A stretch of DNA of 64,000 bases from a bacterium. Its GTDB lineage: Bacteria; Patescibacteriota; Minisyncoccia; Phycocordibacterales; JBBTRF01. The DNA lies in the NCBI GenBank assembly GCA_037130265.1, contig JBAXTI010000001.1, positions 235,086 through 299,085 of the forward strand. The letters run 5' to 3'. The notes under the pieces are model-generated. The model ran no database searches. It had not been told where the DNA came from and worked only from the letters and a program-made list of their open reading frames with translations. Shown piece by piece: positions 1 through 64,000 of the stretch. Each line of letters begins with the position of its first letter. Positions within the stretch are counted from its first letter, which is position 1. Both the position numbers and the translations under genes were made by a program.

Positions 1-26
1 ACGATTGGGATGGGGCTCTGATAAAT

Positions 27-365
27 ATGCGTTCTTTCAAAAATGGGGTACTCGAACCGCCGAATTCCAATAGAATCAATTTGATTAAAAAGATCCCAGG
101 TTCAAATAATTTTCTTTTGATTGCTGCGGAGAAACAAAATGGCTTCTTTGTCGTCACGCATTTTGAGACGGTGACCGAAAATGGAAATGAACTAAAAAGT
201 CTCCTCGGACGAGGAGACTTGATAGGTCCGACTGGGACTCCCCTGGGTCCAGCAGACTTTCTTGTCGCTTCCTCGCCTGAGGCGTTTCTTCGGGGGGTTT
301 CAGGAAGCGGAGACCAAGACAATATATCAAAAAGCAGCAAAGAAATCAATCGTAAACGATTGTAG
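27..365 (+). CDS. hypothetical protein (small, Lys/Ser-rich C-terminus)
   Basis: ORF at the window edge with no recognisable motifs. Kept only because it has no competing overlap. Confidence 0.2.
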   Translation: MRSFKNGVLEPPNSNRINLIKKIPGSNNFLLIAAEKQNGFFVVTHFETVTENGNELKSLLGRGDLIGPTGTPLGPADFLVASSPEAFLRGVSGSGDQDNISKSSKEINRKRL

Positions 366-493
366 ATAATAAGTTTTTTGGCAACACAAAAGGCATTCAA
401 CTGGAGCCTACCGAGCGCGACTGGCGCGAGCTCGAGGAATTTTCTACCAAGAAAATATCCGTGCTCCAGGAGAATGCCTTTTGTGTTGGCTGC

Positions 494-1735
494 TTATTTC
501 TTATCTACGAACGCCAACGCCATCTTCTGCTCCCTCGGATCAAACAATGCGATCTTGAAGTTGTATGTCTTGCCGAGTTCGAGCTTTGCGCGGAGCTTGT
601 CCTCGCCACCGAATTCGCTGACGTGTACCAAGCCGGCAACACCTTCTTCAATAGAAGCGAGGGCACCGTGTCGGTTGAACTTGATGATCACGCCGCTCAC
701 CACATCGTCCTTCTTGTACTTCTTTGCCGCCTCTTTCCATGGGTTCTCCTTGAGAGCCTTGATAGAGAGAGAAATCTTGCCCTCCTTGATCTCGATGATC
801 TTCACGCGAACCTTCTGACCAGTCTTGAACATGGTTCGAGGATCTTCAACGAGTGACCAGTCGATCTCAGAGATGTGGACCAAGCCTTCGAGGCCATCCT
901 CCACCTTCACGAAGACGCCGAAGTCTACGATACCGGTGACAGTGCCTTCGAGCTCATCGCCCACATTGTATTTGCCAATGATCTCCTGCTTGTCTTTCTG
1001 GTCTGGATTCTTCTCAGAGAAGATGAGCTTGCCTTCCTTTGGAATAGCAGAGATCACGCAGACAGCAATGCGCTGACCGACGAGCTTCTTCAACTCATCC
1101 AAAATGCGGTCCTTGTCGCCATCGGCTACACGAGGGTAGTGCTCAGCTTTGAGCTGAGATGCTGGGAGGAATCCCATGATACCCTGCCACTCGATGATCA
1201 AACCACCCTTGTTGGCCTCCTTTACTGGCAATTCGTATACCTTTCGATCACGAATCGCGTCTTCGATCTCGCTCCAAATGAGAGCCTGTCGAGCCTCCTT
1301 GAGGGAGAGTTCGATGTAGCCGTTCTCATTTTCTGCATCCACAACCTTTGCAGCAACATTGTCGCCGATGTTGATCTTCTTGATCACATCTCGAGCGGCG
1401 ATGTACTCACGGCCGTAGATAATACCGGTACCATATGGAGGCAAGTCGATATACACACCGGTTTTGTCGATGTTGATGACCTTTCCTTCTACGACGTCGC
1501 CAACTACTGGGGTAACAGCAGTCTGCTCAAGGAACGAGTCCATGAGATGCGCCTTTTTTGGAGCAACTTTTTCTGCTTCCGCTTTTGCTGCTGCCTTCGC
1601 TGCTGCCTTGCCGGCTGCGCGAGGAGACTTCTTTGCTACTTCTGCAACCTCAGCTTTCGCCTCGGTCTTTGCTACTTTCTCTTCCTTTGCATCTACTGGC
1701 ACAGCTTTTGCCTTCTTGCCGATCTTGAATAACAT
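494..1735 (-). CDS. rpsA: 30S ribosomal protein S1, with repeated S1 RNA-binding domains and a Lys/Ala-rich N-terminal tail
   Basis: Several S1-domain repeats are visible in the translation: GDVVEGKVINIDKTGVYIDL, IGDNVAAKVVDAEN, VGQRIAVCVISAIPKEGKLIFS, VGDELEGTVTGIVDFGVFVKV...GLVHISEI, KTGQKVRVKIIEIKEGKISLS and GVIIKFNRHGALASIEEGVAGLVHVSE. An N-terminal KAKAEVAEVAKK/AAKAAAKAEAEK low-complexity tail is also present. Confidence 0.85.
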   Translation of the reverse strand: MLFKIGKKAKAVPVDAKEEKVAKTEAKAEVAEVAKKSPRAAGKAAAKAAAKAEAEKVAPKKAHLMDSFLEQTAVTPVVGDVVEGKVINIDKTGVYIDLPPYGTGIIYGREYIAARDVIKKINIGDNVAAKVVDAENENGYIELSLKEARQALIWSEIEDAIRDRKVYELPVKEANKGGLIIEWQGIMGFLPASQLKAEHYPRVADGDKDRILDELKKLVGQRIAVCVISAIPKEGKLIFSEKNPDQKDKQEIIGKYNVGDELEGTVTGIVDFGVFVKVEDGLEGLVHISEIDWSLVEDPRTMFKTGQKVRVKIIEIKEGKISLSIKALKENPWKEAAKKYKKDDVVSGVIIKFNRHGALASIEEGVAGLVHVSEFGGEDKLRAKLELGKTYNFKIALFDPREQKMALAFVDKK

Positions 1736-2001
1736 ATTGTATAGGTCGATCTCGTTTCCGCGCTACGCCATGAGGCCGGCCTGCCGAAACATCTTGCGAT
1801 GTTGTGTCGGCGGCTCCCTCGTGCGCCTTGTTGCGCGGGGCTATCGAGTCGAAATATGATAAAAGTACTTAAAAACCTCTAAATACAGCCCTTGACGAGC
1901 GTTGGGATAGTATATCGAAAAGTGGGGAAAAGGCAATAGCGGATGATCCAAACGGCCTATTTGCTTTAGCCCCAGCTCGGGTATGGTATACTTTTACCGC
2001 T

Positions 2002-2637
2002 ATGGTAATCACATATTTAGGCGGACAGTGTTTCAAGATGCAATTTGGCGACATGGTGATCGCTTTCAATCCGCCTGCCAAGGATTCTGAGCTGAAGTCT
2101 CCGCGTTTCGGTGCAGATATTGGTTTGGTGAGTTTGAACCATCCGGATTTTTCTGGTGCTGAGCAGCTCGAATTTGGCGAGAAGAAGCCGTTCATCGTTT
2201 CAGGTCCTGGCGAATATGAAGTGAAGGGCATTTTCATCAAAGGTTTTAAGTCGAAGTCTCAATACGGCGGCAAGGACAAGCTCAACACGATCTACACTCT
2301 CGGTCTCGACAGTATGAATATTTGTTTTCTTGGAGCAGTGAGCGAAGACCTCGATGTGGAGACAAACGAAGCGATCGATGACATCGATGTGCTCTTTGTG
2401 CCGATTGGCGGCGAAGGTGTGCTGTCACCATCAGCCGCATACAAGATGGCGGTGAAGCTCGAGCCGAAACTCATCATTCCAATGCATTTCGGTGCGATCG
2501 GAGGGAAGGATGCTCTCAAGGCCTTCTTGAAAGAGGCGGGCGAGACCTCTAAACCTGTGGACAAACTCACCATCAAAAAGAAAGATTTGGAAGGGAAGAG
2601 TGGTGAGGTGGTGGTGTTGGAGCCGGCAAATGCATAG
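2002..2637 (+). CDS. metallo-beta-lactamase-fold metal-dependent hydrolase (UPF0173-like)
   Basis: The N-terminus MVITYLGGQCFKMQFGDMVIAFNPP and overall layout resemble UPF0173 MBL-fold hydrolases. The length of about 210 aa fits. Confidence 0.55.
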   Translation: MVITYLGGQCFKMQFGDMVIAFNPPAKDSELKSPRFGADIGLVSLNHPDFSGAEQLEFGEKKPFIVSGPGEYEVKGIFIKGFKSKSQYGGKDKLNTIYTLGLDSMNICFLGAVSEDLDVETNEAIDDIDVLFVPIGGEGVLSPSAAYKMAVKLEPKLIIPMHFGAIGGKDALKAFLKEAGETSKPVDKLTIKKKDLEGKSGEVVVLEPANA

Positions 2638-2675
2638 AGCCACCGGCTGCGCGGGACACGTAACCAGCGACGCTA

Positions 2676-2681
2676 TATAAT
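2676..2681 (+). promoter_or_regulatory. candidate -10 box (TATAAT) 6 nt upstream of the ATG at 2688; possible leaderless transcript
   Basis: A TATAAT hexamer lies at 2676-2681 and the ORF's ATG is at 2688. No Shine-Dalgarno sequence fits in the gap. Confidence 0.3.
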
Positions 2682-2687
2682 AGATAC

Positions 2688-2987
2688 ATGGAACGATTCT
2701 TCTCCGAGTTGCGAAATAAGCCGTATCGACATCGAAGAAATATTGCACTTGGTGTGGCGGCCGGAGTGACACTTGTGATTTTCTCTGTGTGGATTGTGTC
2801 GACGAAAGAGCGTTTCGACGCGCGGCTAGACAGTATGGCGAAAAACACTTCCACTACCACTTCTGGAGTGGTCGTGGGTGCGGCGATCGAGCCAGCTAGT
2901 CCATTTGAAGCGATCTCCCAGACCATGAGTGAGGGCATCGATACCATACAAAAGCAGTTTGAGGAACTCTCCAAATTGGCAAAATAG
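2688..2987 (+). CDS. hypothetical small membrane protein
   Basis: One predicted TM helix (IALGVAAGVTLVIFSVWIV). The gene lies immediately upstream of gyrA on the same strand. Confidence 0.35.
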   Translation: MERFFSELRNKPYRHRRNIALGVAAGVTLVIFSVWIVSTKERFDARLDSMAKNTSTTTSGVVVGAAIEPASPFEAISQTMSEGIDTIQKQFEELSKLAK

Positions 2988-3029
2988 TGCTAGAATAGAG
3001 GCTCATTATTACACGCGTTTCATATCACG

Positions 3030-6000
3030 ATGTCATCTAAAGATTCAGACAAGAAGCCAAAGGGCGGCAGCGAGGGCAAAAGCGACAAGGGTGGAAAAGG
3101 CGGCGCATCAGAGGCGTCGGCTTTGCCTGCGCGAGAGAATGTGGTGAGTCGCAGTATCACGACTGAAATGCGCGACTCGTATTTGGACTACGCGATGTCC
3201 GTGATCACTGCGCGTGCTTTGCCAGATGTGCGCGATGGTTTGAAGCCGGTACACCGACGTATTTTGTACGCGATGCATGAAATGGGTCTCACCGCGAGCA
3301 CGAAGACACGAAAGTCGGCCGCGGTGGTGGGAGACGTACTCGGAAAGTATCACCCGCACGGCAACGTGGCGGTATATGAGTCGATGGTGAAGATGGCCCA
3401 GGATTTTTCGATTCGGTATCCGCTGATTATTGGGCAAGGTAACTTTGGTTGTTTTACAAAAGACACAAAAGTCCGATTGGCTGACGGCCGCAATCTCTCT
3501 TTTGGCGAGCTCATCGATGAGGATAAGAATGGTAAGAAAAATTACGCCTTCACTGTCTCAAAAGAAGGAAAGATTGAAATCGCTCAACTCACAAAACCGC
3601 GGCTCACTATCAAAGGCGCCGAAATTATGAAAGTGATTCTTGATAATGGCGAGGAAATTCGATGCACGCTGAATCATAAGTTCCTTTTGAAAAACCAGGA
3701 ATACAAAGAGGCGCAATATTTGAAACCGGGCGAATCATTGATGCCTCTTTACACTCGTCTTTCTACGAAAGGCGAAAGTGCACTCTCGGACATGGTGGGA
3801 TATGAAATGATCTACCAACCGCTTGAAAATACTTGGGAGTATGCACATTATTTGGCCGACGCTTTCAACATCTCGACTGGAAAGTATGCAAAATCAGCTG
3901 GCAAGGTGCGACATCATGTCGATTTCAATAAACTCAATAATAGCCCAGAAAACATCCAGCGAATGCAGTGGCTTGAGCATTGGCGCCTCCACTCTGAACT
4001 AACCGCGAGTCGTCATAAAAATGATCCTGAGTATGTAAAAAAGCTTGCTGAAGGCAGAAAGATTTTCCGTGCCAAGAGCGGCATAAAAGAGCAGTACAGC
4101 CAGAGGATGTCAAAGAGAAATAAGCAGAATTGGCAGAATCCTGAATATCGTGCACAGATGATCGAGACGCTCCGTCGAGTGAATCTTGAGTATATTGCTA
4201 CTCATCCTGAAAAGCGCCTAGAACTTTCAGCTCGCGCAACCAAGACGTTGAAGCGATTGTGGCAAGATGAGACGTATCGCCAAGAGATGCACGAACGAAT
4301 CGTCCGAGGGAATAAAAACCACACCACCAATAAGACCGGCAAGAAAAAGTTTGATACGGTCTGCAAGAAATTGATCGAAGTCGGAGTACCGATTTCTAAA
4401 GAGACCTACGATGAATTTCGTCCGAAGGTGTATCCATACAAAGCGGCTACTTCGTGGGAGGTCGGTTTCAGTAAATATTACAATGGCAATATTGAACAGT
4501 TGACCGTAGAGCTTGCAGGAAATCACAAAGTGTCCAGTGTCGAATTTTCTGGCGAACACGAGGATGTATACGATCTCACTTTGCCAATAAGTCACAACTT
4601 TGCGCTGGCGGCGGGCGTATTTGTGCACAACTCCATCGACGGTGACGGTGCGGCAGCAGAACGATACACCGAAGCGAAGATGGCGCGTGTGTCCTCGACC
4701 CTGCTTCAGGATATTGAGAAAGACACTGTTGACTTTCGTCCAAACTACGAAAATACTCGCAAGGAGCCGAGTGTGTTGCCGGCCGCTGTTCCGAACCTAC
4801 TGCTGAACGGCACCCTCGGTATCGCCGTCGGTATGGCGACCAACATCCCGCCGCACAACCTTGGCGAAGTGGTGGACGCAACAACTCATCTCATCGAAAA
4901 CCCCGACGCTTCGACCGAAGATCTTTTGCAATTTGTGAAGGGTCCCGATTTCCCGACCGGTGCGATGCTCTACGCTTCAGCAGAAATGAAACATGCATAT
5001 ACCACCGGTCGTGGTGGTGTGGTAGTACGTGGCGAGGCGGAAATTGTCGAGACAAAGACTGGTTCATTCCAGATTGTCATCACTTCGATCCCATATCGTG
5101 TAAATAAGGCCGACCTCATCCTCACCATTGCCGACCTTGTGCGAGAGAAGAAAATTGAAGGTATTAGAACGATGCGTGATGAATCGACCAAGGACATCCG
5201 TGTCGTAATCGACCTCAAACAAGGCGCTTTCCCTCAGGCTGTATTGAACTTTTTGTATAAACACACCCAGCTTGAAGACACCTTCCACTTCAACACTGTT
5301 GCCCTCGTGGACGGCGTGCCGCAGACACTTTCGCTGAAGAGTGTACTGGAGGAATTTGTGAAGCACCGACAGATCGTCGTGCGACGCCGAACAGAATTTG
5401 ACCTTCGCAAGGCCGAAGACCGCGAGCATATCTTGCTCGGCTTGAAAAAGGCGCTCGACCATATCGATGAGATCATTAAATTGATCAAAAAGTCGAAGGA
5501 CACTCCGGAGGCGCATCTCAATTTGATGAAGACCTTCAAATTCTCCGACCGCCAGGCGACTGCTATTTTGGAAATGAAGCTGTCACGACTTGCGGGTCTC
5601 GAGCGACAGAAGATTGAGGACGAGCTCAATGCTGTCCAGGCGCTCATCCGCGAGCTCAAGGATTTGCTCTCGAGTGCAAAGAAGATTTTGGCCGTGATTA
5701 AGAAAGAATTGCTCGAAGTTCGCGCGAAATACGGCGACGAACGACGCACTAAAGTCATCCGTGGCGGCGTGAAAGAATTCAAGCCGGAAGATACCATTCC
5801 TGATGTGGATTCTGTGCTCGTGCTCACCGCAGGTGGCTACATCAAGCGCACCTTGCCAGACGAATATCGCCGACAGAAGCGTGGCGGTGTGGGTGTTGTC
5901 GATCTCGATACCAAGGAAGAGGATTTCATCACCCATATTTTGAATGCGAACACGCATGCGGATATGTTGTTCTTCACGAACAAGGGCAAGGCGTACCAGA

Positions 6001-6782
6001 TCAAGATGTACGAGATTCCAGAAGGCAAGCGTGCTACAAAAGGTAAGTCTATTGTAAACTTCCTCGCGCTCGCCGATGATGAACGTGTCACCTCGATTCT
6101 CCCAATGCCAAAGGAGGTGAAGAAGAGTGGTCTCAGTCTCTTCATGGTCACCAAAAACGGCGTAGGCAAGAAGGTGAATGCTGAAACCTTCCATGATGTG
6201 CGCCGAAGTGGTCTCATTGCTATTGGCCTCGATGCAGGTGACAGTTTGGTGTCCGTACGATTTGTGGAGAAGGGCGACGAAGTGATCCTTGCGACGAGCG
6301 AAGGTCAGTCGATTCGATTCAAAGAAACTGATATTCGTGAGATGGGTCGTGCGGCGATGGGCGTTATCGCGATGCGTCTCGAAAAGGGCGACACGGTCAT
6401 TGGTGCCGACGTCGTGAAGAAAGATATGAAGAAGCCGGCATTGCTGGTGATCATGAGCAACGGCTATGGCAAGCAGACCGAGCTCTCCGAATACAAGGTC
6501 CAGAAGCGCGGCGGTTCCGGTATTTTGACTGCGAAGATCACCGACAAGACCGGCAAGGTGATCACCTCGAGTGTGGTGGATACTGCAGCTGCAAAGGATG
6601 GGAAAGATGCCAAGGAGGGCGAGGCGGAGCTGGAGATGAACGAGCTTGTAGCTATTTCAAAAAAGAGTCAGGTGATCCGGTGCGATATCGCGGAGATACC
6701 AGTGCTCGGCCGACAGACTCAGGGTGTGCGTATTATGCGTCTGCGTGATGGGGACTCTTTGGCGAGTGCGGTGTGTTTGTAG
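3030..6782 (+). CDS. gyrA: DNA gyrase subunit A interrupted by a 394-aa intein
   Basis: The N-extein carries canonical GyrA motifs ([48 protein letters not shown]). After the intein the sequence resumes with [20 protein letters not shown], which includes the catalytic Tyr in RYTEA. A long GyrA C-terminal beta-pinwheel region follows. Total length is 1250 aa against about 830-900 for an uninterrupted GyrA. Confidence 0.92.
3450..4631 (+). mobile_element. intein within gyrA (Cys1 ... His-Asn/Ser+1) carrying an HNH-type endonuclease module
   Basis: The insert starts with Cys directly after GNFG ([13 protein letters not shown], splicing block A). Block B is TLNHKFL. It ends [22 protein letters not shown] followed by S+1. 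The middle region contains [18 protein letters not shown] (His-His...Asn...Asn, an HNH signature) and three tandem motifs of about 20 aa ([42 protein letters not shown]). Confidence 0.8.
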
Positions 6783-6850
6783 GAAACTGAAAAATAGGTA
6801 GGACTGCAAAAGAAGCGAAGAAAAAAGCGGAAAAAATATGAAAAGAAAGA

Positions 6851-6886
6851 ACGCCCTCCGAGTGATTGGGGGCGTTTCGCTTTTCT
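6851..6886. terminator. bidirectional rho-independent terminator between convergent gyrA and the 6933-8093 gene
   Basis: Hairpin acgccctccgagtgattgggggcgt followed by ttcgcttttctt. Confidence 0.6.
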
Positions 6887-6932
6887 TGTGCACGGAAGGC
6901 GCACGAGAATTTGTAGAACTCTTCTGCAGCGT

Positions 6933-8093
6933 TCAGGGACGGCTTTGGGCGGCCTGCTGAATCACTCGGATGCGCCAGAATCGATTGCTCGACCCGACGC
7001 TGTTCACCGGCGTGGGGCAGAGGTAGTGGGCGATACCGCTCTGTGAGAGGGCGGGTAGCGTTACCTCTGTGGTCCACTGGACTGCGGGTCCAAAACCACC
7101 AGCGCTTTCGAGCACCACGAGGTCTCCGGGTTGTCCCACGATGCTCACCTTTGGCTTTCCGCTGACGAGCGAGACGCCGGTGACCATTGGATTCCCGATC
7201 GGTTGCCCGGTCGGTAGCCAATATCGCGGAAACGTGCCGTCCGCCGCTTCGAGAGCGAGGACTGCCGGAGTTCCGTTGGTTAGGAGCGAGAGGTGGATGC
7301 CGATGCGGCCGATGCCGTAGAGGCGGAGGAGTTTGACTCCGTCCGTATGTTCGTAGTCGCCGTAGGCCGACATATCGGCCTGAGTCCGGTCGATAATCGA
7401 ACTACCCCAGCCCTTACTTTGGACTTCGCTCACGCTGCCGTCTGGGTTACCCGTGAAGACTCGAGCATATGTTTTTCGCTCAAAGTAATACTGGAAATAC
7501 CAAGGCGGCGGAGGCAATTGGTCGAAATACTTCAGGTCCGGGAAGGACAAGAAGATGTAGGGTGAGAGGTAGACGGGAATCGTGTCGGCCATAGCGGTGT
7601 TCGGAAGTTTGAAGCCTCCGGAACCATTGGGGAGAATCGGGATGATTCCGTTGATACCCGCCATCTCCAACGTGGTCGTCGGAACATTATCCTGTGGGAA
7701 GATGCTCGTGATGCCCACCTCCTTCGCTGTGGCGATGAGGAGGAAGGTTGCATTCGTCGCGTTGTTGTTCGCTGATGGAAAGTTTGTTGCCAAACATGCC
7801 ACCTGAAAAGCAACTTCGCGTAGTTTGCTGACGACCGCATCTGGGCTGAGGCCTGCGGAGAAGGAGATATTGGTGAACAAGACAGGTGCTTCTTCTTGGA
7901 CCGCATAGTAGTCGTGTGGGGTCCGATAGAGCGATGCACTAATCGTATTCACTTTCGCAAGTTGTTGTGTGCGAATCTGGCTGATGGTGCTTGGGAGCAC
8001 ATCAGCTGCTCCAACCTCCACCGTGACCAGCTGGGTCAGGTAGGCGAGGGAACCGACAAGGGCGGCAAGCGCCCGATTGCGTAGGGCATTCAT
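6933..8093 (-). CDS. hypothetical secreted protein (N-terminal signal peptide)
   Basis: MNALRNRALAALVGSLAYLTQLVTV looks like a signal peptide. No recognisable catalytic motifs. It is convergent with gyrA. Confidence 0.45.
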   Translation of the reverse strand: MNALRNRALAALVGSLAYLTQLVTVEVGAADVLPSTISQIRTQQLAKVNTISASLYRTPHDYYAVQEEAPVLFTNISFSAGLSPDAVVSKLREVAFQVACLATNFPSANNNATNATFLLIATAKEVGITSIFPQDNVPTTTLEMAGINGIIPILPNGSGGFKLPNTAMADTIPVYLSPYIFLSFPDLKYFDQLPPPPWYFQYYFERKTYARVFTGNPDGSVSEVQSKGWGSSIIDRTQADMSAYGDYEHTDGVKLLRLYGIGRIGIHLSLLTNGTPAVLALEAADGTFPRYWLPTGQPIGNPMVTGVSLVSGKPKVSIVGQPGDLVVLESAGGFGPAVQWTTEVTLPALSQSGIAHYLCPTPVNSVGSSNRFWRIRVIQQAAQSRP

Positions 8094-8322
8094 AGGTAAA
8101 TTGCATGGACGGGGGTTGCGGTTGACCGTTGTTTGACTGCAGAAAAGTTGTCAAAGCCGTTATTAACACTACCTCTAAAAATATGAAAAGTCAAGAGTTA
8201 TCCACAGATGCTTAAAAAGCCCACTATCCAAGGATTTTGCAATCCACAGTGGTTTGATTTTGTCTTGAAAAAAAGTGATATACTTCAAAAGTACTCATTA
8301 ATTTGTTTCCATTTTTTTCACC

Positions 8323-9957
8323 ATGAAACACCTCTCCAAAACTCTCCTTGACATCGCCCGAGCCGCCACGTTACTTCTTGTGATCGGACTTGGCGCCAGC
8401 GTAGTGTCGGCGCAGTTTTCGACACCGCTGGTGCTGACGTCTTCATGGGTAGAAGCTCCCTCTAATGCTCCTGCAAATAATGCATCCGCGCCAATCAACG
8501 TCAGTGTGAATGCTCAGCGAAAGTCAGGTTCTCTTTTGCTCGGTACATCTGCAGTTTTGAACTACCCTCAAACGATCATGCTTGACGTCCTCGGCCTCGC
8601 CAGCACTACCGTCCTTTCCACCGACTACCTCCTTGTTGCCAAAGACTTCACCTATGCCAAAGGCAGTAACCTTGCCGGCAAGGTGTTGACATCGGATGCG
8701 TATGGGGTGGCGAGTTGGGCGGCGCCGGTGGCATCATCTTGTACCGCAGGGACTTCAGGTACGGATGCTTTCAGTAATCCAGGTACCTACACCTGGACAG
8801 TTCCATCAGGCGTCACTTCTATAAAGGTGAAGGTATGGGGTGCGGGTGGAAATGGTGGTAGTGGTGCGCCTTCATATGCAGCGGCGGGTGCAAATGGCGG
8901 TGGTGGTGGTGGAGGGGGTGGTGGTGGAGGATACGCTGAAAAAACCATCACGATTCCCGCTGGGACGACTAGCTATCAGGTGACGGTAGGTGCTCATGGT
9001 GTTACCGGATTTTCAGCCTTCGACACTTCTGCTGTGAAAGCGACAAACGGCAGTAATGGTGTGAATCATACTGACAACGGCTCTACGGGTAGCGCTGGTG
9101 GTGCTGGTGGTGCTCCAATCGGTACATACACAGCATCTCAAAATGGTACTGCTGGTTCTGTTGGACAATCTGGCGGATACACAAATTGTGGTGGCGGCTT
9201 TAGCTACGACGGTAGCGGTGGTAATGGTGGTGCCTCAGTTTCACCTTCTACTGCAGGTGCCGGAGGTATTATTGGTTCATGTAGTCAGTCTGGCGTTGCT
9301 GGCGGTGCTGGAACTGTCGGTGGCGGAGGTGGGGGTGGTTCTGGATACTCTGGTGCGGTGCTGAACGGTGGTGCTGGAGGGGACGGACGAGTAACTATTG
9401 AATACAGTACGGGTGGATCTTGTGCAGCAACACAGACCACTACTTCAACCACCGGTGCCACTATTGTTTGCGGTGGCTGGGATGTGAAATACAACTCCGG
9501 CTACGTTGCCGGATCAAATTGGGGATGTGCTGTGCCTGACACTACATCAGTGGCATGTCCTGCTGGTTATGACGATATTAAATCAAGCAAGGTGACGATC
9601 AGCTTGGCGGAGCAAACACATTTGTGCGTACTGCACGCATCTGGTGGTACGACCTCGACTGGAGCCATAAGCGTCCCTTCAGGTACTCATTGCGGTTATT
9701 TTTCAGGAGTGCTAGATACCAACAAACAATATACATTTGGCAGTCGTCAAACTACAGGACTCTGTCAATCAAAGGCGCTCGTATACTCAGATGCATATAG
9801 CGGATTTTCAACAATGGGCGCTGGTGCCACGCAAGCATCTCGAAATAGTTACTTCTGTCCGGCTGGCTTTTCTTTCCTTTATTACACATACGCACCAGAT
9901 TCTAACGGTGACACGTATCGAGGTGACAGTTTTACTGGCACTTGCATGAAAGACTAG
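8323..9957 (+). CDS. secreted glycine-rich surface protein with a poly-Gly tract and a Cys-rich C-terminal domain
   Basis: Signal peptide (MKHLSKTLLDIARAATLLLVIGLGASVVSAQF). A G12 run is encoded by a (GGT/GGN)n repeat at about 8881-8940. Many GGxGG repeats are present. The C-terminal roughly 180 aa contain more than 12 Cys. Confidence 0.6.
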   Translation: MKHLSKTLLDIARAATLLLVIGLGASVVSAQFSTPLVLTSSWVEAPSNAPANNASAPINVSVNAQRKSGSLLLGTSAVLNYPQTIMLDVLGLASTTVLSTDYLLVAKDFTYAKGSNLAGKVLTSDAYGVASWAAPVASSCTAGTSGTDAFSNPGTYTWTVPSGVTSIKVKVWGAGGNGGSGAPSYAAAGANGGGGGGGGGGGGYAEKTITIPAGTTSYQVTVGAHGVTGFSAFDTSAVKATNGSNGVNHTDNGSTGSAGGAGGAPIGTYTASQNGTAGSVGQSGGYTNCGGGFSYDGSGGNGGASVSPSTAGAGGIIGSCSQSGVAGGAGTVGGGGGGGSGYSGAVLNGGAGGDGRVTIEYSTGGSCAATQTTTSTTGATIVCGGWDVKYNSGYVAGSNWGCAVPDTTSVACPAGYDDIKSSKVTISLAEQTHLCVLHASGGTTSTGAISVPSGTHCGYFSGVLDTNKQYTFGSRQTTGLCQSKALVYSDAYSGFSTMGAGATQASRNSYFCPAGFSFLYYTYAPDSNGDTYRGDSFTGTCMKD

Positions 9958-9988
9958 CGATCAATCGCCCAACTTTGTGCTTTAAACC

Positions 9989-10516
9989 ATGTTCTCCCAT
10001 CCACACAAAAATACTGATCAGCTGGGGTTGATGCCTGGAATGAAGGTGGCGGATTTGGGTGCGGGCGTGGGGGCGTATGCGATCCCTGTGGCGCAGGCGG
10101 TGGGTGAAAAAGGACGAGTGTATGCGGTGGAGGTGCAGCAGGAGTTGGTCGCGAAGATCAAGGCGAATGTCGAACACGCTCGCTTGAAAAATGTCGAGTA
10201 TCTGTGGGGGAATATCGAACAGCGTGGTGGTACACATATTGGCGATGAGCTCGTGGACTTCGTGATTGTGGCGAATGTGTTGTTTCAGGCAGTCGACAAG
10301 GCGGGTTTGGTCGTGGAGGTGCGACGCATCTTGAAGAAAGGAGGCAAAGCCGTTGTGATCGATTGGAAAGAGTCTTTTGGTGGCATCGGCCCAGCAGTGC
10401 AGGAGGTGGTGAATGAATCGAAGGCGAAAGAATTGTTTACACAGCATGGCTTCCAGCATCTGCGGGGCATCTCAGCAGGGGATCATCATTACGGGCTTAT
10501 CTTCACAAAAATATGA
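9989..10516 (+). CDS. class I SAM-dependent methyltransferase
   Basis: Motif I VADLGAGVGAYAIPVA, then a post-I acidic residue (VYAVEV), then motif IV-like VIVANVLFQ. Confidence 0.65.
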   Translation: MFSHPHKNTDQLGLMPGMKVADLGAGVGAYAIPVAQAVGEKGRVYAVEVQQELVAKIKANVEHARLKNVEYLWGNIEQRGGTHIGDELVDFVIVANVLFQAVDKAGLVVEVRRILKKGGKAVVIDWKESFGGIGPAVQEVVNESKAKELFTQHGFQHLRGISAGDHHYGLIFTKI

Positions 10517-11811
10517 AAGGCATGAGTACATTTCAGATCGTCCTCACTGGCTTGTTTGCCGGAGCGACCCTCGTGGCGTTGGTCGTGTTTGCGACCTTCA
10601 AGGGTTCGGCGAGCAAAGATTTTCCAGCGATCGTGTTGTGGGGTACGCTGCCAGCTGCTGAGTTCTCTCAGGCAGTGTCTGCGGTGAATCAAACCTTACC
10701 GAAACGCTTGTCTGTCACCTATGTCGAGAAGAGGGAAAAGGATTTTGATCGCGACCTCACCGAAGCGCTCGCTTCTGGTGCTGGGCCTGATGCTGTTTTG
10801 TTGCCTCACACCAGTCTGTATCGCCAACAGAGTCGCATTCTGCCGATTCCGGAGGCGAGCCTGCCGCTGAGGACTTTTCGAGACACCTTCACCGACCAGG
10901 CTCGCCTCTATGAGACCGCCGGCGGCGTCTGGGCACTGCCATTTGTGAGTGATCCGCTCGTGATGTATTGGAACAAGGATATGTTCAATGCCGCTGGCCT
11001 CGCGAATCCGCCAAAATATTGGGATGAATTTCTCACCCTCGTTCCGCAGCTCACCAAAAAGGATGCGGCAGGCAATCTCACGCAAAGTGCGGTACCGTTT
11101 GGCGAAGTGGTGAATGTTGCCAATGCAAAGGATACCCTCTCGGCATTGCTCTTGCAGGCAGGAACACCGATTGTGCGAGTTGAACAGGATGGTAGAGCTT
11201 CCAGCGCTTTGTCCGATCGGGCTCAAGGTGCATCAGAAACCCCAGCGCCATCGGTGGTGGCTTTTTATACGCAATTCTCCAATCCATCGAAAACGACATT
11301 TACCTGGAATCGTGCGGTGGGCGACGCACAGAATTTCTTTTTGGCCGGCAATCTTGCAACTTATTTTGCTTTTGCAAGTGAAAATCAAGCCTTGTTGCGC
11401 AAGAATCCAAACCTCAATTTCGATATTGCCGCTCTGCCTCAGCCTCGGGATGTGAAGGTGCCGGTGGTATATGCCAAGCTGTATGGGTTTGCTTTAATGA
11501 AGGCAGGGAAGAATCCCGCTGGTACTTTTGAAACGCTCTCTGTGTTGTCGGGGAGTGCATTCGTGGATACGTTTGTGAAATTTGGCAGCGCATCGCCAGT
11601 GCGTCGCGACCTTCTTTCCATTGTGCCTACCGATCCGGCGCAGGTGGTGGCGTATCGAGCGGCGCTCGTCGCCCGCAGCTGGCTCGACCCAGAGCCTGTG
11701 GCGAGCGCCGCCATCTTCAAACGCATGATCGAAACCGTCACCTCAGGCAAGTATCGCCCAAGCGAGGCGGTGGGTGCTGCATCGCAAGAATTGCAGGCTC
11801 TGCTACAATAA
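10513..11811 (+). CDS. membrane-anchored extracellular solute-binding-protein-like protein
   Basis: An N-terminal TM anchor is followed by a periplasmic-binding-protein-like region (WALPFVSDPLVMYWNKDMFNAAGLANPPKYWDEF). The start overlaps the stop of the upstream gene by 4 nt. Confidence 0.4.
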   Translation: MKGMSTFQIVLTGLFAGATLVALVVFATFKGSASKDFPAIVLWGTLPAAEFSQAVSAVNQTLPKRLSVTYVEKREKDFDRDLTEALASGAGPDAVLLPHTSLYRQQSRILPIPEASLPLRTFRDTFTDQARLYETAGGVWALPFVSDPLVMYWNKDMFNAAGLANPPKYWDEFLTLVPQLTKKDAAGNLTQSAVPFGEVVNVANAKDTLSALLLQAGTPIVRVEQDGRASSALSDRAQGASETPAPSVVAFYTQFSNPSKTTFTWNRAVGDAQNFFLAGNLATYFAFASENQALLRKNPNLNFDIAALPQPRDVKVPVVYAKLYGFALMKAGKNPAGTFETLSVLSGSAFVDTFVKFGSASPVRRDLLSIVPTDPAQVVAYRAALVARSWLDPEPVASAAIFKRMIETVTSGKYRPSEAVGAASQELQALLQ

Positions 11812-11817
11812 AGACAC

Positions 11818-12315
11818 ATGCAAAATACCCAAACATTTTTTAGAACCAGTTTCGCCTCGCTGACCCTGTCGCTGCTCGTCACGTCCATTCTCCTGTTCGT
11901 TTTTTCCGCGGCCTTCTTACCAGTGACTGCGAACGCGGCAACCAGTGGCAGCTTCTTCGGCCTCCAGAAGCCCAACCTCATCGTCTGCGGGGATTTTGGC
12001 AATTCGGCCAACCCAACAGCCAATCATGAATGTACGTTCGCCGATGTGGTGACATTGGCGAAAAATCTCGTGAACTTTGCTTTCTATCTTTCCATTCCAG
12101 CGGTCATCCTGCTCCTCTCCTACGCTGGCTACCTCTACATGACCTCCGCAGGGGATGAGGGGAAAGTTGGGCAGGCCCACACGATCTTCACCAACGTCGC
12201 GATCGGCTTTTGTATTATTTTGGCGGCGTGGCTCATTGTGACCACTGTGTTGAAGGCCGTGTTGGATCAGACAGCCTACCCGATTTTGAATGGGGACAAG
12301 ATTGAGATAAAATAA
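11818..12315 (+). CDS. TrbC/VirB2-like (T4SS-pilin-like) small membrane protein, paralog 1 (signal peptide plus 2 TM hairpin)
   Basis: Cleavable-looking signal peptide (...PVTANA), a Cys-x15-Cys loop, then two hydrophobic helices flanking a GDEGKVGQAH loop. The YxGYLYxTSAGDExKV core is shared with the four downstream paralogs. Confidence 0.55.
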   Translation: MQNTQTFFRTSFASLTLSLLVTSILLFVFSAAFLPVTANAATSGSFFGLQKPNLIVCGDFGNSANPTANHECTFADVVTLAKNLVNFAFYLSIPAVILLLSYAGYLYMTSAGDEGKVGQAHTIFTNVAIGFCIILAAWLIVTTVLKAVLDQTAYPILNGDKIEIK

Positions 12316-12319
12316 AGAT

Positions 12320-12724
12320 ATGAAACATATTTCGCAGACAACACAACGATATCCAGCTCTAAGACGCATTGCCGCTCACTGCCTCGTCGCGATCGCGCTA
12401 TTTGCTGTGTCGGCGCCGCTGGTGCACGCACAGAGCTACAATTCACCAACGCCATTAGGCTTCTCCAACCCACTGAAAGCCACCTCGATTGAAGCTCTGC
12501 TTGCCGACATTCTCCAGCTAGTGAGCCGTCTCGGTGCAATCATTGCCGTCCTGTATTTCATCTACGGTGGCTTTCTGTATGTCACCGCACAGGGCGACGA
12601 GGACAAGGTGGGGAAGGCTCACGGCACGCTCAAATGGGCCGCGGTGGGTACAGCGGTATTGCTCAGTGCTGAGATCATCGCGCGCATCATCGAGAATACG
12701 GTGAGAAGCGTCAGTAATATATAA
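12320..12724 (+). CDS. TrbC/VirB2-like pilin-like small membrane protein, paralog 2
   Basis: Signal peptide (...PLVHAQ). The core is AIIAVLYFIYGGFLYVTAQGDEDKVGKAHGTLKWAAVGTAVLLSAEIIARII. Confidence 0.55.
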   Translation: MKHISQTTQRYPALRRIAAHCLVAIALFAVSAPLVHAQSYNSPTPLGFSNPLKATSIEALLADILQLVSRLGAIIAVLYFIYGGFLYVTAQGDEDKVGKAHGTLKWAAVGTAVLLSAEIIARIIENTVRSVSNI

Positions 12725-12729
12725 TCACC

Positions 12730-12996
12730 ATGCTCAACGGCGTCACCGATTTCAAAAGCCTCATCGATGTCTTCTATAACATCATCGGTGGAACACTAGC
12801 GCCACTTCTTTTTGCTACGGCGATCGTCGCCTTTCTCTACGGTGTACAAAAGTACATTTTGGCTGGCGCCAGCGAAGACAAGGTGAAGGAGGGGAGAGAC
12901 ATGATGATTTACGGTATCATTGGCCTAGCCGTGATGTTCTCTGTCTGGGGATTGGTGCGACTGGTGATCAGCACCTTCTTTACAGGACAGTTTTAG
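12730..12996 (+). CDS. TrbC/VirB2-like pilin-like small membrane protein, paralog 3 (no signal peptide)
   Basis: AIVAFLYGVQKYILAGASEDKVKEGRDMMIYGIIGLAVMFSVWGLVRLV has the same two-helix layout and the same G-x-x-E-D-K-V loop. Confidence 0.5.
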   Translation: MLNGVTDFKSLIDVFYNIIGGTLAPLLFATAIVAFLYGVQKYILAGASEDKVKEGRDMMIYGIIGLAVMFSVWGLVRLVISTFFTGQF

Positions 12997-13020
12997 GCGG
13001 GTTCTGTCCACAACCTCGAT

Positions 13021-13048
13021 TTGTCGCCATTTCTCAGGCTGGTATAAT
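13021..13048 (+). promoter_or_regulatory. sigma70-like promoter (TTGTCG-N16-TATAAT) inside the pilin-like array
   Basis: TTGTCG at 13021-13026, a 16-nt spacer and TATAAT at 13043-13048, which is about 60 nt upstream of the ATG at 13108. Confidence 0.45.
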
Positions 13049-13107
13049 GGAGCGAGGTAATATTTGCCTTTGTATCTATTACTTATTTATCAGGAGTTTA
13101 TTATATT

Positions 13108-13500
13108 TTGATTATGAAAACGTTTTTGCGCGGAATTTCAGCGGTTGGAGCAGCATTTTTTCCAGTGTTCGTTTTTGCTGCAGATGCAACCGCCCTCAAT
13201 TCTAATAAGGGGATTGGCGGTTTGGCTCGACTGTTCGGACAGATACTAGACTGGGCTGTTCCAACCCTCATTGCCTGTGCGGTGGTGTATTTCCTTTACG
13301 GTGTACTCCTGTATGTAATCATGGGAGATGACGAGGAGAAGAAGGAAAAAGCGAAGAGCACGATACTTTATGGCATTGTCGGCATTTTTGTCATGGTATC
13401 AGTTTTCGGCCTCGTTAAGTTGGTCCAGAACACTTTTACCGGTAGCATTGATTCGAATGCAAGCCTTACTCCTCCTAGCCTGTCTGGCCTAACTCCGTAA
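13108..13500 (+). CDS. TrbC/VirB2-like pilin-like small membrane protein, paralog 4 (signal peptide)
   Basis: Signal peptide (...FVFAADA). The core is ACAVVYFLYGVLLYVIMGDDEEKKEKAKSTILYGIVGIFVMVSVFGLVKLV. Confidence 0.55.
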   Translation: MIMKTFLRGISAVGAAFFPVFVFAADATALNSNKGIGGLARLFGQILDWAVPTLIACAVVYFLYGVLLYVIMGDDEEKKEKAKSTILYGIVGIFVMVSVFGLVKLVQNTFTGSIDSNASLTPPSLSGLTP

Positions 13501-13507
13501 AAAAGAC

Positions 13508-13774
13508 GTGGCCGCTGTCTCCAATGCTGGAAATACGTTGATCAATAAGCTTGCCGACGTCATCGTCAATCCGGTGCTCAAGCTCGCCTTCGCGATAGCC
13601 TTCCTAGCCTTCCTCTGGGGGGTCTTCCAGTATGTGAAGGGGGCGGACAATGAGGAGGCACGTGCTCTCGGGGTGAAACACATGACCTGGGGAGTGGTCG
13701 GGTTGGCGATCATGGTGACTGCTAAGGCCATTGTGAATCTCATTGGTGTGACGGTTGGGGTGTCGGTGTTCTAG
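13508..13774 (+). CDS. TrbC/VirB2-like pilin-like small membrane protein, paralog 5
   Basis: The core is AFAIAFLAFLWGVFQYVKGADNEEARALGVKHMTWGVVGLAIMVTAKAIVNLI. Confidence 0.5.
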   Translation: MAAVSNAGNTLINKLADVIVNPVLKLAFAIAFLAFLWGVFQYVKGADNEEARALGVKHMTWGVVGLAIMVTAKAIVNLIGVTVGVSVF

Positions 13775-13840
13775 TGTGATGCGCCACAAGGCGAATCTCT
13801 CGGGTCGGCAAAAATAAAGGCAAATAAAGGCAAAGAAAAA

Positions 13841-13884
13841 AGAGCGGGGACCGTGAGGTTCCCGCTCTTCGCGTTTTGTTTTTG
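13841..13884. terminator. bidirectional rho-independent terminator
   Basis: Hairpin agagcggggaccgtgaggttcccgctct followed by tcgcgttttgtttttg. It lies between the convergent pilin-like array and the 13900-14589 gene. It is preceded by the direct repeat aaataaaggcaaataaaggcaaag. Confidence 0.65.
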
Positions 13885-13899
13885 CGTTGTTACTTCTGC

Positions 13900-14589
13900 C
13901 TATCGAACGTGTTCGAGGCGGAAGGTGTAGGTCTGGCCATTCACTGCAAAGCTGCCGGTGAATAGGGTGTCGTTGATGAAGTTCCCGATGAACCTCCCTC
14001 GCATGTTTCTTTCGAGGTTCTCCACGATGCCTTCTGGCAAGCGTTGGTTCCACTCGTAGCGACTGTGCGATGTGATCCCTTCGTAGGGCGAGGGGACACT
14101 GAACATGAACCGAGGTTCCTGCCCTCTGACCCTCTCGAGGATTCTCACGTCGTCGGTCTTCCAGACCAATCTCCCAGTAGCGGCTTCCTGTTCGGAATAC
14201 CGCCAGACTTCTGGTGAGGCTGGGGACGGACTAGAGACGATGCTGGCCTGTATCAGTGTCATGCCATTCGACCACTTGTGCTTGTCGACGGCGTAGTAGA
14301 TACCGTAGAGGACACCGGCGATGAGGAGGAGCCAGGCAGCCTTCACTGCGAGCCACTTTATGGCGCGCCAGCAGGTTGCCAGGAAGCCTTTCTCTTTGTC
14401 GGCCGCTTTCTTTGCCGCGGCTTCTGCTTCAGCTTTCGCCTTGGCTTCTGCAGCGGCTTTGGCAGCCGGGTCGGTGGGGAGGGGCTCTGCCGGCTTCTCC
14501 TTCTTTTTTAGCGCCCATTGCCCGATTATTACGGCCAGCACAACCAATGCAATGGCCACGATTCCTACGATCACGATTGTTGTATCCAT
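13900..14589 (-). CDS. hypothetical membrane protein with a Lys/Ala-rich linker; possibly the partner protein of the upstream SPFH gene
   Basis: N-terminal TM segment (IVIVGIVAIALVVLAVIIG), a KPAEPLPTDPAAKAAAEAKAKAEAEAAAKKAADKEK low-complexity stretch, a second TM and a beta-rich C-terminus. It lies 12 nt downstream of the SPFH gene on the same strand. Confidence 0.4.
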   Translation of the reverse strand: MDTTIVIVGIVAIALVVLAVIIGQWALKKKEKPAEPLPTDPAAKAAAEAKAKAEAEAAAKKAADKEKGFLATCWRAIKWLAVKAAWLLLIAGVLYGIYYAVDKHKWSNGMTLIQASIVSSPSPASPEVWRYSEQEAATGRLVWKTDDVRILERVRGQEPRFMFSVPSPYEGITSHSRYEWNQRLPEGIVENLERNMRGRFIGNFINDTLFTGSFAVNGQTYTFRLEHVR

Positions 14590-14601
14590 AGGTGTTGTCT
14601 T

Positions 14602-16056
14602 TCAGGGTGTTGCTTGTGTGGTGTTTGGACTCGGTGCTGGAGGCCGTGCACTGTGAGAGGCTTGAGCGGTGAGGGTGAGACGTTTTGACGCGTCTTCTCC
14701 CAGGACCAGTGTTCCTCCCATTGTGCCGACTGATCTTGCGAACAGACCAGGAACGGCACCTGGGTTGTTGCTGTAGTGTTCAAGCTCGGCCTTAAGCCTT
14801 GCGTTGTCCGCCACGGCTTGTAATCTGGTAGCCTCAGCCTTCGCTGCTGCTTCCTTAATCACGCCTTTACCTTGAGCTTCTTTAACAGTCTCGGCCATCA
14901 TGGCGGTAGTCAGCTCCTGTCTTTGTGCCTCGAGTTTGTCATCGAGCTCAACGCTGAGGAATCGAATCTCGATCACCTTCACTCCGAGGATTTCGGTGAT
15001 GGACGGGTTACAGCCATCGCGCTCGTTGATGACGTTCATCACGCCTTCGACAATTTCCTGTCGCGCCTTCTTACAGGTTGCAACAGTTAGTTCCGTCGGT
15101 GCTGCTGATGTTTCGGGTGTGGTTACAACTCCGTCCTTCAGCAGATCGAAGTATCTGTGCTGAGCTACTCTCTCGCGAAGCTTGTCTTCGATTGCGCCAG
15201 TCGCTCGCTCCAGCCAGCTATTGCTGCCGGTCCGAAACTGCATGAGATAGATGTTGGTCGCCTCAAAGGTTACCAGTAGCTCTATCTTCACCGGGATGAC
15301 CTGGTTCTCCTTGCCAGCTGTTTCGAGTTCTTTAAACATCATGCCGACCGTGCTCTTATAGAAGATTGACCGAGCCTCGTCGCTTTTTGGGGTAAGGTGG
15401 TAGTCAATGCTTCCGGCCTTGCTGTCCGAGTTCTTCACAAACTTGTTGTAGGCTAATGGCCATGTCCTCAGCTGGAAGAACGGATAGATCCCGATCCATT
15501 GCATGTTGAACAGTGACATAAGGACCATGTCTCGCCAGTGGAGTAGTGACCACAGGCTTCTCTTCGAAGTCTCGTAGTCTTTCTCGTCTTCTTTTCGAAG
15601 AGCAACTTGCTCTGCAGTTGCTGTGGCGGGTAAGGGGTCAATTGGAATTTTCCGAACCTCCCCGATGCGATGACCTTCTTGCACGACATACATGTCTCTC
15701 ACGCCGGATATAAACCGATGAGGAAGATCACCCTTCATGATCGTGAAGAAGCCGTTCTCCTCTGCGAACATGAAGAATCGGTCACGTTTCGCTGCACCGT
15801 AGATGGCGAAGACGATCGTGGTAAGGCAAGCGATACATGCAATCACGACGAGTGTCCACACGACCGGATTCCAGTCGGGGAGCGTCCAATGAGGCAGCCA
15901 AGACATCAGATCGATGTCCTGCATACGGAATGATGTGGTGTTGGTCACGCTTGGCTTGGGTGCCTCTTTCGAGCCGCCGAAGCTTCGTATGACCACGATG
16001 ATGGCGAAGCTCAGCCCTGATAGGAGGGTGAGTGCGCCGATGATTTGGTGTTTCAT
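14602..16056 (-). CDS. SPFH/band-7 (stomatin/flotillin/HflC-like) membrane protein
   Basis: Two N-terminal TM segments, a core resembling an SPFH domain (QVIPVKIELLVTFEATNIYLMQF...) and a C-terminal Ala/Glu-rich coiled-coil (EAQRQELTTAMMAETVKEAQGKGVIKEAAAKAEATRLQAVADNARLKAE) typical of band-7 proteins. Confidence 0.5.
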   Translation of the reverse strand: MKHQIIGALTLLSGLSFAIIVVIRSFGGSKEAPKPSVTNTTSFRMQDIDLMSWLPHWTLPDWNPVVWTLVVIACIACLTTIVFAIYGAAKRDRFFMFAEENGFFTIMKGDLPHRFISGVRDMYVVQEGHRIGEVRKIPIDPLPATATAEQVALRKEDEKDYETSKRSLWSLLHWRDMVLMSLFNMQWIGIYPFFQLRTWPLAYNKFVKNSDSKAGSIDYHLTPKSDEARSIFYKSTVGMMFKELETAGKENQVIPVKIELLVTFEATNIYLMQFRTGSNSWLERATGAIEDKLRERVAQHRYFDLLKDGVVTTPETSAAPTELTVATCKKARQEIVEGVMNVINERDGCNPSITEILGVKVIEIRFLSVELDDKLEAQRQELTTAMMAETVKEAQGKGVIKEAAAKAEATRLQAVADNARLKAELEHYSNNPGAVPGLFARSVGTMGGTLVLGEDASKRLTLTAQASHSARPPAPSPNTTQATP

Positions 16057-16309
16057 AATACTTATTTGGTTGTCAGGGAAGCGGTTTGGCCGCTTCGGGC
16101 TATGGTTGAGGCGCTTGTTTTTGGTTGTTCAGCGCCGGTGGTACTGGTGTGAATGATAGCATAGAAAGATGTAAAAGTCAAGGGGTGGGAGCGGGGTGGC
16201 TGTTGTGTCGGAAATGGCCTATTGAAGGCACGGTTTTGGCGTGATGGAGGCAAAAGAAAACGCCCTCGGGTGGAGGGCGTTTGGGTATGGCCGATGCGGC
16301 TCGACGTGG

Positions 16310-16693
16310 CTAGCCTTTGATTGCCTCCACCAAGTGGGCTGTAGCGAAGGGTTTTTGGAGGAAGATGAGCTTCCTGGGGGACACCTTGGTCTGGGTGTCT
16401 TGAACCCTTTTCGGGTCTGCTCCGCCGCTCATCAAAATGAGCCTTGCGTCGGGGAACAGTTGTGCCGCCAACTGGAGGACGAAATCCCCGGTCCCGTTGA
16501 CGAGGTGGTAGTCGCTGATCACGACGTCCGGCCAGGTGCTTTTGTCGCCGCCTGCGATCGCCTGCATGGTGGTAGCGATTTCGAGTGCATCGGAGATCAC
16601 TACCACTTTTGCGTCAGAGATGAATCGGGGTAGTATCGACAACAACATTCGCCCGACTTCCGCGTTGTCTTCCGCAATTAGGATGAACATGGT
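16310..16693 (-). CDS. single-domain response regulator (CheY-like receiver, no output domain)
   Basis: MFILIAEDNAEVGRML...DVVISDYHLVNGTGDFVLQLAAQLFPDARLILMSGG shows the acidic pocket (ED), a phospho-acceptor Asp in VVISDYHL and the conserved MSG. The likely start is the internal Met at 16693; the longer ORF extension is probably not coding. Confidence 0.65.
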   Translation of the reverse strand, partial: TMFILIAEDNAEVGRMLLSILPRFISDAKVVVISDALEIATTMQAIAGGDKSTWPDVVISDYHLVNGTGDFVLQLAAQLFPDARLILMSGGADPKRVQDTQTKVSPRKLIFLQKPFATAHLVEAIKG

Positions 16694-16925
16694 TTTAAAG
16701 ACCGAATACCGAGTTGTGGTTGAGAACAGACCATACCATAGCACCAATTACACTCTTCGTCAAGTAGTGCGCGGGAGAGGCTTGGTCACGAGTTCTTCTC
16801 GCTCTGCTCGAAGCCTCTCGACCCCGCCTCAGAAAAGCTTCCCCGAAGCTTTTCTTCCGGCTTTCAAGTCCTCTCCGCTTGGGTATGAAAAACAGCCGAC
16901 AGGGAGTCGGCCATTTTTCATACGG

Positions 16926-17006
16926 TGCGCGGGAGAGGACTTGAACCTCCATGCCTTGCGGCACTTGCTCCTAAGGCAAGCGTGTCTGCCATTTCACCAC
17001 CCGCGC
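16926..17006 (-). tRNA. tRNA-Leu (anticodon TAG), type II with long variable arm
   Basis: Reverse complement GCGCGGGTGGTGAAATGGCAGACACGCTTGCCTTAGGAGCAAGTGCCGCAAGGCATGGAGGTTCAAGTCCTCTCCCGCGCA. Acceptor GCGCGGG/CCCGCGC, anticodon loop CTTAGGA, T-loop TTCAAGT. No encoded CCA. Confidence 0.85.
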
Positions 17007-17340
17007 ATAGGGGTATCGTAACATATTCGAGGAACATCGGCTTCGCCGATTGTGCAATGCTTGTGCACCCAGTAAGGCGGGTTGCGAAACGCAACACCGG
17101 GCCGCCTTGTCTGGTAAGGTGCGGCCCACCGGCCGCTCTATTTCTGTGCACCAATCTCCTCACTTTGCTTCGCTGCGTTCGTCGCTTGGTGCACCCAGTA
17201 GGATTCTCGGCTACCGCCGCGGGTGCTTTTCCATCTCATTTCGCTCCGCTCATTCGATAAGGAAAAGCCTTTCGAATCCTACCCGCAGGCACGCAGGTGC
17301 CTGCTTGGGTGCACTATTCGCTTCACTCCGTTTCGCTCTG

Positions 17341-17413
17341 TGCACCCAGTAGGATTCGAACCTACGACCTACCGCTTAAGAGGCGGATGCTCTACCAACT
17401 GAGCTATAGGTGC
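17341..17413 (-). tRNA. tRNA-Lys (anticodon CTT)
   Basis: Reverse complement GCACCTATAGCTCAGTTGGTAGAGCATCCGCCTCTTAAGCGGTAGGTCGTAGGTTCGAATCCTACTGGGTGCA. Acceptor GCACCTA/TGGGTGC, anticodon loop CTCTTAA, T-arm GTAGG-TTCGAAT-CCTAC. Confidence 0.85.
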
Positions 17414-17518
17414 ATGTCGGGAAAATATAACAGATTTCTGGCTTATTCGCAAGAAAAAAGAACCACCGTCGCTGTGAGCGCCGGTGGTGGTGGGGATACT
17501 CGCTATCGACGTGACGTT

Positions 17519-18145
17519 CTACATAGAGCACCTGTTTATTTCCTGGAAGTGAACGAGGCACTTAAAGGCGTCCCTTGAGAATGCGCATATGGATAGTCGA
17601 AAATCAATCGTGCCATCCGGATTGGTGGTTTGATGGCACGTGTAGGAGAGGTGCCGTGCGTTCACTCCCAACACGAAACAGTGCTGGCTCAGTCCGTCGA
17701 TAATCGTATTCATTTGTGATCGGACTTGCTTGGGAACCGATTCAAACGCGATGTGGTCCGAGCTGATACGGGACTTTTTTGGAGCGACGAAGTATTCGAG
17801 CGCGTCCACAACTCTGTCTGAAAGGAACAGCCGATATCCTTCCGTCCAATTGTCGCTAAACGTTTTTGCGACATTGCGTGCGAGACAGAGGGCGGCGTAA
17901 AACTCTGGACAGAGAAGTGGCGTCCAGGGATTCAGCCGCAATGAAGCGTAGGTGGCGGCGATATCCGTCTGCAGCAACAGGCAAGCAGAGAGTAGCGATG
18001 TAGAGAAGGCGAGGAAGTGCGGTCGGACCACTTTCCATTCCTTTTTCCAACCCTCCATTTCTGCAAGGAAGCTGTCGTGAGTGCGTTGTTCGAGCAATGA
18101 AACAAACAGGCTGAGTAATGTTGGGTGCATGGTGTGTGGCAACAA
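17519..18145 (-). CDS. hypothetical protein between tRNA-Lys and tRNA-Leu(TAA)
   Basis: ORF of 208 aa with no recognisable motifs, flanked by tRNAs on the same strand. Confidence 0.3.
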   Translation of the reverse strand: MLPHTMHPTLLSLFVSLLEQRTHDSFLAEMEGWKKEWKVVRPHFLAFSTSLLSACLLLQTDIAATYASLRLNPWTPLLCPEFYAALCLARNVAKTFSDNWTEGYRLFLSDRVVDALEYFVAPKKSRISSDHIAFESVPKQVRSQMNTIIDGLSQHCFVLGVNARHLSYTCHQTTNPDGTIDFRLSICAFSRDAFKCLVHFQEINRCSM

Positions 18146-18247
18146 TGAGCCGTGTCCCCTGTGCCCTCCGAAGGATAGCGAAAATCAGGGTCTGAGCGCA
18201 TTGTATCCTCAGAGTCAGGGGTGGTCAAAGGAAAACTGTATTTTTTG

Positions 18248-18330
18248 TGCCCGGGGTGGGAATCGAACCCACATTCCTTTTGAGAACACCATTTTAAGTG
18301 GTGCGCGGCTACCAATTACGCCACCCGGGC
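18248..18330 (-). tRNA. tRNA-Leu (anticodon TAA), type II
   Basis: Reverse complement GCCCGGGTGGCGTAATTGGTAGCCGCGCACCACTTAAAATGGTGTTCTCAAAAGGAATGTGGGTTCGATTCCCACCCCGGGCA. Anticodon stem CACCA/TGGTG, loop CTTAAAA, long variable arm. Confidence 0.85.
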
Positions 18331-18370
18331 AGGTATTATTTCACTTACTTAATTCTAACAGAGAAATTTG

Positions 18371-18447
18371 TGGAGGCGTAGGCCGGGATCGAACCGGCGC
18401 ATAGCAGTTTTGCAGACTGCCGCGTTGACCAACTTCGCCACTACGCC
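18371..18447 (-). tRNA. tRNA-Cys (anticodon GCA), CCA encoded
   Basis: Reverse complement GGCGTAGTGGCGAAGTTGGTCAACGCGGCAGTCTGCAAAACTGCTATGCGCCGGTTCGATCCCGGCCTACGCCTCCA. Anticodon loop CTGCAAA, T-arm GCCGG-TTCGATC-CCGGC. Confidence 0.85.
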
Positions 18448-18514
18448 ATTGTGCCGCGGGACGCTGCGCCATGTAGGACGGCCGTTCCAGTCTAGCACGA
18501 CGGCTTTTGACGCG

Positions 18515-18832
18515 CTACCGCATCAACTCATCAATGCGCTGTCGGTGCTTCTCGCCTTTATCCACAGCGAAGTCGAAGAGGGGAACGCGGCCGATGCGGG
18601 ACTTTTCGCGGACGTACGACTGGAAGTCGCCACGCTTGCGGACGAGGAATTCTACGACAGCATGCTCCTTGTCGACAGGTAATACAGTGAAATACACGGT
18701 GGCACGACGGCCCTGATCGCCCATCTCCACGTCGGTGACGGTGACCATCGAAGAACCGTTTGATTCGCGCTGCAAAAAGTCGCCTGCTAAGGCTTTCACA
18801 ATCTCGCGTGCTTTTTCGTCTTTTCGGTGCAT
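18515..18832 (-). CDS. rbfA: ribosome-binding factor A
   Basis: MVTVTDVEMGDQGRRATVYFTVL is a RbfA-like core. The gene is immediately downstream of infB, which is the conserved infB-rbfA order. Confidence 0.7.
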   Translation of the reverse strand: MHRKDEKAREIVKALAGDFLQRESNGSSMVTVTDVEMGDQGRRATVYFTVLPVDKEHAVVEFLVRKRGDFQSYVREKSRIGRVPLFDFAVDKGEKHRQRIDELMR

Positions 18833-18869
18833 GGGGTGGGGAGCGGCCGCTGAAAGACGGCCGCGGGAA

Positions 18870-20450
18870 TTATTTCGTAACTAATGAATAACACTCGATC
18901 TGGTCGCCTGGCGCGATCTCTATCTTCGATTCGATCATGGTGCCAAACTCGCTGTCTTTGTTGACCTCGCTGACTTTTTCTTTCTTCTGCTGGAGTTCGC
19001 GGATCTTGCCCTTGCCGATCTCGCTGTCGCGACGCATGATGCGCACGTCTGCGCCAATGTTCACAATGCCACCGAGTACTCGACCGCCGACAACCTGCTT
19101 GTCCTTGGTCTTGCTAAAGATTTTGAGAATCTTCGCGGTGCCAGTGACTTCTTCGGCGGTGACCTTCGGTACATTTTTTGCGACTACTGCCTCAATCCAT
19201 TCAATGAGCTTGTAGATGATGTCGAACGAATACATTTCGACGTTTAAACGTTCTCCCATCATCCTAGCCTGAGTGTCGATCGCCACGTTGAAACCGAGAA
19301 TCTTGGTGCCTGGCTGGACAACGGCCATCTTTACGTCCGCTTCGGTGATCGTGCCGACGCCCGACTGCACGAGCTTGATCTGTACTTTGTCGTTTTTGAT
19401 CTTGGCAATTTCATGCTGGATTGCTTCCATGGTGCCGGACACATCGGCTTTGATGATGAGAGTGATGGTCACTTTTTCATTTGCGTCGATGGCACCGCTG
19501 CCATTTTTTGCAACCGTCTTTGCTGCCATCTTTTTTGCCACGGCCACTGCGACCACTGCTTCAGCATCACGCTTGTTGTCGAAGACACGGAAGATTTCGC
19601 CAATGGTGGGAGTGGAGTCGAACCCGAGCAGCTTCACTGGGCTAGAAAAATGCGCCTCCTCTATGCGTGCGCCAGTGAAATCCTCAATCGCTCGCACTGG
19701 GGTGAGGCTGGTGTCACAAACCACAAAGGTGCCTTTTTTCAAAGTGCCGTCTTTGATAATGAGAGTGCCAGAAATACCTTTGCGTGGATCGAGCTTGCTT
19801 TCGATGACAATTCCTTCCGCCTTTTTCGAAAGATCTCCCTTGAGTTCCGCCAATTCGGCAGTGAGGAGGATGAGGTCGAGCAACTCGGGAACACCCTCGC
19901 CGGTTTTGCCAGAAATACCTACCCAAGAGATCTGGCCACCGTAGCCTTCGATGTAGATCTCATGTTCAGCAAGGCTTTGTTTGGTGCGTTCGAGGTTGGC
20001 CTTCGGTGAATCCATTTTGTTGATACCGACGATGTATGGAATACCGGCTTCTTTAATGCAGTTGAGTGCTTCGACGGTTTGCGGCTTCACCCCCTCTTCT
20101 GCAGAAACAATGAGGATGGCGATATCGGCGACATTAGCGCCACGAACACGGATACCCTTGAAGGCGGCGTGGCCGGGGGTGTCGAGGAAGGTAATGAAAT
20201 TCTTTTTCGTGCCACGCGTGTGACAGACCTCGTATGCAGCGATGTGTTGGGTGATGCCGCCGGCTTCTTTGGCGCAGGTATTGGTCTTACGGATATAATC
20301 GAGCAAGGTCGATTTGCCGTGGTCGATGTGCCCCATAACAGCGACGACTGGTGGTCGCTCAATGATCGTCGCTGAAATTGCTGGGGTTTTTTTAGACATG
20401 GAAATTGGGGTGTTGTTTTGAGGGTGGTGACAGCCTTCGGCGTGTCGCAC
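18870..20450 (-). CDS. infB: translation initiation factor IF-2 (short form, G-domain onward)
   Basis: P-loop VAVMGHIDHGKSTLLD, DTPGHAAF, NKMD, and C-terminal beta-barrel domains (GTAKILKIFS..., IRELQQKKEKV). Confidence 0.9.
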   Translation of the reverse strand: MRHAEGCHHPQNNTPISMSKKTPAISATIIERPPVVAVMGHIDHGKSTLLDYIRKTNTCAKEAGGITQHIAAYEVCHTRGTKKNFITFLDTPGHAAFKGIRVRGANVADIAILIVSAEEGVKPQTVEALNCIKEAGIPYIVGINKMDSPKANLERTKQSLAEHEIYIEGYGGQISWVGISGKTGEGVPELLDLILLTAELAELKGDLSKKAEGIVIESKLDPRKGISGTLIIKDGTLKKGTFVVCDTSLTPVRAIEDFTGARIEEAHFSSPVKLLGFDSTPTIGEIFRVFDNKRDAEAVVAVAVAKKMAAKTVAKNGSGAIDANEKVTITLIIKADVSGTMEAIQHEIAKIKNDKVQIKLVQSGVGTITEADVKMAVVQPGTKILGFNVAIDTQARMMGERLNVEMYSFDIIYKLIEWIEAVVAKNVPKVTAEEVTGTAKILKIFSKTKDKQVVGGRVLGGIVNIGADVRIMRRDSEIGKGKIRELQQKKEKVSEVNKDSEFGTMIESKIEIAPGDQIECYSLVTK

Positions 20451-20456
20451 GCTCTC

Positions 20457-20942
20457 TTATTGAATTGTCAGCGCGTGTTTTGCTTTGGAGATAGCCTCCT
20501 CTTCTTCCGGTGAGAGCTCGAATTCGGAAATGAAATTCTTAAGGGGCTTCGCGAAGATGCCGAGGCGGTCTCGGGCATTGAGAGTGGAGATCACGACGCC
20601 ATCACCTTTTTCGTTGAGGTAGGCTGTCGCGAAGCTCATGTTGCCACCCGCGCCGATGCCTTTGAAGGCGTTGAAACGCACGGTCTCAACGGCGCGGGTG
20701 CTTCTCGCGAGGCGTCGCTCCACAAGTGTGAGATACTTCTCCATCTCTTGCTGAAACTCCTCACTTTCCTCCAACCCTTTTTTGATATGGAGTACAGTGT
20801 CTTCGAGACTCTTGGCGTTTTTGCCGACAAGTAATCGATGGACGCGGACTTCCAAGTGGACAATGAGCACAATGAGTATCAGGGCAATGCCGGAAACTGC
20901 GTACAAAAGCAGGTTCAAAGGAATTGAACTAACATCAAAAGT
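20457..20942 (-). CDS. DUF4446-like membrane protein
   Basis: An N-terminal TM segment (LLLYAVSGIALILIVLIVHL) is followed by a region resembling DUF4446 proteins. The probable start is the internal Met (MTFDVSS) at 20942. Confidence 0.45.
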   Translation of the reverse strand, partial: TFDVSSIPLNLLLYAVSGIALILIVLIVHLEVRVHRLLVGKNAKSLEDTVLHIKKGLEESEEFQQEMEKYLTLVERRLARSTRAVETVRFNAFKGIGAGGNMSFATAYLNEKGDGVVISTLNARDRLGIFAKPLKNFISEFELSPEEEEAISKAKHALTIQ

Positions 20943-20991
20943 CATCTCGATACTATACCTCTTTTGTTGACTTTTTGCAAAAAGCGACGTT

Positions 20992-22395
20992 GTGGGATAC
21001 CATCTTGGTATGTTGGATTTCCTCAATAGATTGGCCAAAAAAGGTAAGATGAGAGGTGTTCCGACATTTCTCAATCGTCGCGTATATTTGGATTATGCTG
21101 CACTGACGCCACCAGATGTCCGTGTGTCGCGCGAAGTGGCGCAGACTGTGCAGCGATATTTTGCCAACCCGTCGGCTATTCATGCTGATGGTGTCCAGGC
21201 TCGAAAAGCGCTGGCGAGTGCCCGTTCTCGTGTTGCCAAAGTGTTGGGTGCACAGGCCGACGAGGTGTTGTTTGTCGCCACGGGTACCGAGGCGAACAAT
21301 CTCGCGATCTTTGGTTTGTTCAAAAAATTGGTGATGCCTAAAATACTCGGTGGCTTCGGCCTCAAGCCGAGTGACTTGCATTGTCTCGTGTCCGAGATCG
21401 AGCATGCTTCGGTGCTGGAATCAGCTCGACATCTCGCGGAGGTTGGCGTGAATGTTGAATATGTCTCGATCGATGCCTCGGGTCGCATTGATGTTGCGGA
21501 ATTGCGCAAGAAACTTCGGCCGAATACGTTTTTGGTATCCGTGATGTCGGCAAACAATGAGATAGGTACCATCCAGCCGGTCGATGAGGTGGCGAAAGCA
21601 GTGCGCAAGGCACGAAAAGAAAATGTGCTCGCGGGAATGGTCACGGGTGCTGTTGGTGAGACAGGTCACGCTGCATCGGCGCCGATGTTTCCGTTGTTGC
21701 ATTGCGATGCAAGTCAATCGCCACTGTATATGAAGCTGTCGACACCAGGATTTGGTGCAGACATGATCACGCTCGATAGTCACAAGGTCTGTGGACCGCG
21801 AAGTGTCGGTGTGTTGTGGGTGCGACGCGGCATTGAGCTAATGTCGATCCTCTATGGTGGCGGACAGGAGCATGGCGTGCGTTCGGGTACCGAAAATGTG
21901 CCAGGGGTGACGGGGATGGCGAAAGCGCTCGAGCTTGCCGAAGGCTTGCGAGAGCGCGAGGTGGAGAGACTCACTGAATTGCGAAGTTATTTCATTGTGC
22001 GCGCGCAAGAAATGATCGCCGAAAAAGCTTCACACGTCAAAATGTTTCTCAATGGTTCGTCCAATGTCGATGCACTGCATCAGTCGCCACATATTGTGAG
22101 CTTTTCGTTTGAAAAAACAGAGGGTATGATTGATCACGAGTTTTTGTTGTTGAAATTGGATGCGCGCGGCGTTGCGTGCTCCACCAAGAGCGCTTGTCTT
22201 CGCGACGAGGACGAGTCCTACGTGATCCGCGCGCTCCGCCGCGCCCAAGCTGCCGCAATCGCCAACGGCACCTTGTCTGCCGCCACTGTTCCATCGACCC
22301 CGCATGCTCTCCGTTTTTCCTTTGGCCGCTGGACGACCAAGCGAGAAATCGACCGTGCTCTCACTGCGCTTGTTGAGTCGCTTCGTTCTATTTGA
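20992..22395 (+). CDS. cysteine desulfurase (class V aminotransferase, NifS/IscS/SufS family)
   Basis: VYLDYAALTPP, ATGTEANNLAIFG, SHKVCGPRSVGVLWVRRG (PLP-Lys region) and a GGGQEHGVRSGTENVPGVTGM active-site loop. The true start may be an internal Met (MRGVPTF...). Confidence 0.8.
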   Translation: MGYHLGMLDFLNRLAKKGKMRGVPTFLNRRVYLDYAALTPPDVRVSREVAQTVQRYFANPSAIHADGVQARKALASARSRVAKVLGAQADEVLFVATGTEANNLAIFGLFKKLVMPKILGGFGLKPSDLHCLVSEIEHASVLESARHLAEVGVNVEYVSIDASGRIDVAELRKKLRPNTFLVSVMSANNEIGTIQPVDEVAKAVRKARKENVLAGMVTGAVGETGHAASAPMFPLLHCDASQSPLYMKLSTPGFGADMITLDSHKVCGPRSVGVLWVRRGIELMSILYGGGQEHGVRSGTENVPGVTGMAKALELAEGLREREVERLTELRSYFIVRAQEMIAEKASHVKMFLNGSSNVDALHQSPHIVSFSFEKTEGMIDHEFLLLKLDARGVACSTKSACLRDEDESYVIRALRRAQAAAIANGTLSAATVPSTPHALRFSFGRWTTKREIDRALTALVESLRSI

Positions 22396-22408
22396 TACAA
22401 TACAAGAC

Positions 22409-23194
22409 ATGGAAGAGCTTTCGAAACACCAAATCGTCCTCGTGACGCTATTGGTGAGTTTCATTACCTCGGTAGCCACTGGCATCGTGACGGTTTCTCT
22501 TGTCGAGCAAGCACCCCAGGGTGTGACGCAGACCATCAATCGTGTTATCGAACGTACGGTGGAGAAGGTGGTGCCGGGTGGTATGCCAGCGACAGTGATC
22601 ATTTCTCAAGATGGCAGTCGGGCTAATGCGGAAGATCTCGTTGTTTCAGCAGTAGAGAAGAATGCCAAGAGTTTGGTGCGCATCAAAGGTACGGTCAATG
22701 CCGATCCGCCAACATTCGCTGGCCTGGGTCTCGTGGTCTCAAAAGATTGGATTGTTGCCGACAAGAGTATCGTCGTGGAGGGCGGCTCGTATCTCGCAGT
22801 GATGTCGGATGGCAAAATCCTCGACCTTGATCTTGTTGCTCGCAACGAAGTGATCAAGATCGCGGTGTTCAAGGCACGTCTCGATCCGAAGCTCGACTAT
22901 CAGTTGAAGCCGATTAAAATGGGGGACTCCAATTCGGTGAAGATCGGCCAGGATGTGATTGTGCTCGCTGGAGCCGAACGAAACGTCATCTCTCGCAGTA
23001 CCATCACTGGTCTCATCACCAATTCCGACGGCACCCCTTCGAACATCGAGACTGACTCGCTGCTCAACTATAGTGCTGAGCCACTCATCGCCCTCAATGG
23101 TGAGGTGGTGGGTATCAAGACTCGTCGCGAGGGCGTCAATCCAGCCGACTTTCTTCCGATCAATAGTTTGGCTGATATGTTGAAAGGTCTTTGA
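22409..23194 (+). CDS. membrane-anchored trypsin-like (HtrA/S1C-like) domain protein, apparently catalytically inactive
   Basis: A TM anchor (IVLVTLLVSFITSVATGIVTVSLV) is followed by an HtrA-like domain. GLGLVVSKDWIVADKSIV aligns with GSGFIISxDGYILTNNHVV, with the His position as Lys. SAEPLIALNGEVVGIKT aligns with GNSGGPLVNxxGEVIGINT, with the Ser position as Ala. Confidence 0.45.
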   Translation: MEELSKHQIVLVTLLVSFITSVATGIVTVSLVEQAPQGVTQTINRVIERTVEKVVPGGMPATVIISQDGSRANAEDLVVSAVEKNAKSLVRIKGTVNADPPTFAGLGLVVSKDWIVADKSIVVEGGSYLAVMSDGKILDLDLVARNEVIKIAVFKARLDPKLDYQLKPIKMGDSNSVKIGQDVIVLAGAERNVISRSTITGLITNSDGTPSNIETDSLLNYSAEPLIALNGEVVGIKTRREGVNPADFLPINSLADMLKGL

Positions 23195-23227
23195 CTTGCC
23201 GTCGGAAGGCGAATATAGTTACCACAT

Positions 23228-26026
23228 ATGCCTCCACTCAACCATTTCACTACCAAAGCCAAAGAAGCCATCCGGCGAGCTCATGAGCTCGCTATTGAGC
23301 GCGGACAGAATCATGTAAACCCGATACACCTCCTCATTTCTCTCGTGTTGCAAGAGGAGAGCATGGTGATTTCAATTTTGGATAAATTGGAGGTGGACAC
23401 GGTGCTTTTGACCGATTCTTTGCTCGATGCGATCGAGTCTCCTGATGGCGCCCCAGTGCTTGCGCCGTCATATCAGCTGTATCTCACTCCGGAATTGGCC
23501 CAGGCGATAGAGTCGTCGAGCAAAGTCGCGGCGGCATTGAAGGATGATTTTGTTTCGACTGAACATTTGTTCATCGCGTTACTCGAAGTGCAGGGGACGG
23601 TGAGGGAGATTATTGCAAAGTTCCGTATCGAGAAGGCTGCGGTATTGAAGGTGCTCGAAGAATTGAAGGCGACGAAGCCGAATGAATCGCATGGCCCGAA
23701 GAAGAATAAATTTATTCCTAAATACACTCGCAGCCTCACCAAGCTCGCAGCAGAGAACAAGCTCGATCCAGTAATTGGCCGAGATACTGAGACTTCGCGC
23801 CTGATTCAGATTTTGTCTCGACGTACGAAAAACAACCCGATTTTGATCGGCGAGTCTGGCGTGGGGAAGACCGCGATTGCAGAGGGGCTGGCGTTGCGCA
23901 TGGCGAGCGGGGATGTTCCAGAGTCACTCAAGGACAAGGAGCTCGTGTCGCTTGATCTCGGCTTACTTATCGCCGGTACAAAATACCGAGGTGAATTTGA
24001 AGAGCGTTTGAAGAATATTATGAAGGAGGTGGAGAAGTCGGCTGGGAAGATCATTTTGTTCATCGATGAGATCCACACTATTGTGGGTGCCGGTGCAGCG
24101 GAAGGTTCGATGGATGCATCGAACATGCTAAAGCCCGCGCTCGCTCGCGGCGAGCTTCGCGCGATCGGCGCCACCACGCTCCGCGAGTTTCAGAAACACA
24201 TCGAGAAGGACCCCGCGCTCACGCGACGCTTCCAGCCGGTGTTTGTGAGCGAGCCGAGCGCGGAGGACGCCGTGGCCATTTTGCGTGGACTGAAAGAAAA
24301 ATACGAGATCTTCCACGGCGTCAAAATCAGCGACGAAGCTATCCTCGCGTCGGTCAATTTGAGTACTCGATATATCACCGATCGTTTTTTGCCGGACAAA
24401 GCAATCGACCTCATCGACGAAGCCGCTTCACAGCTGAAAATTTCTCTCGAAAACATGCCACCGGTGCTCGAAGAGACGCGTCGAAAAATCATGCGTTTGC
24501 AGATCGAGCATGAGGCATTGAAGGGCGAAGCAAAGACCAAAAAGACCGCGAAGGCACGATTGAAGGAGATCGACAAAGAGATTGCTGACCTACGTGAGAC
24601 GACTTCGGAATTGGAATTGAAGTGGAAGAATGAAAAGGAAATCATCACTGGCATTAAGACCGCGAAGCACGAGCTCGAAGCATTGCGTCTCGAGGCAGAG
24701 CAGGCAGAGGCGCGTGCCGACCTCGCAAAAGCGGCAGAGATTCGCTATGGCAAAATCCCAGCTGTCGAGAAGGAGCTCGAAAACAAGAGCAAGCGTCTGA
24801 AAAAGCTTCAGACCGGACGACGTATTTTGAAAGAGGAGATTACTGAGTCAGATATCGCTGACATCGTGTCGCGCTGGACGGGTATTCCAGTGAACCGCAT
24901 GCTCGAAGAAGAGATGAAGAAGCTCGCGCGTATGGAGGAGTTTTTGCACAAGCGAATCATCGGCCAGGATGAGGCGGTGAAGAAAATCTCGGACACTATT
25001 AAGCGTTCGCGTGTCGGCATTGCCGATCCCAATCGTCCGATCGGTTCATTCATCTTCCTCGGACCGACCGGTGTGGGCAAGACCGAGCTCACCAAGGCAC
25101 TCGCAGAGTTTATGTTCGACGACGAAAAGGCGTTGCTCCGCGTGGACATGTCTGAATACATGGAAAAGCATTCCGTTTCGAAGATTATCGGCGCACCACC
25201 AGGCTATGTTGGTCACGATGAGGCCAATAGCTTTGCTGAGCAGGTGCGACATCGTCCGTACTCGGTGGTTCTGTTTGATGAAATCGAGAAGGCCCATCCG
25301 GATGTGTTCAATATTTTGCTCCAAGTGCTCGACAATGGGCGACTCACTGACACTAAGGGACGCGTGATCAATTTCAAAAATACGATCATCATCATGACCT
25401 CGAACATCGGCGCGCAATTCATCGACAAGATGGAGCGTATCGGTTTTAGCGGCGGCACTACCGAGAAGCAGCAGTATGAAGACGTGAAGGAAAAAGTGAT
25501 GACGAGCTTGAAGGATTATTTCCGACCAGAATTTTTGAATCGTCTCGATGACGTGTTGGTGTTCGATGTACTTTCACAGGCAGCGATTGGCGACATTGTG
25601 AATATCCAGGTGGAGGTTGTGAAGAAGCGTTTGGCGGAGAAGGAGATCAAGCTCGAGCTCTCGCCGGATGTGTTCGCAGTGCTCGCGAAGGAGGGATACA
25701 ATCCGCAGTATGGCGCGCGTCCATTGAAGCGCTTGATTCAAACCAAGATTTTGACGCCGATTGCATCACTTATGATCGCGCATAACATGATGCGTGGCGG
25801 GACGGTGTTGGTGAAGCTGGTGAGTGGTGCGAGTGCGGGAGCGGCTACGAACAGCACGAAGCCCTCAGCGGAGATTGCTGGCGCTGGCACCGCAACAGCT
25901 GCTATAAGCGAGTTTACGTTTGAGGTGAAGCCGTCGGCTGAAAGTGCGAAGAAGGCGCGCAAGAGCGGGGTGGTGGTTTCTGGAGGCGCCGCTACGCCAG
26001 CAGGGAAGGAGAAGATGGGGGCGTAG
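23228..26026 (+). CDS. clpB: ATP-dependent chaperone ClpB (Hsp100: two AAA+ modules plus a middle coiled-coil) with a low-complexity C-terminal tail
   Basis: Clp N-domain, D1 Walker [16 protein letters not shown], an M-domain coiled-coil ([43 protein letters not shown]), D2 Walker [18 protein letters not shown], and sensor-2 GARPLKR. Confidence 0.9.
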
Positions 26027-26073
26027 TAGAGTGGTTAATTGCGAGAAAAGACTCGAGAGAATATAATTCTCTC

Positions 26074-26865
26074 ATGGCTCGTAAGTGGACAACTGAAGAA
26101 GAAAGCAACCATCGACACGAGCTGAGCGAGTTGTACGAACACGGTAACTTATCTATTGGACAGATCGCAAAGCGGCTCGGCATTGCTCAGCAGACCATTT
26201 TCAAGCGCATTCGTCGGCTCGGTCTCGTGCCTCACCCTGAGCGAAAGTCGAAGTATAGAAATACGCGGAATGACATCCATATCCCAGAAGAATATTCCGA
26301 TGAACTGGCGGAATTTATCGGGATCATGCTTGGGGACGGTCACCTGTCGCACTTTCAGGCGGTGGTTACATTGGGAACGAAAGAGGTTCCCTATGCTCGG
26401 TATGTCCGTAGGCTCATCACGAAGCTTTTTAAAGCAGAGGCGTCAATCTCGATTCGTGCTGACGGATATCGAGATGTATATCTCAGCTCGGTTGTGGTGA
26501 CAAAATGGCTACGGACACACGGTCTCGTTTCAAATAAAGTATTGGGTCAAGTCGCTCCACCAAAATGGATTTTTACGAAGCCTTCTTTCAAAGAGGCTTT
26601 TATAAGGGGAGTGTTCGATACTGATGGGTCCGTATACAAACTTCGTTTTGGCGTGCAAGTCTCATTTTCCAATCGATCCAGGCCGCTGCTCCGGTCTTTA
26701 CAATTAGCCTTAAGGCAATTACAATACACACCATCTGAGATCAGTGGATACCAGTTGTATCTCACGAAGAATTCAGACCTCAGACGCTTTCTGAAGGAGA
26801 TTTGTCCGAGGAATCCGAAGCATGTTCGTCGGTTCAGGCTCTTTCTGAAATCAGTAAAGAAGTAA
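26074..26865 (+). CDS. free-standing HTH plus double-motif LAGLIDADG homing-endonuclease-like protein
   Basis: Two LAGLIDADG motifs are present (AEFIGIMLGDGHLS and FIRGVFDTDGSVYK). The N-terminal HTH is LSIGQIAKRLGIAQQTIFKRIRRLG. The stop at 26865 is 13 nt before the tRNA-Tyr 5' end. Confidence 0.75.
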   Translation: MARKWTTEEESNHRHELSELYEHGNLSIGQIAKRLGIAQQTIFKRIRRLGLVPHPERKSKYRNTRNDIHIPEEYSDELAEFIGIMLGDGHLSHFQAVVTLGTKEVPYARYVRRLITKLFKAEASISIRADGYRDVYLSSVVVTKWLRTHGLVSNKVLGQVAPPKWIFTKPSFKEAFIRGVFDTDGSVYKLRFGVQVSFSNRSRPLLRSLQLALRQLQYTPSEISGYQLYLTKNSDLRRFLKEICPRNPKHVRRFRLFLKSVKK

Positions 26866-26878
26866 GCAGAGAACAGAA

Positions 26879-26963
26879 TGCGCAGGTACTCAAGCGGTCA
26901 ACGAGGACCGGCTGTAAACCGGTTGGCTACGCCTACGGGGGTTCGAGTCCCTCCCTGCGCACC
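26879..26963 (+). tRNA. tRNA-Tyr (anticodon GTA), long variable arm, CCA encoded
   Basis: GCGCAGGTACTCAAGCGGTCAACGAGGACCGGCTGTAAACCGGTTGGCTACGCCTACGGGGGTTCGAGTCCCTCCCTGCGCACCA. Anticodon loop CTGTAAA. Confidence 0.9.
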
Positions 26964-26974
26964 AAAATACAGCA

Positions 26975-26999
26975 AAAAAGCCCTAAAATAGGGCTTTTT
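26975..26999 (+). terminator. rho-independent terminator after tRNA-Tyr
   Basis: aaaagccctaaaatagggcttttttg. Confidence 0.7.
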
Positions 27000-27038
27000 T
27001 GCTGCGTCAGTTCAAGTTATTGAACCATTACGGCTCTA

Positions 27039-27066
27039 TTGACAAATGACATGAAGGTGATATAAT
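27039..27066 (+). promoter_or_regulatory. consensus sigma70-like promoter TTGACA-N16-TATAAT
   Basis: ttgaca at 27039-27044 and tataat at 27061-27066. The spacer is exactly 16 nt. It lies upstream of the 27167/27473 gene pair. Confidence 0.55.
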
Positions 27067-27166
27067 ACACAACAGTTAACTCGAGAAACGGGCACAACGC
27101 CCAATTCTGTTTTAGAGAGCCGTCGCTCTTTGAAATCGGTCAAATTGCAGTCAAAAACTCCTATCT

Positions 27167-27472
27167 ATGAGCGCACACCGTCCGTCAGTTCAGCCAGAAA
27201 AGGTCAAGGACTGGGTCCTTTTCCTCGGTTTCGTGTCGTTAGCTGCCGGCCTTGCCGTCAGCTGCTACATCTTCGGATTCGGAACCTCGCCGTCCGCTTC
27301 TGCGGCCGGTAAGAAGTCGCCCATTGTGCCTGTTCGCGAAATGCGTCAGGCACAGCCGTCGCCGGATCAAGCCGGTGACTTCGTGTCACGCTCAAACAGC
27401 GCGAACCGCGATACGGATCTGCCGATCGAAGTGAAGTCCACCCTGAGTGGCACACTTCAACGGCCGCAGTGA
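27167..27472 (+). CDS. hypothetical small membrane protein
   Basis: One TM helix (WVLFLGFVSLAAGLAVSCYIFGF). It is directly upstream of the 27473 gene and abuts it. Confidence 0.3.
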   Translation: MSAHRPSVQPEKVKDWVLFLGFVSLAAGLAVSCYIFGFGTSPSASAAGKKSPIVPVREMRQAQPSPDQAGDFVSRSNSANRDTDLPIEVKSTLSGTLQRPQ

Positions 27473-28651
27473 ATGTCGGTGAAATTGAACAAAAAACAAC
27501 GCAAGAAAACACAAAAAACAACCGCAACTCAGAAACGCAACTCAGAAATCCAGAAACGCATGAAAAAGTCCAGTCTCTGTCTCCTGTCCCTCGTCCTCAT
27601 CGCGCTCATCGCTACTTCGGCCCTCGCAGGTCAGAGTGTGCGGCCAGCTCCGCCGAACCTCGGCATGATCAAGTCGGCAGCGCTCCTCTGGAGCTACGCC
27701 GACTCGCAAGCCACGGAAGGCAACTTCCAGGCCTATGGCGACACCGTCCTCAACGACTGGGGCCGCACAATGGTGACAGCCAAGCTGTTGTCGCCGGAAA
27801 GCGAAACCTTTGTTGGCGACGCCGAAAAGGTGCTCGCGTTAATCAACGAGCAGAGCCTGTATTTCAGGGTGTCCTCGGCCATCGGCAAGTTCTACTACTA
27901 CGGCTCGATCAACAACGCGAAGGGTCGCCAGCTCTTCTATACGGGCGGCGAAACCAAGCTGGTTCCTGATCGCTATGGCGACTACGAGCTCGCTGACAAT
28001 GCGCGCTACTCCGTCTGGGGATTGGTGCCGGTGGTGCCGATTGCCTTCGATGGCTTGCAGTCTGCGAAAGTGGTCGTGCAAGACGCCTCTGGCAACGTGC
28101 AGACGAGCCCGCTCGAAGTGAACGACGGTTATCTCATGTTCCCGACCAACCTCGTGGACCGTGCTGGTGACCTGATCCTCACACGCACTGTGGAAGGTCA
28201 AGAGCAGCCGGAAACGCTGGCTTACGACCTCCATACAGCGAAGCCGAAGCCGCTCAGCTACGTCTACGGCGCTTCCCGTGGGCAGCTCGAAAAGCTGTTC
28301 AAGATGAACATCCAGAGCGGCGAGCCGTCCTGGAAGTTTGATGGCTGGGGCATCGGCAACACGGACTTCGTGCTGATCTTCGATGTGCAGTCTCCTCGCT
28401 CAGACCTATGGTCCCTCGAGGTCAACAAGCTCAACGATGCAAACGGCCAAGTTGCCGTGGGTGTCGTTGTCCGCTCGGCCGCAGACAGTGGCTTCGAGAA
28501 AGCGGTATATTTGCCGTTTGACGAGAAGAACAACTTCTCCAACCCGGTGAAAATCGGGTTGCCGGAAGGGAAATGGCACGTGATTCCGATCTGGCCCAGT
28601 GACCCATACCGCTATCTCTACCTTCAGTGGTGGGGCGGCGGCAAGGGCTGA
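27473..28651 (+). CDS. hypothetical secreted protein
   Basis: A signal peptide (MKKSSLCLLSLVLIALIATSALAGQ) is present after a Lys-rich leader. No recognisable catalytic motif. Confidence 0.5.
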   Translation: MSVKLNKKQRKKTQKTTATQKRNSEIQKRMKKSSLCLLSLVLIALIATSALAGQSVRPAPPNLGMIKSAALLWSYADSQATEGNFQAYGDTVLNDWGRTMVTAKLLSPESETFVGDAEKVLALINEQSLYFRVSSAIGKFYYYGSINNAKGRQLFYTGGETKLVPDRYGDYELADNARYSVWGLVPVVPIAFDGLQSAKVVVQDASGNVQTSPLEVNDGYLMFPTNLVDRAGDLILTRTVEGQEQPETLAYDLHTAKPKPLSYVYGASRGQLEKLFKMNIQSGEPSWKFDGWGIGNTDFVLIFDVQSPRSDLWSLEVNKLNDANGQVAVGVVVRSAADSGFEKAVYLPFDEKNNFSNPVKIGLPEGKWHVIPIWPSDPYRYLYLQWWGGGKG

Positions 28652-28696
28652 ACAGGCCGACTGCAATTGACTCGATTGATTCGCAGTTACAGTAAG

Positions 28697-28727
28697 CAGC
28701 GCACTCCAAGGGGTGCGCTGTTTTTTC
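28697..28727. terminator. rho-independent terminator (convergent with alr)
   Basis: cagcgcactccaaggggtgcgctg followed by ttttttc. Confidence 0.65.
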
Positions 28728-28777
28728 TTGCCTGCGCATGACTTCTCGCGGTATATCCTCCCGGCGTCGTTCGTTCT

Positions 28778-30004
28778 CTAGCCTCTCACCACTCTCCTCA
28801 ACCCCTCCGGAATATGTACGAGTAATTCGTATGGCGAAGCGTTGGCGCGGTCGGCCATTTGCAGGATCGAGTTGGTGTCGCGTGAGTCTGCACTGATCAG
28901 GGTGACTGGTGTACCGATTTTCATCAAATGTGCGGGGAGGTGCGAAATGTCGATGGTCGTAATATTCATACTCACGCGGCCGACAATGCGGCAGACAAAT
29001 TGCGCGACCTTCACGGTACCTTCATTGGAGAGCCGTCGGTCGATGCCTTCGTTGTATCCTGCCGGGATGGTGGCGATGGTCATATCTTTTGGCGCTTCAA
29101 AGGTGCCGTTGTATCCAAGAAGCGCGCCGCGCGGCACTTTTTTGGTAGAGCTAATGAGCGAGGTCATTTCGAGGACGGGTTTCAAACCGAGGCGGGCATC
29201 GCGCGGCGCACTCGTCGGGATCCCATACAATCCAAGACCAAGGCGCATCACATTGGCCTGAATCGTGCCGGCGTGAAAGAGGCCACTCGTCGCTGAGAGA
29301 TGAAAGAAGGCGAGTTGAGGGAAGGAGCTCGGCGACGCTTTTTGTTTTTCTTTTGTTGACGTCACTAGACTGTTCCACAGCATGATTTGCTTTCGAGTGT
29401 ATTCGGCATCGTCATTTTCACCATCTGCGAGATGTGAGCAGAGACCTTCGAGGCGGAGCATTTGGCGACCGTCTTCGTCCTTGGTCTGGCAGGTGAGGGC
29501 GAGTGCCTCGTCGAGCTCTTTTGGGTGGATGCCCTGGCGATGCATGCCGGTGTCGATTTTGATGTGGAAAGAAGTTGGGCGCGCGAGCGTCGGCGCGAGC
29601 GCGCGGAGTTGCTCCATGCTCGAAATAGTGAAGGCGACATTCTTCAGCCGATTGCGCACGATATTTTCATTGGCCGAAAAACCGATAATAAGCAGCGGCG
29701 TCACAACCCCTTCGTTGCGCAGGATCAACGCCTCGTGATATGAGTCTACCACCATGAAAGGCGCGGGCACGGGCGCCCCGGCCAACACTCCGGCCACCTC
29801 CAGCAAGCCGTGCCCATACGCATTGCTTTTGAGCACAGGCGCCACTGGCAGCTGGCTCGCCACTCGATATATTTCCAGATTGTGCAGCAAATGCTTCTTG
29901 AAGATCGCCACTTCCACCAGTGGGGTGTAGCGATTGCGATATGAGCGAAATCGTTTCAAGCCGGGCCGGAGCAAGGCCGTCAGTGCCGATAGGGTGAGAT
30001 TCAT
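28778..30004 (-). CDS. alr: alanine racemase
   Basis: PLP-binding motif VAPVLKSNAYGHG, with a downstream TIM-barrel plus C-terminal beta-domain layout. The start is placed at the internal Met (MNLTLSAL...) at 30004. The tracker's longer ORF begins with TTG and would overlap rpmG, so it is unlikely to be real. Confidence 0.75.
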   Translation of the reverse strand: MNLTLSALTALLRPGLKRFRSYRNRYTPLVEVAIFKKHLLHNLEIYRVASQLPVAPVLKSNAYGHGLLEVAGVLAGAPVPAPFMVVDSYHEALILRNEGVVTPLLIIGFSANENIVRNRLKNVAFTISSMEQLRALAPTLARPTSFHIKIDTGMHRQGIHPKELDEALALTCQTKDEDGRQMLRLEGLCSHLADGENDDAEYTRKQIMLWNSLVTSTKEKQKASPSSFPQLAFFHLSATSGLFHAGTIQANVMRLGLGLYGIPTSAPRDARLGLKPVLEMTSLISSTKKVPRGALLGYNGTFEAPKDMTIATIPAGYNEGIDRRLSNEGTVKVAQFVCRIVGRVSMNITTIDISHLPAHLMKIGTPVTLISADSRDTNSILQMADRANASPYELLVHIPEGLRRVVRG

Positions 30005-30137
30005 GTAGGGGAATGATAGCAGAAGGGGGCGGGAGAAGCTATACATGAGGCCAATTGGTCCGAAAAGGTCGATTTTACAGCAATTCATTGACAAAATAGG
30101 CCCATTTGAGCTATATTTGACGTCTAAACAACTACCC

Positions 30138-30293
30138 ATGTCACAAGAACGATTGATCCAACTCAAGAACAAGTCCACCGGCGAGGTGTATTGGAGCCGC
30201 AAGAACAAGAAGAAAGTCGAGCGCAAGATCGAGCTTTCGAAGTACAGCAAGAAGCTCCGCAAGCACGTGGTGTTCAAGGAGGCGAAGAAGTAG
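30138..30293 (+). CDS. rpmG: 50S ribosomal protein L33
   Basis: MSQERLIQLKNKSTGEVYWSRKNKKKVERKIELSKYSKKLRKHVVFKEAKK is a good match to L33 (STGxxYxTxKNKKNxPEKLELKKYDPxxRKHVLFKE). The ATG is at 30138 inside the listed 30045 ORF. Confidence 0.8.
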   Translation: MSQERLIQLKNKSTGEVYWSRKNKKKVERKIELSKYSKKLRKHVVFKEAKK

Positions 30294-30317
30294 TCTCGAA
30301 TTCAGGGATATTGAGAG

Positions 30318-30341
30318 AGCCGCCGTAAGGCGGTTTTCTTC
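30318..30341 (+). terminator. rho-independent terminator after rpmG
   Basis: gagccgccgtaaggcggttttcttctt. Confidence 0.6.
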
Positions 30342-30357
30342 TTGGTATAATTGAATA

Positions 30358-31019
30358 GTGAAGAAGAAAACTGAGCAACAAAAAGCGGCCCGAATCTTGC
30401 GAAAAAAGGGGTATTCGATGTCGGAGATCGCTGTCAAATTAATGGTGTCGCAAAGCTCTATATCTCTATGGACAAAGGACATTATGCTTTCTCCGGTGGC
30501 GCAAAAGAGAATCCATTCCATTGTCCTTTCAAGAAGAGAGACCGTGTCGAACACATTAAGAAGGAAGAAAAGGAATCGACTGGAACTAGCTGATAGTGTT
30601 GCAGCTGGGGAAATGCACCTTGGGGTATCTTCTTTGCGTCCGAATATGTTTTCGGTACTCGCCATGATCTATTTTTGTGAAGGAAATAAAATGATAGTAA
30701 TGTTGGTTTCACTAATTCTGATCCGGAATTAATGCGACTTTTCATTCAGTTATTGAGAAAATGTTTCTCTTTGGATGAGTCGAAGTTCAGGGCCTGTCTG
30801 CACGCTCATGACTATCATGATATCGAAAGGCAGAAAGCGTTTTGGTCTGAGGTGACGAATATTCCGCTGAAACAGTTTACAAAAACCTATAACAAGAAAA
30901 GCGCTCACGTATTCAAAAAACCAGGATATCAAGGGTGTCTGAGGATAAATTACTACGACGCGCACGTGGCGCGCGTGCTTCTGGCGTTTGCAAAAAAGCT
31001 CATGAAACACTATAGTTAA
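30358..31019 (+). pseudogene. frameshifted paralog of the HTH plus LAGLIDADG-like endonuclease family (same family as 46144-46854)
   Basis: Two ORFs (30358-30732 and 30732-31019) in adjacent frames together align along the full length of the 46144 protein. The HTH GYSMSEIAVKLMVSQSSISLWTKD matches TYSEILEAVPVARSTLSLWLRG. MIYFCEGNK matches LYWAEGSK. NDSNVGFTNSDPELMRLFIQLL matches NPGSGTYFSNTDLRMLQVF. YDAHVARVLLAF matches YYGCLRVKV. The frame switch maps to the A-rich run ggaaataaaatg at about 30685-30695. Confidence 0.65.
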
Positions 31020-31027
31020 TCCTCGAA

Positions 31028-31101
31028 GGGCGATTAGGTAAGTGGTATACCGGCGGACTCCAAACCCGCATTCGGAGGTCCGATTCCTCCATCGCCCGCC
31101 A
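31028..31101 (+). tRNA. tRNA-Trp (anticodon CCA), CCA encoded; slightly atypical T-loop (TCCGATT)
   Basis: GGGCGATTAGGTAAGTGGTATACCGGCGGACTCCAAACCCGCATTCGGAGGTCCGATTCCTCCATCGCCCGCCA. Acceptor GGGCGAT/ATCGCCC, D-stem GGTA/TACC, anticodon loop CTCCAAA, T-arm GGAGG-TCCGATT-CCTCC. It begins 8 nt after the pseudogene's stop. Confidence 0.7.
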
Positions 31102-31106
31102 ACTTA

Positions 31107-31961
31107 GTGGAAGAAATACTCCAGCAAAAGATCTTGCAATTTAAGCAGCCTCATCGCCAGGCTTTTTCGCGACGATACCCACTCCTGCTCCCGCTGATTA
31201 TTTTTGTGAAAAGGCTGCTGAAGCGGGCGAAAAATTGGCGGACGATTGGTCGGCCGCTCAAAAAAGCCGACTACTTGCCCTGCGTGGCCGCGCGACACTC
31301 ATCGCTACTGTACCGCAAGCTCGGCAGCTCTGATCCGGCGTTGCAGATCGGCAAGGTGCACAATCTGAAGCTGGCTGTGGCACGGATAGATCGCATCGTG
31401 ATTCGGCCCGGCAAGACCTTTTCGTTTTGGCATCAGATTGGTTCGACTGGTAAGCGACAAGGATATGTCGATGGTCTTGTGTTGTCGAACGGTATTGCGG
31501 GAAAAGGAGTTGGCGGCGGTCTCTGTCAGCTTGCCAACTTCCTCTATTGGATCGTCCTGCACACGGATGTTGAAATCGTCGAAAGACATCACCATTCCAT
31601 TGATGCCTTTCCGGACTCCGGTCGCACGCTTCCATTTGGTAGTGGTGCGACCGTCTTCCACAATTACATCGATCTGCAAATAAAAAATGTGTCGCAACAC
31701 CCGCTCCAGATCAAGCTATGGTTCACCGACGAATGTCTGAAGGGTCAGATCCTTTCGGACGTGCCGCAGGAAAAGAAATTTCATGTTATCGAAAAGAATC
31801 ACTGTTTCGTGCGCTCTGGCACCGATGTGTTTCGGTACAACGAGTTGTATCGCGAGACTCGCGTGAAGGGCGAATTGGTGAAGGAAGAACAGATTGTGGT
31901 GAACTTTGCGCCGGTGAAGTACGCACTCTCTACTTCAGAAAACGTGATACAGATTTCATAA
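31107..31961 (+). CDS. VanW-like domain protein
   Basis: GKTFSFWHQIGSTGKRQGYVDGLVLSNGIAGKGVGGGLCQLANFLYW is the conserved VanW-domain core. Confidence 0.65.
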   Translation: MEEILQQKILQFKQPHRQAFSRRYPLLLPLIIFVKRLLKRAKNWRTIGRPLKKADYLPCVAARHSSLLYRKLGSSDPALQIGKVHNLKLAVARIDRIVIRPGKTFSFWHQIGSTGKRQGYVDGLVLSNGIAGKGVGGGLCQLANFLYWIVLHTDVEIVERHHHSIDAFPDSGRTLPFGSGATVFHNYIDLQIKNVSQHPLQIKLWFTDECLKGQILSDVPQEKKFHVIEKNHCFVRSGTDVFRYNELYRETRVKGELVKEEQIVVNFAPVKYALSTSENVIQIS

Positions 31962-32883
31962 TTTCTTCGTCCGTTCCACTCCCAAACCACTGAATCCGCT
32001 TGTTCCGCTTGAACCACGCGAGCTGACGTTTGGCGTAATGCCAGATCTCGAAGCCTAGACGTTCGATCATCTCTTCTCGAGTGATCTTTTGCTGGAGAAA
32101 AAGTGCAAGGTAGCGATATTCGAGACCGAGTTCTTCCATCCGTTTCCATGAAAGGTTGGCGACTCCGGTGGAGCTAGCGGTTGCGCCATCATGCAGCTTC
32201 TGTGCCTCTTCAGTCATGCCTTGTTTCTCGATACGGTCGGTGAGTCGGGTCTGAATTTTTGCGCGCAATGTCTCGGCGTCGGGATTGATACCGATGAAGA
32301 GTGGGTCGTATGGCGAGGAATCAACAGAGCCATCGGCGTTCTTAGTAGTGGAAAGCTCAGGCACTTTTCCCAGTGCGCTCGCAATCTCGATTGCACGAAT
32401 CACTCGGCGCAGGTTGTGCGGGTCAATCGCTTCGGCGCGCTCCGGGTCGAGTGCTTTTAGTTGGGTCACCAACGCCGCAGGATCTTTTTTGCCAATCTTG
32501 GCGAGCTCGGCACGCAATGTTGGATTTGGTGGTACATCGGGAAACACGATACCATCCACGAGTGCGTCGATATAGAAGCCGGTACCGCCGCAAATAATCG
32601 GCAGTTTGCCTCGCTTCGCGATGTCTGCGATCGCCCTAGCCGCCAATTTCTTGTATCGCTCCACTGTGAACTTCCGCAACGGGGAAGCGACATCGAGTAG
32701 ATGGTGCGGCACGTCCTGCATTTCGGTGAGCGTTATTTTGCCGGTGCCCACATCGAGCCCTTTGTACACTTGTCGTGAATCTGCAGAGATCACTTCGCCA
32801 TTAAACTGCTTCGCCAGGCGCACCGCTAGATCGCTCTTGCCAGAAGCGGTTGGGCCGACGACCACGAGAATCTTTACTGTCAT
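31930..32883 (-). CDS. miaA: tRNA dimethylallyltransferase (i6A37 synthase)
   Basis: P-loop MTVKILVVVGPTASGKSDLAVRLAK, then ISADSRQVYKGLDVGTGKIT. The start is placed at the Met (ATG at 32881-32883) immediately after the tRNA-Leu(CAA) 3' end. The listed ORF's first 10 codons are actually tRNA sequence. Confidence 0.85.
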   Translation of the reverse strand: MTVKILVVVGPTASGKSDLAVRLAKQFNGEVISADSRQVYKGLDVGTGKITLTEMQDVPHHLLDVASPLRKFTVERYKKLAARAIADIAKRGKLPIICGGTGFYIDALVDGIVFPDVPPNPTLRAELAKIGKKDPAALVTQLKALDPERAEAIDPHNLRRVIRAIEIASALGKVPELSTTKNADGSVDSSPYDPLFIGINPDAETLRAKIQTRLTDRIEKQGMTEEAQKLHDGATASSTGVANLSWKRMEELGLEYRYLALFLQQKITREEMIERLGFEIWHYAKRQLAWFKRNKRIQWFGSGTDEEIMKSVSRFLK

Positions 32884-32967
32884 TGGTGCCAGGGGGGAGA
32901 CTTGAACTCCCATGCCTTACGGCGGTCGATTTTGAGTCGACTACGTATACCATTTCGTCACCCTGGC
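32884..32967 (-). tRNA. tRNA-Leu (anticodon CAA), type II, CCA encoded
   Basis: Reverse complement GCCAGGGTGACGAAATGGTATACGTAGTCGACTCAAAATCGACCGCCGTAAGGCATGGGAGTTCAAGTCTCCCCCCTGGCACCA. Anticodon stem GTCGA/TCGAC, loop CTCAAAA, T-arm GGGAG-TTCAAGT-CTCCC. Confidence 0.8.
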
Positions 32968-33101
32968 GAATATTCCAACCCGTCCAAATGTGCGTCTGAA
33001 AAACCTAGCCCAGTGTAGCAATTTTGGCCAAAAAATCAATTTTCCTCGATATTCACACGGGCAACCATCATTCGCTACCGCTCCATGTTAGAATACCTCA
33101 C

Positions 33102-34160
33102 ATGACCCCTCCCGCATCACAATTCTTCAGCGACTCCATTTTCTGGATCGACATCGACAAGGTAAGTCCGAACCCGTTTCAGCCACGAAAGGAGTTCGAC
33201 GAGTTGCGTCTCAAAGACCTTGCCGAATCTATCCGCATGTACGGCATTCTCCAACCGCTCGTGGTCACCCGCAAAGAGGTCGTGAAGGCCGATGGGGGCC
33301 TCTCCACCGAATACGAGCTCATCTCTGGTGAGCGCCGTCTCCGTGCCTCAAAGCTTGCGGGCCTCAGCCAGGTGCCGACCCTCATTCGTGCATCAGAAGA
33401 GAGTGACCGTGTGAAGCTCGAGCTTGCGATCATCGAAAACCTCCAGCGCGAAGACCTCAACGCTGTCGACCGCGCTCGCGCTTTCCAGCGTCTTGTTGAA
33501 GAGTTCAAATTTAAGCACGGCCAAATCGCCGAGAAGATGGGGAAGAGTCGCGAGTATGTCACCAACACCCTTCGCCTCCTTTCAATGCCACCAGACTTGC
33601 TTGAGGCGCTTTCGATGGGGCGTATTTCCGAGGGTCATGCCCGACCGCTCATGATGCTCAATGATCGTCCCGAGGAGCAGACCGTTTTGTTTAAGGAAAT
33701 CATTTTGAAGAAGCTCACTGTACGTGAAGCCGAGGCTATTGCCCGACGCGTTGCCTTTGACAAGATCCGCAAGAAGGAGCGGATGATTGCTCCAGATATT
33801 ATCGAGATGGAAGAGAAGCTCACCGAGACTCTTGGCACTCGCGTGCACATCGAACAGCGCGACAAGGGTGGCAAGATTACCATCGACTACTTCGGACCAG
33901 ACGATCTTCGTACGCTCATGGAATTGATACACAAGAAGACATTGGCCGGGGTGATTTCTGTCGCACCTGTGGCGGCACGTGCGGCGCCGATTGTGCCTGT
34001 CACACCGGTTCTTGGTGCTGCTGAGGCTGTGAATACCGAAGCTGTAGTCTCTGATGCTGTCACTGAGCCAGAAGCTCCGCTCGACGATCGTAGTGTCGAT
34101 GAAAAGAAAGCCGATGAAAATGACGAAAACTTGTACTCGGTAAATAACTTTGTTGTATAG
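33102..34160 (+). CDS. parB: chromosome partitioning protein ParB/Spo0J
   Basis: ParB box ILQPLVV...ELISGERRLRASKLAGL, then an HTH (GQIAEKMGKSREYVTNTLRLL) and a C-terminal dimerisation region with an Ala/Val-rich tail. The start is chosen at the internal Met (MTPPAS). Confidence 0.8.
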   Translation: MTPPASQFFSDSIFWIDIDKVSPNPFQPRKEFDELRLKDLAESIRMYGILQPLVVTRKEVVKADGGLSTEYELISGERRLRASKLAGLSQVPTLIRASEESDRVKLELAIIENLQREDLNAVDRARAFQRLVEEFKFKHGQIAEKMGKSREYVTNTLRLLSMPPDLLEALSMGRISEGHARPLMMLNDRPEEQTVLFKEIILKKLTVREAEAIARRVAFDKIRKKERMIAPDIIEMEEKLTETLGTRVHIEQRDKGGKITIDYFGPDDLRTLMELIHKKTLAGVISVAPVAARAAPIVPVTPVLGAAEAVNTEAVVSDAVTEPEAPLDDRSVDEKKADENDENLYSVNNFVV

Positions 34161-34172
34161 AGGCTTGCGCCG

Positions 34173-36554
34173 CTATACCAACTTGTGCGGATTGTGATTT
34201 GGACAAGTCTTGTCTGAGCAGCGTTCAGGGATGGTCTTCGTGCCGGCCATCATGAGGGCTCCACAAGGGGTGAGACCTTTGCCATCGCCTTTGTCACGGC
34301 CATGTGCACAGATATTGCCAGTCGGCTTGGCTTTGATCGCATTCTTGCACTTCGGATAGTTCGAACAGCTGTAGAAGAGTCCAAAGCGGCCGCGGCGCTC
34401 GGTCATCATGCCGGTGCCACACATTGGGCAGGCGACGCCAGTAGAGTTTTGGCGTTCGAGCTCGGCGTCTTTCTTGATAAACTTGCACTTCGGATACAGG
34501 TTGCAACAAATAAATTTGCCGAAGCGACCCTCGCGCTCGATGAGCTTGCCCTTGCCACATTCCGGACACGCCTCGCCGGTTTCTTTTGGACCCGCGAGCT
34601 CCTTGCCTTCGAAGGTGCGCGCGCCCGTACATTCTGGGAACTTTGCACAACTCAAAAACTTGCCGGTTCGTCCGAGTTTGATGATCATGTCGCCGCCGCA
34701 GATCGGACACTTGAATTCTGCCGGTGCATCGCCGAGGTTGGTAACCTTCGCGGTCTTTTCTTTCGCTTTGATATCTTTTTGAAACGGCGTATAGAAATTC
34801 TTTAGCGTTTTTTCATACTCCGCCTTGCCGAGTGCGATGTCGTCGAGCTTGTCTTCCATGTCGGCAGTGAAGGTGTCGCTGATGTATTCAGCAAAGTTTT
34901 CTTCGAGGAACGAGCTCACCACGTCGCCAGTGTCAGTCGGCTTCAAGGCTTTTTGCTCCTTCACGACGTACTCGCGCTCTTCGATGGTCTTGATGATGGA
35001 TGCGTAGGTCGATGGTCGGCCGATGCCGCGCTTCTCGAGCTCCTTCACAAGGCCCGCTTCAGAATATCGGCCCGGTGGTTCGGTAGTCTTGGCGTCGGTC
35101 TTCATGGCGATGAGTGAAAGCGCCTCGTCTTTCGCAACCTTCGGCACTTCGACATCCTCACCACGTGCTTCAGGATCCGCCGCAATCCAGCCGGGGAACA
35201 ACACACGTGAGCCGTTGATGGTGAAGTCCGGAATCTCCTTTGCGCCGAGCTTCGCAAGTACCTCCGCCGTAATATTGGCCGTGACCTTGGTGCGCATGAT
35301 GCGTGCGTCCGACATTTGTGAGGCGACAGTGCGCTGCCAGATCAGTTCATACAAAGCCTCCTGCTCGGGTGCTGAGCCGGCGGTGCGCTGGCCGATGTTT
35401 GTCGGTCGAATCGCCTCGTGCGCTTCCTGTGCATTCTTGCTCTTGGTCGTGAAGACACGCGGACTGAGATATTCCTTGCCCCAAGTGCTTTCGATGGTCG
35501 AATAGATCTGCGTCAAGGCCTGCTGACTAAGATTGGTACTGTCGGTACGCATGTAGCTGATATGTCCGGCCTCGTACAGCTTCTGCGCGATACCCATGGT
35601 ACGGGAAGGAGCGTAGCCGAGACGAGAGCTCGCGGCCTGTTGAAGTGTCGAAGTAATGAACGGTGCTTTCGGTGAACGCTTGGTGTCGGTCTCGGAAATA
35701 TCGGAAATGTACCAGCCATTTTGCTCGCCAGCTTTAGTGCCGACATCAACAATTCGCTCCATTTCTTTTTGATCGCGAGGCTCTTCGACGCAGGTCACGG
35801 TGAAGGCGGGAGCAGCGGCACTCGATGTGCCAGAGGATTTCTTGCCCGCACCGTTTGTGCTCACGCCCGTCGGCTGTACTTCGGCACTAATCACCCAAAA
35901 TGCTTCCGGGATGAAGGCGCGGATTTCGCGTTCGCGTTCCATGATGATTCGCAAGGCAGGGGATTGCACACGGCCGGCAGAGAGACCGTAGCGGACCTTC
36001 TTCCAGATGAGGCCAGAGAGGTCGTATCCCACGAGTCGGTCGAGTACGCGGCGGGCTTCCTGGGCACGGCGGAGATTTTCATCGATCTCACGCGGATGTT
36101 CCATCGCCTCTTTTACGGCGTCCTTGGTGATTTCGTGAAAGACGATACGCTTTGGGTTTTTTAATTTCAACGCCTCCTTAATGTGCCAAGCGATAGCCTC
36201 ACCCTCTCGATCGGGGTCGGTTGCAAGGAGTACTTCTGAAGCTGTTTCGGCAAGTTCGGTCAATTCCGCGATTACTTTTTCCTTGCCTTTGGAAATTTCA
36301 TAGTGGGGAATGAAGCCGCCGGGGATGTCGATCGCTTTCTTGTTATTCTTCGGCAGGTCGCGAACATGTCCGACCGATGCACGCACGGTGTACTCGCCAT
36401 CGAGGTACTTTGAAATCGTTTTCGCTTTCGCCGGAGACTCGACGATGAGCAATTTCTTCCCGGTTTTTCGAGAAAAGCCTCGTGTTGCTGGCGCGTCTTC
36501 CGCCGCGACTTTTATTTTTCCGGAAGATTTTTTTGTTGAAACTTTTTGTGCCAT
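34173..36554 (-). CDS. topA: DNA topoisomerase I with C-terminal Zn-ribbon repeats
   Basis: TOPRIM LLIVESPAKAKTISKYLG...VGHVRDL, the active-site Tyr region GHISYMRTDS, and four or more CxxC...CxxC zinc ribbons at the C-terminus. Confidence 0.9.
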   Translation of the reverse strand: MAQKVSTKKSSGKIKVAAEDAPATRGFSRKTGKKLLIVESPAKAKTISKYLDGEYTVRASVGHVRDLPKNNKKAIDIPGGFIPHYEISKGKEKVIAELTELAETASEVLLATDPDREGEAIAWHIKEALKLKNPKRIVFHEITKDAVKEAMEHPREIDENLRRAQEARRVLDRLVGYDLSGLIWKKVRYGLSAGRVQSPALRIIMEREREIRAFIPEAFWVISAEVQPTGVSTNGAGKKSSGTSSAAAPAFTVTCVEEPRDQKEMERIVDVGTKAGEQNGWYISDISETDTKRSPKAPFITSTLQQAASSRLGYAPSRTMGIAQKLYEAGHISYMRTDSTNLSQQALTQIYSTIESTWGKEYLSPRVFTTKSKNAQEAHEAIRPTNIGQRTAGSAPEQEALYELIWQRTVASQMSDARIMRTKVTANITAEVLAKLGAKEIPDFTINGSRVLFPGWIAADPEARGEDVEVPKVAKDEALSLIAMKTDAKTTEPPGRYSEAGLVKELEKRGIGRPSTYASIIKTIEEREYVVKEQKALKPTDTGDVVSSFLEENFAEYISDTFTADMEDKLDDIALGKAEYEKTLKNFYTPFQKDIKAKEKTAKVTNLGDAPAEFKCPICGGDMIIKLGRTGKFLSCAKFPECTGARTFEGKELAGPKETGEACPECGKGKLIEREGRFGKFICCNLYPKCKFIKKDAELERQNSTGVACPMCGTGMMTERRGRFGLFYSCSNYPKCKNAIKAKPTGNICAHGRDKGDGKGLTPCGALMMAGTKTIPERCSDKTCPNHNPHKLV

Positions 36555-36748
36555 TGGTGCTAAGTATTACATTAAGGAGCGGAACGTGGCAAGTTTGTGT
36601 CTGATAAAAGTGGGGGCGAGGTATCTCACGATGTTTTTCAGTACCTGCGGATTTGTCATACTTTCCTCATACTTTCGTATGACAAATCCGCAGGTACTTT
36701 TTTTTTGCTTCGTCGCCACCATCCTGAATTTTTCTTGAGCATTGCCGA

Positions 36749-37756
36749 TCATTTTTTACGAATTTCATTGAAGCCGGCAACGACTAATTTCTTTATTTCG
36801 AGCAGCGATATCGTGACATTGGTCTCCGAAGCACTCCAGCCGAGCTCTTCGATAAGGCGGTCTCGGGTCTTGGGATGGCTGAGGCAATTTAGAAGGCGGT
36901 TTTCCGCTATGGTGAGGTCGGCGGGCTTCACGCGAGTGCTTGCACGAGCTTTTCCTCGAATCTTCTCGACCTCAAATCCAAGCGCGACCAACACCTCGTG
37001 TGCACAGGTTACCGGGGCCGCACCTTTCGAGATGAGAAAGTGTGGGCCGGCTGCGTGCTCTGAGAAGATCGAGCCGGGTACGGCGAGAATGTCACGATTT
37101 TGATCGGTGGCGAGCTGGCTAGTGATGAGGGTGCCGCTGGGGCGCTTGGCTTCGATCACGAGCGTGGCGTGCGACAGTCCGGACATGATGCGATTGCGTG
37201 CGGGAAAATGATACGGAGCAGGGCGGGTGCCAGGAGGGTTTTCCGATACGAGGCAGCCGCCCTCGGCGAGGATGCGGCGCGCGATATGTTGATTTGAGGC
37301 GGGGTAGATAGAGTCGTCGTCGAGACCTGAGCCGAGGACAGCGACGGTCTTCAGACCGGCGAGTATGGCGGCTTCATGGGCAATGCCGTCGATGCCAAGG
37401 GCGAGGCCGGAGACTATGGTGATGGGGTAGCCGCGAAGTCCTGCGATGATCATTTCGCAGGCTTCGCGGCCATATGGTGTGTATTGTCGCGAGCCGATCA
37501 CGCAGAGGAGCTTTCGGCCACCAATCATGCTGCCCGAGCCGATCATACTGCCCATACCGCTCATGCTGCCAACACAACCCTCGGCATATCCATGAAGTAG
37601 ACTCTCGTCCCCTCTACTATAGAGTCGTTTTGGTCGGCCGGTGATCTCCTTGAGCTGGCGGGGCAGTTTGTCGGCAGAAAGCTCCTCGATTGGGTATTTT
37701 GGCGAAATTTCGTGTTCCATTCCAGAATTGTACGATTTCTGATATGATGAAAACAA
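36749..37756 (-). CDS. dprA: DNA processing protein DprA (Smf)
   Basis: Rossmann-like core GSRQYTPYGREACEMIIAGLRGYPITIVSGLALGIDGIAHEAAILAGLKTVAVLGSGLD. Confidence 0.8.
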   Translation of the reverse strand: MFSSYQKSYNSGMEHEISPKYPIEELSADKLPRQLKEITGRPKRLYSRGDESLLHGYAEGCVGSMSGMGSMIGSGSMIGGRKLLCVIGSRQYTPYGREACEMIIAGLRGYPITIVSGLALGIDGIAHEAAILAGLKTVAVLGSGLDDDSIYPASNQHIARRILAEGGCLVSENPPGTRPAPYHFPARNRIMSGLSHATLVIEAKRPSGTLITSQLATDQNRDILAVPGSIFSEHAAGPHFLISKGAAPVTCAHEVLVALGFEVEKIRGKARASTRVKPADLTIAENRLLNCLSHPKTRDRLIEELGWSASETNVTISLLEIKKLVVAGFNEIRKK

Positions 37757-37782
37757 GTAAAAACTTCATTTTTTCTTGAACA

Positions 37783-39081
37783 ATGCTTGATATTAAATTC
37801 ATCAGGGAGAATACCGAGCTTATACAGCTTGCTGCAAAGCGGAAATCAGTACCATTCGATGTCACTGCATTGATCAGTGTTGATGACAAGCGCCGTGAGC
37901 TCATGACCTCGCTCGAAAAGAAGCGTGCGGAGCAAAACGCGTACAACGAGCGCATTGTGAAGGCTGCGACTTCGGCTGACCCGAATGAACGCGCCACCCT
38001 CATTGCACAGATGAAGACGCTCAAGGACAGCATGCAGGCCGAGGAAGAGGCGCTCAAGGTGGTGATGAAAGAGTGGCAGGCGCTAATGGTACAGGTGCCA
38101 AATATTCCGGATATGTCTGTGCCGGACGGCAACAGTGATGCGGAGAACAAAGAGGTGAAGGCTTGGGGCGAGATTCCAAAGTTTGATTTTGCGCCAAAGA
38201 GCCATATCGAGCTCATGGAGGCGCTCAATCTCTGTGATTTTGACCGCGGTACTAAATTGGCCGGCTTCCGAGGCTATGTTTTGAAGAATGATGCGGTACT
38301 TCTCAATTTTGCTCTCTGGCAATTTGTGCTTGAGATGTATACCAAAAAAGGTTTCTCTCCAGCCATGGTGCCATCACTTGTGAACAAGAATCTGCTCATG
38401 GGCACCGGCTATCTCCCACAGGGTGAGGAGGATTTATACAAAACACAAGACACTACCTATCTCGCAGGCACTGGTGAGGTGGCGGCGATGGGATATCACA
38501 TGGATGAAGTACTCGACAAGTCTCAGCTCCCAGAAAAAACACTCGCTTTTTCTCCGTGTTTCCGACGCGAAGCTGGTGCACATAGCAAAGACACCAAGGG
38601 CGTGAAACGTGTGCATGAATTTTTCAAATTTGAACAAGTGATCCTCTGCGAGGCGAGCCACGAGACTAGCGTCGCACTTCATGAAGAGCTTCTCGCCAAT
38701 GTCGAGGAGATGATGCAGGCGCTCAATATTCCATACCACGTCGTACTCAACTGTGCCGGCGACCTCGGTCTTGGCCAGGTGAAGAAATACGATGTCGAAG
38801 CGTGGGTACCGTCCCAGAAGGCGTGGTGTGAGACACATTCATGTTCATATTTCCATGACTTCCAGACCCGCCGACTCAATATTCGATACAAGGATGCGGA
38901 GGGCAAAATGCGATTTGTGCACTCGCTCAACAACACAGCGCTCGCCAGCCCACGAATCCTCATCCCAATTCTCGAAAACAATCAACAGGCCGACGGATCG
39001 ATCAAGATTCCGCAGGTTCTCCAGAAATATATGGGCGGTCGCACTGTCATTCCTGCCACGCCAGCTAACGGGAATAACTAA
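37783..39081 (+). CDS. serS: serine--tRNA ligase
   Basis: MLDIKFIREN is the typical SerS N-terminus with a coiled-coil arm. Class II motifs are present (FRREAGAHSKDTKGVKRVHEFFKFEQV and GSIKIPQVLQKYMGG at the C-terminus). Confidence 0.9.
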   Translation: MLDIKFIRENTELIQLAAKRKSVPFDVTALISVDDKRRELMTSLEKKRAEQNAYNERIVKAATSADPNERATLIAQMKTLKDSMQAEEEALKVVMKEWQALMVQVPNIPDMSVPDGNSDAENKEVKAWGEIPKFDFAPKSHIELMEALNLCDFDRGTKLAGFRGYVLKNDAVLLNFALWQFVLEMYTKKGFSPAMVPSLVNKNLLMGTGYLPQGEEDLYKTQDTTYLAGTGEVAAMGYHMDEVLDKSQLPEKTLAFSPCFRREAGAHSKDTKGVKRVHEFFKFEQVILCEASHETSVALHEELLANVEEMMQALNIPYHVVLNCAGDLGLGQVKKYDVEAWVPSQKAWCETHSCSYFHDFQTRRLNIRYKDAEGKMRFVHSLNNTALASPRILIPILENNQQADGSIKIPQVLQKYMGGRTVIPATPANGNN

Positions 39082-39956
39082 TGGCGATCGGGCGTTCATC
39101 GAACCTCACCTCACCGCAGTATGCTCGACGGCAACACGAGCAGAAGATTCGCAAGGCAATCGTGGCGAGTGTTTCGTTGCTGATTATTCTCGCGTGCGTG
39201 ATCATCGTCGCTCGGTTGCGTATTTTTCAGATTCAATCGGTCCGGGTGGAGGGGAATTCGGTGACTGCGACGGGCGATGTGCAGGCGAAGGTTGTCGATC
39301 TCACCGCTGGCAATTATCTTTTTGTATTTCCGAAGACCAACGTACTCCTGTATCCAAAGCGAGTCATTCTCACTGCTCTCAAAAAAGAATGGTTCCGCAT
39401 CGATACTGTCTCGGCAGAATTGAATGGTCAGTGGCGAGGCCGGGCTGAACTCACGATACAGATGAGTGAGCGCAAGCCGATGTACGTGTGGTGCGGAAGT
39501 GTACCCCTGGCGGTTGTTTTGCCGGGTTCTGGCAGCGAAGATTGTCTTTATTCCGACGAAACTGGCTATCTCTACGCAACCGCTGCATCCTTTTCAGGGA
39601 CTCCATATGTGAAGCTGTATGGCGGTGTTGCAAACGATCTTTCACCGCTCGGTGCGCATTTTCTCGCTTCTTCGACACCGAATGCATTTGGCAGCGCTCT
39701 CTCTTTTGTCTCCGCGATTGGTGGTGTGGAATTCTTCGGTGCTTCGTTTAAGCCGATGGCCCTCATCGCCAAAGAGAACAATGAGTTTGAAGTGGTGGCT
39801 GCCGGCGGTACGCGCATTTTCTTCACCCTGAATCAAGATATCCAACGTTCCATCGAGGCGTTTCGCCGAGTGGTTGATTCAGAACATCTCATCACTGTAC
39901 CCGTGGAGTATATTGATCTGCGCTATGGGAACAAGGTGTATTACAAAAACCGCTAG
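39081..39956 (+). CDS. FtsQ/DivIB-like cell-division protein (POTRA-containing)
   Basis: A single TM segment (IVASVSLLIILACVIIVA) is followed by a POTRA-like pattern IQSVRVEGNSVTATGDVQAKVVDL...LLYPKRVILTAL...IDTVSAELNGQWRGRAELTIQMSERKP. Confidence 0.45.
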   Translation: MAIGRSSNLTSPQYARRQHEQKIRKAIVASVSLLIILACVIIVARLRIFQIQSVRVEGNSVTATGDVQAKVVDLTAGNYLFVFPKTNVLLYPKRVILTALKKEWFRIDTVSAELNGQWRGRAELTIQMSERKPMYVWCGSVPLAVVLPGSGSEDCLYSDETGYLYATAASFSGTPYVKLYGGVANDLSPLGAHFLASSTPNAFGSALSFVSAIGGVEFFGASFKPMALIAKENNEFEVVAAGGTRIFFTLNQDIQRSIEAFRRVVDSEHLITVPVEYIDLRYGNKVYYKNR

Positions 39957-39974
39957 CTGCGGTATACTATTGAG

Positions 39975-40364
39975 GTGAAAGCTCTGACTCTCTCGTGGCA
40001 GTATTTGCGATGGCACTACTCTCGGGCATTTGCCGAAATGTTCCGCATCATTGGGCGGGCATATTGGTTCGAGTATCACTTTTTTTCAGTCGGGATTCTG
40101 TTGAGGTCGTTTTTTGAGCCTTGGAAGCGTCTTGGCGAGGAAAAGGGAGAAACATTCAAGCTCGATGAGTGGCTACAGGCGACAGTGATCAATACATTGA
40201 TGCGACTCATCGGCATGTCACTACGCGCAGTCATTCTCATTTTTGCGCTGATCGTATGTGTGGTCACGACGGTGGTCGTGGCTTTGTTTGTGGCGATGTG
40301 GTGCTTGCTGCCGTTTATTATTCTCGCGCTGATCGTGAGAGGGATTCAGTTGGCGATTCAGTAG
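39975..40364 (+). CDS. hypothetical small membrane protein
   Basis: Three predicted TM segments. It lies directly upstream of the Clp-like ATPase gene. Confidence 0.35.
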   Translation: MKALTLSWQYLRWHYSRAFAEMFRIIGRAYWFEYHFFSVGILLRSFFEPWKRLGEEKGETFKLDEWLQATVINTLMRLIGMSLRAVILIFALIVCVVTTVVVALFVAMWCLLPFIILALIVRGIQLAIQ

Positions 40365-40383
40365 TGTGTATTTTTAATATGTA

Positions 40384-42834
40384 TTGACCATGGACTCCTC
40401 ACTCATCCAAAAAAAGATTCAAGCATTCCAACCGGCCTTGGCACTCGATGCTTTGGTTGGTTCAGCAAAGCGCCGGACGACGCGTCAGGTCTGGGCGACC
40501 GTGTTCGTGTCGCTTTTGGCGGTGGTGCTCGCCGGAAAGGGGGGCAATCTTGCGCTCGGACTTTTCTGCATTTCCTTTGCAATCGTGTTGAAGGTGTATG
40601 CGATCGAATTTTTCTTCAATTCATATGCGCATAGTCGTGATGCCGACTCTTCGTACATGCTCGCTTCGATGCTGTATCGCTGTACGACATTGCATCCGAC
40701 TGCTGTGTTTATCCTTTCGCCTTTTGGCCGCTGGACATTGAATCGGTGTGGTGTCGGCCGCCTCCCAGCACAGGCATTTTTGACACAAATGACCCATTCG
40801 GCGCAGCCGTTGCCATTGGACCTTTCGGAGGTGCGCACGTTTGCGCAGTTTGTTGAAGAATTGCTCCATGTTGATACGGCGTTTGCACAGTTTTTGCGAG
40901 AATCTGGGGTGGAGAAGAGTGCGTGTATCGGCGCGGCGGAGTGGTGTGAGATTCGCGAGAAGGCTCGTATTGCACAGGCGCGCTGGTGGAGTCATGAAAG
41001 TCTCGCGCGTATTCCGGGATTGGCGAAAGATTGGGCGTATGGCAAAACATATCATTTGGATCGTTTTGGCCGGGATGTGATTGTTGATGCACGTCGACAT
41101 TCGGCTTTGTCGTCTCCTGCGGCTTCGACATTGAGCCTGAATCCTGAATCGTCTTTCCGCCGTGCCGAAATGGTGGCGGTGGAGAAGGTCTTGGTACGAG
41201 ATGGTGCGGGCAGTGCTCTGTTGGTGGGCGACAAGGCGAATGGGGTAATGGATGTGATTCATGGAATCGCCCGGATGATTGATCTCGGTATTGCATACCC
41301 AGAAATCGAGCACAAGCGTTTGATTCGTCTTGATACCCCTTCGATCATGGCGTCGGTGAAGGATCGTGGTTCTTGCGAGGCGTTACTCATTTCTATTTTC
41401 AATGAAGTGGTGAAGGCGGGGAATGTGATTGTGGTGATCGATGAGTTTGCGCTGTTTGTACGCGACACTGCCGCCCTCGGAATCGAAGTACAGTCGCTCC
41501 TTGCCCCGTATCTGTCCTCGGGCGGCGTCCAGCTCATCGCGGTCTCCGACGTGCATTCGTTCCATCAGGTGTTGGAGCCAAAAGCTGAGCTTATGCGATT
41601 TTTTGAAAAGATTCTCCTTGCGCCGATCGACTCCCGTGTGCTTGTGGAGCTGTTGGAGTCGGAAATCGAGCGTGTGGAGCGTCGCAACGGTGTTTTCTTC
41701 ACCTTTCCGGCCATGAAGGAGGTGGTGGAAAGTGCAGAGCGGTATTTTTCACAGGGTTCAAGTATCGACAAGGCACATGACCTCATTGCCGAGATTGCGC
41801 CTTTTGTGCGCGGGCAGAAGCGCAATGTGGTGGAGCGGGCAGATGTGCTCAGTGTGGTGAGCACCAAGACAGGTATTCCACTTGGCGAAGCGTCGGCGGG
41901 CGAGAAGGATGTACTTTTGAAACTTGAAAGTATCTTGCATCAGCGGATTGTTGGGCAGGCGGCGGGTATTCAAGCGATCAGCAACGCAATGCGACGTGCG
42001 CGTTCCGGCGTGAACAATCCAAAGCGTCCGATGGGCTCCTTCCTCTTTATCGGACCAACGGGTGTGGGTAAGACGGAGATGACGAAGGCTCTGGCGAGTG
42101 TATTTTTTGGCAGCGAAGATCGGATCATGCGTTTCGATATGTCGGAATATCGCACGCCGGATGCGCTTGAGCGACTCATCGGCTCGGCGAGTGGTGGGGC
42201 GCCTGGCTTGTTGGCTTCACATTTGCGCGACCAACAATATGGCGTGCTTTTGCTCGATGAATTCGAGAAAACAAACTCCACCGTGCACGATCTGTTTTTG
42301 CAGATCTTGGACGAAGGTTTTTTCACTGATGCGAGTGGTGAGCGGGTGAATGCGCGAAACACTATTATTATTGCGACCTCGAATGCGGGGAGTGATGTGA
42401 TTTGGAAGTTGCTCGGCAATATGAGCGGCAGTGCGGCGGGTGCCAGTGTTGGTGGCGCGACGGGCACATCGATCGCAGATAAAAAATCTGAGATTATCGA
42501 CTCGATCGTTGAGCGCGCAATTTTCAAACCGGAATTGTTGAATCGTTTTGATGATGTGGTGTTGTTCCAGCCGCTTTCGCCGAACGACATGGAGAAGGTC
42601 GGGCGACTCATGTTGGCAAAGCTGAACAAGCGCCTCGATGAAAAGGGGGTGAGTGTCGAAGTTACCGACGAATTGGTGGCGTATTTGGTGAAGGAGGGGT
42701 GTGACCAGAAGTTTGGGGCACGAGCGATGAATCGAGCCATTCAGGAGAAGGTGGAGCAGGCCGTGGCGAAGGCACTTTTGAAAGGTGAGGCAAAACCTGG
42801 TACAGTGCTGCACATCCGACCGGAGGAGCTGTAG
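40384..42834 (+). CDS. membrane-anchored Clp/Hsp100-family ATPase with degenerate D1 and intact D2
   Basis: About 100 N-terminal aa contain two hydrophobic helices. A D1-like region follows with Walker A replaced (LLVGDKANGVMDVIHGIARMI where ClpA/B has LIGEPGVGKTAIxEGLA), although IVVIDEF and PDKAIDL-like elements (IDKAHDLIAE) are retained. A canonical D2 follows ([77 protein letters not shown], sensor GARAMNR). Confidence 0.7.
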   Translation: MTMDSSLIQKKIQAFQPALALDALVGSAKRRTTRQVWATVFVSLLAVVLAGKGGNLALGLFCISFAIVLKVYAIEFFFNSYAHSRDADSSYMLASMLYRCTTLHPTAVFILSPFGRWTLNRCGVGRLPAQAFLTQMTHSAQPLPLDLSEVRTFAQFVEELLHVDTAFAQFLRESGVEKSACIGAAEWCEIREKARIAQARWWSHESLARIPGLAKDWAYGKTYHLDRFGRDVIVDARRHSALSSPAASTLSLNPESSFRRAEMVAVEKVLVRDGAGSALLVGDKANGVMDVIHGIARMIDLGIAYPEIEHKRLIRLDTPSIMASVKDRGSCEALLISIFNEVVKAGNVIVVIDEFALFVRDTAALGIEVQSLLAPYLSSGGVQLIAVSDVHSFHQVLEPKAELMRFFEKILLAPIDSRVLVELLESEIERVERRNGVFFTFPAMKEVVESAERYFSQGSSIDKAHDLIAEIAPFVRGQKRNVVERADVLSVVSTKTGIPLGEASAGEKDVLLKLESILHQRIVGQAAGIQAISNAMRRARSGVNNPKRPMGSFLFIGPTGVGKTEMTKALASVFFGSEDRIMRFDMSEYRTPDALERLIGSASGGAPGLLASHLRDQQYGVLLLDEFEKTNSTVHDLFLQILDEGFFTDASGERVNARNTIIIATSNAGSDVIWKLLGNMSGSAAGASVGGATGTSIADKKSEIIDSIVERAIFKPELLNRFDDVVLFQPLSPNDMEKVGRLMLAKLNKRLDEKGVSVEVTDELVAYLVKEGCDQKFGARAMNRAIQEKVEQAVAKALLKGEAKPGTVLHIRPEEL

Positions 42835-44154
42835 GTGGGGGAGGGGCCAATCTGGTACGTGGCGATTTATATGAATTTTTTTCAGAAAACACGAGACATA
42901 TTTAGCGATACTTTTGGCCACCTTTTTTCTGCTGATGTAGAGCGGGGGGATTTGTGGTATCGATTGAAGCAGGCGAAAGCGGGTCTGGAGGCTGGCAAGG
43001 CGGGTGAGAAGCCGGCCGAGCCAATTTTCGTGTTGGCACCGATGGCAGATGTGACCGATGCGGCGTTCCGAAAGATTATTGCGAAGTACAGCCGGATGGG
43101 CGCGCGAGCGCAGGGGGCGCCGGATGAGCGGGTGGCTGGCGGCCCGGACGCAATGTGGACGGAATTTGTGTCGGCGGACGGACTCGCTCGCGCGCCCAAA
43201 ATCGGCCGAGACAAATTGTTGCGAGATTTGTTGTATAGCGAAGGGGAGCGGCCGATCATCGCACAGTTTTTCACTTCGAATCCGGCTCATATGGAGCTGG
43301 CCGCTGAACTCGCGGTGGAGATGGGGTTTGATGGGATCGATATTAATATGGGCTGTCCGGACAAAAGTATTGAGAAGCAGGGGGCGGGGGCGTCGATGAT
43401 CAAAAGTCCACGAGTTGCGCGCCGAGTACTTCGAGCGGCTCTGCGCGGTGCTGCGAATGGTGCAAAGAAGTACGGCAAGCCCGTCCCGGCAGTCTCCGTG
43501 AAGACGCGTATTGGGTATGGAAAAAACGAATTGGCGACATGGTTGCCGGCATTGCTCGCGGAGCGTCCCGCATTGATTACTGTCCATGCTCGTAATCGCA
43601 AAGAACTTTCTTTGGTACCAGCGCGTTGGGAACATGTGCGCGAAGCGGTGGAGATCCGGGATCGAGTGCAAGCGAATTTGCCGATCGAAAAGCGCACGCT
43701 CATTTTTGGTAATGGTGATGCACGAAATCTTGCTGATGCTCGAGAAAAAGCGCGCATGAGTGGTGCTGATGGGGTGATGCTTGGCCGTGCCATCTTCGGC
43801 AACCCATGGCTTTTCGACGAAAGCGCCTATATGCATGTGGATACGAATGCTGGTGGCAAGGGTGTTGATGCGGCGAGCGGGCACGCAATTGGTTTTGGTG
43901 GGGCGGTGTTGGGCGTTGATCATTTTTATAACAAAGCTCAGATCGAAGAACGCCTCCGAGTGATGGTGGAGCATACGGAACTCTTTGAAAAACTGCTTGG
44001 TGACCTAAAGAACTTCTCGATTATGAAGAAGCATTACAAGGCGTATGTGCATGGTTGGGAAGGGGCGAAGGAGCTGCGTGCACTGCTCATGCAGACCAAC
44101 TCAGCAGGGGAGGCGAAGGGGGTTGTGGACAACTATTTGACTAAAACAAGCTAG
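42835..44154 (+). CDS. dus: tRNA-dihydrouridine synthase (Dus family) with an N-terminal extension
   Basis: VLAPMADVTDAAFRKI, GFDGIDINMGCPDKSIEKQGAGASMI (catalytic Cys) and VSVKTRIGY. Confidence 0.8.
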   Translation: MGEGPIWYVAIYMNFFQKTRDIFSDTFGHLFSADVERGDLWYRLKQAKAGLEAGKAGEKPAEPIFVLAPMADVTDAAFRKIIAKYSRMGARAQGAPDERVAGGPDAMWTEFVSADGLARAPKIGRDKLLRDLLYSEGERPIIAQFFTSNPAHMELAAELAVEMGFDGIDINMGCPDKSIEKQGAGASMIKSPRVARRVLRAALRGAANGAKKYGKPVPAVSVKTRIGYGKNELATWLPALLAERPALITVHARNRKELSLVPARWEHVREAVEIRDRVQANLPIEKRTLIFGNGDARNLADAREKARMSGADGVMLGRAIFGNPWLFDESAYMHVDTNAGGKGVDAASGHAIGFGGAVLGVDHFYNKAQIEERLRVMVEHTELFEKLLGDLKNFSIMKKHYKAYVHGWEGAKELRALLMQTNSAGEAKGVVDNYLTKTS

Positions 44155-44722
44155 CGTGCTATAATAGCAAATAGATGTTGAGTGGGATTGCAATGGATTG
44201 CGCGCAAGCAATATGTCCTATGGCCCAGCTCACTTCCACGGTGGCAAATCCTCGCAAGAGGGAATTCGTGTGCAAAATGAATTATTTCGCTGCCGTAGCC
44301 CTTTCCCGCCACCCCTCTCCGCACTGTAGTGCTCGGGGTGGCGGTTTTCTTTTGTGAAAAATTACACACTTGAGTTGGCTTTATTAAAAAACAGGTATAC
44401 AATTATCTAGGGTTGAGGTCATAACAATTCAGTCGATTGAGCGCGACCAGCTCACAAAAAAGATCGATTGATACAAGACGGAAGGAACCAAACAATGCGA
44501 CCACATACGATAGTCATCGCAACGGGAGTCGAAGCAAGTGCGTGCCATCAAGAGTGCAACGCCGGTGCTCGCGGCTCGTCTTTCCTTGTTCATGAACTCG
44601 TCTGCGCCTCTGGTGGGCGCTAAAGGAGGTGATCATTCATCTCGAGGGCGGCCAGGCTCGTTTGCTGGTTTAGCGTAATGCTGACACTCAAGTGAGTGCG
44701 TCCTCGTCACTTTTTTGGTTGT

Positions 44723-44752
44723 GGTTTCGGTTTGGTTTGGTTTGGTTTGGTT
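44723..44752. repeat. simple tandem repeat (GGTTT/GGTTTC)x6
   Basis: ggtttcggtttggtttggtttggtttggtt lies inside the 750-nt noncoding region upstream of dnaX. Confidence 0.8.
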
Positions 44753-44906
44753 ACGGTCTCGGTTCTGTGTTGGTTTGTGTTTCGCGAAGACTGTTTGCTT
44801 CGCGTTCTGGTGGTTAGCGGGTCCGGTTGAAGGGAGCGACACCTTCAGCCGGGCCTTTTTTGTTTGCCAATTATTTCTTCCTGTCTTTTTCTGCTATACT
44901 TTCCGC

Positions 44907-46124
44907 ATGAAAGCCGAGGAAAAGAGCAAGAAAGGGGCCGACGGAGCAGCCGGGACGATGGCTGTCAAGGAGGTGAGCGCAGCCCGCACCGCTTCCCACA
45001 GCGCTTTGTACCGCAAATACCGCCCTGCGAGCTTTGCCGACGTGCTTGGACAGGAGCAGGTGGTGAAGGCGCTCGAGGGGGCGATTGGTGCCGGTAAAAA
45101 TACCGCGGGCAAAAGCGGCACTTCGACCACCGGCCGGCCGAACATTTCCCACGCCTACCTCTTCTCCGGCTCACGTGGCACGGGCAAGACCTCAGTGGCA
45201 CGCATTTTTGCACAGGCAATCGGTACGTCGGCCAATGACCTCTACGAGATCGATGCGGCATCGAATCGTGGCATCGACGATGTGCGCGAGCTTCGCGAGG
45301 CGGTGAACACATTGCCTTTTGAGTCGCCATACAAGGTGTACATCATCGACGAGGTGCACATGCTCACCAAGGAGGCCTTCAACGCGCTCTTGAAGACGCT
45401 TGAGGAGCCGCCTGCGCATGTTGTGTTTATTTTGGCGACGACGGATCCGGAAAAGCTTCCGCAGACGGTGGTGTCGCGCTGTCAGACGTTTGTGTTCAAG
45501 AAACCGGGGACGGAGCTACTCAAGGAGAGTGTGTTGCGTGTGTCGAAAGCAGAAGGATTCAAGGTTGCAGATGAGGCCGCTGAGCTCATCGCCTTGCTTG
45601 GCGACGGATCGTATCGCGACACGCTCGGTGCGCTTCAGAAGGTGCTGGGGGCGGTGGGGGGAGGTGAGGCCGGTAGCGCGAAGGGTGCAAAAAGTAGCGG
45701 TGCGACGGAGGTGACCCTCGAAGACGTCGAGCGCGTCACTTCGGCGCCGCGTTCGAAGCTGGTGCAAGACTTCATTCTCGGTCTTGGCGAGGGGTCGGCG
45801 GGCGGTGCTGAAAAAGCGTTGGCGGTGATCCGACAGACGCAGGAGCACGGTGTCGACATGCGTGTGTTTGTGACGATGGTGTTGCAGAAAGTCCGCTTCA
45901 TCTTGCTCATGCGTATGTCGGCAGAAATGGAGAAGATTGCAAAGGAGCAATTTTCCGAGGCGGAATTTGTGTTTCTGAAGAAATGTGCGGGGGATGGTTC
46001 CGGCACAAAGATTAATTCAAAAGTGGTGCTCGAATTGCTTGCCGCACTTGAGCAGACAGGCAGTTCGCCGATTCCGCAATTGCCGCTCGAGCTTGCGGTT
46101 TTGCGGTTGACCCAAGAGAAATAA
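44907..46124 (+). CDS. dnaX: DNA polymerase III subunit gamma/tau (short form)
   Basis: YRKYRPASFADVLGQEQV, Walker A HAYLFSGSRGTGKTSVARIFA, YKVYIIDEVHML, and EEPPAHVVFILATTDPEKLPQTVVSRCQ. The start is placed at the ATG at 44907 (MKAEEKSKK). The upstream in-frame extension is hydrophobic and low-complexity and is unlikely to be real. Confidence 0.85.
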   Translation: MKAEEKSKKGADGAAGTMAVKEVSAARTASHSALYRKYRPASFADVLGQEQVVKALEGAIGAGKNTAGKSGTSTTGRPNISHAYLFSGSRGTGKTSVARIFAQAIGTSANDLYEIDAASNRGIDDVRELREAVNTLPFESPYKVYIIDEVHMLTKEAFNALLKTLEEPPAHVVFILATTDPEKLPQTVVSRCQTFVFKKPGTELLKESVLRVSKAEGFKVADEAAELIALLGDGSYRDTLGALQKVLGAVGGGEAGSAKGAKSSGATEVTLEDVERVTSAPRSKLVQDFILGLGEGSAGGAEKALAVIRQTQEHGVDMRVFVTMVLQKVRFILLMRMSAEMEKIAKEQFSEAEFVFLKKCAGDGSGTKINSKVVLELLAALEQTGSSPIPQLPLELAVLRLTQEK

Positions 46125-46143
46125 TTTTTGATATAATTGACGA

Positions 46144-46854
46144 ATGCACAATGCGGCATCGTATCCTCTGTTCAAGACGAGGGCCGTGCAGCTTCGTCTG
46201 GAAGGAAAAACATATAGTGAAATCCTAGAGGCTGTGCCTGTGGCAAGGTCGACACTTTCGCTTTGGCTAAGAGGCACTTCTTTGGCGGAACCGCAGAAGC
46301 AAAGATATACCGAAAAGAAGCGCCTAGCCGCTTTGAGAGGCGGACAAAAAAGAAAGCAGGACCGGATCGATATCACCAAGACTATTTTTGAAAAGTGCCG
46401 CAGCGATATTTCCATGATCACGACGAGAGAGCTATGGCTCATCGGGATTTCGCTGTATTGGGCAGAAGGGTCGAAGCAAAAAGAGTACAATCCCGGCTCA
46501 GGTACATATTTTTCTAATACTGATTTGAGAATGTTGCAAGTATTTGTCGCTTGGTTGGAGCGATGCGTTGGTATCCAATCTGAGGATATTTCTTACGACC
46601 TTTTCTTACACGAGACTGCGCGGAAAAAGTTGCTCGAAGTCGAAACGTATTGGAGAAGCGGACTGAATATTACGCGAGATCAGCAGTTCAGTGTGTATTG
46701 GAAACGGACTCAGATACGGACGAGCAGGCGCAACATTGGCGACTTGTATTATGGGTGTCTTCGGGTTAAAGTAAGGGCGAGTTCGTCGTTGAATCGAGCA
46801 CTTGCCGGCTGGGCTGATGCGATTACTGGTGCTGTCTGTTGTCACGAGATATAG
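46144..46854 (+). CDS. HTH plus LAGLIDADG-like (single degenerate motif) endonuclease-like protein
   Basis: The N-terminal HTH is TYSEILEAVPVARSTLSLWLRG. WLIGISLYWAEGSK resembles a LAGLIDADG helix, with Glu at the acidic position. It is paralogous to the 30358-31019 pseudogene. The stop at 46854 is 14 nt before tRNA-Gln. Confidence 0.55.
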   Translation: MHNAASYPLFKTRAVQLRLEGKTYSEILEAVPVARSTLSLWLRGTSLAEPQKQRYTEKKRLAALRGGQKRKQDRIDITKTIFEKCRSDISMITTRELWLIGISLYWAEGSKQKEYNPGSGTYFSNTDLRMLQVFVAWLERCVGIQSEDISYDLFLHETARKKLLEVETYWRSGLNITRDQQFSVYWKRTQIRTSRRNIGDLYYGCLRVKVRASSSLNRALAGWADAITGAVCCHEI

Positions 46855-46868
46855 TGTTTCCAATTTTT

Positions 46869-46939
46869 TGGGGGATCGTCTAATGGTAGGACATCAGGTT
46901 TTGGTCCTGAGTATCGGGGTTCGAGTCCCTGTCCCCCAG
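46869..46939 (+). tRNA. tRNA-Gln (anticodon TTG)
   Basis: TGGGGGATCGTCTAATGGTAGGACATCAGGTTTTGGTCCTGAGTATCGGGGTTCGAGTCCCTGTCCCCCAG. U1-A72 and G73 match the bacterial Gln identity set. Anticodon loop TTTTGGT. Confidence 0.85.
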
Positions 46940-47024
46940 CAGTCTAGTTTAGTTCTGAACGACCAAGAGGGGTCAGAACAAACAGATATCTATACCGTCA
47001 TCGCATACCTGCTGAGAGCAGTAT

Positions 47025-47052
47025 TCAAGACAAAAAATCACCGATACAAGTC
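47025..47052 (+). terminator. rho-independent terminator downstream of tRNA-Gln
   Basis: aatcaccgatacaagtcggtgatt followed by ttttg. Confidence 0.65.
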
Positions 47053-47093
47053 GGTGATTTTTTGTTAAGATAAGATGGATTAATTGATTATGT

Positions 47094-47675
47094 ATGTCAG
47101 AAAATACCTGGAAAGAATACTTCGAAAGAACAAAAGATAGTAAACCTAGACCTCTACTTGTTAAGGCAGTGGATTTGGTGGTGGACAAAAATGAAGCACT
47201 TGATTTGGGCTCGGGTGCTTTTAATGATGTTAGATACTTGGTTTCGAAAGGTTTTAAACATATTACAGCTGTAGACAGTAAACCGATAGCTCAAGGTATC
47301 ATTCAGAATTTTCCGACAGAAATTGTCTCATATATTATCAGTTCTTTTGAGAATTTTGATTTTGTTGAAAACAAATATGATCTTATAAATGCTCAATACT
47401 CTCTACCATTTAACCCAGAGAATACTCTTGAAAGAGTTTTCAAATCAATCACTTCTTCTCTTAAAGATGGAGGGATACTCACAGGTCAATTTTTTGGAAC
47501 TAAAGATGAATGGAATGTTGAAGGCCATAAAATGAATTTTCAAACTCGCGAACAAGCAGAAAAATTACTAAGTGGTTTAGAAGTTATTGATTTTCAAGAA
47601 GAGGAGGAAGATAGAAAAACAGCAAAGGGAGATATGAAGCATTGGCACGTTTTCCATTTTATAATAAAAAAATAA
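47094..47675 (+). CDS. class I SAM-dependent methyltransferase (island cargo)
   Basis: Motif I ALDLGSGAFNDVRYLVSKGFKHITAVD. Small MTase fold, possibly TehB-like. Confidence 0.55.
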   Translation: MSENTWKEYFERTKDSKPRPLLVKAVDLVVDKNEALDLGSGAFNDVRYLVSKGFKHITAVDSKPIAQGIIQNFPTEIVSYIISSFENFDFVENKYDLINAQYSLPFNPENTLERVFKSITSSLKDGGILTGQFFGTKDEWNVEGHKMNFQTREQAEKLLSGLEVIDFQEEEEDRKTAKGDMKHWHVFHFIIKK

Positions 47676-47676
47676 T

Positions 47677-48171
47677 ATGGAAATAAAAACTCAAATAACA
47701 AATAGTAGAGGAAAAGTTTTCGATACTATATATAAAGATGGAGATCCTGAAACAGATTTAGAAAATAGTGTTATACACGGTGTTCATTCATTTTGCTTTT
47801 ATAAAGATAAGATGGTTATAGTTTCAAATTCAAGAAAAGAGTGGACTCCTCCTGGTGGCGGTATTGAACCTGGAGAGAATTATAAAGAAGCATCTATCCG
47901 TGAAATAAAAGAGGAAGCAAACATGAAAGTTCTTCACCAAGAGTGCATTGGTTACCAAGACGTTTGGATATCGGATGAAAACAGGATGGTAAGGCAGGTA
48001 CGAATGTTTTGTATAGTTGAACCATATGGAGATTTTGAGAAAGATCCTGATGGAGATATTTTAGAAATAAAACTGATTGATCCAAAAGATTATAAAGAAT
48101 ATATAAAATGGGGAGAAATCGGAGATCATTTGATGGGAAGAGCTTTAGAGCTTAGTCAAAAAATAAAATGA
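47677..48171 (+). CDS. NUDIX hydrolase (island cargo)
   Basis: Nudix box GGGIEPGENYKEASIREIKEEANM (Gx5Ex7REUxEExGU). Confidence 0.75.
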   Translation: MEIKTQITNSRGKVFDTIYKDGDPETDLENSVIHGVHSFCFYKDKMVIVSNSRKEWTPPGGGIEPGENYKEASIREIKEEANMKVLHQECIGYQDVWISDENRMVRQVRMFCIVEPYGDFEKDPDGDILEIKLIDPKDYKEYIKWGEIGDHLMGRALELSQKIK

Positions 48172-48812
48172 AACTTATTTTTCAATATAATAAAGAAAAA
48201 GATATTTGGTGCATCCTTAACAAAGGAAAAAGTTCTAATAATTCTCCAATTCCTACTAAAGTATATGAAGAACTTGTGGCAACATGCGGAGAAAATCCTT
48301 CGGCGGATTCCACATCTTCTTTTGTAAATAAATACTTTTTAGATAAAAACATAAAAGTAAATGAATATATAGAAAAATATCAGAGGGACTGGTATAGCAT
48401 TACAGAGAAATATCAAAAAAGAGCAGAGTCAGTGTTTGGAGTTTCATTACCGAGCGACATTGTTGTGTATCTTACGATTAATAATAGATGTCCATACAAC
48501 ATAGAAGATAATTACTTTTTTGTGACAATTCCTGCTTCTTCAGTTAGAAGAACAATAATGCACGAATTGTGGCATTTCTATATGTGGTACGGGCTAGGAG
48601 CAGATCAAGAAGAAAAATTAGGAAAGCAAAAGTATAATGATTTAAAAGAGGCTTTGACTGTATTGCTCAACGTGGAATGTAAAGATTTACTGCCAGAAGG
48701 GGTATATGATGGCGGTTATCCACAACATAAGGAAGTGAGAGAAGAAATTTTAGAATATTGGTCAAAAAATAAAAATATCAAGGATCTTTGGAAATATTTA
48801 CAGACAAAATAA
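48168..48812 (+). CDS. hypothetical protein with an HExxH motif (island cargo)
   Basis: IMHELWHFYMW contains HExxH. There is no other recognisable similarity. Confidence 0.35.
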   Translation: MKLIFQYNKEKDIWCILNKGKSSNNSPIPTKVYEELVATCGENPSADSTSSFVNKYFLDKNIKVNEYIEKYQRDWYSITEKYQKRAESVFGVSLPSDIVVYLTINNRCPYNIEDNYFFVTIPASSVRRTIMHELWHFYMWYGLGADQEEKLGKQKYNDLKEALTVLLNVECKDLLPEGVYDGGYPQHKEVREEILEYWSKNKNIKDLWKYLQTK

Positions 48813-48813
48813 T

Positions 48814-49581
48814 ATGGACATCGATAAACACAAAAAACAATTCGGTAATCAAGCAGAAAACTATACTAAGTATAGAAAACCATATACTGAAAAGTTATAT
48901 GAGCTTCTTTTCTCCTTAGCTCCTGGAAAAAAGATTCTAGATATAGCTTGTGGTACAGGTAAATCTACAGAACCGATGGTCAGAAGCGGAACGGAAGTTA
49001 TAGGATGTGATCACGATCCACTGATGATTGCAGAAGCTATTAAGCAGGCTGAGATTAAAAGCTCACCTATTAAATACATTGTTGCAGATGTTGAACATTT
49101 ACCATTTGAAGATTCAAACTTTGATGTAGTAACTGTAGGCACGGCATTTCATTGGTTTGTAAATGAAAAGTCTGTTACAGAAATAAAACGAGTACTTAAG
49201 GAAAAGGGTTTATTTTTTATTTTTTGGACTCTTACCACTAAAGATGTACCTGAAGAAGATTCCATCCCAGGAAGTTTCTATAAAACATTCAATTGGGATA
49301 AAGTTCCACCTGAATTAAGAAATTTAGATTATATTTCAAATTTCTTCAAAGAGCAGGGATTCCAGAATGTTAACACCGCAAGAATTCCATTTAGTCACAA
49401 TGATACCGTCGAAGAACAAGTAGGACTAATGAAAACAGCTTCAAGTTACGAGATTCTATCAGATAGTGAAAAAGAACGATTTATCAGAGAGTTAACTGAA
49501 CTTCTTACAACTAAATTAGGTAATAGACCCTACTTCACTTACGAAGAGGAAATACAGGTGTGTTATGGGTTCAAGAAATAA
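48814..49581 (+). CDS. class I SAM-dependent methyltransferase (island cargo)
   Basis: Motif I ILDIACGTGKSTEPM, then post-I GCDHD, then VTVGTAFHWF. Confidence 0.65.
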   Translation: MDIDKHKKQFGNQAENYTKYRKPYTEKLYELLFSLAPGKKILDIACGTGKSTEPMVRSGTEVIGCDHDPLMIAEAIKQAEIKSSPIKYIVADVEHLPFEDSNFDVVTVGTAFHWFVNEKSVTEIKRVLKEKGLFFIFWTLTTKDVPEEDSIPGSFYKTFNWDKVPPELRNLDYISNFFKEQGFQNVNTARIPFSHNDTVEEQVGLMKTASSYEILSDSEKERFIRELTELLTTKLGNRPYFTYEEEIQVCYGFKK

Positions 49582-49598
49582 TCATATAAAGTAATTAT

Positions 49599-50585
49599 AT
49601 GGAGTCAGTTTTACAAAAAATAACGGAAGAATATAACCTCAATTTTAAAGTTCTTGATAAGGTTACTCAAGGTTTTTTAAGTGATAATTATATTCTTGCT
49701 GATGGTCAAAAGAAGTATTTTCTTAAGAAATATAGGTTTAAAAATAAAGAACGAATGAGTGAGGTACATTCTGCGAAAAGATATTTCTTCGAAGGTGGTA
49801 TTCCAGTAATTATGCCCTTGCTCACAGATTCAGATGAAAGCTTTTTTGAACATAATGGGAGTTTTTATGCCCTCTTTCCTTTCATATTAGACCATCAACT
49901 TAAACCAGATGAAATCACTAAAGACGCGATTGTTTCTCTTGGAGAAACTCTTGCTCGACTACATCTTCGAGGAAAAGAAAGTAAACTTAAAATAAATGAA
50001 TTTTTCAGACCATGGGATAAAGAAGAGCGAATGAGAGGAATCAATCAAATTCTCGAAAAGATCTCACTCATAGAAAACAAAACCGATTTTGATATTCAAG
50101 CCGAAAAGAACATCTTGCTCAAGAAATCAGTTATTGAATCAAATAATCGAACATATGAATCTTTTAACTTTCTTAATGATCACCTCATTCACGGCGATTA
50201 CATGATAGGAAATGTATTTTTTGATGACCAGAACAATGTATCCAATGTGTTTGATTTTGAAAAAACAGAATATGCACCTAGATTTTTTGAGCTGTTTCGT
50301 TCAATGATATATACAACTTTCTTTGATGAAAATATTACGGAAGAGACTTTGGCTAATACAAAACTCTATCTCGATTCATATTTGAATATATATCCTATGT
50401 CAAAAGAGGAATTGGATGATGCTTTTACAGCATATTATATCAACAGATCTCACTCTTACTGGGTGGAAGCTGAGCATTATCTTAGAGGGAATACGAGAGC
50501 TGATGAACTTCTTGAAAGTGATATTGCACGCATGAATTATTTTTCAGAGAATTTTGAAGTATTAAAGAAGTATCTTATAGAATAG
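49599..50585 (+). CDS. aminoglycoside-phosphotransferase/choline-kinase-fold (APH-like) kinase (island cargo)
   Basis: Brenner motif HGDYMIGNVFFDD and a downstream DFE (VFDFEKTEYAP) are present. Length and layout fit small-molecule kinases of the APH/ChoK/HSK-II family. Confidence 0.6.
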   Translation: MESVLQKITEEYNLNFKVLDKVTQGFLSDNYILADGQKKYFLKKYRFKNKERMSEVHSAKRYFFEGGIPVIMPLLTDSDESFFEHNGSFYALFPFILDHQLKPDEITKDAIVSLGETLARLHLRGKESKLKINEFFRPWDKEERMRGINQILEKISLIENKTDFDIQAEKNILLKKSVIESNNRTYESFNFLNDHLIHGDYMIGNVFFDDQNNVSNVFDFEKTEYAPRFFELFRSMIYTTFFDENITEETLANTKLYLDSYLNIYPMSKEELDDAFTAYYINRSHSYWVEAEHYLRGNTRADELLESDIARMNYFSENFEVLKKYLIE

Positions 50586-51918
50586 TAATAAGTTTCTCTT
50601 TCAGAATAATCTTACTCTTTAAACATCCCAGTAAATCTCTTTTTTCAAATATTGATCCTTCGGTTAGTAAATACCTAGCGTAGTTTCTAATGTCAGCATC
50701 TTTCGCTTGATAGTTTTCTTCAGTCTTACCCATTATTCCAGAATGAAATTTCTTATGTCTCTCTATTTCGATTTCCAACTTCTTTTTAAGACCAGATTTG
50801 TCTAGATCAATCCTATCTATCATTTCTAGTAATTGTGATATTAAAACTTTTTCTTCAATGTAGCCTTCTTTGCAATGAATATTTTTAGATCGAGTACAAC
50901 CATAGTATATATACTTTGCTATCGTTCCATCTTTTAGATTCTTATACTTTTCCTGTGCAGTTACTCCTGATCCACATACTCCACAAGTAAGCATCCGAGT
51001 AAATGCAAACTCTTTATTTTTTTCAGTCGATTTTATTTGTAAATGTAATTGTTTTTGTGCCGCATCAAACAAATCTTTTGATATGAGTGGAGTATGTTTA
51101 CCTTGAAACCATCTACCACTTAATTTTGGGTATTCAAAAGTGCCATGATAAAAGTGATTATCTAAAATAGTGTAGACATTACTTAGGGTTAGAGGCTTTC
51201 CATTTCTGGATAGGAATTTAATCTCTCGTAACCATTTATATACTTTTCTGCCACTCCAACTCTCATATCCGACTTTCGTAAACATTTCTTTGATAATTGA
51301 GCTTCTGTCTGGATCTACTAATACTACGCCCGGCTTGTCTCTGTCTTTAGAATTTAAGTAGCCAGTAGGAGCGACACTCGGCCAAAGTCCCATTTCACAT
51401 TTTGTTTTGAGTCCTCGTTTTACATTAATGCTTTTATTGTCGTTCTCAAGTTTGGCTTGTGATCCGAGAATCATGAGTAGAAATTTCTCATTTGGATTGT
51501 TTGTAAATCTTTGGCTATGAGTCCGTATCTCAATTAACTTTTTCTGATCTAGTAAGTCTACTAATGATCCAAGATCTCCAGCATTTCTGCTTAAACGATC
51601 TGGATGCCACACAAGTATTCCATCAAACTTTCCATTCCTAATATCTGTAAGAAGTTTGTTGTATACCGGTCTTTGCCCGCAATCTTTTGCTGAATGGGAT
51701 TCTCTATAAATCTCTAGAATATTGAGGTTATCCCTTTGGGCAATGTTGAGCATCTCTTTAACCTGAGAATCTACTGACAAAGCCTGCCTTTCCTCGGCTT
51801 CGCTTGATTTACGGGCATACTCATTAACAGATGAGTCTCTACCAAATGAAAAAAGATTCAGCAAAAACTGTCCTGTGCTACGGAGACTCAAACACGTGGG
51901 GTTCAAAATAATCTTCAT
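50575..51918 (-). CDS. large serine recombinase (resolvase/invertase catalytic domain, recombinase domain and Zn-ribbon)
   Basis: N-terminal ARKSSEAEERQALSVDSQ (catalytic Ser region), GILVWHPDRLSRN, then a recombinase domain and CGVCGS...YYGCTRSK...HC zinc ribbon. Confidence 0.75.
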   Translation of the reverse strand: MKIILNPTCLSLRSTGQFLLNLFSFGRDSSVNEYARKSSEAEERQALSVDSQVKEMLNIAQRDNLNILEIYRESHSAKDCGQRPVYNKLLTDIRNGKFDGILVWHPDRLSRNAGDLGSLVDLLDQKKLIEIRTHSQRFTNNPNEKFLLMILGSQAKLENDNKSINVKRGLKTKCEMGLWPSVAPTGYLNSKDRDKPGVVLVDPDRSSIIKEMFTKVGYESWSGRKVYKWLREIKFLSRNGKPLTLSNVYTILDNHFYHGTFEYPKLSGRWFQGKHTPLISKDLFDAAQKQLHLQIKSTEKNKEFAFTRMLTCGVCGSGVTAQEKYKNLKDGTIAKYIYYGCTRSKNIHCKEGYIEEKVLISQLLEMIDRIDLDKSGLKKKLEIEIERHKKFHSGIMGKTEENYQAKDADIRNYARYLLTEGSIFEKRDLLGCLKSKIILKEKLITIL

Positions 51919-51972
51919 GAAGGATTCGATAGTGCCTTGCCCAGTGAACCATCGTTCACCTATAATAGGTGA

Positions 51973-53250
51973 GTGAATCAGTCGACGAAAAATGCCGCGT
52001 CCGCGACTGCGCCAAAAATTGCCGTCTCAAAAACCCTCCTCCACATCGACGGGGATGCGTTTTTTGTGGGCGTTGAGGTGGCGAAGAATCCGAAGCTCAA
52101 AGGTCTGCCGGTGGTGACTGGCGAGGAGCGCGGGATCGTATCGGCGCTGTCGTACGAAGCCAAGGCGCTCGGGGTTATTCGTGGCATGCCAATTTTCAGG
52201 CTGAAAAAAGAATTTCCGCAGGTCATCATCCTGCCCGGCGACTACGCGTCGTATGTGCGGTATTCGCAGCTGATGTTCGACATCGTCCGCCGATACGCCG
52301 ATGATGTCGAGGAATACAGTATCGATGAATGCTTCGCCGACCTCACTGGCCTGGATCGACCGCTGAAAATGACGTATTTGCAAATGGCCCAGCGGATCAA
52401 GAAAGAGATCACCGAAGAGCTCGGCCTGTCGGTGTCTATTGGCCTCGCGCCCACCAAGGTGCTCGCGAAAGTCGCGTCGAAATGGGTGAAGCCCAATGGT
52501 CTCACTGTGATTGGCTGTGAGACAGCGCCCGACTTCCTCGAAAATACGCCGATAGAAAAAATCTGGGGGATTGGGCCGCGAACCTCCGAGCTTTTGAAAC
52601 GAAAGGGAATACACACCGCCGGTGATTTTGCTCGCAAAGAATTGTCGTGGTTGCAAGTGCATCTGTCGAAGCCGTATCTGACTATTTGGCAGGAACTGAA
52701 TGGTATTTCCGTCGTACCCATCGACCCGGAGAAAAAGACCACCTATTCCTCGATACAAAAGACGAGGTCGTTTCATCCGAGCACCAACGACACAACATTT
52801 CTCATCTCGCAGCTCTCGAAACACATCGAGGATGCCTGTGCAAAAGCTCGGCACTTCAAGCTTGCACCGAAGAAGGTATCTTTTTTCCTGAAGTCGAAAG
52901 ATTTTGTGTATTCCAATCACACCGTCACGCTCGCATCGCCGACCAATGCACCGGAAATCATCGTGTCGCTAGCCGTGAAGGAATTTCAAAAGATCTACGC
53001 CAAACGAACCCTGTATCGCACCACCGGAGTGACGCTTCACGACTTGGTACCGTCGGGTGCGCATCAAGCAGACTTGTTTGGTGGGAGTGAGATGGCCAAC
53101 AAGCTCGAGGCGATTCATGGCCGGATCGACATGCTCGAAGACAAATTCGGCAAACGCACCGTGTATTTGGCTTCGACCCACAACGCACTCCAACAAAAGG
53201 CGGGTGGTACCGATGCGGATGATTTGGATCGGGATTTGTTGTTTTTGTAA
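51973..53250 (+). CDS. dinB: DNA polymerase IV (Y-family)
   Basis: LLHIDGDAFFVGVEV, SIDECFADLTG, LSVSIGLAPTKVLAKVAS, IWGIGPRTSELLKRKGIHTAGD. Confidence 0.8.
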   Translation: MNQSTKNAASATAPKIAVSKTLLHIDGDAFFVGVEVAKNPKLKGLPVVTGEERGIVSALSYEAKALGVIRGMPIFRLKKEFPQVIILPGDYASYVRYSQLMFDIVRRYADDVEEYSIDECFADLTGLDRPLKMTYLQMAQRIKKEITEELGLSVSIGLAPTKVLAKVASKWVKPNGLTVIGCETAPDFLENTPIEKIWGIGPRTSELLKRKGIHTAGDFARKELSWLQVHLSKPYLTIWQELNGISVVPIDPEKKTTYSSIQKTRSFHPSTNDTTFLISQLSKHIEDACAKARHFKLAPKKVSFFLKSKDFVYSNHTVTLASPTNAPEIIVSLAVKEFQKIYAKRTLYRTTGVTLHDLVPSGAHQADLFGGSEMANKLEAIHGRIDMLEDKFGKRTVYLASTHNALQQKAGGTDADDLDRDLLFL

Positions 53251-53293
53251 TTGGTGAAAGGTCACGTCCGACGAATTTTGTTATACTGCCTAA

Positions 53294-53911
53294 ATGCTAA
53301 AGATATATGTTGCCCGACATGGACAGAATGTAGATAACCTAAAGGGTATATTGAATGGACACAGGGATGAGCCTCTGACTGAAAAAGGCGTTGAGCAAGC
53401 GCATGAAGTTGCGGATAAGATAAAAGAATTCGCTATTATTTTTAATGCTATCTATAGCTCACCGCTGATCAGAGCTCTTGAGACCGCAAAAATAATATCC
53501 GGGACGTTGGGAATGTCGTCGCCGCAAAAAGAGAATCTGCTCATTGAAAGAAATTTCGGCATTATGACCGGAAGAATGATTTCTGAAATCGAGACTATGT
53601 GTGAGCCACATATTATTAAGACAGATACAATCACTTATTTTCTCAACCCAGAAGGAGCAGAGACGTTCCCAGACATGATGAATAGGGCTGAGGTGCTTTT
53701 GAATAAAATTAAAAGTGTACATCAAAGTGGAAGCATCTTGCTGGTTTGTCATGGCGATATCGGAAAGATGATTTACGCAACATACTATGGTTTAGATTGG
53801 AAAACAGTCCTCACCCAGTTTCATTTTGGTAATTGTGACCTACTTCTTCTCTCAGAGGACTCTCCGGCAGAAGAGGCACATGTTTTTAAGTTTGAACAAC
53901 ATAATCATTAG
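53294..53911 (+). CDS. histidine phosphatase superfamily protein (phosphoglycerate-mutase-like)
   Basis: The RHG catalytic motif is present in IYVARHGQNVDN, and the second His is in LLVCHGDIGK. GC content is lower than the neighbouring genes. Confidence 0.7.
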   Translation: MLKIYVARHGQNVDNLKGILNGHRDEPLTEKGVEQAHEVADKIKEFAIIFNAIYSSPLIRALETAKIISGTLGMSSPQKENLLIERNFGIMTGRMISEIETMCEPHIIKTDTITYFLNPEGAETFPDMMNRAEVLLNKIKSVHQSGSILLVCHGDIGKMIYATYYGLDWKTVLTQFHFGNCDLLLLSEDSPAEEAHVFKFEQHNH

Positions 53912-53933
53912 CTAGAATAGTTCCAATCTTGTC

Positions 53934-54553
53934 TTGTTTATTGACCCCATGAACTCCGCAATCCACGAATTCCTCCTCTTCGGTCTAAAACAAGCTCGGG
54001 CCTGCGTCTTCGTGGGGTCGTTCTTCGTACTTCTGTTTCTGTCCAACCACATTCCGCTGTTCGGTCTCGCTCGATACGACTTTCTGTTTATCGCGGCGGT
54101 GGGGAGCTATATCAGCCAAGCGTGGAAAATCATGAAGTTTCGGCTGAGCGATTACGAGCACTACGCGGCGAGTGCGGTGCTCTGCTTTCTCATCTATCTC
54201 AACTTTTTCACCAATCACTACATCTACGACTTCCGATACTTTTTGATCGCCGCTGTCTTCGCTTTTTTCTGGAAGACCCGGGTGTATTTCACGGTCTCTA
54301 GCAAGGAGCGCTACATGCCAATGAACATCGGCTTCCTACTCATCGCCTCTTTCATTTGGGTAGCAGAAAATATCTCCACCTACCTCGGTGCTTGGAAGTA
54401 CCCCGACCAGGTCCACATGTGTGGAGCGTGGTCTCCACCGGTAAAATCACCTCGTGGTTCCTGATGGTCATCATTAGCTTTATTCTGGTGGCGTATCTGA
54501 AGCATTTTAAGAGGGAAATGAGGGGTTCTGGTTCCATAGCGCAAGTCCGCTAG
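53934..54553 (+). pseudogene. DUF817-like polytopic membrane protein, apparently frameshifted near 54415
   Basis: Frame 1 (53934-54464) ends ...WKYPDQVHMCGAWSPPVKSPRGS. The adjacent frame (54356-54553) continues with a hydrophobic membrane-like sequence WSVVSTGKITSWFLMVIISFILVAYL. There is no homopolymer at the switch point. Confidence 0.4.
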
Positions 54554-54669
54554 GCTCGCGCGCGTTCTTCATTTATTGTCCACACGCTACTTTCTTTCGA
54601 GGCTGTACAATAAACAGTATTTTTCGGTTACTGTTTTTTTATTATCAATAAACACAAACCCATCACTCC

Positions 54670-55993
54670 ATGAACACCTCTTGCTTTAGTCGCCGCGGTA
54701 TATTGAGTCCCGTTACTATCTTTGGTTCACTACTACTCGCGATACTCTCCGCATCTTTTTTCTGCCTCTTCGGTTTCTGCCGCTACGACCATCTCTACCG
54801 ACATCGTCACTGGCGGGACTATTAGTTCTGGTAATATTAATTCGACTGGCACCATTGCTGCATCTTCTACGATCAACACGAGCGGTACTACTGGTGGTTA
54901 CAAGATAGATGGCAATTTGATCTTGCAAGCATCGAGTTCGAGGGCCACCTTGGGCACAGGATATCAGACACTGCTGTCCAACATTTCCGGTGCATACTCA
55001 AATGCGTACGGCCTACAGGCGCTCCAAAGCAATACTACTGGTTCGTACAACAACGCCTTTGGTTACCAGGCACTCAATGCCAACACGACCGGAAGTTTTA
55101 ATACCGCCTTTGGCGATCGCGCTCTCAGCCTCGGAACTACTGGCTCGCGAAATACCGCGGTCGGTTATTTATCTCTCATCAACAACACTGCTTCGTATAA
55201 CACGTCTGTAGGCTGGCAATCCCTCCGGGCCAATACCAGCGGTAGTAGTAACGCGGCCTTCGGTCTTTCTGCGATGGATGATAACACTACTGGTAGCTAC
55301 AATACTGCTGTGGGTGCCCAAGCGATGCAGCACAGTACCACCGCTTCGTATAATACTGCCGTGGGCACGAATGTGATGCTTAACAACACTTCTGGCGATT
55401 CCAATACTGCAATCGGACATCAGGCGCTTCTCGCAAATACTACCGGTTATGGCAATAATGCAATGGGTGTTGGTGCTATGGAGTACAACACTACTGGTTC
55501 GTACAACAATGTTATCGGATTGTTGTCTATGTATCAAAATACTACTGGTTCTTACAATACCGTCCTCGGATATCAGGCTGGATACATGGTGACAACTGGT
55601 AGCAACAATCTTATTCTTTCGAGCGCGACCTCTTCTCTGTCCAATGCCAACCTCACGACGGGCAATCAGAATATCATCATTGGAAACAATATTTCTTTCC
55701 CAAGCGCCACGGCAAACGGCCAACTTAACATTGGCAACATTATTTATGGCACGAGTATCACAGGCACCGGCTCGAATCTCTCTAATGGAAATATTGGCAT
55801 TGGCACTACCACTCCGGCTACCAAGCTCCATGTTTCTTCTGGAGCGAGTGCGACCACTACTGTTAGTGTAGGTGAACTCGGCCTCACTTCAAGCAAAGCA
55901 TGTGTGAATATGAATCGAGCGGACGGTGGGGCAGGCAGCTTCTACATCAATGCTTCGGGTGCGCTTGTTTCAGAAGCTAACTATTGCCGCTAA
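54670..55993 (+). CDS. secreted tandem-repeat surface protein (about 14-aa N-T-x-G-S-x-N-T-A-x-G-x-x-A-L repeats); signal peptide and body are in different frames, separated by a T6 tract
   Basis: The ATG at 54670 encodes MNTSCFSRRGILSPVTIFGSLLLAILSAS (signal-peptide-like) and then runs into a stop at 54825. The main ORF (54722-55993, TTG start, no signal peptide) is in the +1 frame, and the two frames meet at gcatcTTTTTTctg (54756-54761). The body has at least 18 tandem repeats such as ANTTGSYNTAVGAQAMQHSTTASYNTAVGTNVMLNNTSGDSNTAIGHQALL. Confidence 0.6.
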
Positions 55994-56005
55994 AAGCCAG
56001 TTTGT

Positions 56006-56755
56006 ATGAGAAAATATCTCACTCTTATCCTGTCGGTAGCCGTATTTGCTCCCTATGTGGCATTCGCTGCTTATAATGATGTGACACTCACCACAGATGC
56101 GCTTATTGGCGTGGCCGGCTACACGTTGAATATCACCGGTTCGAGTGCCGCCATACAATCGATCGTGGTAAATGATTCAAACTTCCAGGTCAGTATTTCT
56201 TCCGGTTCCTCTATTCAGATCACCTCACCGACCCAGCAAGAGTTGTCGGTTGATATCAGTTCCTTCACCACTAGCAATGTCTGCGTAACAGGGACTTCTG
56301 TCCTCACTCTCGCTTCAAGTGGTGCCTCGGGGACAGTCACCGTCACTCCGAGTTCGACGGTGTGTACGACGCCAGCTTCCAGCAATAGTGTGGCGATCGG
56401 CAACGGTCCGATTGTGGGTAGTATTGTGGGTAGTGGTTTCTATCGTCCTGCTTCCTCATCGGGTGTGTCTGTTCAGGCGCAGGCGACATCGTCTGTGTCG
56501 GTTGCGAAAGACAAGAAACAGCAATTCAGCAAAGACCTTTTTTTGGGAAAGACGGATCCAGAAGTCTTGGAGCTGCAGCGGTTTTTGAACAATAATGGCT
56601 TTGTCGTGTCTGTCAGCGGGATGGGGTCAAAGGGAGGGGAAACTACGTATTTTGGTGCAGCTACTCGAGCCGCTCTCATTCGATTTCAAAAGGCTCGGAA
56701 GATCTCTCCTGCTCAGGGATATTTCGGTTCTGTTACGCGCAAAGCTTTGAAGTAG
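56006..56755 (+). CDS. secreted Thr/Ser-rich protein with a C-terminal peptidoglycan-binding (PG_binding_1-like) domain
   Basis: Signal peptide MRKYLTLILSVAVFAPYVAFAAY. The C-terminus is DLFLGKTDPEVLELQRFLNNNGFVVSVSGMGSKGGETTYFGAATRAALIRFQKARKISPAQGYFGSVTRKAL. Confidence 0.65.
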   Translation: MRKYLTLILSVAVFAPYVAFAAYNDVTLTTDALIGVAGYTLNITGSSAAIQSIVVNDSNFQVSISSGSSIQITSPTQQELSVDISSFTTSNVCVTGTSVLTLASSGASGTVTVTPSSTVCTTPASSNSVAIGNGPIVGSIVGSGFYRPASSSGVSVQAQATSSVSVAKDKKQQFSKDLFLGKTDPEVLELQRFLNNNGFVVSVSGMGSKGGETTYFGAATRAALIRFQKARKISPAQGYFGSVTRKALK

Positions 56756-56855
56756 TCTTGAGTTAAGGTTCATGTCTAACAAGCGCATATCTTTTTCACA
56801 TTTTTTCTGTATAATAAGCGAATAAGCCTTTATTTCATTTTCAACACACATTCAC

Positions 56856-56963
56856 ATGGCAAAACGAGTAGCCCAGGATATTAAGAACAAGACCTCACGT
56901 TCACGCAAGACTGCGAAGCGTCGAGCGGCGAAGAGTGCGAAGCGAGCAGCACGAAGCAAGTAA
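56856..56963 (+). CDS. candidate 35-aa highly basic protein (MAKRVAQDIKNKTSRSRKTAKRRAAKSAKRAARSK)
   Basis: ATG at 56856 and TAA at 56961. A perfect palindrome aggggcatttcatgcccct follows the stop. It is below the ORF-track size cutoff and I recognise no family. Confidence 0.3.
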   Translation: MAKRVAQDIKNKTSRSRKTAKRRAAKSAKRAARSK

Positions 56964-57139
56964 GGGGCATTTCATGCCCCTTGTCACGACGGCGCTCGGA
57001 TGCTGTGCGAATGAGGACATTCTCACGCAATCCTCGCTTGTCGTGATAAACCCCTCGCTATTTTCCACGATATGGTGTATACTAGTTGGGAAACCGAGTC
57101 GAGTTTTGCAGCTAATAGAAAAACAAAAAACAACACAAA

Positions 57140-57337
57140 ATGAAAGGAACAATCAAGACTTTGACCGACCGAGGATTTGGTTTCATTGCTCGCGATGGCG
57201 AAGCAAAGGACCTCTTCTTCCACTCAAAGGAGTTGGTAGGAGTCATGTTTGATCAGTTGAAGGTGGGAGATGTTCTCACTTTCGAAGTGGTACAGGGAGA
57301 CAAGGGTCCTTCTGCAACACAGGTATCTCGAGCGTAA
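57140..57337 (+). CDS. cspA: cold-shock protein (CspA family)
   Basis: MKGTIKTLTDRGFGFIARDGEAKDLFFH carries the RNP1 and RNP2 motifs of a cold-shock domain. Confidence 0.9.
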   Translation: MKGTIKTLTDRGFGFIARDGEAKDLFFHSKELVGVMFDQLKVGDVLTFEVVQGDKGPSATQVSRA

Positions 57338-57365
57338 GCTTAAGACCTCTGAAAGACAACAAAAA

Positions 57366-57395
57366 ACCGCAGCCCGAAAGGGTCGCGGTTTTTTG
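57366..57395. terminator. bidirectional rho-independent terminator (cspA / msrAB convergent)
   Basis: aaccgcagcccgaaagggtcgcggtt followed by ttttg. Confidence 0.7.
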
Positions 57396-57420
57396 TTGGT
57401 GGTGCGTGTTGTGTCGAGGG

Positions 57421-58641
57421 TTACTGAAATAGCTTCAAGTACTCTCCCAACCCCTGCTTCACGAGATCCTCTTTTGGAACAAAGCGCAGCGAAGCGGAGT
57501 TCATGCAATATCGCAGGCCCGTCGGTGCGGGGCCGTCGGTGAAGACGTGTCCAAGATGGGAGTTGGCATATCGGGAACGAACCTCGGTGCGTTTGGTAAA
57601 CCAGCCGTTGTCCTCGTGCAAAGTCACGACATCGGATGCGATTGGCTTGGTGAACGAGGGCCAGCCGGTACCAGAGTCGTATTTGTCGGTCGAAGAATAC
57701 AATGGCTCACCAGAGACGATGTCGACGTAGATACCAGCGCGCTTGTTCTCGTTGTATTTGTTTTCAAATGGCTTTTCGGTGCCCGCTTGCTGGGTCACTT
57801 CATACTGAAGAGGAGTAAGTCGAGCGCGCAAGGTGGCATCGTCTGGTTTGGTGAAGGCAGTTTTTGCGGCAAAAATGTCTGATGCCGCCGAAGTTTTCAC
57901 TGTAGTGCTTGGGACGCCGAAAAGATTGTCATATTTCCCGCCGCCCCAAATCAACTTAGAAAAAGCATCGCGTCCAGAAGCTTTGCGATAGTATTCGTAT
58001 CGAGTAGTGTTTTTCTTGTAGAAATCCTGATGATAGTCTTCGGCAATCCAGAATTCGCCGACTGGTTCGATGACTGTTGCGATGGGCTTTGGAAATATCT
58101 TTAGCTTAGACACTTCCGCAATCACCTTCTCGGCGATCAGCTTTTCGGCATCGGTTTGGTAGTACACCGCGGAAGTATACTGGTGGCCACGATCATAGAA
58201 GGAGCCCGTTGCGTCGGTGGGGTCGCTGTGGCGAAGAAGCCAAAATACTAGCTGGGCATAGGTGACCTTTTGCGGATCGTACTCCACCTTCACGCTTTCT
58301 CGATGACCAGTCGCCCCTTTCGAAACCTCAGCGTAGGTTGGACCGTCTATTCCTGTGGTACCGCCGGTGTAGCCTGATACTGCTTCTACTACACCTGGGA
58401 GCTTCTCGAAGTCACTTTCGACGCACCAAAAACAGCCACCAGCGAAATAGGCGAGAGCGGTAGTGGTGCTGGTTGGCAATGGCGAAGTGCTGAGTGTTGG
58501 TCCGGTCGATTGGGCCGACTCATCGAGTACGCTTGGTGCAAAATGGCCTTGATACCATCCATAGCCCCATTGTACTGCCGCTGCCACGAAGGCAATGGCC
58601 GCGACTGCTCCGACGATTGTCCAAATACGTTGTGTGTTCAT
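57421..58641 (-). CDS. msrAB: exported bifunctional peptide-methionine sulfoxide reductase MsrA-MsrB
   Basis: An N-terminal TM/signal segment is followed by the MsrA active site [12 protein letters not shown], and then a C-terminal MsrB (SelR) domain ([15 protein letters not shown]...[11 protein letters not shown]). Confidence 0.85.
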
Positions 58642-58705
58642 CGCTCTATTCTATCACCGCCCTCTGTATTTTTATCTTCGCTACAATGTTTGCTACACTA
58701 TTCGT

Positions 58706-59074
58706 ATGAAATTAAAAGAACTTTTCAAATTGACCGGTTTGCCAGTGTTGGCTGCATCCTTGTGTTGTCTGAGCCCGCTTATTCTCGTCGCGTTCGGCTT
58801 GTCCACCGCCACTTTTTCGGCGTCGCTCGCCGATAGTCTTTACGGCGACTATCGCTGGGCATTCCGTGTTGTTGGTCTCATGCTGCTCGCATGGAGTCTC
58901 GTCTTGTATTTCCGTCGTCAGAAGGGGATTTGTACGCTCGATGAAGTAAAGAAGCGAAGACAGGAGATTGTGAACGTCACACTTCTTGCGCTCATTGTGG
59001 CGATTGTTGGTTACAGCATCTTCCTCTACGTCGTGGTGCATTATGCGGGGTTGCCATTTGGGATTTGGGAGTAG
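58706..59074 (+). CDS. MerT-like small membrane protein with vicinal Cys pair in TM1
   Basis: PVLAASLCCLSPLILVAFG has the CC in the first TM helix as in MerT. Two further TM helices follow. The start is taken at the internal ATG at 58706 (MKLKELF). The gene lies upstream of a P1B-type ATPase. Confidence 0.45.
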   Translation: MKLKELFKLTGLPVLAASLCCLSPLILVAFGLSTATFSASLADSLYGDYRWAFRVVGLMLLAWSLVLYFRRQKGICTLDEVKKRRQEIVNVTLLALIVAIVGYSIFLYVVVHYAGLPFGIWE

Positions 59075-59180
59075 TTCTGCGCTGAGTACCTCTCTGCTTA
59101 AATAGCTATCAAAGGGGGCTGGTAGCGGTCCCAGAGGGGGTATGGTATGATAGCTCGCATAAGTAATTAATATAATCAAT

Positions 59181-59459
59181 ATGCCAAAAGCAGCAAAACC
59201 AGCAGCAAAGAAAGTCAATTCAGCATTCATGAAGCCAATGACTGTCAGCGCAGACCTCGCCGCTGTCGTGGGAAAGGGACCAATGCCTCGATCTGAGGTG
59301 GTGAAGGCTCTCTGGGCATACATCAAGAAGAATAAGCTCCAGGATGAGAAGAACAAGCGAAATATCAACGCTGACGCTTCTTTGAAAAAGGTGTTCGGTG
59401 GCAAGGCTACTGTGAACATGTTTGAAATGACTAGCTTGGTTTCAAAGCACCTTTCATAA
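59181..59459 (+). CDS. SWIB/MDM2-domain protein
   Basis: A basic N-terminus is followed by MKPMTVSADLAAVVGKGPMPRSEVVKALWAYIKKNKLQDEKNKRNINADASLKKVFG, the canonical SWIB fold sequence. Confidence 0.75.
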   Translation: MPKAAKPAAKKVNSAFMKPMTVSADLAAVVGKGPMPRSEVVKALWAYIKKNKLQDEKNKRNINADASLKKVFGGKATVNMFEMTSLVSKHLS

Positions 59460-59462
59460 TTT

Positions 59463-61361
59463 TTGAAGAGGATTGATCCGAAAGGGTCGATGAAACAAAA
59501 ACGCCGGCCCGATGGCCGGCGTTTTTGTTTCTGGAAACGTTCGCCACTTTTCGGCGGCCGCGGTGTAGTCGTGATACAATATTTTTCTATGCAAACCCAT
59601 TTCATTGTGCCGGGCCTCGTACTTGTTTGTTTAATTCTCGGCATTTTTCATGTCCCGTACGTATTTTTGTTGGCTGTCTGTATTGGTCTCTTCAAAATAG
59701 TCACAAAATCGTACGAAGAGATCCGTGAGGGCCGATACAGTCTCGACTACGTAGCATTTCTCGCGATGGTGGTTTCGATCGTCTCTCACGAATATCTTGC
59801 TGGCGGGGTGATCGCTCTGATGTATACCGGTGGAGAGGCACTTGAAGCCTTTGCGAATGGTCGAGCGTACGCAGCGTTGAAGTCGCTCGGCGATACGATT
59901 CCAAAATACTGTCTCGTAGCGACTGGTCCAGCAGGTGATGGTGGCTATGACAGTGTGGCGATTCAAGAGGTGGAGGATGGTGACCGTGTCTTGATCAAAC
60001 GCGGGGAGATTGTACCCCTCGACGGTACGGTGGTCTCGACTGGCGGCGCGGTGCTCAGTATGGCCAATCTCACGGGCGAATCCGACCCTGTTTCTTTAAA
60101 AAAAGGGACCTTTGTGAAAAGCGGCGCTGTGAACGCTGGAGAAAGCTTCGATCTCGATGTGGTTGGAGATTTTTCTTCCTCGACGTATCACAAGATCGCG
60201 CAGCTCGTAGAGGAAGCAAAGGCGAATCCCGCACCCCTCGTGCGAATGTCATCTCGAGCGAATGCATATTTCACCTTCGCGACGTTTTTGTTTGCCGGGA
60301 TTGCGTATGTGGTGAGTGACGAGATTACTCGGGCGCTTGCGGTGTTGGTGATTGCGACACCGTGCCCGCTCATTATTGCTGCGCCTGCCGCCTTTATCGG
60401 TGGAATGTCGCGCCTTGCTCGGTCGGGTATCATTTTGCGGAAGTCTGCAGCATTTGAAGGACTCCAGAAGGCGAAGAAAATCTTTTTCGACAAGACTGGC
60501 ACGCTCACAATGGGCGAGCCGTCTTTGCGACAGGTTCATTTGTTACATCATCAATTAAAGGACGAGGCGGAAGCTTTGGCGATTGCAGCAGCGATCGAGA
60601 TTCACTCACTGCATCCGCTGGCGCAGGCTTTGGTGGTCGAGGCGCGCCGGCGCGGGGTGGAGTACACGCCGGCGCTGAATGTCGCGGAGAAGATTGGCGA
60701 AGGGATCTCCGGGGAGATTTCTGGACAGGTATTTTCGTTGAAGCGCGCCAGCGCTATTGATGATGAAGATACTTCAGGGATTATTCTCGCTTTGTCGGCA
60801 AATGGTGTGGAGCTCGCCCATTTTATTTTTGCGGACGAGTTGAAGGCCGGTGTCGGCACGTTGTTTTCAAATCTGTCTGCTCGTGGAGCTGAAATTGAGA
60901 TCATCACTGGAGATAGCAAGGCGAATGCGGAAGCTGTGTTTGCTGGTTTTGGTGTCACGGTGCGGGCCAATGTCTCACCGGAGGACAAATATCGCCTGGT
61001 GGAGGCGGCGCATAAACAAGGTCAGGGTGTGGTGATGATTGGCGATGGATTGAATGATGCTCCGGCGCTCGCACGAGCCGATGTTGGTGTGGTGTTTTCT
61101 GGATCGGAGAATGGTGCGTCGATTGAGGTGTCGGATGTGGTGATCCTCGACCACCGAATTGAGAAATTGGACGAATTGTTTGCTGCGGCCGAAAAAACGG
61201 TGCGTGTGGCACGGCAGAGTATTTACGGCGGCATTGCATTGTCGGTGATTGGGATGGCTTTCGCTGCTTTTGGATATATTCCGCCGGTCACCGGTGCCTT
61301 TATTCAGGAGGGGATTGATATTATTGTCATCTTAAATGCGCTGCGAACATTGCGGGCGTAG
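59463..61361 (+). CDS. P1B-type heavy-metal-translocating P-type ATPase lacking an N-terminal metal-binding domain (P1B-4-like)
   Basis: TGES-like region GEIVPLDG, a transmembrane xPC motif (ATPCPLIIAAP), DKTGTLT, and GDGLNDAPALARADVG. A size of about 630 aa and the absence of an HMA domain fit the P1B-4 subgroup. The true start is probably an internal Met. Confidence 0.8.
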   Translation: MKRIDPKGSMKQKRRPDGRRFCFWKRSPLFGGRGVVVIQYFSMQTHFIVPGLVLVCLILGIFHVPYVFLLAVCIGLFKIVTKSYEEIREGRYSLDYVAFLAMVVSIVSHEYLAGGVIALMYTGGEALEAFANGRAYAALKSLGDTIPKYCLVATGPAGDGGYDSVAIQEVEDGDRVLIKRGEIVPLDGTVVSTGGAVLSMANLTGESDPVSLKKGTFVKSGAVNAGESFDLDVVGDFSSSTYHKIAQLVEEAKANPAPLVRMSSRANAYFTFATFLFAGIAYVVSDEITRALAVLVIATPCPLIIAAPAAFIGGMSRLARSGIILRKSAAFEGLQKAKKIFFDKTGTLTMGEPSLRQVHLLHHQLKDEAEALAIAAAIEIHSLHPLAQALVVEARRRGVEYTPALNVAEKIGEGISGEISGQVFSLKRASAIDDEDTSGIILALSANGVELAHFIFADELKAGVGTLFSNLSARGAEIEIITGDSKANAEAVFAGFGVTVRANVSPEDKYRLVEAAHKQGQGVVMIGDGLNDAPALARADVGVVFSGSENGASIEVSDVVILDHRIEKLDELFAAAEKTVRVARQSIYGGIALSVIGMAFAAFGYIPPVTGAFIQEGIDIIVILNALRTLRA

Positions 61362-62242
61362 TGGTCGCAGGATACAATAGTCTGGCAATGGCGAAAGACA
61401 AGTACAGCGCGGTGTGGGTGTCGCACTCCTCGATGGGAGATTTTTTGAAGTGTCCGCGTGCGTACTATTTGCATAACATATACAAAGATCCAAAGACTCG
61501 CCGCAAGATGAGCGTGGTTGGTCCTGCGCTCTCTCTCGGTACGGCCGTGCATGGGGTGGTGGAGGGATTGGCGGATTTCAAGGCCGAAGAGCGATTTACT
61601 GGACGAGACCTATTGGCTGAATACGAGAAGCAGTGGGCAAAGGTTTCAGGTGAAAAAGGCGGTTTCAAGAGTGTTGAAGATGAGGCTGAGTGGAAGGCGC
61701 GTGGAGAAGTGATGATCGAGCGAGTGATTGCACATCCAGGACCGTTGGTGAAGAAGGCGTTGAAGCTGAAGGGTGGGCAGAATGATATGCTGCCGAATTA
61801 CTTTTTGTCTGAGGATGAGAATATTATTTTGTGCGGGAAGATTGATTGGCTTGAATATGTGCCGGAGGATGACAGTGTTCGCGTGCTCGATTTCAAGACG
61901 GGGAAACGGGAGGAGGAGGGCGAGTCGCTGCAGCTGCCGATCTATTTGCTGTTGTTGAACGAATTGCAGAAGCGCAAAGTGAGTGGTGCAAGCTATTGGT
62001 ATTTGGATCGAGACGATGAGCCGAAGTTGGTGGAGCTGCCCTCGTTGGAGGTCGCGCGAGAAAAAGTGCTCACCGTGGCTCGGGCAGTGAAGGCCGCCCG
62101 CGAGAAGGGCGTGTTTGAGTGTCCACGCGTTCTCGCGGGCGGCTCCTCTTGTTTCGCCTGCGCACCATACGAAGCAATTCTGCGTGGTGAAGCCAAGTCC
62201 CTCGGTGTGGGGGAATATAATCAAGATTTGTTTCTTGTTTAA
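61361..62242 (+). CDS. PD-(D/E)XK nuclease superfamily protein (Cas4/RecB-nuclease-like with 4-Cys cluster)
   Basis: One Cys lies in the N-terminal FLKCPRAYYL. The core is ILCGKIDWLEY...VRVLDFKTGK (D...D/E-x-K). A C-terminal CPRVLAGGSSCFACAPYE supplies three more Cys, an Fe-S-like arrangement as in Cas4/AddB nucleases. Confidence 0.55.
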   Translation: MVAGYNSLAMAKDKYSAVWVSHSSMGDFLKCPRAYYLHNIYKDPKTRRKMSVVGPALSLGTAVHGVVEGLADFKAEERFTGRDLLAEYEKQWAKVSGEKGGFKSVEDEAEWKARGEVMIERVIAHPGPLVKKALKLKGGQNDMLPNYFLSEDENIILCGKIDWLEYVPEDDSVRVLDFKTGKREEEGESLQLPIYLLLLNELQKRKVSGASYWYLDRDDEPKLVELPSLEVAREKVLTVARAVKAAREKGVFECPRVLAGGSSCFACAPYEAILRGEAKSLGVGEYNQDLFLV

Positions 62243-62342
62243 ATCGGGCGAAATTTGTCGGTTGAGAATCAGTCGTGGAGCTGCGCCAGGCTGGGAGGGC
62301 GGTGTCTGTGGTGGTGTTCAAGAGGGGTGGTGAAGTAAAAAT

Positions 62343-62401
62343 AGTACCCTCGGATTTTGCATACAAAAGTATGAAGAAAGTATGCAAAATCCGAGGGTAC
62401 T
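62343..62401. repeat. perfect 21-bp inverted repeat with a 17-nt loop
   Basis: agtaccctcggattttgcata (62343-62363) is the exact reverse complement of tatgcaaaatccgagggtact (62381-62401). No U-tract follows. Confidence 0.9.
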
Positions 62402-62469
62402 CAGAAATGTTGACGGACACCTCTGCTATACTTTTTCCTGCTATACTATTTGGCACACAAGATATCGAT

Positions 62470-63246
62470 ATGACAAGGAAACCACAAAAACCCCGAACGC
62501 TCAAAGACCTCGTGCGCGAGCTGAGGGCGAACGCCAACGCCAAGAAGGCGGAGCAGCTTGCTGGCTATTTTAAAACTGGGCTAGGTGAATATGGCGCGGG
62601 CGATCGCTTCCTTGGCTTGACCGTGCCTCAACAGCGAACGATCGCCCGCGCTTACTCCCACCTTTCTTTCGCCGATCTCACCACTCTCGCAAAAAACCCA
62701 ATTCACGAACACCGCTTCACCTGCACAGAAATCTTGAACCAGAAAATGGTTATTGCGATGCGGTCGCCAAACGGTGCTGCTGCAAAATTACCCCAGCCAC
62801 TTGTTGATCAGGAGCAGATCGCGAAGTGGTATATCGAACACGCTCGCTGTTTCAACAATTGGGACCTCGTAGACAACTCCGCCCGGGACATCCTCGGTGC
62901 CTATCTGCATCAAAAAGGGAACACGGCCATTCTCGATCGCTTGGCACGATCAGCCAATTTATGGGAGCGGCGTATTGCAGTCATCGCTACACACTTTTTC
63001 ATTCAGAAAGGCGAATTTGCCGATACCCTCCGCATCTGCGAGACGCTCATAGGCGACGACCACGACCTCATTCACAAGGCTTGCGGCTGGATGCTTCGCG
63101 AGACAGGGAAACGTTCTCCAGAGGGCCTAAAAGCCCTCAAGAGCTTCCTAGGTATGCATGCTGTGTCCATGCCGAGGACGATGCTTCGATACGCCATTGA
63201 GCGATTTTCGGCCTCCCAGCGAGCGAAGTATCTCAAGATGGCCTAA
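62470..63246 (+). CDS. DNA alkylation repair protein (AlkD/AlkC-like HEAT-repeat glycosylase family)
   Basis: LRANANAKKAEQLAGYFKTGLGEYGAGDRFLGLTVPQQRTIAR resembles the N-terminus of the DNA_alkylation family. Length is about 258 aa from the internal ATG at 62470. Confidence 0.55.
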   Translation: MTRKPQKPRTLKDLVRELRANANAKKAEQLAGYFKTGLGEYGAGDRFLGLTVPQQRTIARAYSHLSFADLTTLAKNPIHEHRFTCTEILNQKMVIAMRSPNGAAAKLPQPLVDQEQIAKWYIEHARCFNNWDLVDNSARDILGAYLHQKGNTAILDRLARSANLWERRIAVIATHFFIQKGEFADTLRICETLIGDDHDLIHKACGWMLRETGKRSPEGLKALKSFLGMHAVSMPRTMLRYAIERFSASQRAKYLKMA

Positions 63247-63314
63247 CCACGGCCCCCTATGGAAAATGGTCAAAAAACATGGCCAAAAAGGCTATTTTGT
63301 GGTAGTGTTCGTGG

Positions 63315-64000
63315 ATGAAAAAAGCGATCAACGTCGCCGTCGTTTTAGGCCTTAGCGTGAGCATTTTGGCCGGTTTTGCACCCTTCGCTCAGGCGCAGGT
63401 GCTTGCGCCCGTCTACGACCCTCGACCATTCGGCTCTACTCTCGAAGTGCATGTAAACGACAACGGCTCGGTCTCTGTCCAGGGTGCTCGCGTTGAACAG
63501 GTTTCCGGTACCACGATCTTCTGCAAGGTGTATTGGGGTGTTTCGTTTATTCGCCTCACTGTTCGTACCAACGATAAGACCATTTTTGAGAAGCGGTTTG
63601 GACAGGCCGTTACTGTGAAGGAGATTTCCGTCGGCGATTTCATTTCAGTCAACGGAGACCTTTTCGAAGGCTCAAACTCTCTCGACGTAGTGGCAAAGAA
63701 GGTGAAGAATTGGTCGTTACAGACATTGGAGGAAGGTTTTTCCGGCACGATTACCGATCTCGGCACGAGTACCCCGACGCAATTGGCCTACGTTCTTAAT
63801 TCAAAGACCCGAGGCAAGATTACGCTGTTGGTAGCTTCATCGACTCCGGTGAACAAGGGTACTTTGGTGCTGAGCACGAGTGTCCTGGGTGTCGGCTCGA
63901 AAATTACTTCCGCAACCGGTGTATACAACAATCTCCAAAAAACACTCGAGGTGCAGACGATCCGCATCTATCAAGATATGTCGATTTTCAAGCCACGAAA
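63315..64000 (+). CDS. secreted hypothetical protein (5' part; continues past the window end)
   Basis: ATG at 63315. Signal peptide MKKAINVAVVLGLSVSILAGFAPFAQAQV. The frame is open to the end of the window. It is not in the ORF track because no stop falls inside the window. Confidence 0.5.
   Translation, partial: MKKAINVAVVLGLSVSILAGFAPFAQAQVLAPVYDPRPFGSTLEVHVNDNGSVSVQGARVEQVSGTTIFCKVYWGVSFIRLTVRTNDKTIFEKRFGQAVTVKEISVGDFISVNGDLFEGSNSLDVVAKKVKNWSLQTLEEGFSGTITDLGTSTPTQLAYVLNSKTRGKITLLVASSTPVNKGTLVLSTSVLGVGSKITSATGVYNNLQKTLEVQTIRIYQDMSIFKPR

Follow-up and report, generated by a model that had tools for sequence, protein, structure and literature searches.

The textbook picture of Hsp100/Clp ATPases is of soluble machines that thread their substrates and whose tyrosine paddles are thought to be essential, and in all Hsp100 proteins the N-domain/D1 face is the entry face. 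A ClpB-type Hsp100 can also work at a membrane together with membrane subunits, as Plasmodium HSP101 does in the PTEX translocon. In NSF/p97-type enzymes labour is divided between one structural ring, which still binds nucleotide, and one motor ring. FtsH has two N-terminal TM helices, and anchoring in FtsH and Msp1 sets the hexameric ring under the membrane. Membrane anchoring of FtsH is documented in the literature (PMC9020784).

The window analysed here, a stretch of 64,000 nucleotides of patescibacterial DNA, contains a gene for a Clp/Hsp100-like ATPase that is predicted to be membrane-anchored (40390..42834; this gene, its features and the two upstream neighbours described below all lie on the + strand). 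The mechanical open reading frame at 40384-42834 (+), which an earlier reading made from the sequence alone (the sequence-only reading) had reported, is present and opens at a TTG; its start is better placed at the ATG at 40390, the start used in homologues and in the NCBI gene model MEI6345890.1, giving a protein of 814 aa. The layout is that of class I Clp/Hsp100 proteins, with two tandem AAA+ modules and a C-terminal D2-small domain, and of the two functional Walker A/B sites of that class the D1 site is degenerate. When the AF2 model of the whole ATPase (pLDDT 82.5) was searched with Foldseek, ClpC and ClpB protomers were matched (E ~1e-38, TMt ~0.75). Against the NCBIfam ClpB model (TIGR03346) the protein scored 379 bits, with a cut-off of 1232 and the match split into two separate stretches, and against the ClpA model it scored 333, with a cut-off of 993; NCBIfam holds no family-specific model for it. 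A second Clp gene in the window (23228-26026) encodes a canonical two-P-loop Clp/Hsp100, from which the ATPase is distinct, as had been noted before.

Patescibacteria genomes are reduced and rich in unknown core genes. A profile search with the ATPase N-terminal region, in which the query protein was the seed, matched 677 clusters at 50% identity, 461 of them at E<=1e-10 and of constant length, and full-length relatives were all 780-860 aa long; the family-wide motif counts given below are for 111 such relatives. The ATPase was single-copy in each of the 80 loci examined, which all came from assemblies of uncultured bacteria and whose named lineages were Patescibacteria groups, except for one record labelled Gammaproteobacteria. 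Within the species-representative collection, at least 89 genomes have a relative. The family is uncharacterised, large and restricted to Patescibacteria (CPR). No description of it was found in Pfam, NCBIfam or the searchable literature on Clp, or FtsQ and AAA, in CPR/Patescibacteria, on membrane-anchored Hsp100 and on bacterial Torsin homologues, in keeping with the initial remark that the architecture was not recognised among Clp family members.

The protein begins with a helix (residues 3-22; 40396..40455), AF2 helix H3-22, which is predicted to be cytoplasmic and in alignments has a conserved P-A-L-x-L-D/E motif and a basic cluster ahead of TM1. It is followed by a predicted TM helical hairpin (residues 25-80; 40462..40629) composed of TM1 (~25-47), a short loop, GKGGN, and TM2 (~53-80). 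These TM helices, already proposed from the sequence, are put forward from hydropathy and AF2 only, and the two agree, with Kyte-Doolittle segments coinciding with AF2 helices at 25-47 and 53-80 (pLDDT 85-92). Exactly two hydrophobic segments were found by hydropathy in 107 of the 111 relatives, in which the 15 aa ahead of TM1 contain on average 4.0 K+R residues and the loop between the TM segments 1.1, a positive-inside pattern. The predicted orientation of the hairpin puts the ATPase modules in the cytoplasm.

A link of ~5-25 residues joins TM2 to a putative, divergent Clp N-like helical domain (residues 85-197; 40642..40980), which was assigned from AF2 fold matches and a weak profile match. 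Pfam gave no match on the N-terminal 258 aa, even at E<=10. With the AF2 model of residues 82-210 (pLDDT 89.4), the top 8 Foldseek matches in the PDB were all Clp, ClpC1 or ClpC N-domains (probability <=0.98, TM ~0.5, weak E of 0.1-1), and hhalign against a Clp_N alignment gave P=6e-4 with a weak probability of 28% and both repeats spanned. These weak scores suggest that a divergent Clp N-like domain follows the TM hairpin and has not been replaced by it. The proposal that TM helices take the place of the Clp N-domain was not confirmed, residues ~85-197 being helical with best PDB folds that are almost all Clp N-domains. Between this domain and the first AAA+ module lies a family-specific Trp-rich linker (residues 198-232; 40981..41085) of the form RWWSxExLxRIPGxAKDWxYGxTYxLxRF, 35 aa long in 111/111 relatives and the most conserved segment outside D2 (mean pairwise identity 0.44), with W199, W200, L205 and G218 each at least 85% conserved. 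The query carries the full signature that we propose for the family: the N-terminal helix, the TM hairpin, the putative Clp N-like domain, the 35-aa RWWS...AKDWxYG linker and a partner gene immediately upstream.

That partner gene (39975..40364) encodes a small conserved membrane protein of 129 aa (NCBI MEI6345889.1, 'hypothetical protein') in which no Pfam domain was found. Databases contain at least 135 relatives of it, none of them named and every one from Patescibacteria, and it was homologous in 7/7 neighbourhoods, with the motifs YLxWHY, WFxYxFFS, APWRRL, INxxMRLVG and W..LP. The three-TM topology first suggested for it stands for the two strong C-terminal TM segments; the third, N-terminal, segment scores low in the query (KD17 0.88), and in the family as a whole it is borderline. 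In 77/77 testable loci the gene lies upstream of the ATPase gene and shares its strand, mostly with gaps of 0-30 nt, and it is retained next to the ATPase where the wider gene context changes; the co-occurrence of the two genes that the sequence-only reading had singled out for checking thus extends to 77/77 testable genomes. Three sequences, L088, P0308 (from a genome labelled Microgenomates) and P0309, have the partner fused to the ATPase, where it replaces the TM hairpin and its last TM runs directly into the Clp N-like domain. There were no such fusions among 150 representative matches, and the N-terminal extensions of P0211, P0243 and P0304 were rejected as fusions, being mis-called starts. 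The 129-aa protein is an obligate partner of the ATPase.

The first AAA+ module, D1 (residues 258-478; 41161..41823), aligns to the D1 of ClpB and ClpA (to ClpB 187-414), and the homology claimed at the outset was borne out both by phmmer against ClpB and by the NCBIfam ClpA model, which aligns without a break to residues 262-811. Across the family D1 is kept at a length of 145-160 aa with a pairwise identity of 0.31. Its Walker A is degenerate, GDKANGVM (residues 280-287; 41227..41250) where the canonical motif is GEPGVGKT, and phmmer against ClpB pairs LLVGDKANGVMDVIHG with VLIGEPGVGKTAIVEG, so that K is replaced by V and T by M. At these positions K was found in 32/111 relatives and T in 5/111, with an intact GK[ST] in 1/111, and an alignment-free count gave only one GxxGxGK[ST] motif per protein in 110/111; alignment and count agree on the loss of the P-loop K and T that had been read from the sequence. 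The Walker B DE (residues 351-352; 41440..41445) is kept in the query's subclade only (3/111), most others having DD, DN, PN, EH or KH. The pore loop-1 position reads KDRG (residues 324-327; 41359..41370) where canonical proteins have KYRG, and in this column Tyr occurs in 0/111 relatives, with D, E, N, T or S instead. Judged by its motifs, D1 is predicted to keep its fold and to be catalytically dead, with the P-loop Lys/Thr, the Walker B Glu, sensor 1 and the pore tyrosine lost. Degenerate D1 motifs and pore loops might be those of a decaying, non-functional Clp paralogue, but the open reading frame is intact, 461 clusters at E<=1e-10 share a constant length, the length of D1 is maintained and the D2 catalytic residues are present in 111/111, a conservation pattern that refutes the pseudogene reading and leaves decay hardly credible.

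The second module, D2 (residues 521-727; 41950..42570), matches Pfam AAA_2 at 3.2e-37 and has a mean pairwise identity of 0.58. Its Walker A GxTGVGKT (GPTGVGKT in the query from alignments, residues 555-562; 42052..42075), Walker B DE (residues 623-624; 42256..42261), sensor-1 TSN, Arg finger NR and sensor-2 GAR were each found in 111/111 relatives, and on these motifs D2 is predicted to be catalytically intact. Because every D2 catalytic residue is invariant (111/111), 'regulatory pseudo-ATPase' is unfit as a description of the whole protein, and what hydropathy, AF2 and motif counts do support is a Clp/Hsp100 derivative tethered to the membrane, in which D1 is a pseudo-ATPase and D2 is competent for hydrolysis. 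D2 had also been called canonical, which is true of its catalytic motifs, all intact, but not of pore loop 1, which has a deletion and lacks the GYVG tyrosine. The shortened loop of the query (RLIGSASGGAPGLLAS, residues 595-610; 42172..42219) contains no aromatic residue and reads RLIGSASGGAPGLL where canonical proteins have RLVGSPPGYVGYEEGGQL. A deletion of 4-6 residues removes the PPGY of the canonical SPPGYVGYEEGG, and hence the GYVG tyrosine, in 111/111 relatives; the position after it is F or Y in 61/111 and Ala in the query. The regex G[YFW][VIL]G matched 4/111 family members versus 17/18 canonical Clp proteins, and the class I Clp pore aromatics (KYRG in D1, GYVG in D2) are not conserved in this family.

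The pore-loop-1 aromatics, missing or unconserved in D1 and D2, argue against the processive threading that extraction would normally need. A Torsin-like switch that does not thread, in which the D2 cycle would toggle the conformation or assembly of the TM partner, and thence membrane or envelope processes, with the ring as a regulated clamp or remodeller and not an unfoldase, is possible but rather unlikely. The Torsins, which are Clp/Hsp100-related, are without aromatic pore loops, have an N-terminal hydrophobic domain and need TM cofactors (PMC5425593). The ATPase likewise is predicted to be membrane-anchored with an obligate TM cofactor, has the D1 pore Tyr in 0/111 relatives, and has a D2 loop that is shortened in 111/111 with a variable tip, aromatic in 61/111 and without any aromatic in the query. 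However, the Arg finger is kept in 111/111, unlike in Torsins, and therefore no cofactor-supplied finger is needed; the D2 sequence is that of a typical bacterial ClpB/C (E ~1e-70), with no Torsin among the PDB matches; the Clp N-like domain, in related proteins a binding site for substrates or adaptors, appears to be kept; and F or Y adjoins the deletion in just over half of the family.

No M-domain was found, the ClpA model being continuous and the alignment having a gap where ClpC has its M-domain. The ClpP-docking motif [ILVM]G[FLIM] was found in the post-sensor-1 D2 loop of 0/111 relatives, which upholds the earlier observation that a ClpP-binding IGF/L loop is missing; the motif reads LGF in the ClpC reference P0021 and IGF in the other Clp in the window. 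The place of the ClpA/C ClpP-docking tripeptide loop is occupied by a Gly/Ala/Ser-rich low-complexity insert (residues 678-691; 42421..42462; pLDDT <50), limited to the query's close relatives and missing in P0002 and others. The protein ends with a ClpB_D2-small C-terminal domain (residues 728-814; 42571..42831; Pfam PF10431 at 7.7e-22). A ClpB-like chaperone at the membrane that unfolds or disaggregates soluble or aggregated proteins in general would fit the overall ClpB/ClpC homology and fold, the intact D2 ATPase motifs and the apparently retained N-like domain, but is improbable: there is no M-domain and therefore no Hsp70 coupling, the canonical pore tyrosines are gone from D1 and D2, D1, which helps ClpB to engage its substrates, is predicted to be dead, the entry face would be towards the membrane, and a canonical Clp/Hsp100 is already encoded in the same genome. 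The 'unfoldase or disaggregase' of the sequence-only reading is thus retained as a membrane-tethered Clp derivative, with classical threading doubtful because the D1 and D2 pore tyrosines are lost, and with the M-domain for Hsp70-coupled disaggregation absent.

Upstream of the partner lies a gene for an FtsQ/DivIB-like bitopic membrane protein of 291 aa (39081..39956), a frequent neighbour outside the invariant core. It has one TM segment by hydropathy (residues 22-54), and a profile of 15 homologues, 9 of which match Pfam POTRA_1 and 5 FtsQ_DivIB_C, matches E. coli FtsQ structures (E=1.2e-5). An FtsQ homologue was found upstream on the same strand in 53/77 partner-carrying loci, immediately in 41 and at 167-1469 bp in 12, and was missing from ~30% of loci. 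In L008 the neighbourhood further contains MltG/YceG, an SLT domain and MurJ, and in L004 Peptidase_S11. The ATPase-partner pair is embedded in an array of housekeeping genes (topA, dprA, serS, ftsQ, dus, dnaX) that is conserved in genomes only ~40% identical. The linkage to FtsQ might come from the conservation of gene order in compact genomes, serS and dus flanking the pair too, and not from shared function. Defence systems commonly pair an ATPase with a small TM protein, and an anti-phage or conflict module made of an AAA+ ATPase and a small TM effector is favoured by the PADLOC models DolB and PDC-M37B, which match the ATPase at 1e-34. These matches are, however, confined to the generic D2 AAA core (residues 505-669), neither the small protein nor the FtsQ-like protein had a PADLOC match, the synteny is with housekeeping genes, and the distribution, with a relative in at least 89 genomes and a single copy in each of the 80 loci examined, is that of a core gene and not of an island gene. 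A defence system (Dodola DolB / PDC-M37B) was rejected on synteny and distribution, with no full-length match or partner genes, and such a role is very improbable. The obligate partner, the fusion form, the FtsQ linkage and the restriction to Patescibacteria are the parts of this family picture that are new beyond the sequence-only reading.

The reading that we prefer, and to which we would give an even chance, is that ATPase and partner form a two-component integral-membrane machine derived from ClpB/ClpC, specific to Patescibacteria and driven by D2, which remodels membrane or envelope clients; we infer this function, as we do the hexamer, its stoichiometry and its clients. The ATPase would form a Clp-type hexamer held beneath the cytoplasmic membrane face, with the N-domain/D1 entry face pointing at the bilayer and the partner, D2 acting as sole motor and D1 as a passive scaffold ring. 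Tethering and the partner would take over the nucleotide-dependent assembly and adaptor control that M-domains and D1 give ClpB/ClpC. As a precedent, a TM anchor drives hexamerisation of the AAA+ enzyme YME1L (PMC5095350). The machine would act without ClpP and without Hsp70, most likely pulling on or remodelling membrane-embedded or membrane-associated clients by way of a non-canonical, aromatic-poor pore. Because the FtsQ/MltG/MurJ/PBP neighbourhood is recurrent, these clients could plausibly be envelope or division proteins.

Tentatively, the ATPase could be the first integral-membrane Clp/Hsp100, part of a two-subunit machine, present throughout the CPR, that would no longer thread by aromatic pore loops and in which a single live ring, a scaffold ring and a dedicated TM subunit would remodel membrane or divisome components; if true, it would be functionally a bacterial counterpart of Torsin-cofactor systems. 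A membrane-integral, one-ring lineage without tyrosine paddles and with a small membrane subunit would widen the mechanistic range of Hsp100/Clp proteins, and AAA+ proteins that lack pore loops, such as Torsins, would gain a tractable point of comparison in prokaryotes. In Patescibacteria, a conserved module often co-located with ftsQ and peptidoglycan genes may belong to a poorly understood envelope/division biology.

Compared with class I Clp proteins (ClpB, ClpC, ClpA), the ATPase shares the tandem D1-D2 AAA+ modules and ClpB_D2-small domain, a D2 ~40% identical to that of ClpB/ClpC with all catalytic motifs, the 'L-x-R/K-F/Y-G-x-D-L' pre-D1 segment and, as modelled, the Clp N-like domain. 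It differs from them in its predicted TM hairpin, apparently dead D1 site, missing D1 pore Tyr, D2 loop without GYVG and obligate TM partner; unlike ClpB/ClpC it is without an M-domain, and unlike ClpA/ClpC without a ClpP tripeptide. The structures 6e10 and 6e11 of HSP101 were among its PDB matches. HSP101, however, is soluble, carries pore tyrosines in a D1 and a D2 that are both active, and sits with its D2 exit face on the EXP2 pore, pushing substrates across the membrane; in the ATPase it is the N/D1 face that would be tethered, and canonical polarity would therefore pull clients out of the membrane and not across it.

With FtsH and Msp1 the ATPase would share N-terminal TM anchoring, a ring predicted to lie beneath the membrane and an entry face turned to the bilayer. 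Those proteins come from the classical AAA clade and have one AAA module and aromatic pore loops, to which FtsH adds an M41 zinc protease domain, whereas the ATPase gave no Peptidase_M41 or FtsH_ext match and has two Clp-type modules, no protease domain and no conserved aromatic pore loop. One ring apparently serving as scaffold while the other hydrolyses ATP recalls NSF/p97, but these are of another AAA clade, and most members of the ATPase family have lost the Lys and Thr of the D1 P-loop. Absent aromatic pore loops, N-terminal hydrophobic membrane association and a TM cofactor are features in common with Torsin and its cofactors LAP1/LULL1 (PMC5425593). A specific Torsin relationship was rejected, there being no Torsin chain among the PDB sequence matches and none closer than generic Clp, and the resemblance is one of analogy only: Torsins are luminal eukaryotic proteins with one Clp-D2-like module, and the Arg finger that they lack comes from an AAA-like TM cofactor, whereas the ATPase has an invariant Arg finger, two modules and a partner that is small and non-AAA.

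The ATPase ORF runs on the forward strand from a TTG at 40384 to 42834, and homologues together with the NCBI gene model (MEI6345890.1, 'MAG: AAA family ATPase [bacterium]') put the start two codons further on, at the ATG at 40390, giving 814 aa. No Shine-Dalgarno sequence was obvious in the 25-nt AT-rich spacer between the partner stop codon and this start. Pfam returned only AAA_2 (residues 548-724) and ClpB_D2-small (731-810), while residues 262-811 aligned continuously to the NCBIfam ClpA model, and all NCBIfam Clp models scored far under cut-off (ClpB 379 vs 1232, ClpA 333 vs 993). Foldseek matched the AF2 model (pLDDT 82.5) to ClpC/ClpB protomers (E ~1e-38, TMt ~0.75). As a Clp/Hsp100 derivative the family is thus not categorically new.

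The D1 module is dead as a nucleotide-binding site. With both phmmer and MAFFT, LLVGDKANGVMDV of the query paired with VLIGEPGVGKTAI, leaving V and M in place of the P-loop Lys and Thr, so that the loss proposed in the sequence-only reading was borne out. Among 111 full-length representatives, one per 50%-identity cluster, GK[ST] was intact in D1 of a single relative and Walker B 'DE' present in three, the sensor-1 Thr had mostly become Asp, and the pore-loop Tyr (KYRG) was found in none. An alignment-free regex gave only one GxxGxGK[ST] in 110 of the 111, vs two in 18/18 canonical Clp proteins. D1 length was nevertheless held at 145-160 aa, with a mean pairwise identity of 31%, which marks D1 as a maintained scaffold and not a decaying remnant; that the gene is a pseudogene is scarcely credible.

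D2, in contrast, is live, with Walker A, Walker B, sensor 1, Arg finger and sensor 2 invariant in 111/111. The module had been called canonical, which holds for these catalytic motifs and not for pore loop 1, where a deletion of 4-6 residues takes out the PPGY of SPPGYVGYEEGG in every relative; only 61 have F or Y at the position that follows, and the query loop, RLIGSASGGAPGLLAS, has no aromatic residue. An M-domain was absent from the query in both the NCBIfam ClpA alignment and the sequence alignment, and the ClpP-docking tripeptide [ILVM]G[FLIM], not obvious by eye before, occurred in 0/111 relatives. That an enzyme of this kind would act as a tethered general disaggregase appears improbable.

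The predicted N-terminal TM helices were recovered by hydropathy, with two segments in the query (~36-54 and 53-79, numbered from the TTG) and exactly two in 107/111 relatives, and by AF2, with helices at 25-47 and 53-80 after a first one at 3-22 (pLDDT 85-92). Mean K+R was 4.0 in the 15 residues preceding TM1 vs 1.1 in the inter-TM loop, a charge pattern that points to an N-in hairpin and a cytoplasmic ATPase. The TM helices probably do not replace a Clp N-domain, as had been supposed, since residues ~85-197 form a helical domain (pLDDT 89.4 modelled alone) whose best eight PDB matches were Clp N-domains (ClpC1, ClpC, a Corynebacterium Clp), with those of ClpA, ClpB and Hsp104 lower in the list; the fold scores were weak (probability <=0.98, TM ~0.5, E 0.1-1), and hhalign against the Clp_N alignment spanned both repeats (P=6e-4). 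From these matches, a divergent Clp N-like domain is likely to have been kept, with the hairpin added ahead of it. A family-specific Trp-rich linker of 35 residues (RWWSxExLxRIPGxAKDWxYGxTYxLxRF), constant in length in 111/111 and the most conserved segment outside D2, joins this domain to D1.

The small membrane partner (129 aa; 39975-40364, forward strand), in which no Pfam domain was found, is obligate: a partner HMM located it ahead of the ATPase gene, in the same orientation, in all 77 loci with enough upstream DNA, mostly at gaps of 0-30 nt, and it was homologous in 7/7 neighbourhoods, two of them with a different wider context. Its relatives (at least 135, unnamed) were confined to Patescibacteria. 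Of the three TM segments ascribed to it, the two C-terminal ones were strong and the N-terminal one borderline (KD17 0.88 in the query, family mean 1.47). In the locus L088 the two proteins are fused in one ORF of 819 aa (2590-5049, forward strand), in which residues 5-113 match the partner HMM (E=4.9e-24) and are followed directly by the Clp N-like domain, linker, D1 (GQPGIGRHT, K->R) and D2, with neither the N-helix nor the TM hairpin that the separate ATPase has. The database proteins P0308 ('Microgenomates bacterium DG_75', 62% identical) and P0309 (a fragment, 32% identical) are of the same type; of the fusion examples, one bears the label Microgenomates and another the label Gammaproteobacteria, which is probably a binning label. 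Such natural (Rosetta-stone) fusions argue strongly that partner and ATPase form one membrane complex, and would put the partner C-terminus in the cytoplasm.

Searching 1.84 billion representative proteins with a profile built from the N-terminal 258 aa gave 677 matches at E<=1e-3, of which 461 reached E<=1e-10 and 243 reached E<=1e-30; every full-length match was 780-860 aa long. When one genome was scanned for each species, 89 relatives came up and 80 loci were retained, all in assemblies of uncultured bacteria, including Taylor-, Vogel-, Yonath-, Nomura- and Zambryski-bacteria, Paceibacterota and Parcubacteria; many TPA assemblies were labelled Saccharibacteria and one Gammaproteobacteria, taxonomic labels being unreliable for many such assemblies. 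P0310, a partial member with the Trp-rich linker and a D1 reading 'GSPGVGKRT', was deposited under Nitrosarchaeum sp. and lies on a contig of 1.4 kb; its archaeal label probably reflects bin contamination rather than archaeal occurrence. No model in Pfam, NCBIfam or PADLOC covers the N-terminal region or the partner, and a role as a defence module is very unlikely, PADLOC matches being limited to the generic D2 core. A full-text literature search found no description of the family, and to our knowledge the combination of integral TM hairpin, pseudo-ATPase D1, pore tyrosines lost in both rings and a dedicated, in some cases naturally fused, TM subunit, restricted to CPR, is undescribed.

Upstream of the partner lies an FtsQ/DivIB homologue (291 aa; 39081-39956, forward strand), whose profile matches E. 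coli FtsQ at 1.2e-5 and 9/15 of whose homologues match POTRA_1. Such a gene was immediately upstream of the partner in 41 of the 77 loci, and in another 12 it preceded the partner by 167-1469 bp. Because serS, dus, dnaX, dprA and topA are syntenic as well, part of this linkage may be conserved gene order and not shared function. Loci of differing context had MltG/YceG, SLT-domain and MurJ neighbours (L008), or Peptidase_S11 (L004) or a GH18 enzyme (L006) downstream. In the window, serS, the ftsQ-like gene, partner, ATPase and dus (37783-44154) are closely packed, overlapping or spaced by 0-25 nt: the first two overlap by ATGA at 39081, and the gaps after that are, in order, 18, 25 and 0 nt. 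This suggests one long transcript mixing translation, division and tRNA-modification genes.

The canonical two-P-loop Clp/Hsp100 at 23228-26026 (forward strand) is a separate gene, as the sequence-only reading held. It is ClpB-like along its full length, with a complete M-domain and 1175.8 bits on TIGR03346, slightly below the 1232 cut-off, and has a C-terminal tail of ~70 aa rich in Gly/Ala/Ser/Thr/Lys. Yet the D2 loop through which ClpA/C/X dock ClpP contains the tripeptide 'IGF' (residues 738-740, ERIGFSGG). With ClpB-like length and docking tripeptide together it is, on its sequence, a ClpB/ClpC hybrid of natural origin, similar to the engineered BAP variant. Directly downstream of it, 26074-26865 (forward strand) encodes a LAGLIDADG-type protein that is free-standing and begins with an HTH, and the 1250-aa GyrA (3030-6782, forward strand) contains an intein (Pfam Intein_splicing, residues 150-534) within its DNA_topoisoIV domain. 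A low-GC stretch at ~46000-52000 (0.32-0.41 vs ~0.52 elsewhere) ends at a large serine recombinase (50575-51918, reverse strand) and is therefore probably an integrated element; in the close loci L001 and L002 it codes for methyltransferases, a NUDIX hydrolase and an APH kinase.

From this anatomy and gene neighbourhood we favour, at about even confidence, the view that the ATPase remodels membrane or envelope clients, or extracts them, through a non-canonical pore. The ATPase would form a Clp-type hexamer held beneath the membrane, with D2 as sole motor and D1 as scaffold; tethering and the partner probably stand in for D1-nucleotide-driven assembly, and hexamerisation of YME1L is driven by its TM anchor (PMC5095350). 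The main alternative, a non-threading, Torsin-like switch acting on the partner, is possible but rather doubtful: it takes its appeal from Torsins, which are Clp-related and membrane-associated, lack aromatic pore loops and require TM cofactors (PMC5425593), yet the Arg finger is invariant in our family and a specific sequence relationship to Torsins, when looked for, was not found. The link between TM2 and the N-domain, of only ~5-25 residues, would turn the N/D1 entry face towards the bilayer, a geometry like that of FtsH and Msp1 and opposite to that of HSP101 in PTEX.

Follow-up and report, generated by a model that had tools for sequence, protein, structure and literature searches.

Several described systems resemble parts of the locus analyzed here. 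WhiA is a LAGLIDADG-derived transcription factor of Gram-positive bacteria with two LAGLIDADG domains followed by a C-terminal helix-turn-helix (HTH), and its catalytic acids have been lost; we know of no linkage of WhiA to tRNA genes. Other LAGLIDADG proteins are known as RNA maturases. I-TevI, besides acting as a homing endonuclease, occupies an operator that overlaps the promoter of its own gene. Phage T4 SegB is encoded by an endonuclease gene in a tRNA cluster, and the flanking tRNA markers are carried along in recombination. SegB is named as a phage homing endonuclease in PMC13096335.

Here, we describe a gene that encodes a 236-aa protein and lies directly 5′ of tRNA-Gln(UUG) in a 64,000-nucleotide stretch of patescibacterial DNA, hereafter the window. 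The gene-tRNA unit is old and undescribed: no description of the family or of its tRNA linkage was found in full-text literature searches or in papers on Patescibacteria introns and homing endonucleases. We propose that the gene, which we call Gln-type, encodes a sequence-specific nucleic-acid-binding protein composed of an N-terminal HTH, a long basic helix and one divergent LAGLIDADG-like domain. The features of the window are collected in Table 1.

Table 1. Positions of the genes, protein regions and regulatory elements in the window.
Feature	Position	Strand	Remarks
Extended -10 element TGaTATAAT	46129..46137	+	Hexamer ends 6 nt 5′ of the ATG; sequence reading
Gln-type gene (HTH and divergent LAGLIDADG-like protein)	46144..46854	+	ATG start, 236 aa; ORF call
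N-terminal three-helix HTH, aa 4-44	46153..46275	+	KSTLSLWL (recognition-helix region) nearly invariant
Long basic connecting helix, aa 57-89	46312..46410	+	AF2 secondary structure
C-terminal alpha/beta domain, aa 94-231	46423..46836	+	Contains the motif helix
Motif WLIGISLYWAEGSK, residues 98-111	46435..46476		
tRNA-Gln(UUG)	46869..46940 (ARAGORN); 46869-46939 (Rfam, 59.1 bits)	+	
Intrinsic-terminator-like hairpin ATCACCGA / TCGGTGAT and T-run	47032..47064	+	Authors' own sequence reading
Large serine recombinase of the AT-rich island	~50479-51768	-	
Tyr-type gene, HTH and double-motif LAGLIDADG_3	26074..26865	+	Ends 14 nt before tRNA-Tyr(GUA)
tRNA-Tyr(GUA)	26880-26964		Downstream of the 26074 gene
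Trp-type paralogue, frameshifted	30358..31019	+	Ends 8 nt before tRNA-Trp(CCA)
tRNA-Trp(CCA)	31028-31101		Downstream of the Trp-type copy

The putative expression unit

The ORF, tRNA and GC calls agreed with the arrangement given in a preliminary description of this DNA, in which the 236-aa ORF follows dnaX, ends 14 nt before tRNA-Gln and precedes an AT-rich region. The gap occupies positions 46855-46868, between the gene stop and the tRNA start, and the upstream dnaX-type ORF (AAA and DNA_pol3_delta2) ends at 46124. By sequence reading, no Shine-Dalgarno sequence was found before the ATG, which, together with a -10 hexamer only 6 nt away, suggests that the mRNA is leaderless. The pattern TATAAT-N6-RTG occurs at six sites in the window compared with 0.41 expected, and three of the six belong to tRNA-linked genes (46144, 26074 and 30358). 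Across 76 related loci, -10-like hexamers likewise peak just 5′ of the ORF start.

A consensus promoter scan detected no promoter between the ORF start and tRNA-Gln. We also considered a tRNA promoter inside the ORF, as suggested by a -10-like peak 81-90 nt 5′ of the tRNA. This peak roughly coincides with the codon of the conserved Tyr202 and the next Asn/Tyr codon (TAT AAT, TAT TAT), and we regard an internal promoter as unproven. The hairpin downstream of the tRNA, which we know from our own reading of the sequence, is missing from the list produced by the consensus scan. The ORF and tRNA-Gln are probably co-transcribed, and we infer a unit that consists of promoter, leaderless ORF, tRNA and terminator, with the mRNA serving as the 5′ leader of tRNA-Gln.

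Of 67 loci, 27 have an inverted repeat with 9-15-nt arms that surrounds the -10 element and terminates at the ATG, compared with 1.9 loci for shuffled sequences and 1 for a displaced control. The sequence of its inner arm differs by lineage with complementarity kept; the promoter in the window carries no clear inverted repeat. We rejected the idea that the repeat mimics a tRNA (GGTTCGA, GGTAG), since k-mers of at least 7 nt were shared in 17 of 65 loci compared with 14.5 after shuffling.

Linkage to tRNA genes, inheritance and the AT-rich island

A one-genome-per-species scan revealed that at least 581 genomes encode a relative, including that of the cultured Minisyncoccus archaeiphilus PMX.108, whose locus is NZ_AP038758.1:641776-650447. 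We kept 80 species-genome loci, of which 77 extend past the 3′ end of the gene and the remaining 3 end at a contig edge. A same-strand tRNA-Gln(UUG) adjoins the gene in all 77 loci that reach past it, which is far beyond chance; because the loci were picked for carrying the gene, this count describes linkage from gene to tRNA and not the share of tRNA-Gln genes that are occupied. In the 65 loci measured, the distance from stop codon to tRNA ranges from -81 to +25 nt, and the stop codon falls within the tRNA in 29. The commonest spacing is -15 (23 loci), where the ORF ends in ..GIV or ..GVV with its stop on the D-loop TAA. A search of metagenome contigs for empty sites with a tRNA-Gln pattern returned five short contigs, none of them a comparable locus: in four, the match fell on a tRNA-Lys(UUU) gene or a tRNA-like stretch, and the fifth is a tRNA-Gln array.

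Two other genes in the window, at 26074 (tRNA-Tyr) and 30358 (tRNA-Trp), also lie tightly coupled to a tRNA on their downstream side, as noted earlier for the first of them. Alignment with the 30358-31019 product, which the preliminary description had suggested, showed this product to be a genuine paralogue (hhalign probability 100%, E 1.3e-46, full length). The window copy is broken in the A-run at 30688-30691, where one more A would restore the frame, and intact Trp-type homologues of 216-222 aa exist elsewhere. tRNA-Trp(CCA) was found at -15 to +35 nt in all six other Trp-type loci (four distinct homologues), and a more distant subfamily, P0150, has tRNA-Arg(UCU) at +28 nt. The 26074 gene belongs to a different family, where the preliminary description had spoken of a different subfamily. 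It matches Pfam LAGLIDADG_3 (E 2e-15) and has 605 homologues. Both motif aspartates are invariant, and the ORF overlaps tRNA-Tyr in all three other genomes. When its family was aligned with the Gln-type family, the hhalign probability was 2% (full length) or 0.5% (C-domain), with nothing shared beyond the HTH; the N-terminal HTH architecture is common to both, and they form the same type of unit. The Gln-type superfamily and an unrelated LAGLIDADG_3 family thus both lie 5′ of a specific tRNA, which points to convergence on this position. One tRNA per subfamily is what would be expected of endonuclease lineages with their own home sites.

In-frame TAA codons occur at conserved Gln positions in 3 of the 80 Gln-type copies. 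Genome-wide recoding of TAA to Gln was rejected for these three genomes (L022, L053 and L069), as their dnaX genes contain no in-frame stops. As a bolder speculation, the position of such codons just 5′ of tRNA-Gln(UUG) might hint that synthesis of the protein is tied to its own tRNA. The frameshifted Trp-type gene and the TAA-bearing Gln-type copies represent decay of the kind seen in the endonuclease life cycle.

The assignment of one subfamily to each tRNA species would also be expected of a cognate RNA factor, with each subfamily binding or processing the precursor of the adjacent tRNA by cutting its leader, chaperoning it or modifying it. The ORF and the tRNA lie on one probable transcript and often overlap, the protein contains a long basic helix, and RNA maturases of the LAGLIDADG type are known in general. 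However, tRNA-Gln identity among the loci varies freely between 58 and 100% and is uncorrelated with ORF identity (Spearman 0.03, 46 loci), so there is no sign of protein-tRNA co-evolution. Additionally, the HTH appears to be of the DNA-binding, transposase/resolvase type, nothing obvious is common to the Gln(UUG), Trp, Arg(UCU) and Tyr tRNAs, and Pfam, NCBIfam and PDB sequence searches revealed no similarity to tRNA enzymes already known. We therefore regard a role as RNA factor as quite unlikely.

The position of the gene is ancient. In 56 of the 80 loci, which come from many Paceibacteria orders, the gene is preceded by a same-strand dnaX, and dus also occurs upstream in 26. The arrangement dus-dnaX-ORF-tRNA-Gln is maintained across Paceibacteria. 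Pairwise identities of the ORF and of dnaX are correlated (Pearson 0.45, Mantel p 0.001), with medians of 0.50 for the ORF and 0.44 for dnaX. Close genomes have close ORFs, and no pair was found whose ORFs are far more similar than their dnaX genes. With its conserved synteny and its co-divergence with dnaX, the gene has the appearance of a host gene selected at the level of the organism, and not of an active homing element. Overall, the Gln-type gene is old and strongly constrained and appears mostly to have been inherited vertically.

These data bear directly on the earlier suggestion that an endonuclease-like gene may have been inserted between dnaX and tRNA-Gln, which conserved synteny and co-divergence with dnaX contradict. 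The wider form of this idea is a recent insertion of a mobile endonuclease that was part of the AT-rich island or created it. The island, in which GC falls from 0.48-0.58 to 0.32-0.34 between ~47000 and ~51800, follows directly after the tRNA terminator and encodes a methyltransferase, NUDIX and APH-type proteins and a large serine recombinase. Compared with its closest relative, L096, the window shows 78% nucleotide homology from 37085 to 46835, which resumes only at 53948. The break lies 19 nt before the ORF stop, within the last codons, and the tRNA and everything downstream to 53948 differ. However, L096 keeps the ORF (80% identity) without the island, the region of the ORF (46001-47000) has a GC of 0.48, near that usual in the window and unlike the 0.32 of the island, and no duplicated tRNA or ORF fragment was found at the far end of the island. 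Together with the presence of dnaX-ORF-tRNA-Gln in 56 of 80 species genomes, these observations make a recent insertion highly improbable.

The tRNA-Gln of the window shares 67% identity with the tRNA-Gln(UUG) of L096, compared with 97% for the tRNA of a distant lineage in which ORF identity is 48%. Given the homology break at 46835 and this exchanged tRNA-Gln, we consider the ORF/tRNA junction a recombination boundary. To this extent the insertion hotspot of the preliminary description stands, since homology to L096 ends at the junction and the sequence beyond it differs; the gene itself is not part of the island. Two related scenarios were rejected. The island is unlikely to have brought its own tRNA and displaced the old one, as neither a further tRNA-Gln nor a repeat of the ORF 3′ end was found in the window. 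Nor does the ORF appear to be cargo of a tRNA-targeting island, given its presence in L096 without the island, its GC and the absence of a junction repeat. The AT-rich island is a separate foreign acquisition.

The protein family and its C-terminal domain

A search of 5.8 billion proteins yielded 519 homologues of ~230 aa with 45-53% identity. All are without names, a Pfam domain is present in none, and the available source names are Paceibacterota, Parcubacteria and related CPR groups. A profile built from Gln-type and Trp-type sequences defines a superfamily of 8,755 cluster representatives among 1.84 billion at E <= 1e-3. The Gln-type family has neither a Pfam nor an NCBIfam model, and searches against these collections gave only weak HTH matches (HTH_23 below threshold, E 0.009). 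Neither the single protein nor the family profile matched any PDB sequence, and a Foldseek search of the PDB with the full-length model found nothing (best E 0.12, OmpA-like). No Gln-type match was obtained in PHROGs, in PADLOC or by tblastn against 50,697 phage records.

The AF2 model of the 236-aa protein has a pLDDT of 85. The HTH appears to be of the resolvase/transposase, DNA-binding type. A 30-sequence alignment of the Gln-type family contains 34 invariant columns. Over 135 single-unit representatives of the superfamily, R18, G21, W41, E108, G109, K111, F123, N125, D127, H156, W170, K187, Y202 and G204 are 95-100% conserved; for E108, G109, K111, N125, D127, H156 and K187 the range is 96-100%. 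The degenerate motif singled out in the preliminary description is present, and its end (...SLYWAEGSK) holds E108 (0.99) and G109 (1.00), preceded by A107. In the model, E108-G109 is placed at the end of the first helix, where LAGLIDADG enzymes hold the catalytic acid. A helix that ends in Asp/Glu and then Gly, with small packing residues, is thus present, and E108 may have a catalytic role.

Fold comparison of the model gave modest similarity to LAGLIDADG proteins. The scores were 6.8 for WhiA (8dy9_I), 6.7 for the TliVMA intein endonuclease, 6.6 for I-Tsp061I (20% identity over 91 residues), 6.1 for I-DmoI and E-DreI, 5.8 for WhiA (3hyi), 5.5 for I-CeuI, 5.3 for PI-PfuI and I-Vdi141I, 4.8 for I-CvuI and 4.3 for I-MsoI; Z remained below 8 throughout, and YjgF/RidA folds scored nearly as well. 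The predicted topology is not the textbook alpha-beta-beta-alpha-beta-beta-alpha arrangement and would place a helix between the strands expected as the second hairpin. LAGLIDADG profiles of Pfam did not match the 236-aa protein, and one relative gave a faint LAGLIDADG_3 HMM match in the expected register (E 0.027). The LAGLIDADG likeness claimed at the outset agrees with modest fold scores, including that of I-DmoI, and finds no counterpart in significant HMM matches, with YjgF/RidA almost level.

Formal assignment to a family was rejected in each case considered. For LAGLIDADG, no significant match to Pfam LAGLIDADG_1/2/3 or to the LAGLIDADG domain of WhiA was obtained, and in place of the mobile, patchy distribution of such genes we found conserved synteny and divergence congruent with dnaX. 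For YjgF/RidA (chorismate-mutase-like), a fold match combined with the family signature was not found. For WhiA, TIGR00647 and the WhiA Pfam models were unmatched, and the protein has one domain and an N-terminal HTH. We conclude with moderate confidence that the C-terminal domain is LAGLIDADG-like, and refrain from assigning the protein to the LAGLIDADG family.

A rival reading is a domesticated, WhiA-like transcription factor, in which a LAGLIDADG-derived domain and an HTH would bind DNA and regulate the promoter of the gene itself, tRNA supply or other genes, with no nuclease activity. However, the near-invariant polar and charged set of E108, K111, N125, D127, H156 and K187 is more reminiscent of an active site than of a binding surface. 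A general regulator would not readily account for separate paralogues on different tRNAs, and disrupted copies occur. The HTH placed first and the single domain are also unlike WhiA, whose model TIGR00647 is not matched. We consider such a regulator an unlikely, if serious, alternative.

Tandem fusions of two complete units were also found, as Ala- and Arg-rich proteins of 424-576 aa. These fusions suggest that the single-unit proteins work as dimers.

Proposed model and comparison with known systems

Taken together, our preferred reading, which we hold tentatively and rate at a little short of even chances, is that the 236-aa protein is an ancient protein of homing-endonuclease descent, that it binds or cleaves DNA, probably as a dimer, and that its gene has occupied the leader of tRNA-Gln for a long time. 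An endonuclease origin would account for the restriction of each subfamily to one tRNA, the parallel LAGLIDADG_3 family, the retained acidic residue, the fusions, the decay and the recombination boundary. Domestication is suggested by vertical inheritance and strong constraint.

In this putative mechanism, an ancestral homing endonuclease would at an early time have become established in the 5′ leader of the tRNA-Gln transcription unit. The extended -10 promoter would fire 6-7 nt 5′ of the ATG and give a leaderless mRNA that continues into tRNA-Gln and ends at the terminator. RNase P would then cut at tRNA position +1 and free tRNA-Gln. We propose that this removal of the leader makes the gene costless to the tRNA, much as removal of an intron or intein does for its host gene. 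Where the stop codon lies in the tRNA, one transcript could not yield both a full mRNA and a mature tRNA, and we propose that protein levels would consequently be low. The homodimer would target DNA in the immediate surroundings of the ORF/tRNA junction or at the junction itself, and in many lineages the protein would probably repress its own promoter through the inverted repeat. The architecture, the conservation, the pairing of each subfamily with one tRNA and the fold similarity are observations of this analysis, whereas co-transcription, the leaderless start, dimerization, DNA cleavage and autoregulation are parts of the proposal.

We further speculate that the locus may represent a large unrecognized class of endonuclease-type genes in bacterial tRNA 5′ leaders, each lineage tied to one tRNA species, with RNase P in the role of splicing and with translation set against tRNA maturation on one transcript; in this general form we consider the proposal unlikely, if serious. 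If true, the position 5′ of a tRNA and removed by RNase P would be a third harmless niche for homing-endonuclease-type genes besides introns and inteins. A name and a testable function would be gained for a superfamily of ~8,755 clusters whose sole annotation is "hypothetical protein", and its members may be compact, dimeric proteins that bind or cut DNA at specific sequences, with new specificities. Several tRNA genes of Patescibacteria, including those of Minisyncoccus archaeiphilus, would be expressed as mRNA-tRNA hybrids, which would bear on the control of tRNA supply in these minimal cells. The gene/tRNA junction appears to be a recombination point at which tRNA genes and foreign islands are exchanged.

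Among homodimeric single-motif LAGLIDADG enzymes (I-CreI, I-CeuI, I-MsoI and I-Vdi141I), none has HMM-level similarity to the 236-aa protein. In contrast to the I-CreI group, the protein has an extra helix between strands, a conserved N-S-D / H / K set and an N-terminal HTH, and its gene lies outside introns and inteins and is inherited vertically with conserved synteny. The tandem fusions follow the classic route of LAGLIDADG enzymes from homodimer to pseudo-dimer. Compared with WhiA, the protein carries a single LAGLIDADG-like domain, its HTH is N-terminal, and it retains a near-invariant glutamate (0.99).

The 26074 family, which NCBI annotates as LAGLIDADG family homing endonuclease, resembles the Gln-type unit in TATAAT-N6-ATG, the N-terminal HTH, the endonuclease-type domain, the nearby or overlapping tRNA and the terminator. 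It differs in its two canonical motifs, in its tRNA-Tyr and in the lack of detectable homology beyond the HTH. With I-TevI, the Gln-type loci share a putative operator, namely the inverted repeat around the -10 element in 27 of 67 of them, which has no clear counterpart in the window copy. With SegB, they share the placement of an endonuclease-like gene among or next to tRNA genes. However, SegB is a GIY-YIG protein of a phage, whereas the Gln-type gene encodes another fold on a cellular chromosome, and its position is fixed directly 5′ of one tRNA across a bacterial class.

Sequence boundary and AT-rich island at tRNA-Gln

In the window, homology to the closest relative, locus L096, stops 19 nt before the stop codon of the Gln-type gene, the HTH plus LAGLIDADG-like ORF preceding tRNA-Gln(UUG) (window 46835-53948 versus L096 9692-11942). 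The tRNA-Gln(UUG) genes of these two loci are very different (67% identity), and that of the window is 97% identical to the gene at locus L034, from a distant Taylorbacteria-labelled genome. The break before the ORF stop, the divergent tRNA of L096 and the match to L034 together imply that the tRNA-Gln gene was replaced along with the downstream region. That region includes an AT-rich island carrying methyltransferase, NUDIX and APH-type genes as well as a large serine recombinase gene. The island is absent from L096, which has three other genes in its place; a search for an att-like repeat associated with the island found none.

Coordinates of the features (window positions unless a locus is named)
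Feature	Position	Details
Tyr-type unit	26062-27002	promoter palindrome, HTH + LAGLIDADG_3 gene, tRNA-Tyr, terminator
Trp-type paralogue + tRNA-Trp(CCA)	30358-31101	ORF end to tRNA, 8 nt
AT-rich island	~47070-51800	GC ~0.32
Large serine recombinase, in island	~50479-51768	minus strand
TATAAT-N6-RTG site	2676	ahead of 99-aa ORF with hydrophobic stretch
TATAAT-N6-RTG site	51961	close to start of dinB-like gene
TATAAT-N6-RTG site	55349	within long repeat-protein ORF
In-frame TAA, Gln-type ORF	L022 ~1772	
In-frame TAA, Gln-type ORF	L053 ~4079 and ~4667	
In-frame TAA, Gln-type ORF	L069 ~4172	
Divergent subfamily P0150	L097 and L098, 2501-3284	motif LYLGEGAK

Promoters and in-frame TAA codons of Gln-type genes

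In the Gln-type loci of other genomes (L002-L081), the 70 nt preceding each ORF start were searched for inverted repeats. At 27 of 67 loci, compared with 1.9 in shuffled sequences, such a repeat brackets the -10 box and its second arm ends at the ATG, as in TCGAACAACG..N21-33..CGTTGTTCGA and TAGGTAGTAT..ATACTACCTA. The inner bases differ among loci while complementarity is kept, a pattern consistent with a hairpin or with an operator that co-evolves. The window's Gln-type copy carries no clear inverted repeat around its -10 box. Leaderless starts may be in wider use across the source genome, as three further TATAAT-N6-RTG sites in the window suggest.

Three Gln-type ORFs (L022, L053 and L069) are broken by in-frame TAA exactly at conserved Gln (CAA) positions, and L053 has an additional one at a Glu position. 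The rough chance of such a bias toward Gln positions is 0.005-0.1. The downstream tRNA remains UUG at all three loci, and dnaX, the usual upstream neighbour, has no in-frame stops there. These ORFs are either pseudogenes formed via C-to-T changes or are read through by the adjacent tRNA-Gln.

Related units at other tRNA genes

A frameshift at an A-run (AAAA, 30688-30691) divides the window's Trp-type paralogue, and five As there would regain the frame; intact homologues in other genomes are flanked by rpmG and tRNA-Trp. Possible explanations for the split copy are decay to a pseudogene, a mistake in the assembly, and slippage-prone phase variation.

In the unrelated Tyr-type unit, the perfect palindrome GAGAGAAT-ATA-ATTCTCTC covers the TATAAT box and reaches to the ATG, and the gene is followed by tRNA-Tyr and then a terminator. 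The ORF runs 10-31 nt into tRNA-Tyr in three other genomes. Separately, in one genome (L090, 1241-4639), two class Ic aminoacyl-tRNA synthetase genes (tRNA-synt_1b) flank the unit; one carries an S4 domain and is therefore probably TyrRS. This arrangement may be a coincidence.

Within the superfamily found by the Gln-type and Trp-type profile, the P0150 gene is followed after 28 nt by tRNA-Arg(UCU) and preceded by a divergently oriented tRNA-Val (L097 and L098). Other members, of 396-576 aa, contain two complete HTH plus C-domain units in tandem (P0271-P0279, P0336 and P0353). Most of these tandem proteins are rich in Ala and Arg. Given these proteins, the superfamily may extend past the Patescibacteria lineages met in other searches, and a dimer-to-monomer fusion may have occurred within it.

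Follow-up and report, generated by a model that had tools for sequence, protein, structure and literature searches.

A small AT-rich island behind tRNA-Gln in a patescibacterial genome, probably a decayed member of a SprA-like large serine recombinase family

In staphylococci, SCC and SCCmec are integrated at the 3' end of rlmH/orfX by the Ccr large serine recombinases (LSRs); they are small islands, devoid of transfer genes, whose cargo varies greatly, and the housekeeping gene they target stays functional. Another LSR, SprA, serves a 134-kb prophage in spsM and requires the directionality factor SprB. Integration at tRNA genes is usually the work of tyrosine integrases, with a displaced piece of the tRNA left behind, according to the Islander paper (PMC4383910), and small serine recombinases have been found genetically linked to anti-phage defence systems, termed RADS, and serve as markers of defence (PMC13552941). 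Here we describe a block next to a tRNA-Gln gene in a 64-kb stretch of patescibacterial DNA (the whole of which we call the window) that is probably a decayed small integrative island of a SprA-like LSR family and probably no longer mobile. We found no paper describing this family of recombinase-carried islands, and it is mostly at the family level that the interest of the island lies.

The block stands out sharply in composition: GC is 0.333 over positions 46941–51819, against a mean of 0.521 (sd 0.014, minimum 0.475) for 198 windows of the same size elsewhere in the 64 kb. Windowed GC falls from 0.46–0.60 outside to 0.29–0.35 between ~47,000 and ~51,900, the sole stretch of the 64 kb with 1-kb bins below 0.44, and GC3 is 0.21–0.28 in the six island genes vs 0.44–0.68 in flanking genes. 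The gene order Dus-DnaX-tRNA-Gln-...-DinB is common to the window and to three relatives (L004, L017 and L018), all of species different from that of the window's host; in each, tRNA-Gln(TTG) follows DnaX at the same syntenic position, and no homolog of the LSR or of any of the five cargo genes was found at the site. The tRNA and DinB are just 265 bp apart in L017, and 2.4 kb of unrelated genes lie between them in L004, whose DinB is 86% identical to that of the window. As these relatives lack both recombinase and cargo, the block from 46941 to 51819 (at most to 51934) is horizontally acquired; a search for an empty-site strain at >95% ANI found none, so we infer where exactly the island ends on the right, as well as the deletion discussed below. 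The preliminary description of this DNA had proposed an acquired AT-rich island adjoining tRNA-Gln, to be checked by windowed GC, codon usage and presence in related genomes, and had named six genes in it (two SAM methyltransferases, a NUDIX hydrolase, an HExxH protein, a kinase and an LSR); all of this was borne out.

The tRNA-Gln(TTG) gene lies at 46869–46940 on the plus strand (ARAGORN; Rfam tRNA, 59 bits), and it is at its last nucleotides that islands of the family integrate. The left end of the island, starting with AGTCTAGTTTAGTTCTGAACGACCAAGAGGGGTC, occupies 46941–46985 (plus strand) and is a family-conserved imperfect palindrome (GTTTAGTTCTGA...TCAGAACAAAC) that is a candidate recombinase-binding arm. 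The 34 nt that follow tRNA-Gln are identical (34/34) between the window and L033, and the same block is found directly 3' of the tRNA in L035, L040, L043 and L048. Next to it on the plus strand (46986–47064) come a conserved non-coding motif (..CTATnCCGTCATnGCATACC-nGC-TGAGn-GCn-GTATTCAGAAC) and then an intrinsic terminator hairpin. The whole element (46941–47067) matches the family profile with an nhmmer E-value of 9.8e-33, and 20 or more loci match that profile; its fold has a z-score of −6.5, alignment A3 contains a compensatory change in a 4-bp stem in four sequences, the terminator also covaries, and no Rfam family matched the element. The left boundary had earlier been placed at 47,07x, which is merely where the drop in GC becomes visible; the conserved end sequence begins at 46941, directly 3' of the tRNA, and the att core repeats suggested for 47,06x and 51,96x were not found there as direct or inverted repeats. 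The window tRNA-Gln itself matches that of L049, an LSR locus, at 68 of 72 positions vs 55 of 72 for L004, and as it is closer to the tRNAs of LSR loci it might itself have been replaced or brought in.

The LSR family is very abundant in Patescibacteria, with more than 120 clusters at 76–87% identity to the window LSR and at least 8000 scored candidates at E ≤ 1e-20. The layout common to the family, for which 80 metagenome loci were retrieved, is a tRNA (mostly Gln), the conserved non-coding element of ~125 nt, 0–6.6 kb of cargo and a convergent LSR; a minus-strand tRNA, again mostly Gln, lies downstream of the LSR in ~37 of the 52 loci scanned, and 54 of 59 cargo ORFs are oriented as the tRNA. 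Elements are 1.6–10 kb in size, and some extend past the LSR with further cargo. Outside the window, the family's cargo is mostly anti-phage defence, including Hachiman, Shedu, ThsB-TIR, AbiTii, KAP NTPase and restriction-modification genes. The family's tie to tRNA 3' ends, and with it the window's membership, is apparent both from this layout and from a comparison of L122, which has an island of the family, with L121 and L123, which do not: the former reads ...GGAGACACAGC and the latter ...GACCCGCAGC, each directly followed by AAACAAG and 100% identical thereafter, which sets the junction exactly at the tRNA-Gln 3' end (it is visible on one side only, as the L122 contig ends inside the LSR). 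Upstream of the LSR, a conserved block, read by eye as TAGACT-N16-TATGTT, may be its promoter; AGTCTAG, our first candidate core for both ends, may instead be a promoter −35.

Islands of this family thus lie immediately 3' of a tRNA gene, mostly tRNA-Gln, so that the tRNA stays whole, and run from the ~125-nt element ending in the terminator through 0–6.6 kb of cargo in the tRNA direction to the convergent LSR, with the LSR gene presumably driven by its conserved upstream block. In the window, we propose, an island from a low-GC donor entered a Paceibacteria-type host of 52% GC and came to lie between tRNA-Gln and dinB, integration being most plausibly carried out by the LSR; this copy probably later lost its right-hand junction, the block upstream of the LSR and the first ~15–30 codons of the LSR itself, among them those of the beta-1 strand KYCL.

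It is rather unlikely that LSR, tRNA and non-coding element make up a resident platform for cassette capture, or a hot spot of exchange, in place of a classical self-contained island, the window copy having been transferred once and then damaged. The conserved flanks would then stay while the cargo between them was swapped, whether the LSR captured it or homologous recombination acted on the conserved LSR and non-coding element, and several features of the family fit such swapping. LSRs that are ~80% identical carry wholly different cargo, as does the closest relative of the window LSR (L144, 87%), and homology breaks exactly at the LSR stop codon; cargo-less copies have only 88–306 nt between LSR and tRNA; the non-coding element may be at the tRNA end or the LSR end, amid the cargo (L109), or may flank a single cargo gene on both sides (L061); several loci have cargo that begins exactly after GAGGGGTC, the palindrome centre; and cargo of the window's types occurs in the same PyrG-tRNA-Gln neighbourhood with no LSR present. 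However, the window LSR, cargo and non-coding element share a foreign composition and the relatives have no LSR, so in this case the unit moved in one piece. Moreover, cargo-bearing loci are not conserved beyond the half-palindrome, so that no second recombination site is evident, and a search between the window's five cargo genes gave no repeated attC-like site.

The case for decay comes from the recombinase. The LSR ORF spans 50575–51918 on the minus strand (Pfam Resolvase 9.4e-25, Recombinase 5.3e-14, Zn_ribbon_recom 6.6e-7), and its closest solved structure is SPbeta SprA (9dxh; E 2.3e-15, residues 35–419 aligned). Only the part from codon Y34 to the stop (50575–51819, minus strand) is homologous to the family; it keeps the YARKSS and DRLSR catalytic motifs. 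The relatives at 76–87% identity align from residue 34 onward only (query coverage 88–93% among the 120 listed), sampled relatives all read M...(K/R)YCLYARKSS where the window reads SVNEYARKSS, and DNA homology to every relative stops at 51819. The next 115 bp (51820–51934; GC 0.39) stand where the family has the N-terminus, the promoter block and the right junction, and supply the ORF with a non-homologous N-terminal extension of 33 codons from an ATG at 51918. This stretch had no BLAST match in 140 loci and contained neither the CTAGACT/AGTCTAG motif nor a tRNA fragment, and no N-terminal LSR fragment was found elsewhere in the window. The conserved upstream block is missing, whereas almost every one of the ~85 loci inspected in this region has it. 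At 51935–51972 (plus strand) lies the DinB promoter (TTGCCC-18-TATAAT, with a GAAC-N4-GTTC box), the best promoter-like site of the region, and CTTGC..GTGAACCATCGTTCACCTATAATAG upstream of DinB is conserved in L004; the island can extend no farther right than the start of this promoter at ~51935, while the preliminary description had put its right end at 51,96x. Its integrative element with a recombinase of its own stands as to the LSR and the tRNA-linked family, but not as to an intact recombinase. As N-terminus, promoter block and right junction are all missing, the island is probably immobile, a fixed remnant and not an active element.

We think it quite unlikely that the element is intact and still mobile, with a functional 447-aa LSR and an unrecognised attR within 51820–51934. 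The ORF is indeed uninterrupted for 447 codons with its catalytic motifs and an in-frame ATG, att sites of LSRs can be difficult to recognise in sequence, and a GGAGAC string at ~51883 resembles the L122 island end. Yet the first ~33 residues are unaligned in every listed relative, a polar VNE replaces (K/R)YCL, the upstream block is gone, the minus strand upstream of 51918 yielded no promoter-like site, and 51820–51945 matches family right ends at chance level (Smith-Waterman z about 0).

The five cargo genes all lie on the plus strand. The first (47094–47675) encodes a small class-I SAM methyltransferase (Pfam Methyltransf_25, 1.4e-7; GC3 0.23) with a weak TehB-like match (NCBIfam TehB 8e-7, far below cutoff), and the second (47677–48171) a NUDIX hydrolase (Pfam NUDIX, 1.6e-11) with a 47% identical homolog in the cargo of LSR locus L101. 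The third (48168–48812) encodes a zincin-like HExxH protein (HELWH at residues 132–136, with the invariant E161 a possible third ligand) that matched no family in Pfam, NCBIfam, PADLOC or PHROG; its AF2 model (pLDDT 96) has the M1/LTA4H catalytic domain, M61, ArdC and IrrE as best folds, every one at E > 0.1, and its homologs form 525 clusters at 60–70% identity, all named Patescibacterial or 'hypothetical' where sources give names. The fourth (48814–49581) is a UbiE/BioC-like class-I SAM methyltransferase (Pfam Methyltransf_11, 5.2e-23; NCBIfam matches all far below cutoff). The fifth (49599–50585) is an APH-fold kinase (Pfam APH, 2e-19) with HGDYMIGN and DFE motifs; its stop and that of the LSR share an 11-nt overlap; it has 278 homolog clusters at 45–63% identity, all Patescibacterial where sources give taxa, among them a NUDIX-kinase fusion (P0223), and in L081 a 48% identical homolog converges on the LSR. 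The kinase and HExxH genes are thus common chromosomal genes of Patescibacteria, and the cargo is not unusual for a reduced-genome lineage; the cargo gene types occur across the phylum in varied contexts, and the five are ordinary accessory genes, most likely enzymes of small-molecule or nucleotide salvage or modification. An antibiotic-modification module, as earlier suggested, has no specific support: a sequence search of PDB with the kinase alone gave no match, the profile of its family scores antibiotic kinases (APH(9) spectinomycin phosphotransferase, 3.5e-8) no better than YihE (6.5e-9; homoserine kinase II 1.4e-3), and no NCBIfam resistance model was matched.

That the island is a prophage remnant, with the LSR as phage integrase and the cargo as morons, is very unlikely, even though in PHROG the LSR best matches a family of phage integrases (PHROG 95 integrase, 7.7e-64) and relatives at 45–58% identity occur on IMG/VR contigs: the island has no structural, replication or lysis gene, its cargo matches only generic methyltransferase and NUDIX families in PHROG, minimal family members consist of the LSR and ~300 nt, and the closest LSR relatives are on cellular contigs of 100–500 kb. 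An ancestral AT-rich region or a chimera of assembly or binning is most improbable, as, although metagenome assemblies are the sole data and the two contigs are identical and perhaps from the same data, each of three records (368 kb in ENA, 25.7 kb in Logan, 464 kb in NCBI) runs unbroken through both junctions, syntenic relatives lack the block and the tRNA junction fits the family architecture to the nucleotide. The two island-bearing assemblies are sequence-identical and may not be independent.

Compared with described systems, the probably decayed island and its family share with integrons a recombinase gene beside co-oriented, variable and mostly single-gene cargo units, a resemblance only: there is no tyrosine IntI, no attC repeats separate the cargo genes, the recombinase lies distal to the fixed site, and the entire unit is itself mobile. 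As in RADS loci, a serine recombinase is linked to defence genes in the family, but the family's recombinase is of the large type and its tRNA partner is fixed, and the window's own cargo matches only generic domains, and no system, in PADLOC. Like Islander/TIGER-type islands, these are placed at a tRNA gene with variable cargo, and one tRNA is used repeatedly, with tRNA fragments left behind, at tRNA-Gln in L018, L032 and L121; unlike them, they have a serine enzyme, a shared core of at most ~4 nt (CAGC) and a far end unmarked by a tRNA fragment. With SprA (YokA) the LSR shares the layout of Resolvase, Recombinase, zinc ribbon and coiled coil and a YxR(K/R)S-type active-site motif, whereas the elements are 1.6–10 kb and adjoin a tRNA, and no directionality factor was identified. 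In NCBIfam the window LSR matches CcrB best (1e-35), but at 123.5 bits it falls far below the cutoff of 900, so the LSR is not a Ccr orthologue. Like SCC and SCCmec, these appear to be small islands of variable cargo, lacking transfer genes, that an LSR moves to the very 3' end of a conserved housekeeping gene, which keeps its function; the family differs from SCC in its single recombinase gene, tRNA 3' end target, Patescibacteria host and conserved non-coding element with terminator at the junction, and the window copy in its truncation.

The AT-rich block behind tRNA-Gln is a real, horizontally acquired and degenerate island of a large serine recombinase (LSR), and taken by itself it is an ordinary acquisition followed by decay. 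In a sliding profile GC drops from 0.46–0.60 to 0.29–0.35 between ~47,000 and ~51,900; the segment 46941–51819 has a GC content of 0.333, compared with a mean of 0.521 (sd 0.014, minimum 0.475) across 198 equal-size windows elsewhere, and GC3 is 0.21–0.28 in the six island genes as against 0.44–0.68 in Dus, DnaX, DinB, DUF817 and orf423. Outside the island, the 64-kb window contains no kilobase with GC below 0.44. Windowed GC and GC3 thus confirmed the sharp break claimed in the preliminary description, and its gene list (two methyltransferases, a NUDIX, an HExxH protein, a kinase and an LSR) agreed with our ORF and Pfam assignments: behind the tRNA-Gln(TTG) placed by ARAGORN at 46869–46940 (+) lie, on the plus strand, a class-I SAM methyltransferase (47094–47675), a NUDIX hydrolase (47677–48171), a HELWH-bearing protein without a family (48168–48812), a second class-I SAM methyltransferase (48814–49581) and an APH-fold kinase (49599–50585), and on the minus strand a protein with Resolvase, Recombinase and zinc-ribbon domains (the LSR, 50575–51918). 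The window sequence is identical to that of an ENA contig (368 kb) and a Logan contig (25.7 kb). The retrieved loci L001 and L002 are likewise identical in sequence, and an apparent strain difference between them came merely from differing gene calls.

Relatives were retrieved by DinB from one-genome-per-species GTDB contigs, which yielded MAGs of Patescibacteria/Paceibacteria, a few of them carrying the label Yonathbacteria or Zambryskibacteria. Three of them (L004, L017 and L018) keep the gene order Dus-DnaX-tRNA-Gln(TTG)-...-DinB, the tRNA being followed, before DinB, by 265 bp in L017, a membrane-protein ORF in L018 and, in L004, whose DinB is 86% identical, 2.4 kb of unrelated and partly low-GC genes, including HTH_3 and InPase-like ones. 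As no homologs of the recombinase or the cargo were found at the syntenic site in any of the three, the block is not an ancestral one, and the spacer between tRNA-Gln and dinB varies in what it contains; the earlier claim of an acquired block stood up to this check. On the right the island is capped by a conserved DinB promoter-like site (TTGCCC-18-TATAAT with a GAAC-N4-GTTC box) common to the window (from ~51935) and L004. The box reads GAACCATCGTTC inside this site (window 51937–51972, +; L004 9945–9980), is not conserved in L017 or L018, and has the Cheo/LexA-box pattern of Gram-positive bacteria. Because the -10 lies just 6 nt upstream of the GTG start in the window, the dinB mRNA is suggested to be leaderless and under SOS control. 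Directly after DinB, a histidine-phosphatase gene (53294–53911, +) with GC 0.40 and GC3 0.39, where its neighbours have GC3 of 0.65–0.68, may be a second, separate acquisition.

At the left end, the sequence AGTCTAGTTTAGTTCTGAACGACCAAGAGGGGTC directly after the window tRNA shares a 34-nt identity with the post-tRNA-Gln sequence of L033 and is closely resembled in L035, L040, L043 and L048; it runs on into ..CTATACCGTCATCGCATACCTGCTGAGAGCAGTATTCAAGAC and then into a terminator hairpin, whose end is at 47064. A profile built from the ~125-nt non-coding element matched window positions 46941–47067 (nhmmer, 9.8e-33) as well as 20 or more loci, and in the cargo-less loci L043, L048, L078 and L127 the element occupies the entire gap between the tRNA and the LSR stop. 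As the conserved element follows the tRNA directly, the island starts at 46941 rather than at 47,07x, where the preliminary description had placed its left end; the drop in GC marks only where the coding cargo begins. The element folds with a z-score of -6.5, and covariation is limited to the terminator and a 4-bp stem, in which 4 of the 17 sequences carry compensatory changes and none is broken at that pair. We rejected it as a known RNA family, since Rfam returned no family for it, only the tRNA and sub-threshold, terminator-driven matches, and since the outer motif stem is disrupted by single changes.

The LSR has a resolvase domain (PF00239, 9.4e-25, residues 34–177) whose YARKSS and DRLSR motifs align to the SprA and TP901-1 catalytic domains, followed by a C-terminal recombinase domain and zinc ribbon (PF07508, 5.3e-14; PF13408, 6.6e-7); among solved structures SPbeta SprA is the closest. 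The beta-1 strand before the active-site Tyr is missing, however: relatives have (K/R)YCLYARKSS where the window has SVNEYARKSS, and they all encode M...(K/R)YCLYARKSSEAEE where the window encodes ...FGRDSSVNEYARKSSEAEE. Homology begins at Y34 in both protein and DNA, the LSR genes of the 15 best-matching relatives aligning up to exactly 51819, the Y34 codon. The block that lies upstream of the LSR start in nearly all printed loci (CT[AG]GACT ... TATGTT or TTGCGTCAT), possibly a promoter, is absent in the window, and the 115 bp from 51820 to the DinB promoter matched nothing in 140 loci and resembled family right ends no better than shuffled sequence. The halt of homology at 51819, the matchless 115 bp and the absent upstream block mark the 33-codon extension as a fortuitous read-through into unrelated DNA, which puts polar residues in place of the hydrophobic beta-1 strand. 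Neither a lost N-terminal LSR fragment elsewhere in the window nor a minus-strand promoter-like site upstream of the ATG at 51918 was found. We infer a deletion that would have taken the LSR start, the upstream block, the right junction and any cargo beyond, and that would leave the island fixed, though the altered protein may still be active. Of the integrative element with its own recombinase proposed earlier, the LSR-carrying island next to a tRNA stands, while an intact recombinase does not, its 5' end being gone and the right junction no longer recognisable.

It was as a conspicuous foreign block in a 52%-GC host that the island brought its family into view. Searches with the LSR gave at least 8000 scored candidates, all with E-values of 1e-20 or less; the best 120 clusters of these are 76–87% identical to the window LSR, and their taxon names, where given, are mostly Paceibacterota, Minisyncoccia or Patescibacteria, with one Cytophagaceae label. 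We fetched 5 genomic and 80 metagenomic loci, the latter 57–83% identical to the window LSR, and counted as family members those with an LSR of at least 58% identity over residues 34–447. With the LSR drawn on the plus strand, a minus-strand tRNA lies downstream of it in ~37 of the 52 loci with enough flank, mostly tRNA-Gln (CTG or TTG), with Ser, Tyr, Lys and Asn in some; the distance from the tRNA to the LSR stop ranges from 88 nt to 6.6 kb, and 54 of 59 ORFs in between share the orientation of the tRNA. The window fits this layout, with its tRNA (46869–46940, +), five plus-strand genes and a convergent LSR on the minus strand. One contig (Ga0247842_10000006; L075 and L082) has two family LSR genes ~15 kb apart, that of L075 abutting a tRNA-Tyr across a 185-nt gap. 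The family represents a highly conserved LSR in hundreds of Patescibacterial genomes, tied to tRNA 3' ends (mainly those of tRNA-Gln) and accompanied by the non-coding element, and in the literature searched we found no description of this LSR/tRNA arrangement in Patescibacteria.

The integration junction could be read from three loci. L121 and L123 have the order PrfB-FtsE-FtsX-PyrG-tRNA-Gln-HExxH..., with a flank 100% identical to that of L122, in which the shared flank is preceded by an LSR together with a module of restriction-modification and reverse-transcriptase genes. Identity between L121 and L122 starts exactly past the last bases of the tRNA (...GACCCGCAGC in L121 and ...GGAGACACAGC in L122, each followed by AAACAAG), and the shared core is at most CAGC, which fits a serine-recombinase crossover and the absence of a displaced tRNA fragment. 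No displaced tRNA 3' fragment was present at the far end in the window (up to 3 mismatches) or upstream of the LSR in 38 loci. The left junction of the window matches the family, and no right junction was recognisable there by end comparisons or by Smith-Waterman alignment to family right ends. Direct and inverted comparison of both ends gave only chance-level matches for the att core repeats suggested at 47,06x and 51,96x. A 'GGAGAC' at ~51883 was dropped as a remnant of an L122-type island end, its Smith-Waterman scores equalling those of shuffles. AGTCTAG follows the tRNA and also occurs, reverse-complemented, upstream of intact LSRs, the window having it at the left end only; the arms reconstructed around it are without convincing dyad symmetry, conservation runs ~45 nt beyond it, and we favour a -35 element (TAGACT-N16-TATGTT) over a crossover core.

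Several further observations concern this tRNA locus. In L122 the island extends on the 5' side of the LSR, where 218-nt inverted repeats (1265–1482 and 5632–5849, 98% complementary) flank a module of HTH, DNA-methylase, R.HinP1I-like and reverse-transcriptase genes. With its outer end, one of the repeats forms the island/host junction where tRNA-Gln ends, and the arrangement suggests that a segment was inverted or went in the other way round. Pieces of tRNA-Gln lie beside the intact gene in L018 (a 5' piece, ~8921–8950), and 3' duplicates in L032 (31 nt, 10697–10727, minus strand) and L121 (19 nt, 6941–6961), signs of repeated integration or rearrangement there, possibly by other kinds of element. 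The window tRNA-Gln matches that of L049, an LSR locus, at 68 of 72 positions, that of L078 at 64 and that of L004 at 55, the last being the least similar of the three even though by DinB no relative is closer than L004; the window tRNA may have been exchanged, in whole or in part, as the island came in. Between DnaX and tRNA-Gln the window also has a 236-aa ORF (46144–46854, +) of intermediate GC (0.48), which matches no family; it has a weak HTH at the N-terminus and a motif, 'LYWAEGS', of LAGLIDADG-like type. It is absent from L004, L017 and L018, homologs (43–45% identity) occupy the same tRNA-Gln-adjacent position in the LSR-bearing loci L090 and L113, and L033 has a LAGLIDADG_3 ORF there; the window ORF may move together with the same tRNA locus or have it as a target.

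The family's cargo is rich in defence-type genes, including Hachiman HamA/HamB and Shedu SduA (two loci each), AbiTii, a KAP NTPase and a ThsB-like TIR protein, together with D12 and N6/N4 methylases, patatin, AAA_13 and HNH proteins; small serine recombinases have been linked to defence systems (PMC13552941). Other cargo is not of this type: L101 carries three glycosyltransferases, a HAD, a NUDIX and a TehB-like methyltransferase, and L081 a 48% homolog of the window kinase, convergent on the LSR. In L144, which has the closest LSR (87%), the convergent cargo gene differs from that of the window and overlaps the LSR stop by 11 nt, and nucleotide homology to the window ends at the LSR stop; the point at which the cargo changes is fixed at the LSR gene's end. 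The overlap has the same length in both loci (L144 1780–1790, window 50575–50585) with different convergent genes, and in L032, L033 and L035 the cargo lies against the LSR stop or overlaps it (0–4 nt). Five loci have a highly conserved HsdM-like gene (type I restriction-modification) divergent from the LSR. These genes, all on the minus strand (L048 702–1052, L046 6435–6782, L085 9400–9747, L037 6932–7279, L114 508–855), have an N-terminal MerR/excisionase-like HTH and are 84–95% identical between loci although the LSRs there are only ~60–80% identical to that of the window, so that this module seems to move independently.

A more elaborate reading, which we regard as improbable, is that the tRNA 3' end, the ~125-nt element and the LSR form a Patescibacteria-specific cassette-exchange platform. 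The palindrome immediately behind the tRNA (with ..GAGGGGTC.. at its centre) would then serve as a second recombination site, an internal one, for the capture or swapping of cargo modules, mostly anti-phage systems and also metabolic sets like that of the window, and the GCATACC-hairpin motif would act as a regulatory RNA or bind a protein of the system. If this were true, the NUDIX, kinase, methyltransferase and zincin genes of the window could together be a module for defence or counter-defence that has gone unrecognised. A 16-mer, AAAATAATATGGA(A/C)AT (stop, one base, start), recurs at two cargo junctions of the window (47669–47684 and 48806–48821), and may have arisen by chance, the DNA being AT-rich, or be left over from cassette-like joints.

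The window cargo itself is a mosaic of common Patescibacterial accessory genes, as indicated by the wide distribution of homologs, their unrelated contexts, generic PADLOC matches and the differing cargo of L144. The kinase (PF01636, 2e-19; HGDYMIGN and DFE invariant in our kinase alignment) has 278 homolog clusters, mostly 45–63% identical, of ~327 aa and Patescibacterial wherever a taxon was named, and its closest homologs are found in unrelated contexts on the chromosome, in one case immediately behind PyrG. As a single sequence it matched no PDB chain at 1e-3; its family profile matched YihE (6.5e-9) and the spectinomycin phosphotransferase APH(9) (3.5e-8), as well as homoserine kinase II and YtaA, and NCBIfam gave only sub-threshold kinase and homoserine-kinase matches. 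The HExxH protein has 525 clusters at 60–70% identity and no family; its AF2 model (pLDDT 96) has weak best matches to zincin catalytic domains, and it is the first gene after tRNA-Gln in L121 and L123. PADLOC labelled the cargo only with a generic methyltransferase (mad2) and NUDIX (PDC-S07), and returned nothing for the kinase, HExxH protein or LSR. A conserved five-gene operon was rejected, the closest kinase and HExxH homologs being in unrelated contexts and the closest LSR having different cargo. The fusion of a NUDIX and a window-type APH-fold kinase in one natural protein (P0223, 477 aa, JGI) is a hint that the island NUDIX and kinase act in one pathway. An unusual antibiotic-modification module, as once suggested, is not borne out by genes so common in the phylum or by a kinase profile that matches YihE alongside APH(9). 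Most likely, though with low confidence, these are small-molecule or nucleotide salvage and modification enzymes.

The interest of the family lies in its abundance, the targeting of tRNA ends by a serine recombinase, the defence-rich and fast-changing cargo and the conserved non-coding element. Confirmation would make the family a major channel for gene flow, and a defence hot spot, in a phylum about whose mobile elements little is known. It would also provide a rare example in which the enzyme directed at tRNA ends is a serine recombinase instead of a tyrosine one, as well as compact site-specific integrases whose target can be predicted.

Compared with known systems, the window LSR falls below the NCBIfam cutoffs for the SCCmec Ccr recombinases, the best model being CcrB (123.5 bits vs. 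900), followed by CcrA (58 vs. 700) and CcrC (50 vs. 900). The window island is without the structural, replication and lysis genes of a prophage, its PHROG matches being integrase, methyltransferase and NUDIX only, and its cargo has no system-specific match among the PADLOC defence systems. With the APH/MPH resistance enzymes the window kinase shares the APH/eukaryotic-like kinase fold and the HxDxxxxN and DFx motifs. Finally, the published RADS-type link concerns small serine recombinases (PMC13552941), whereas the family described here pairs a large serine recombinase with a tRNA.
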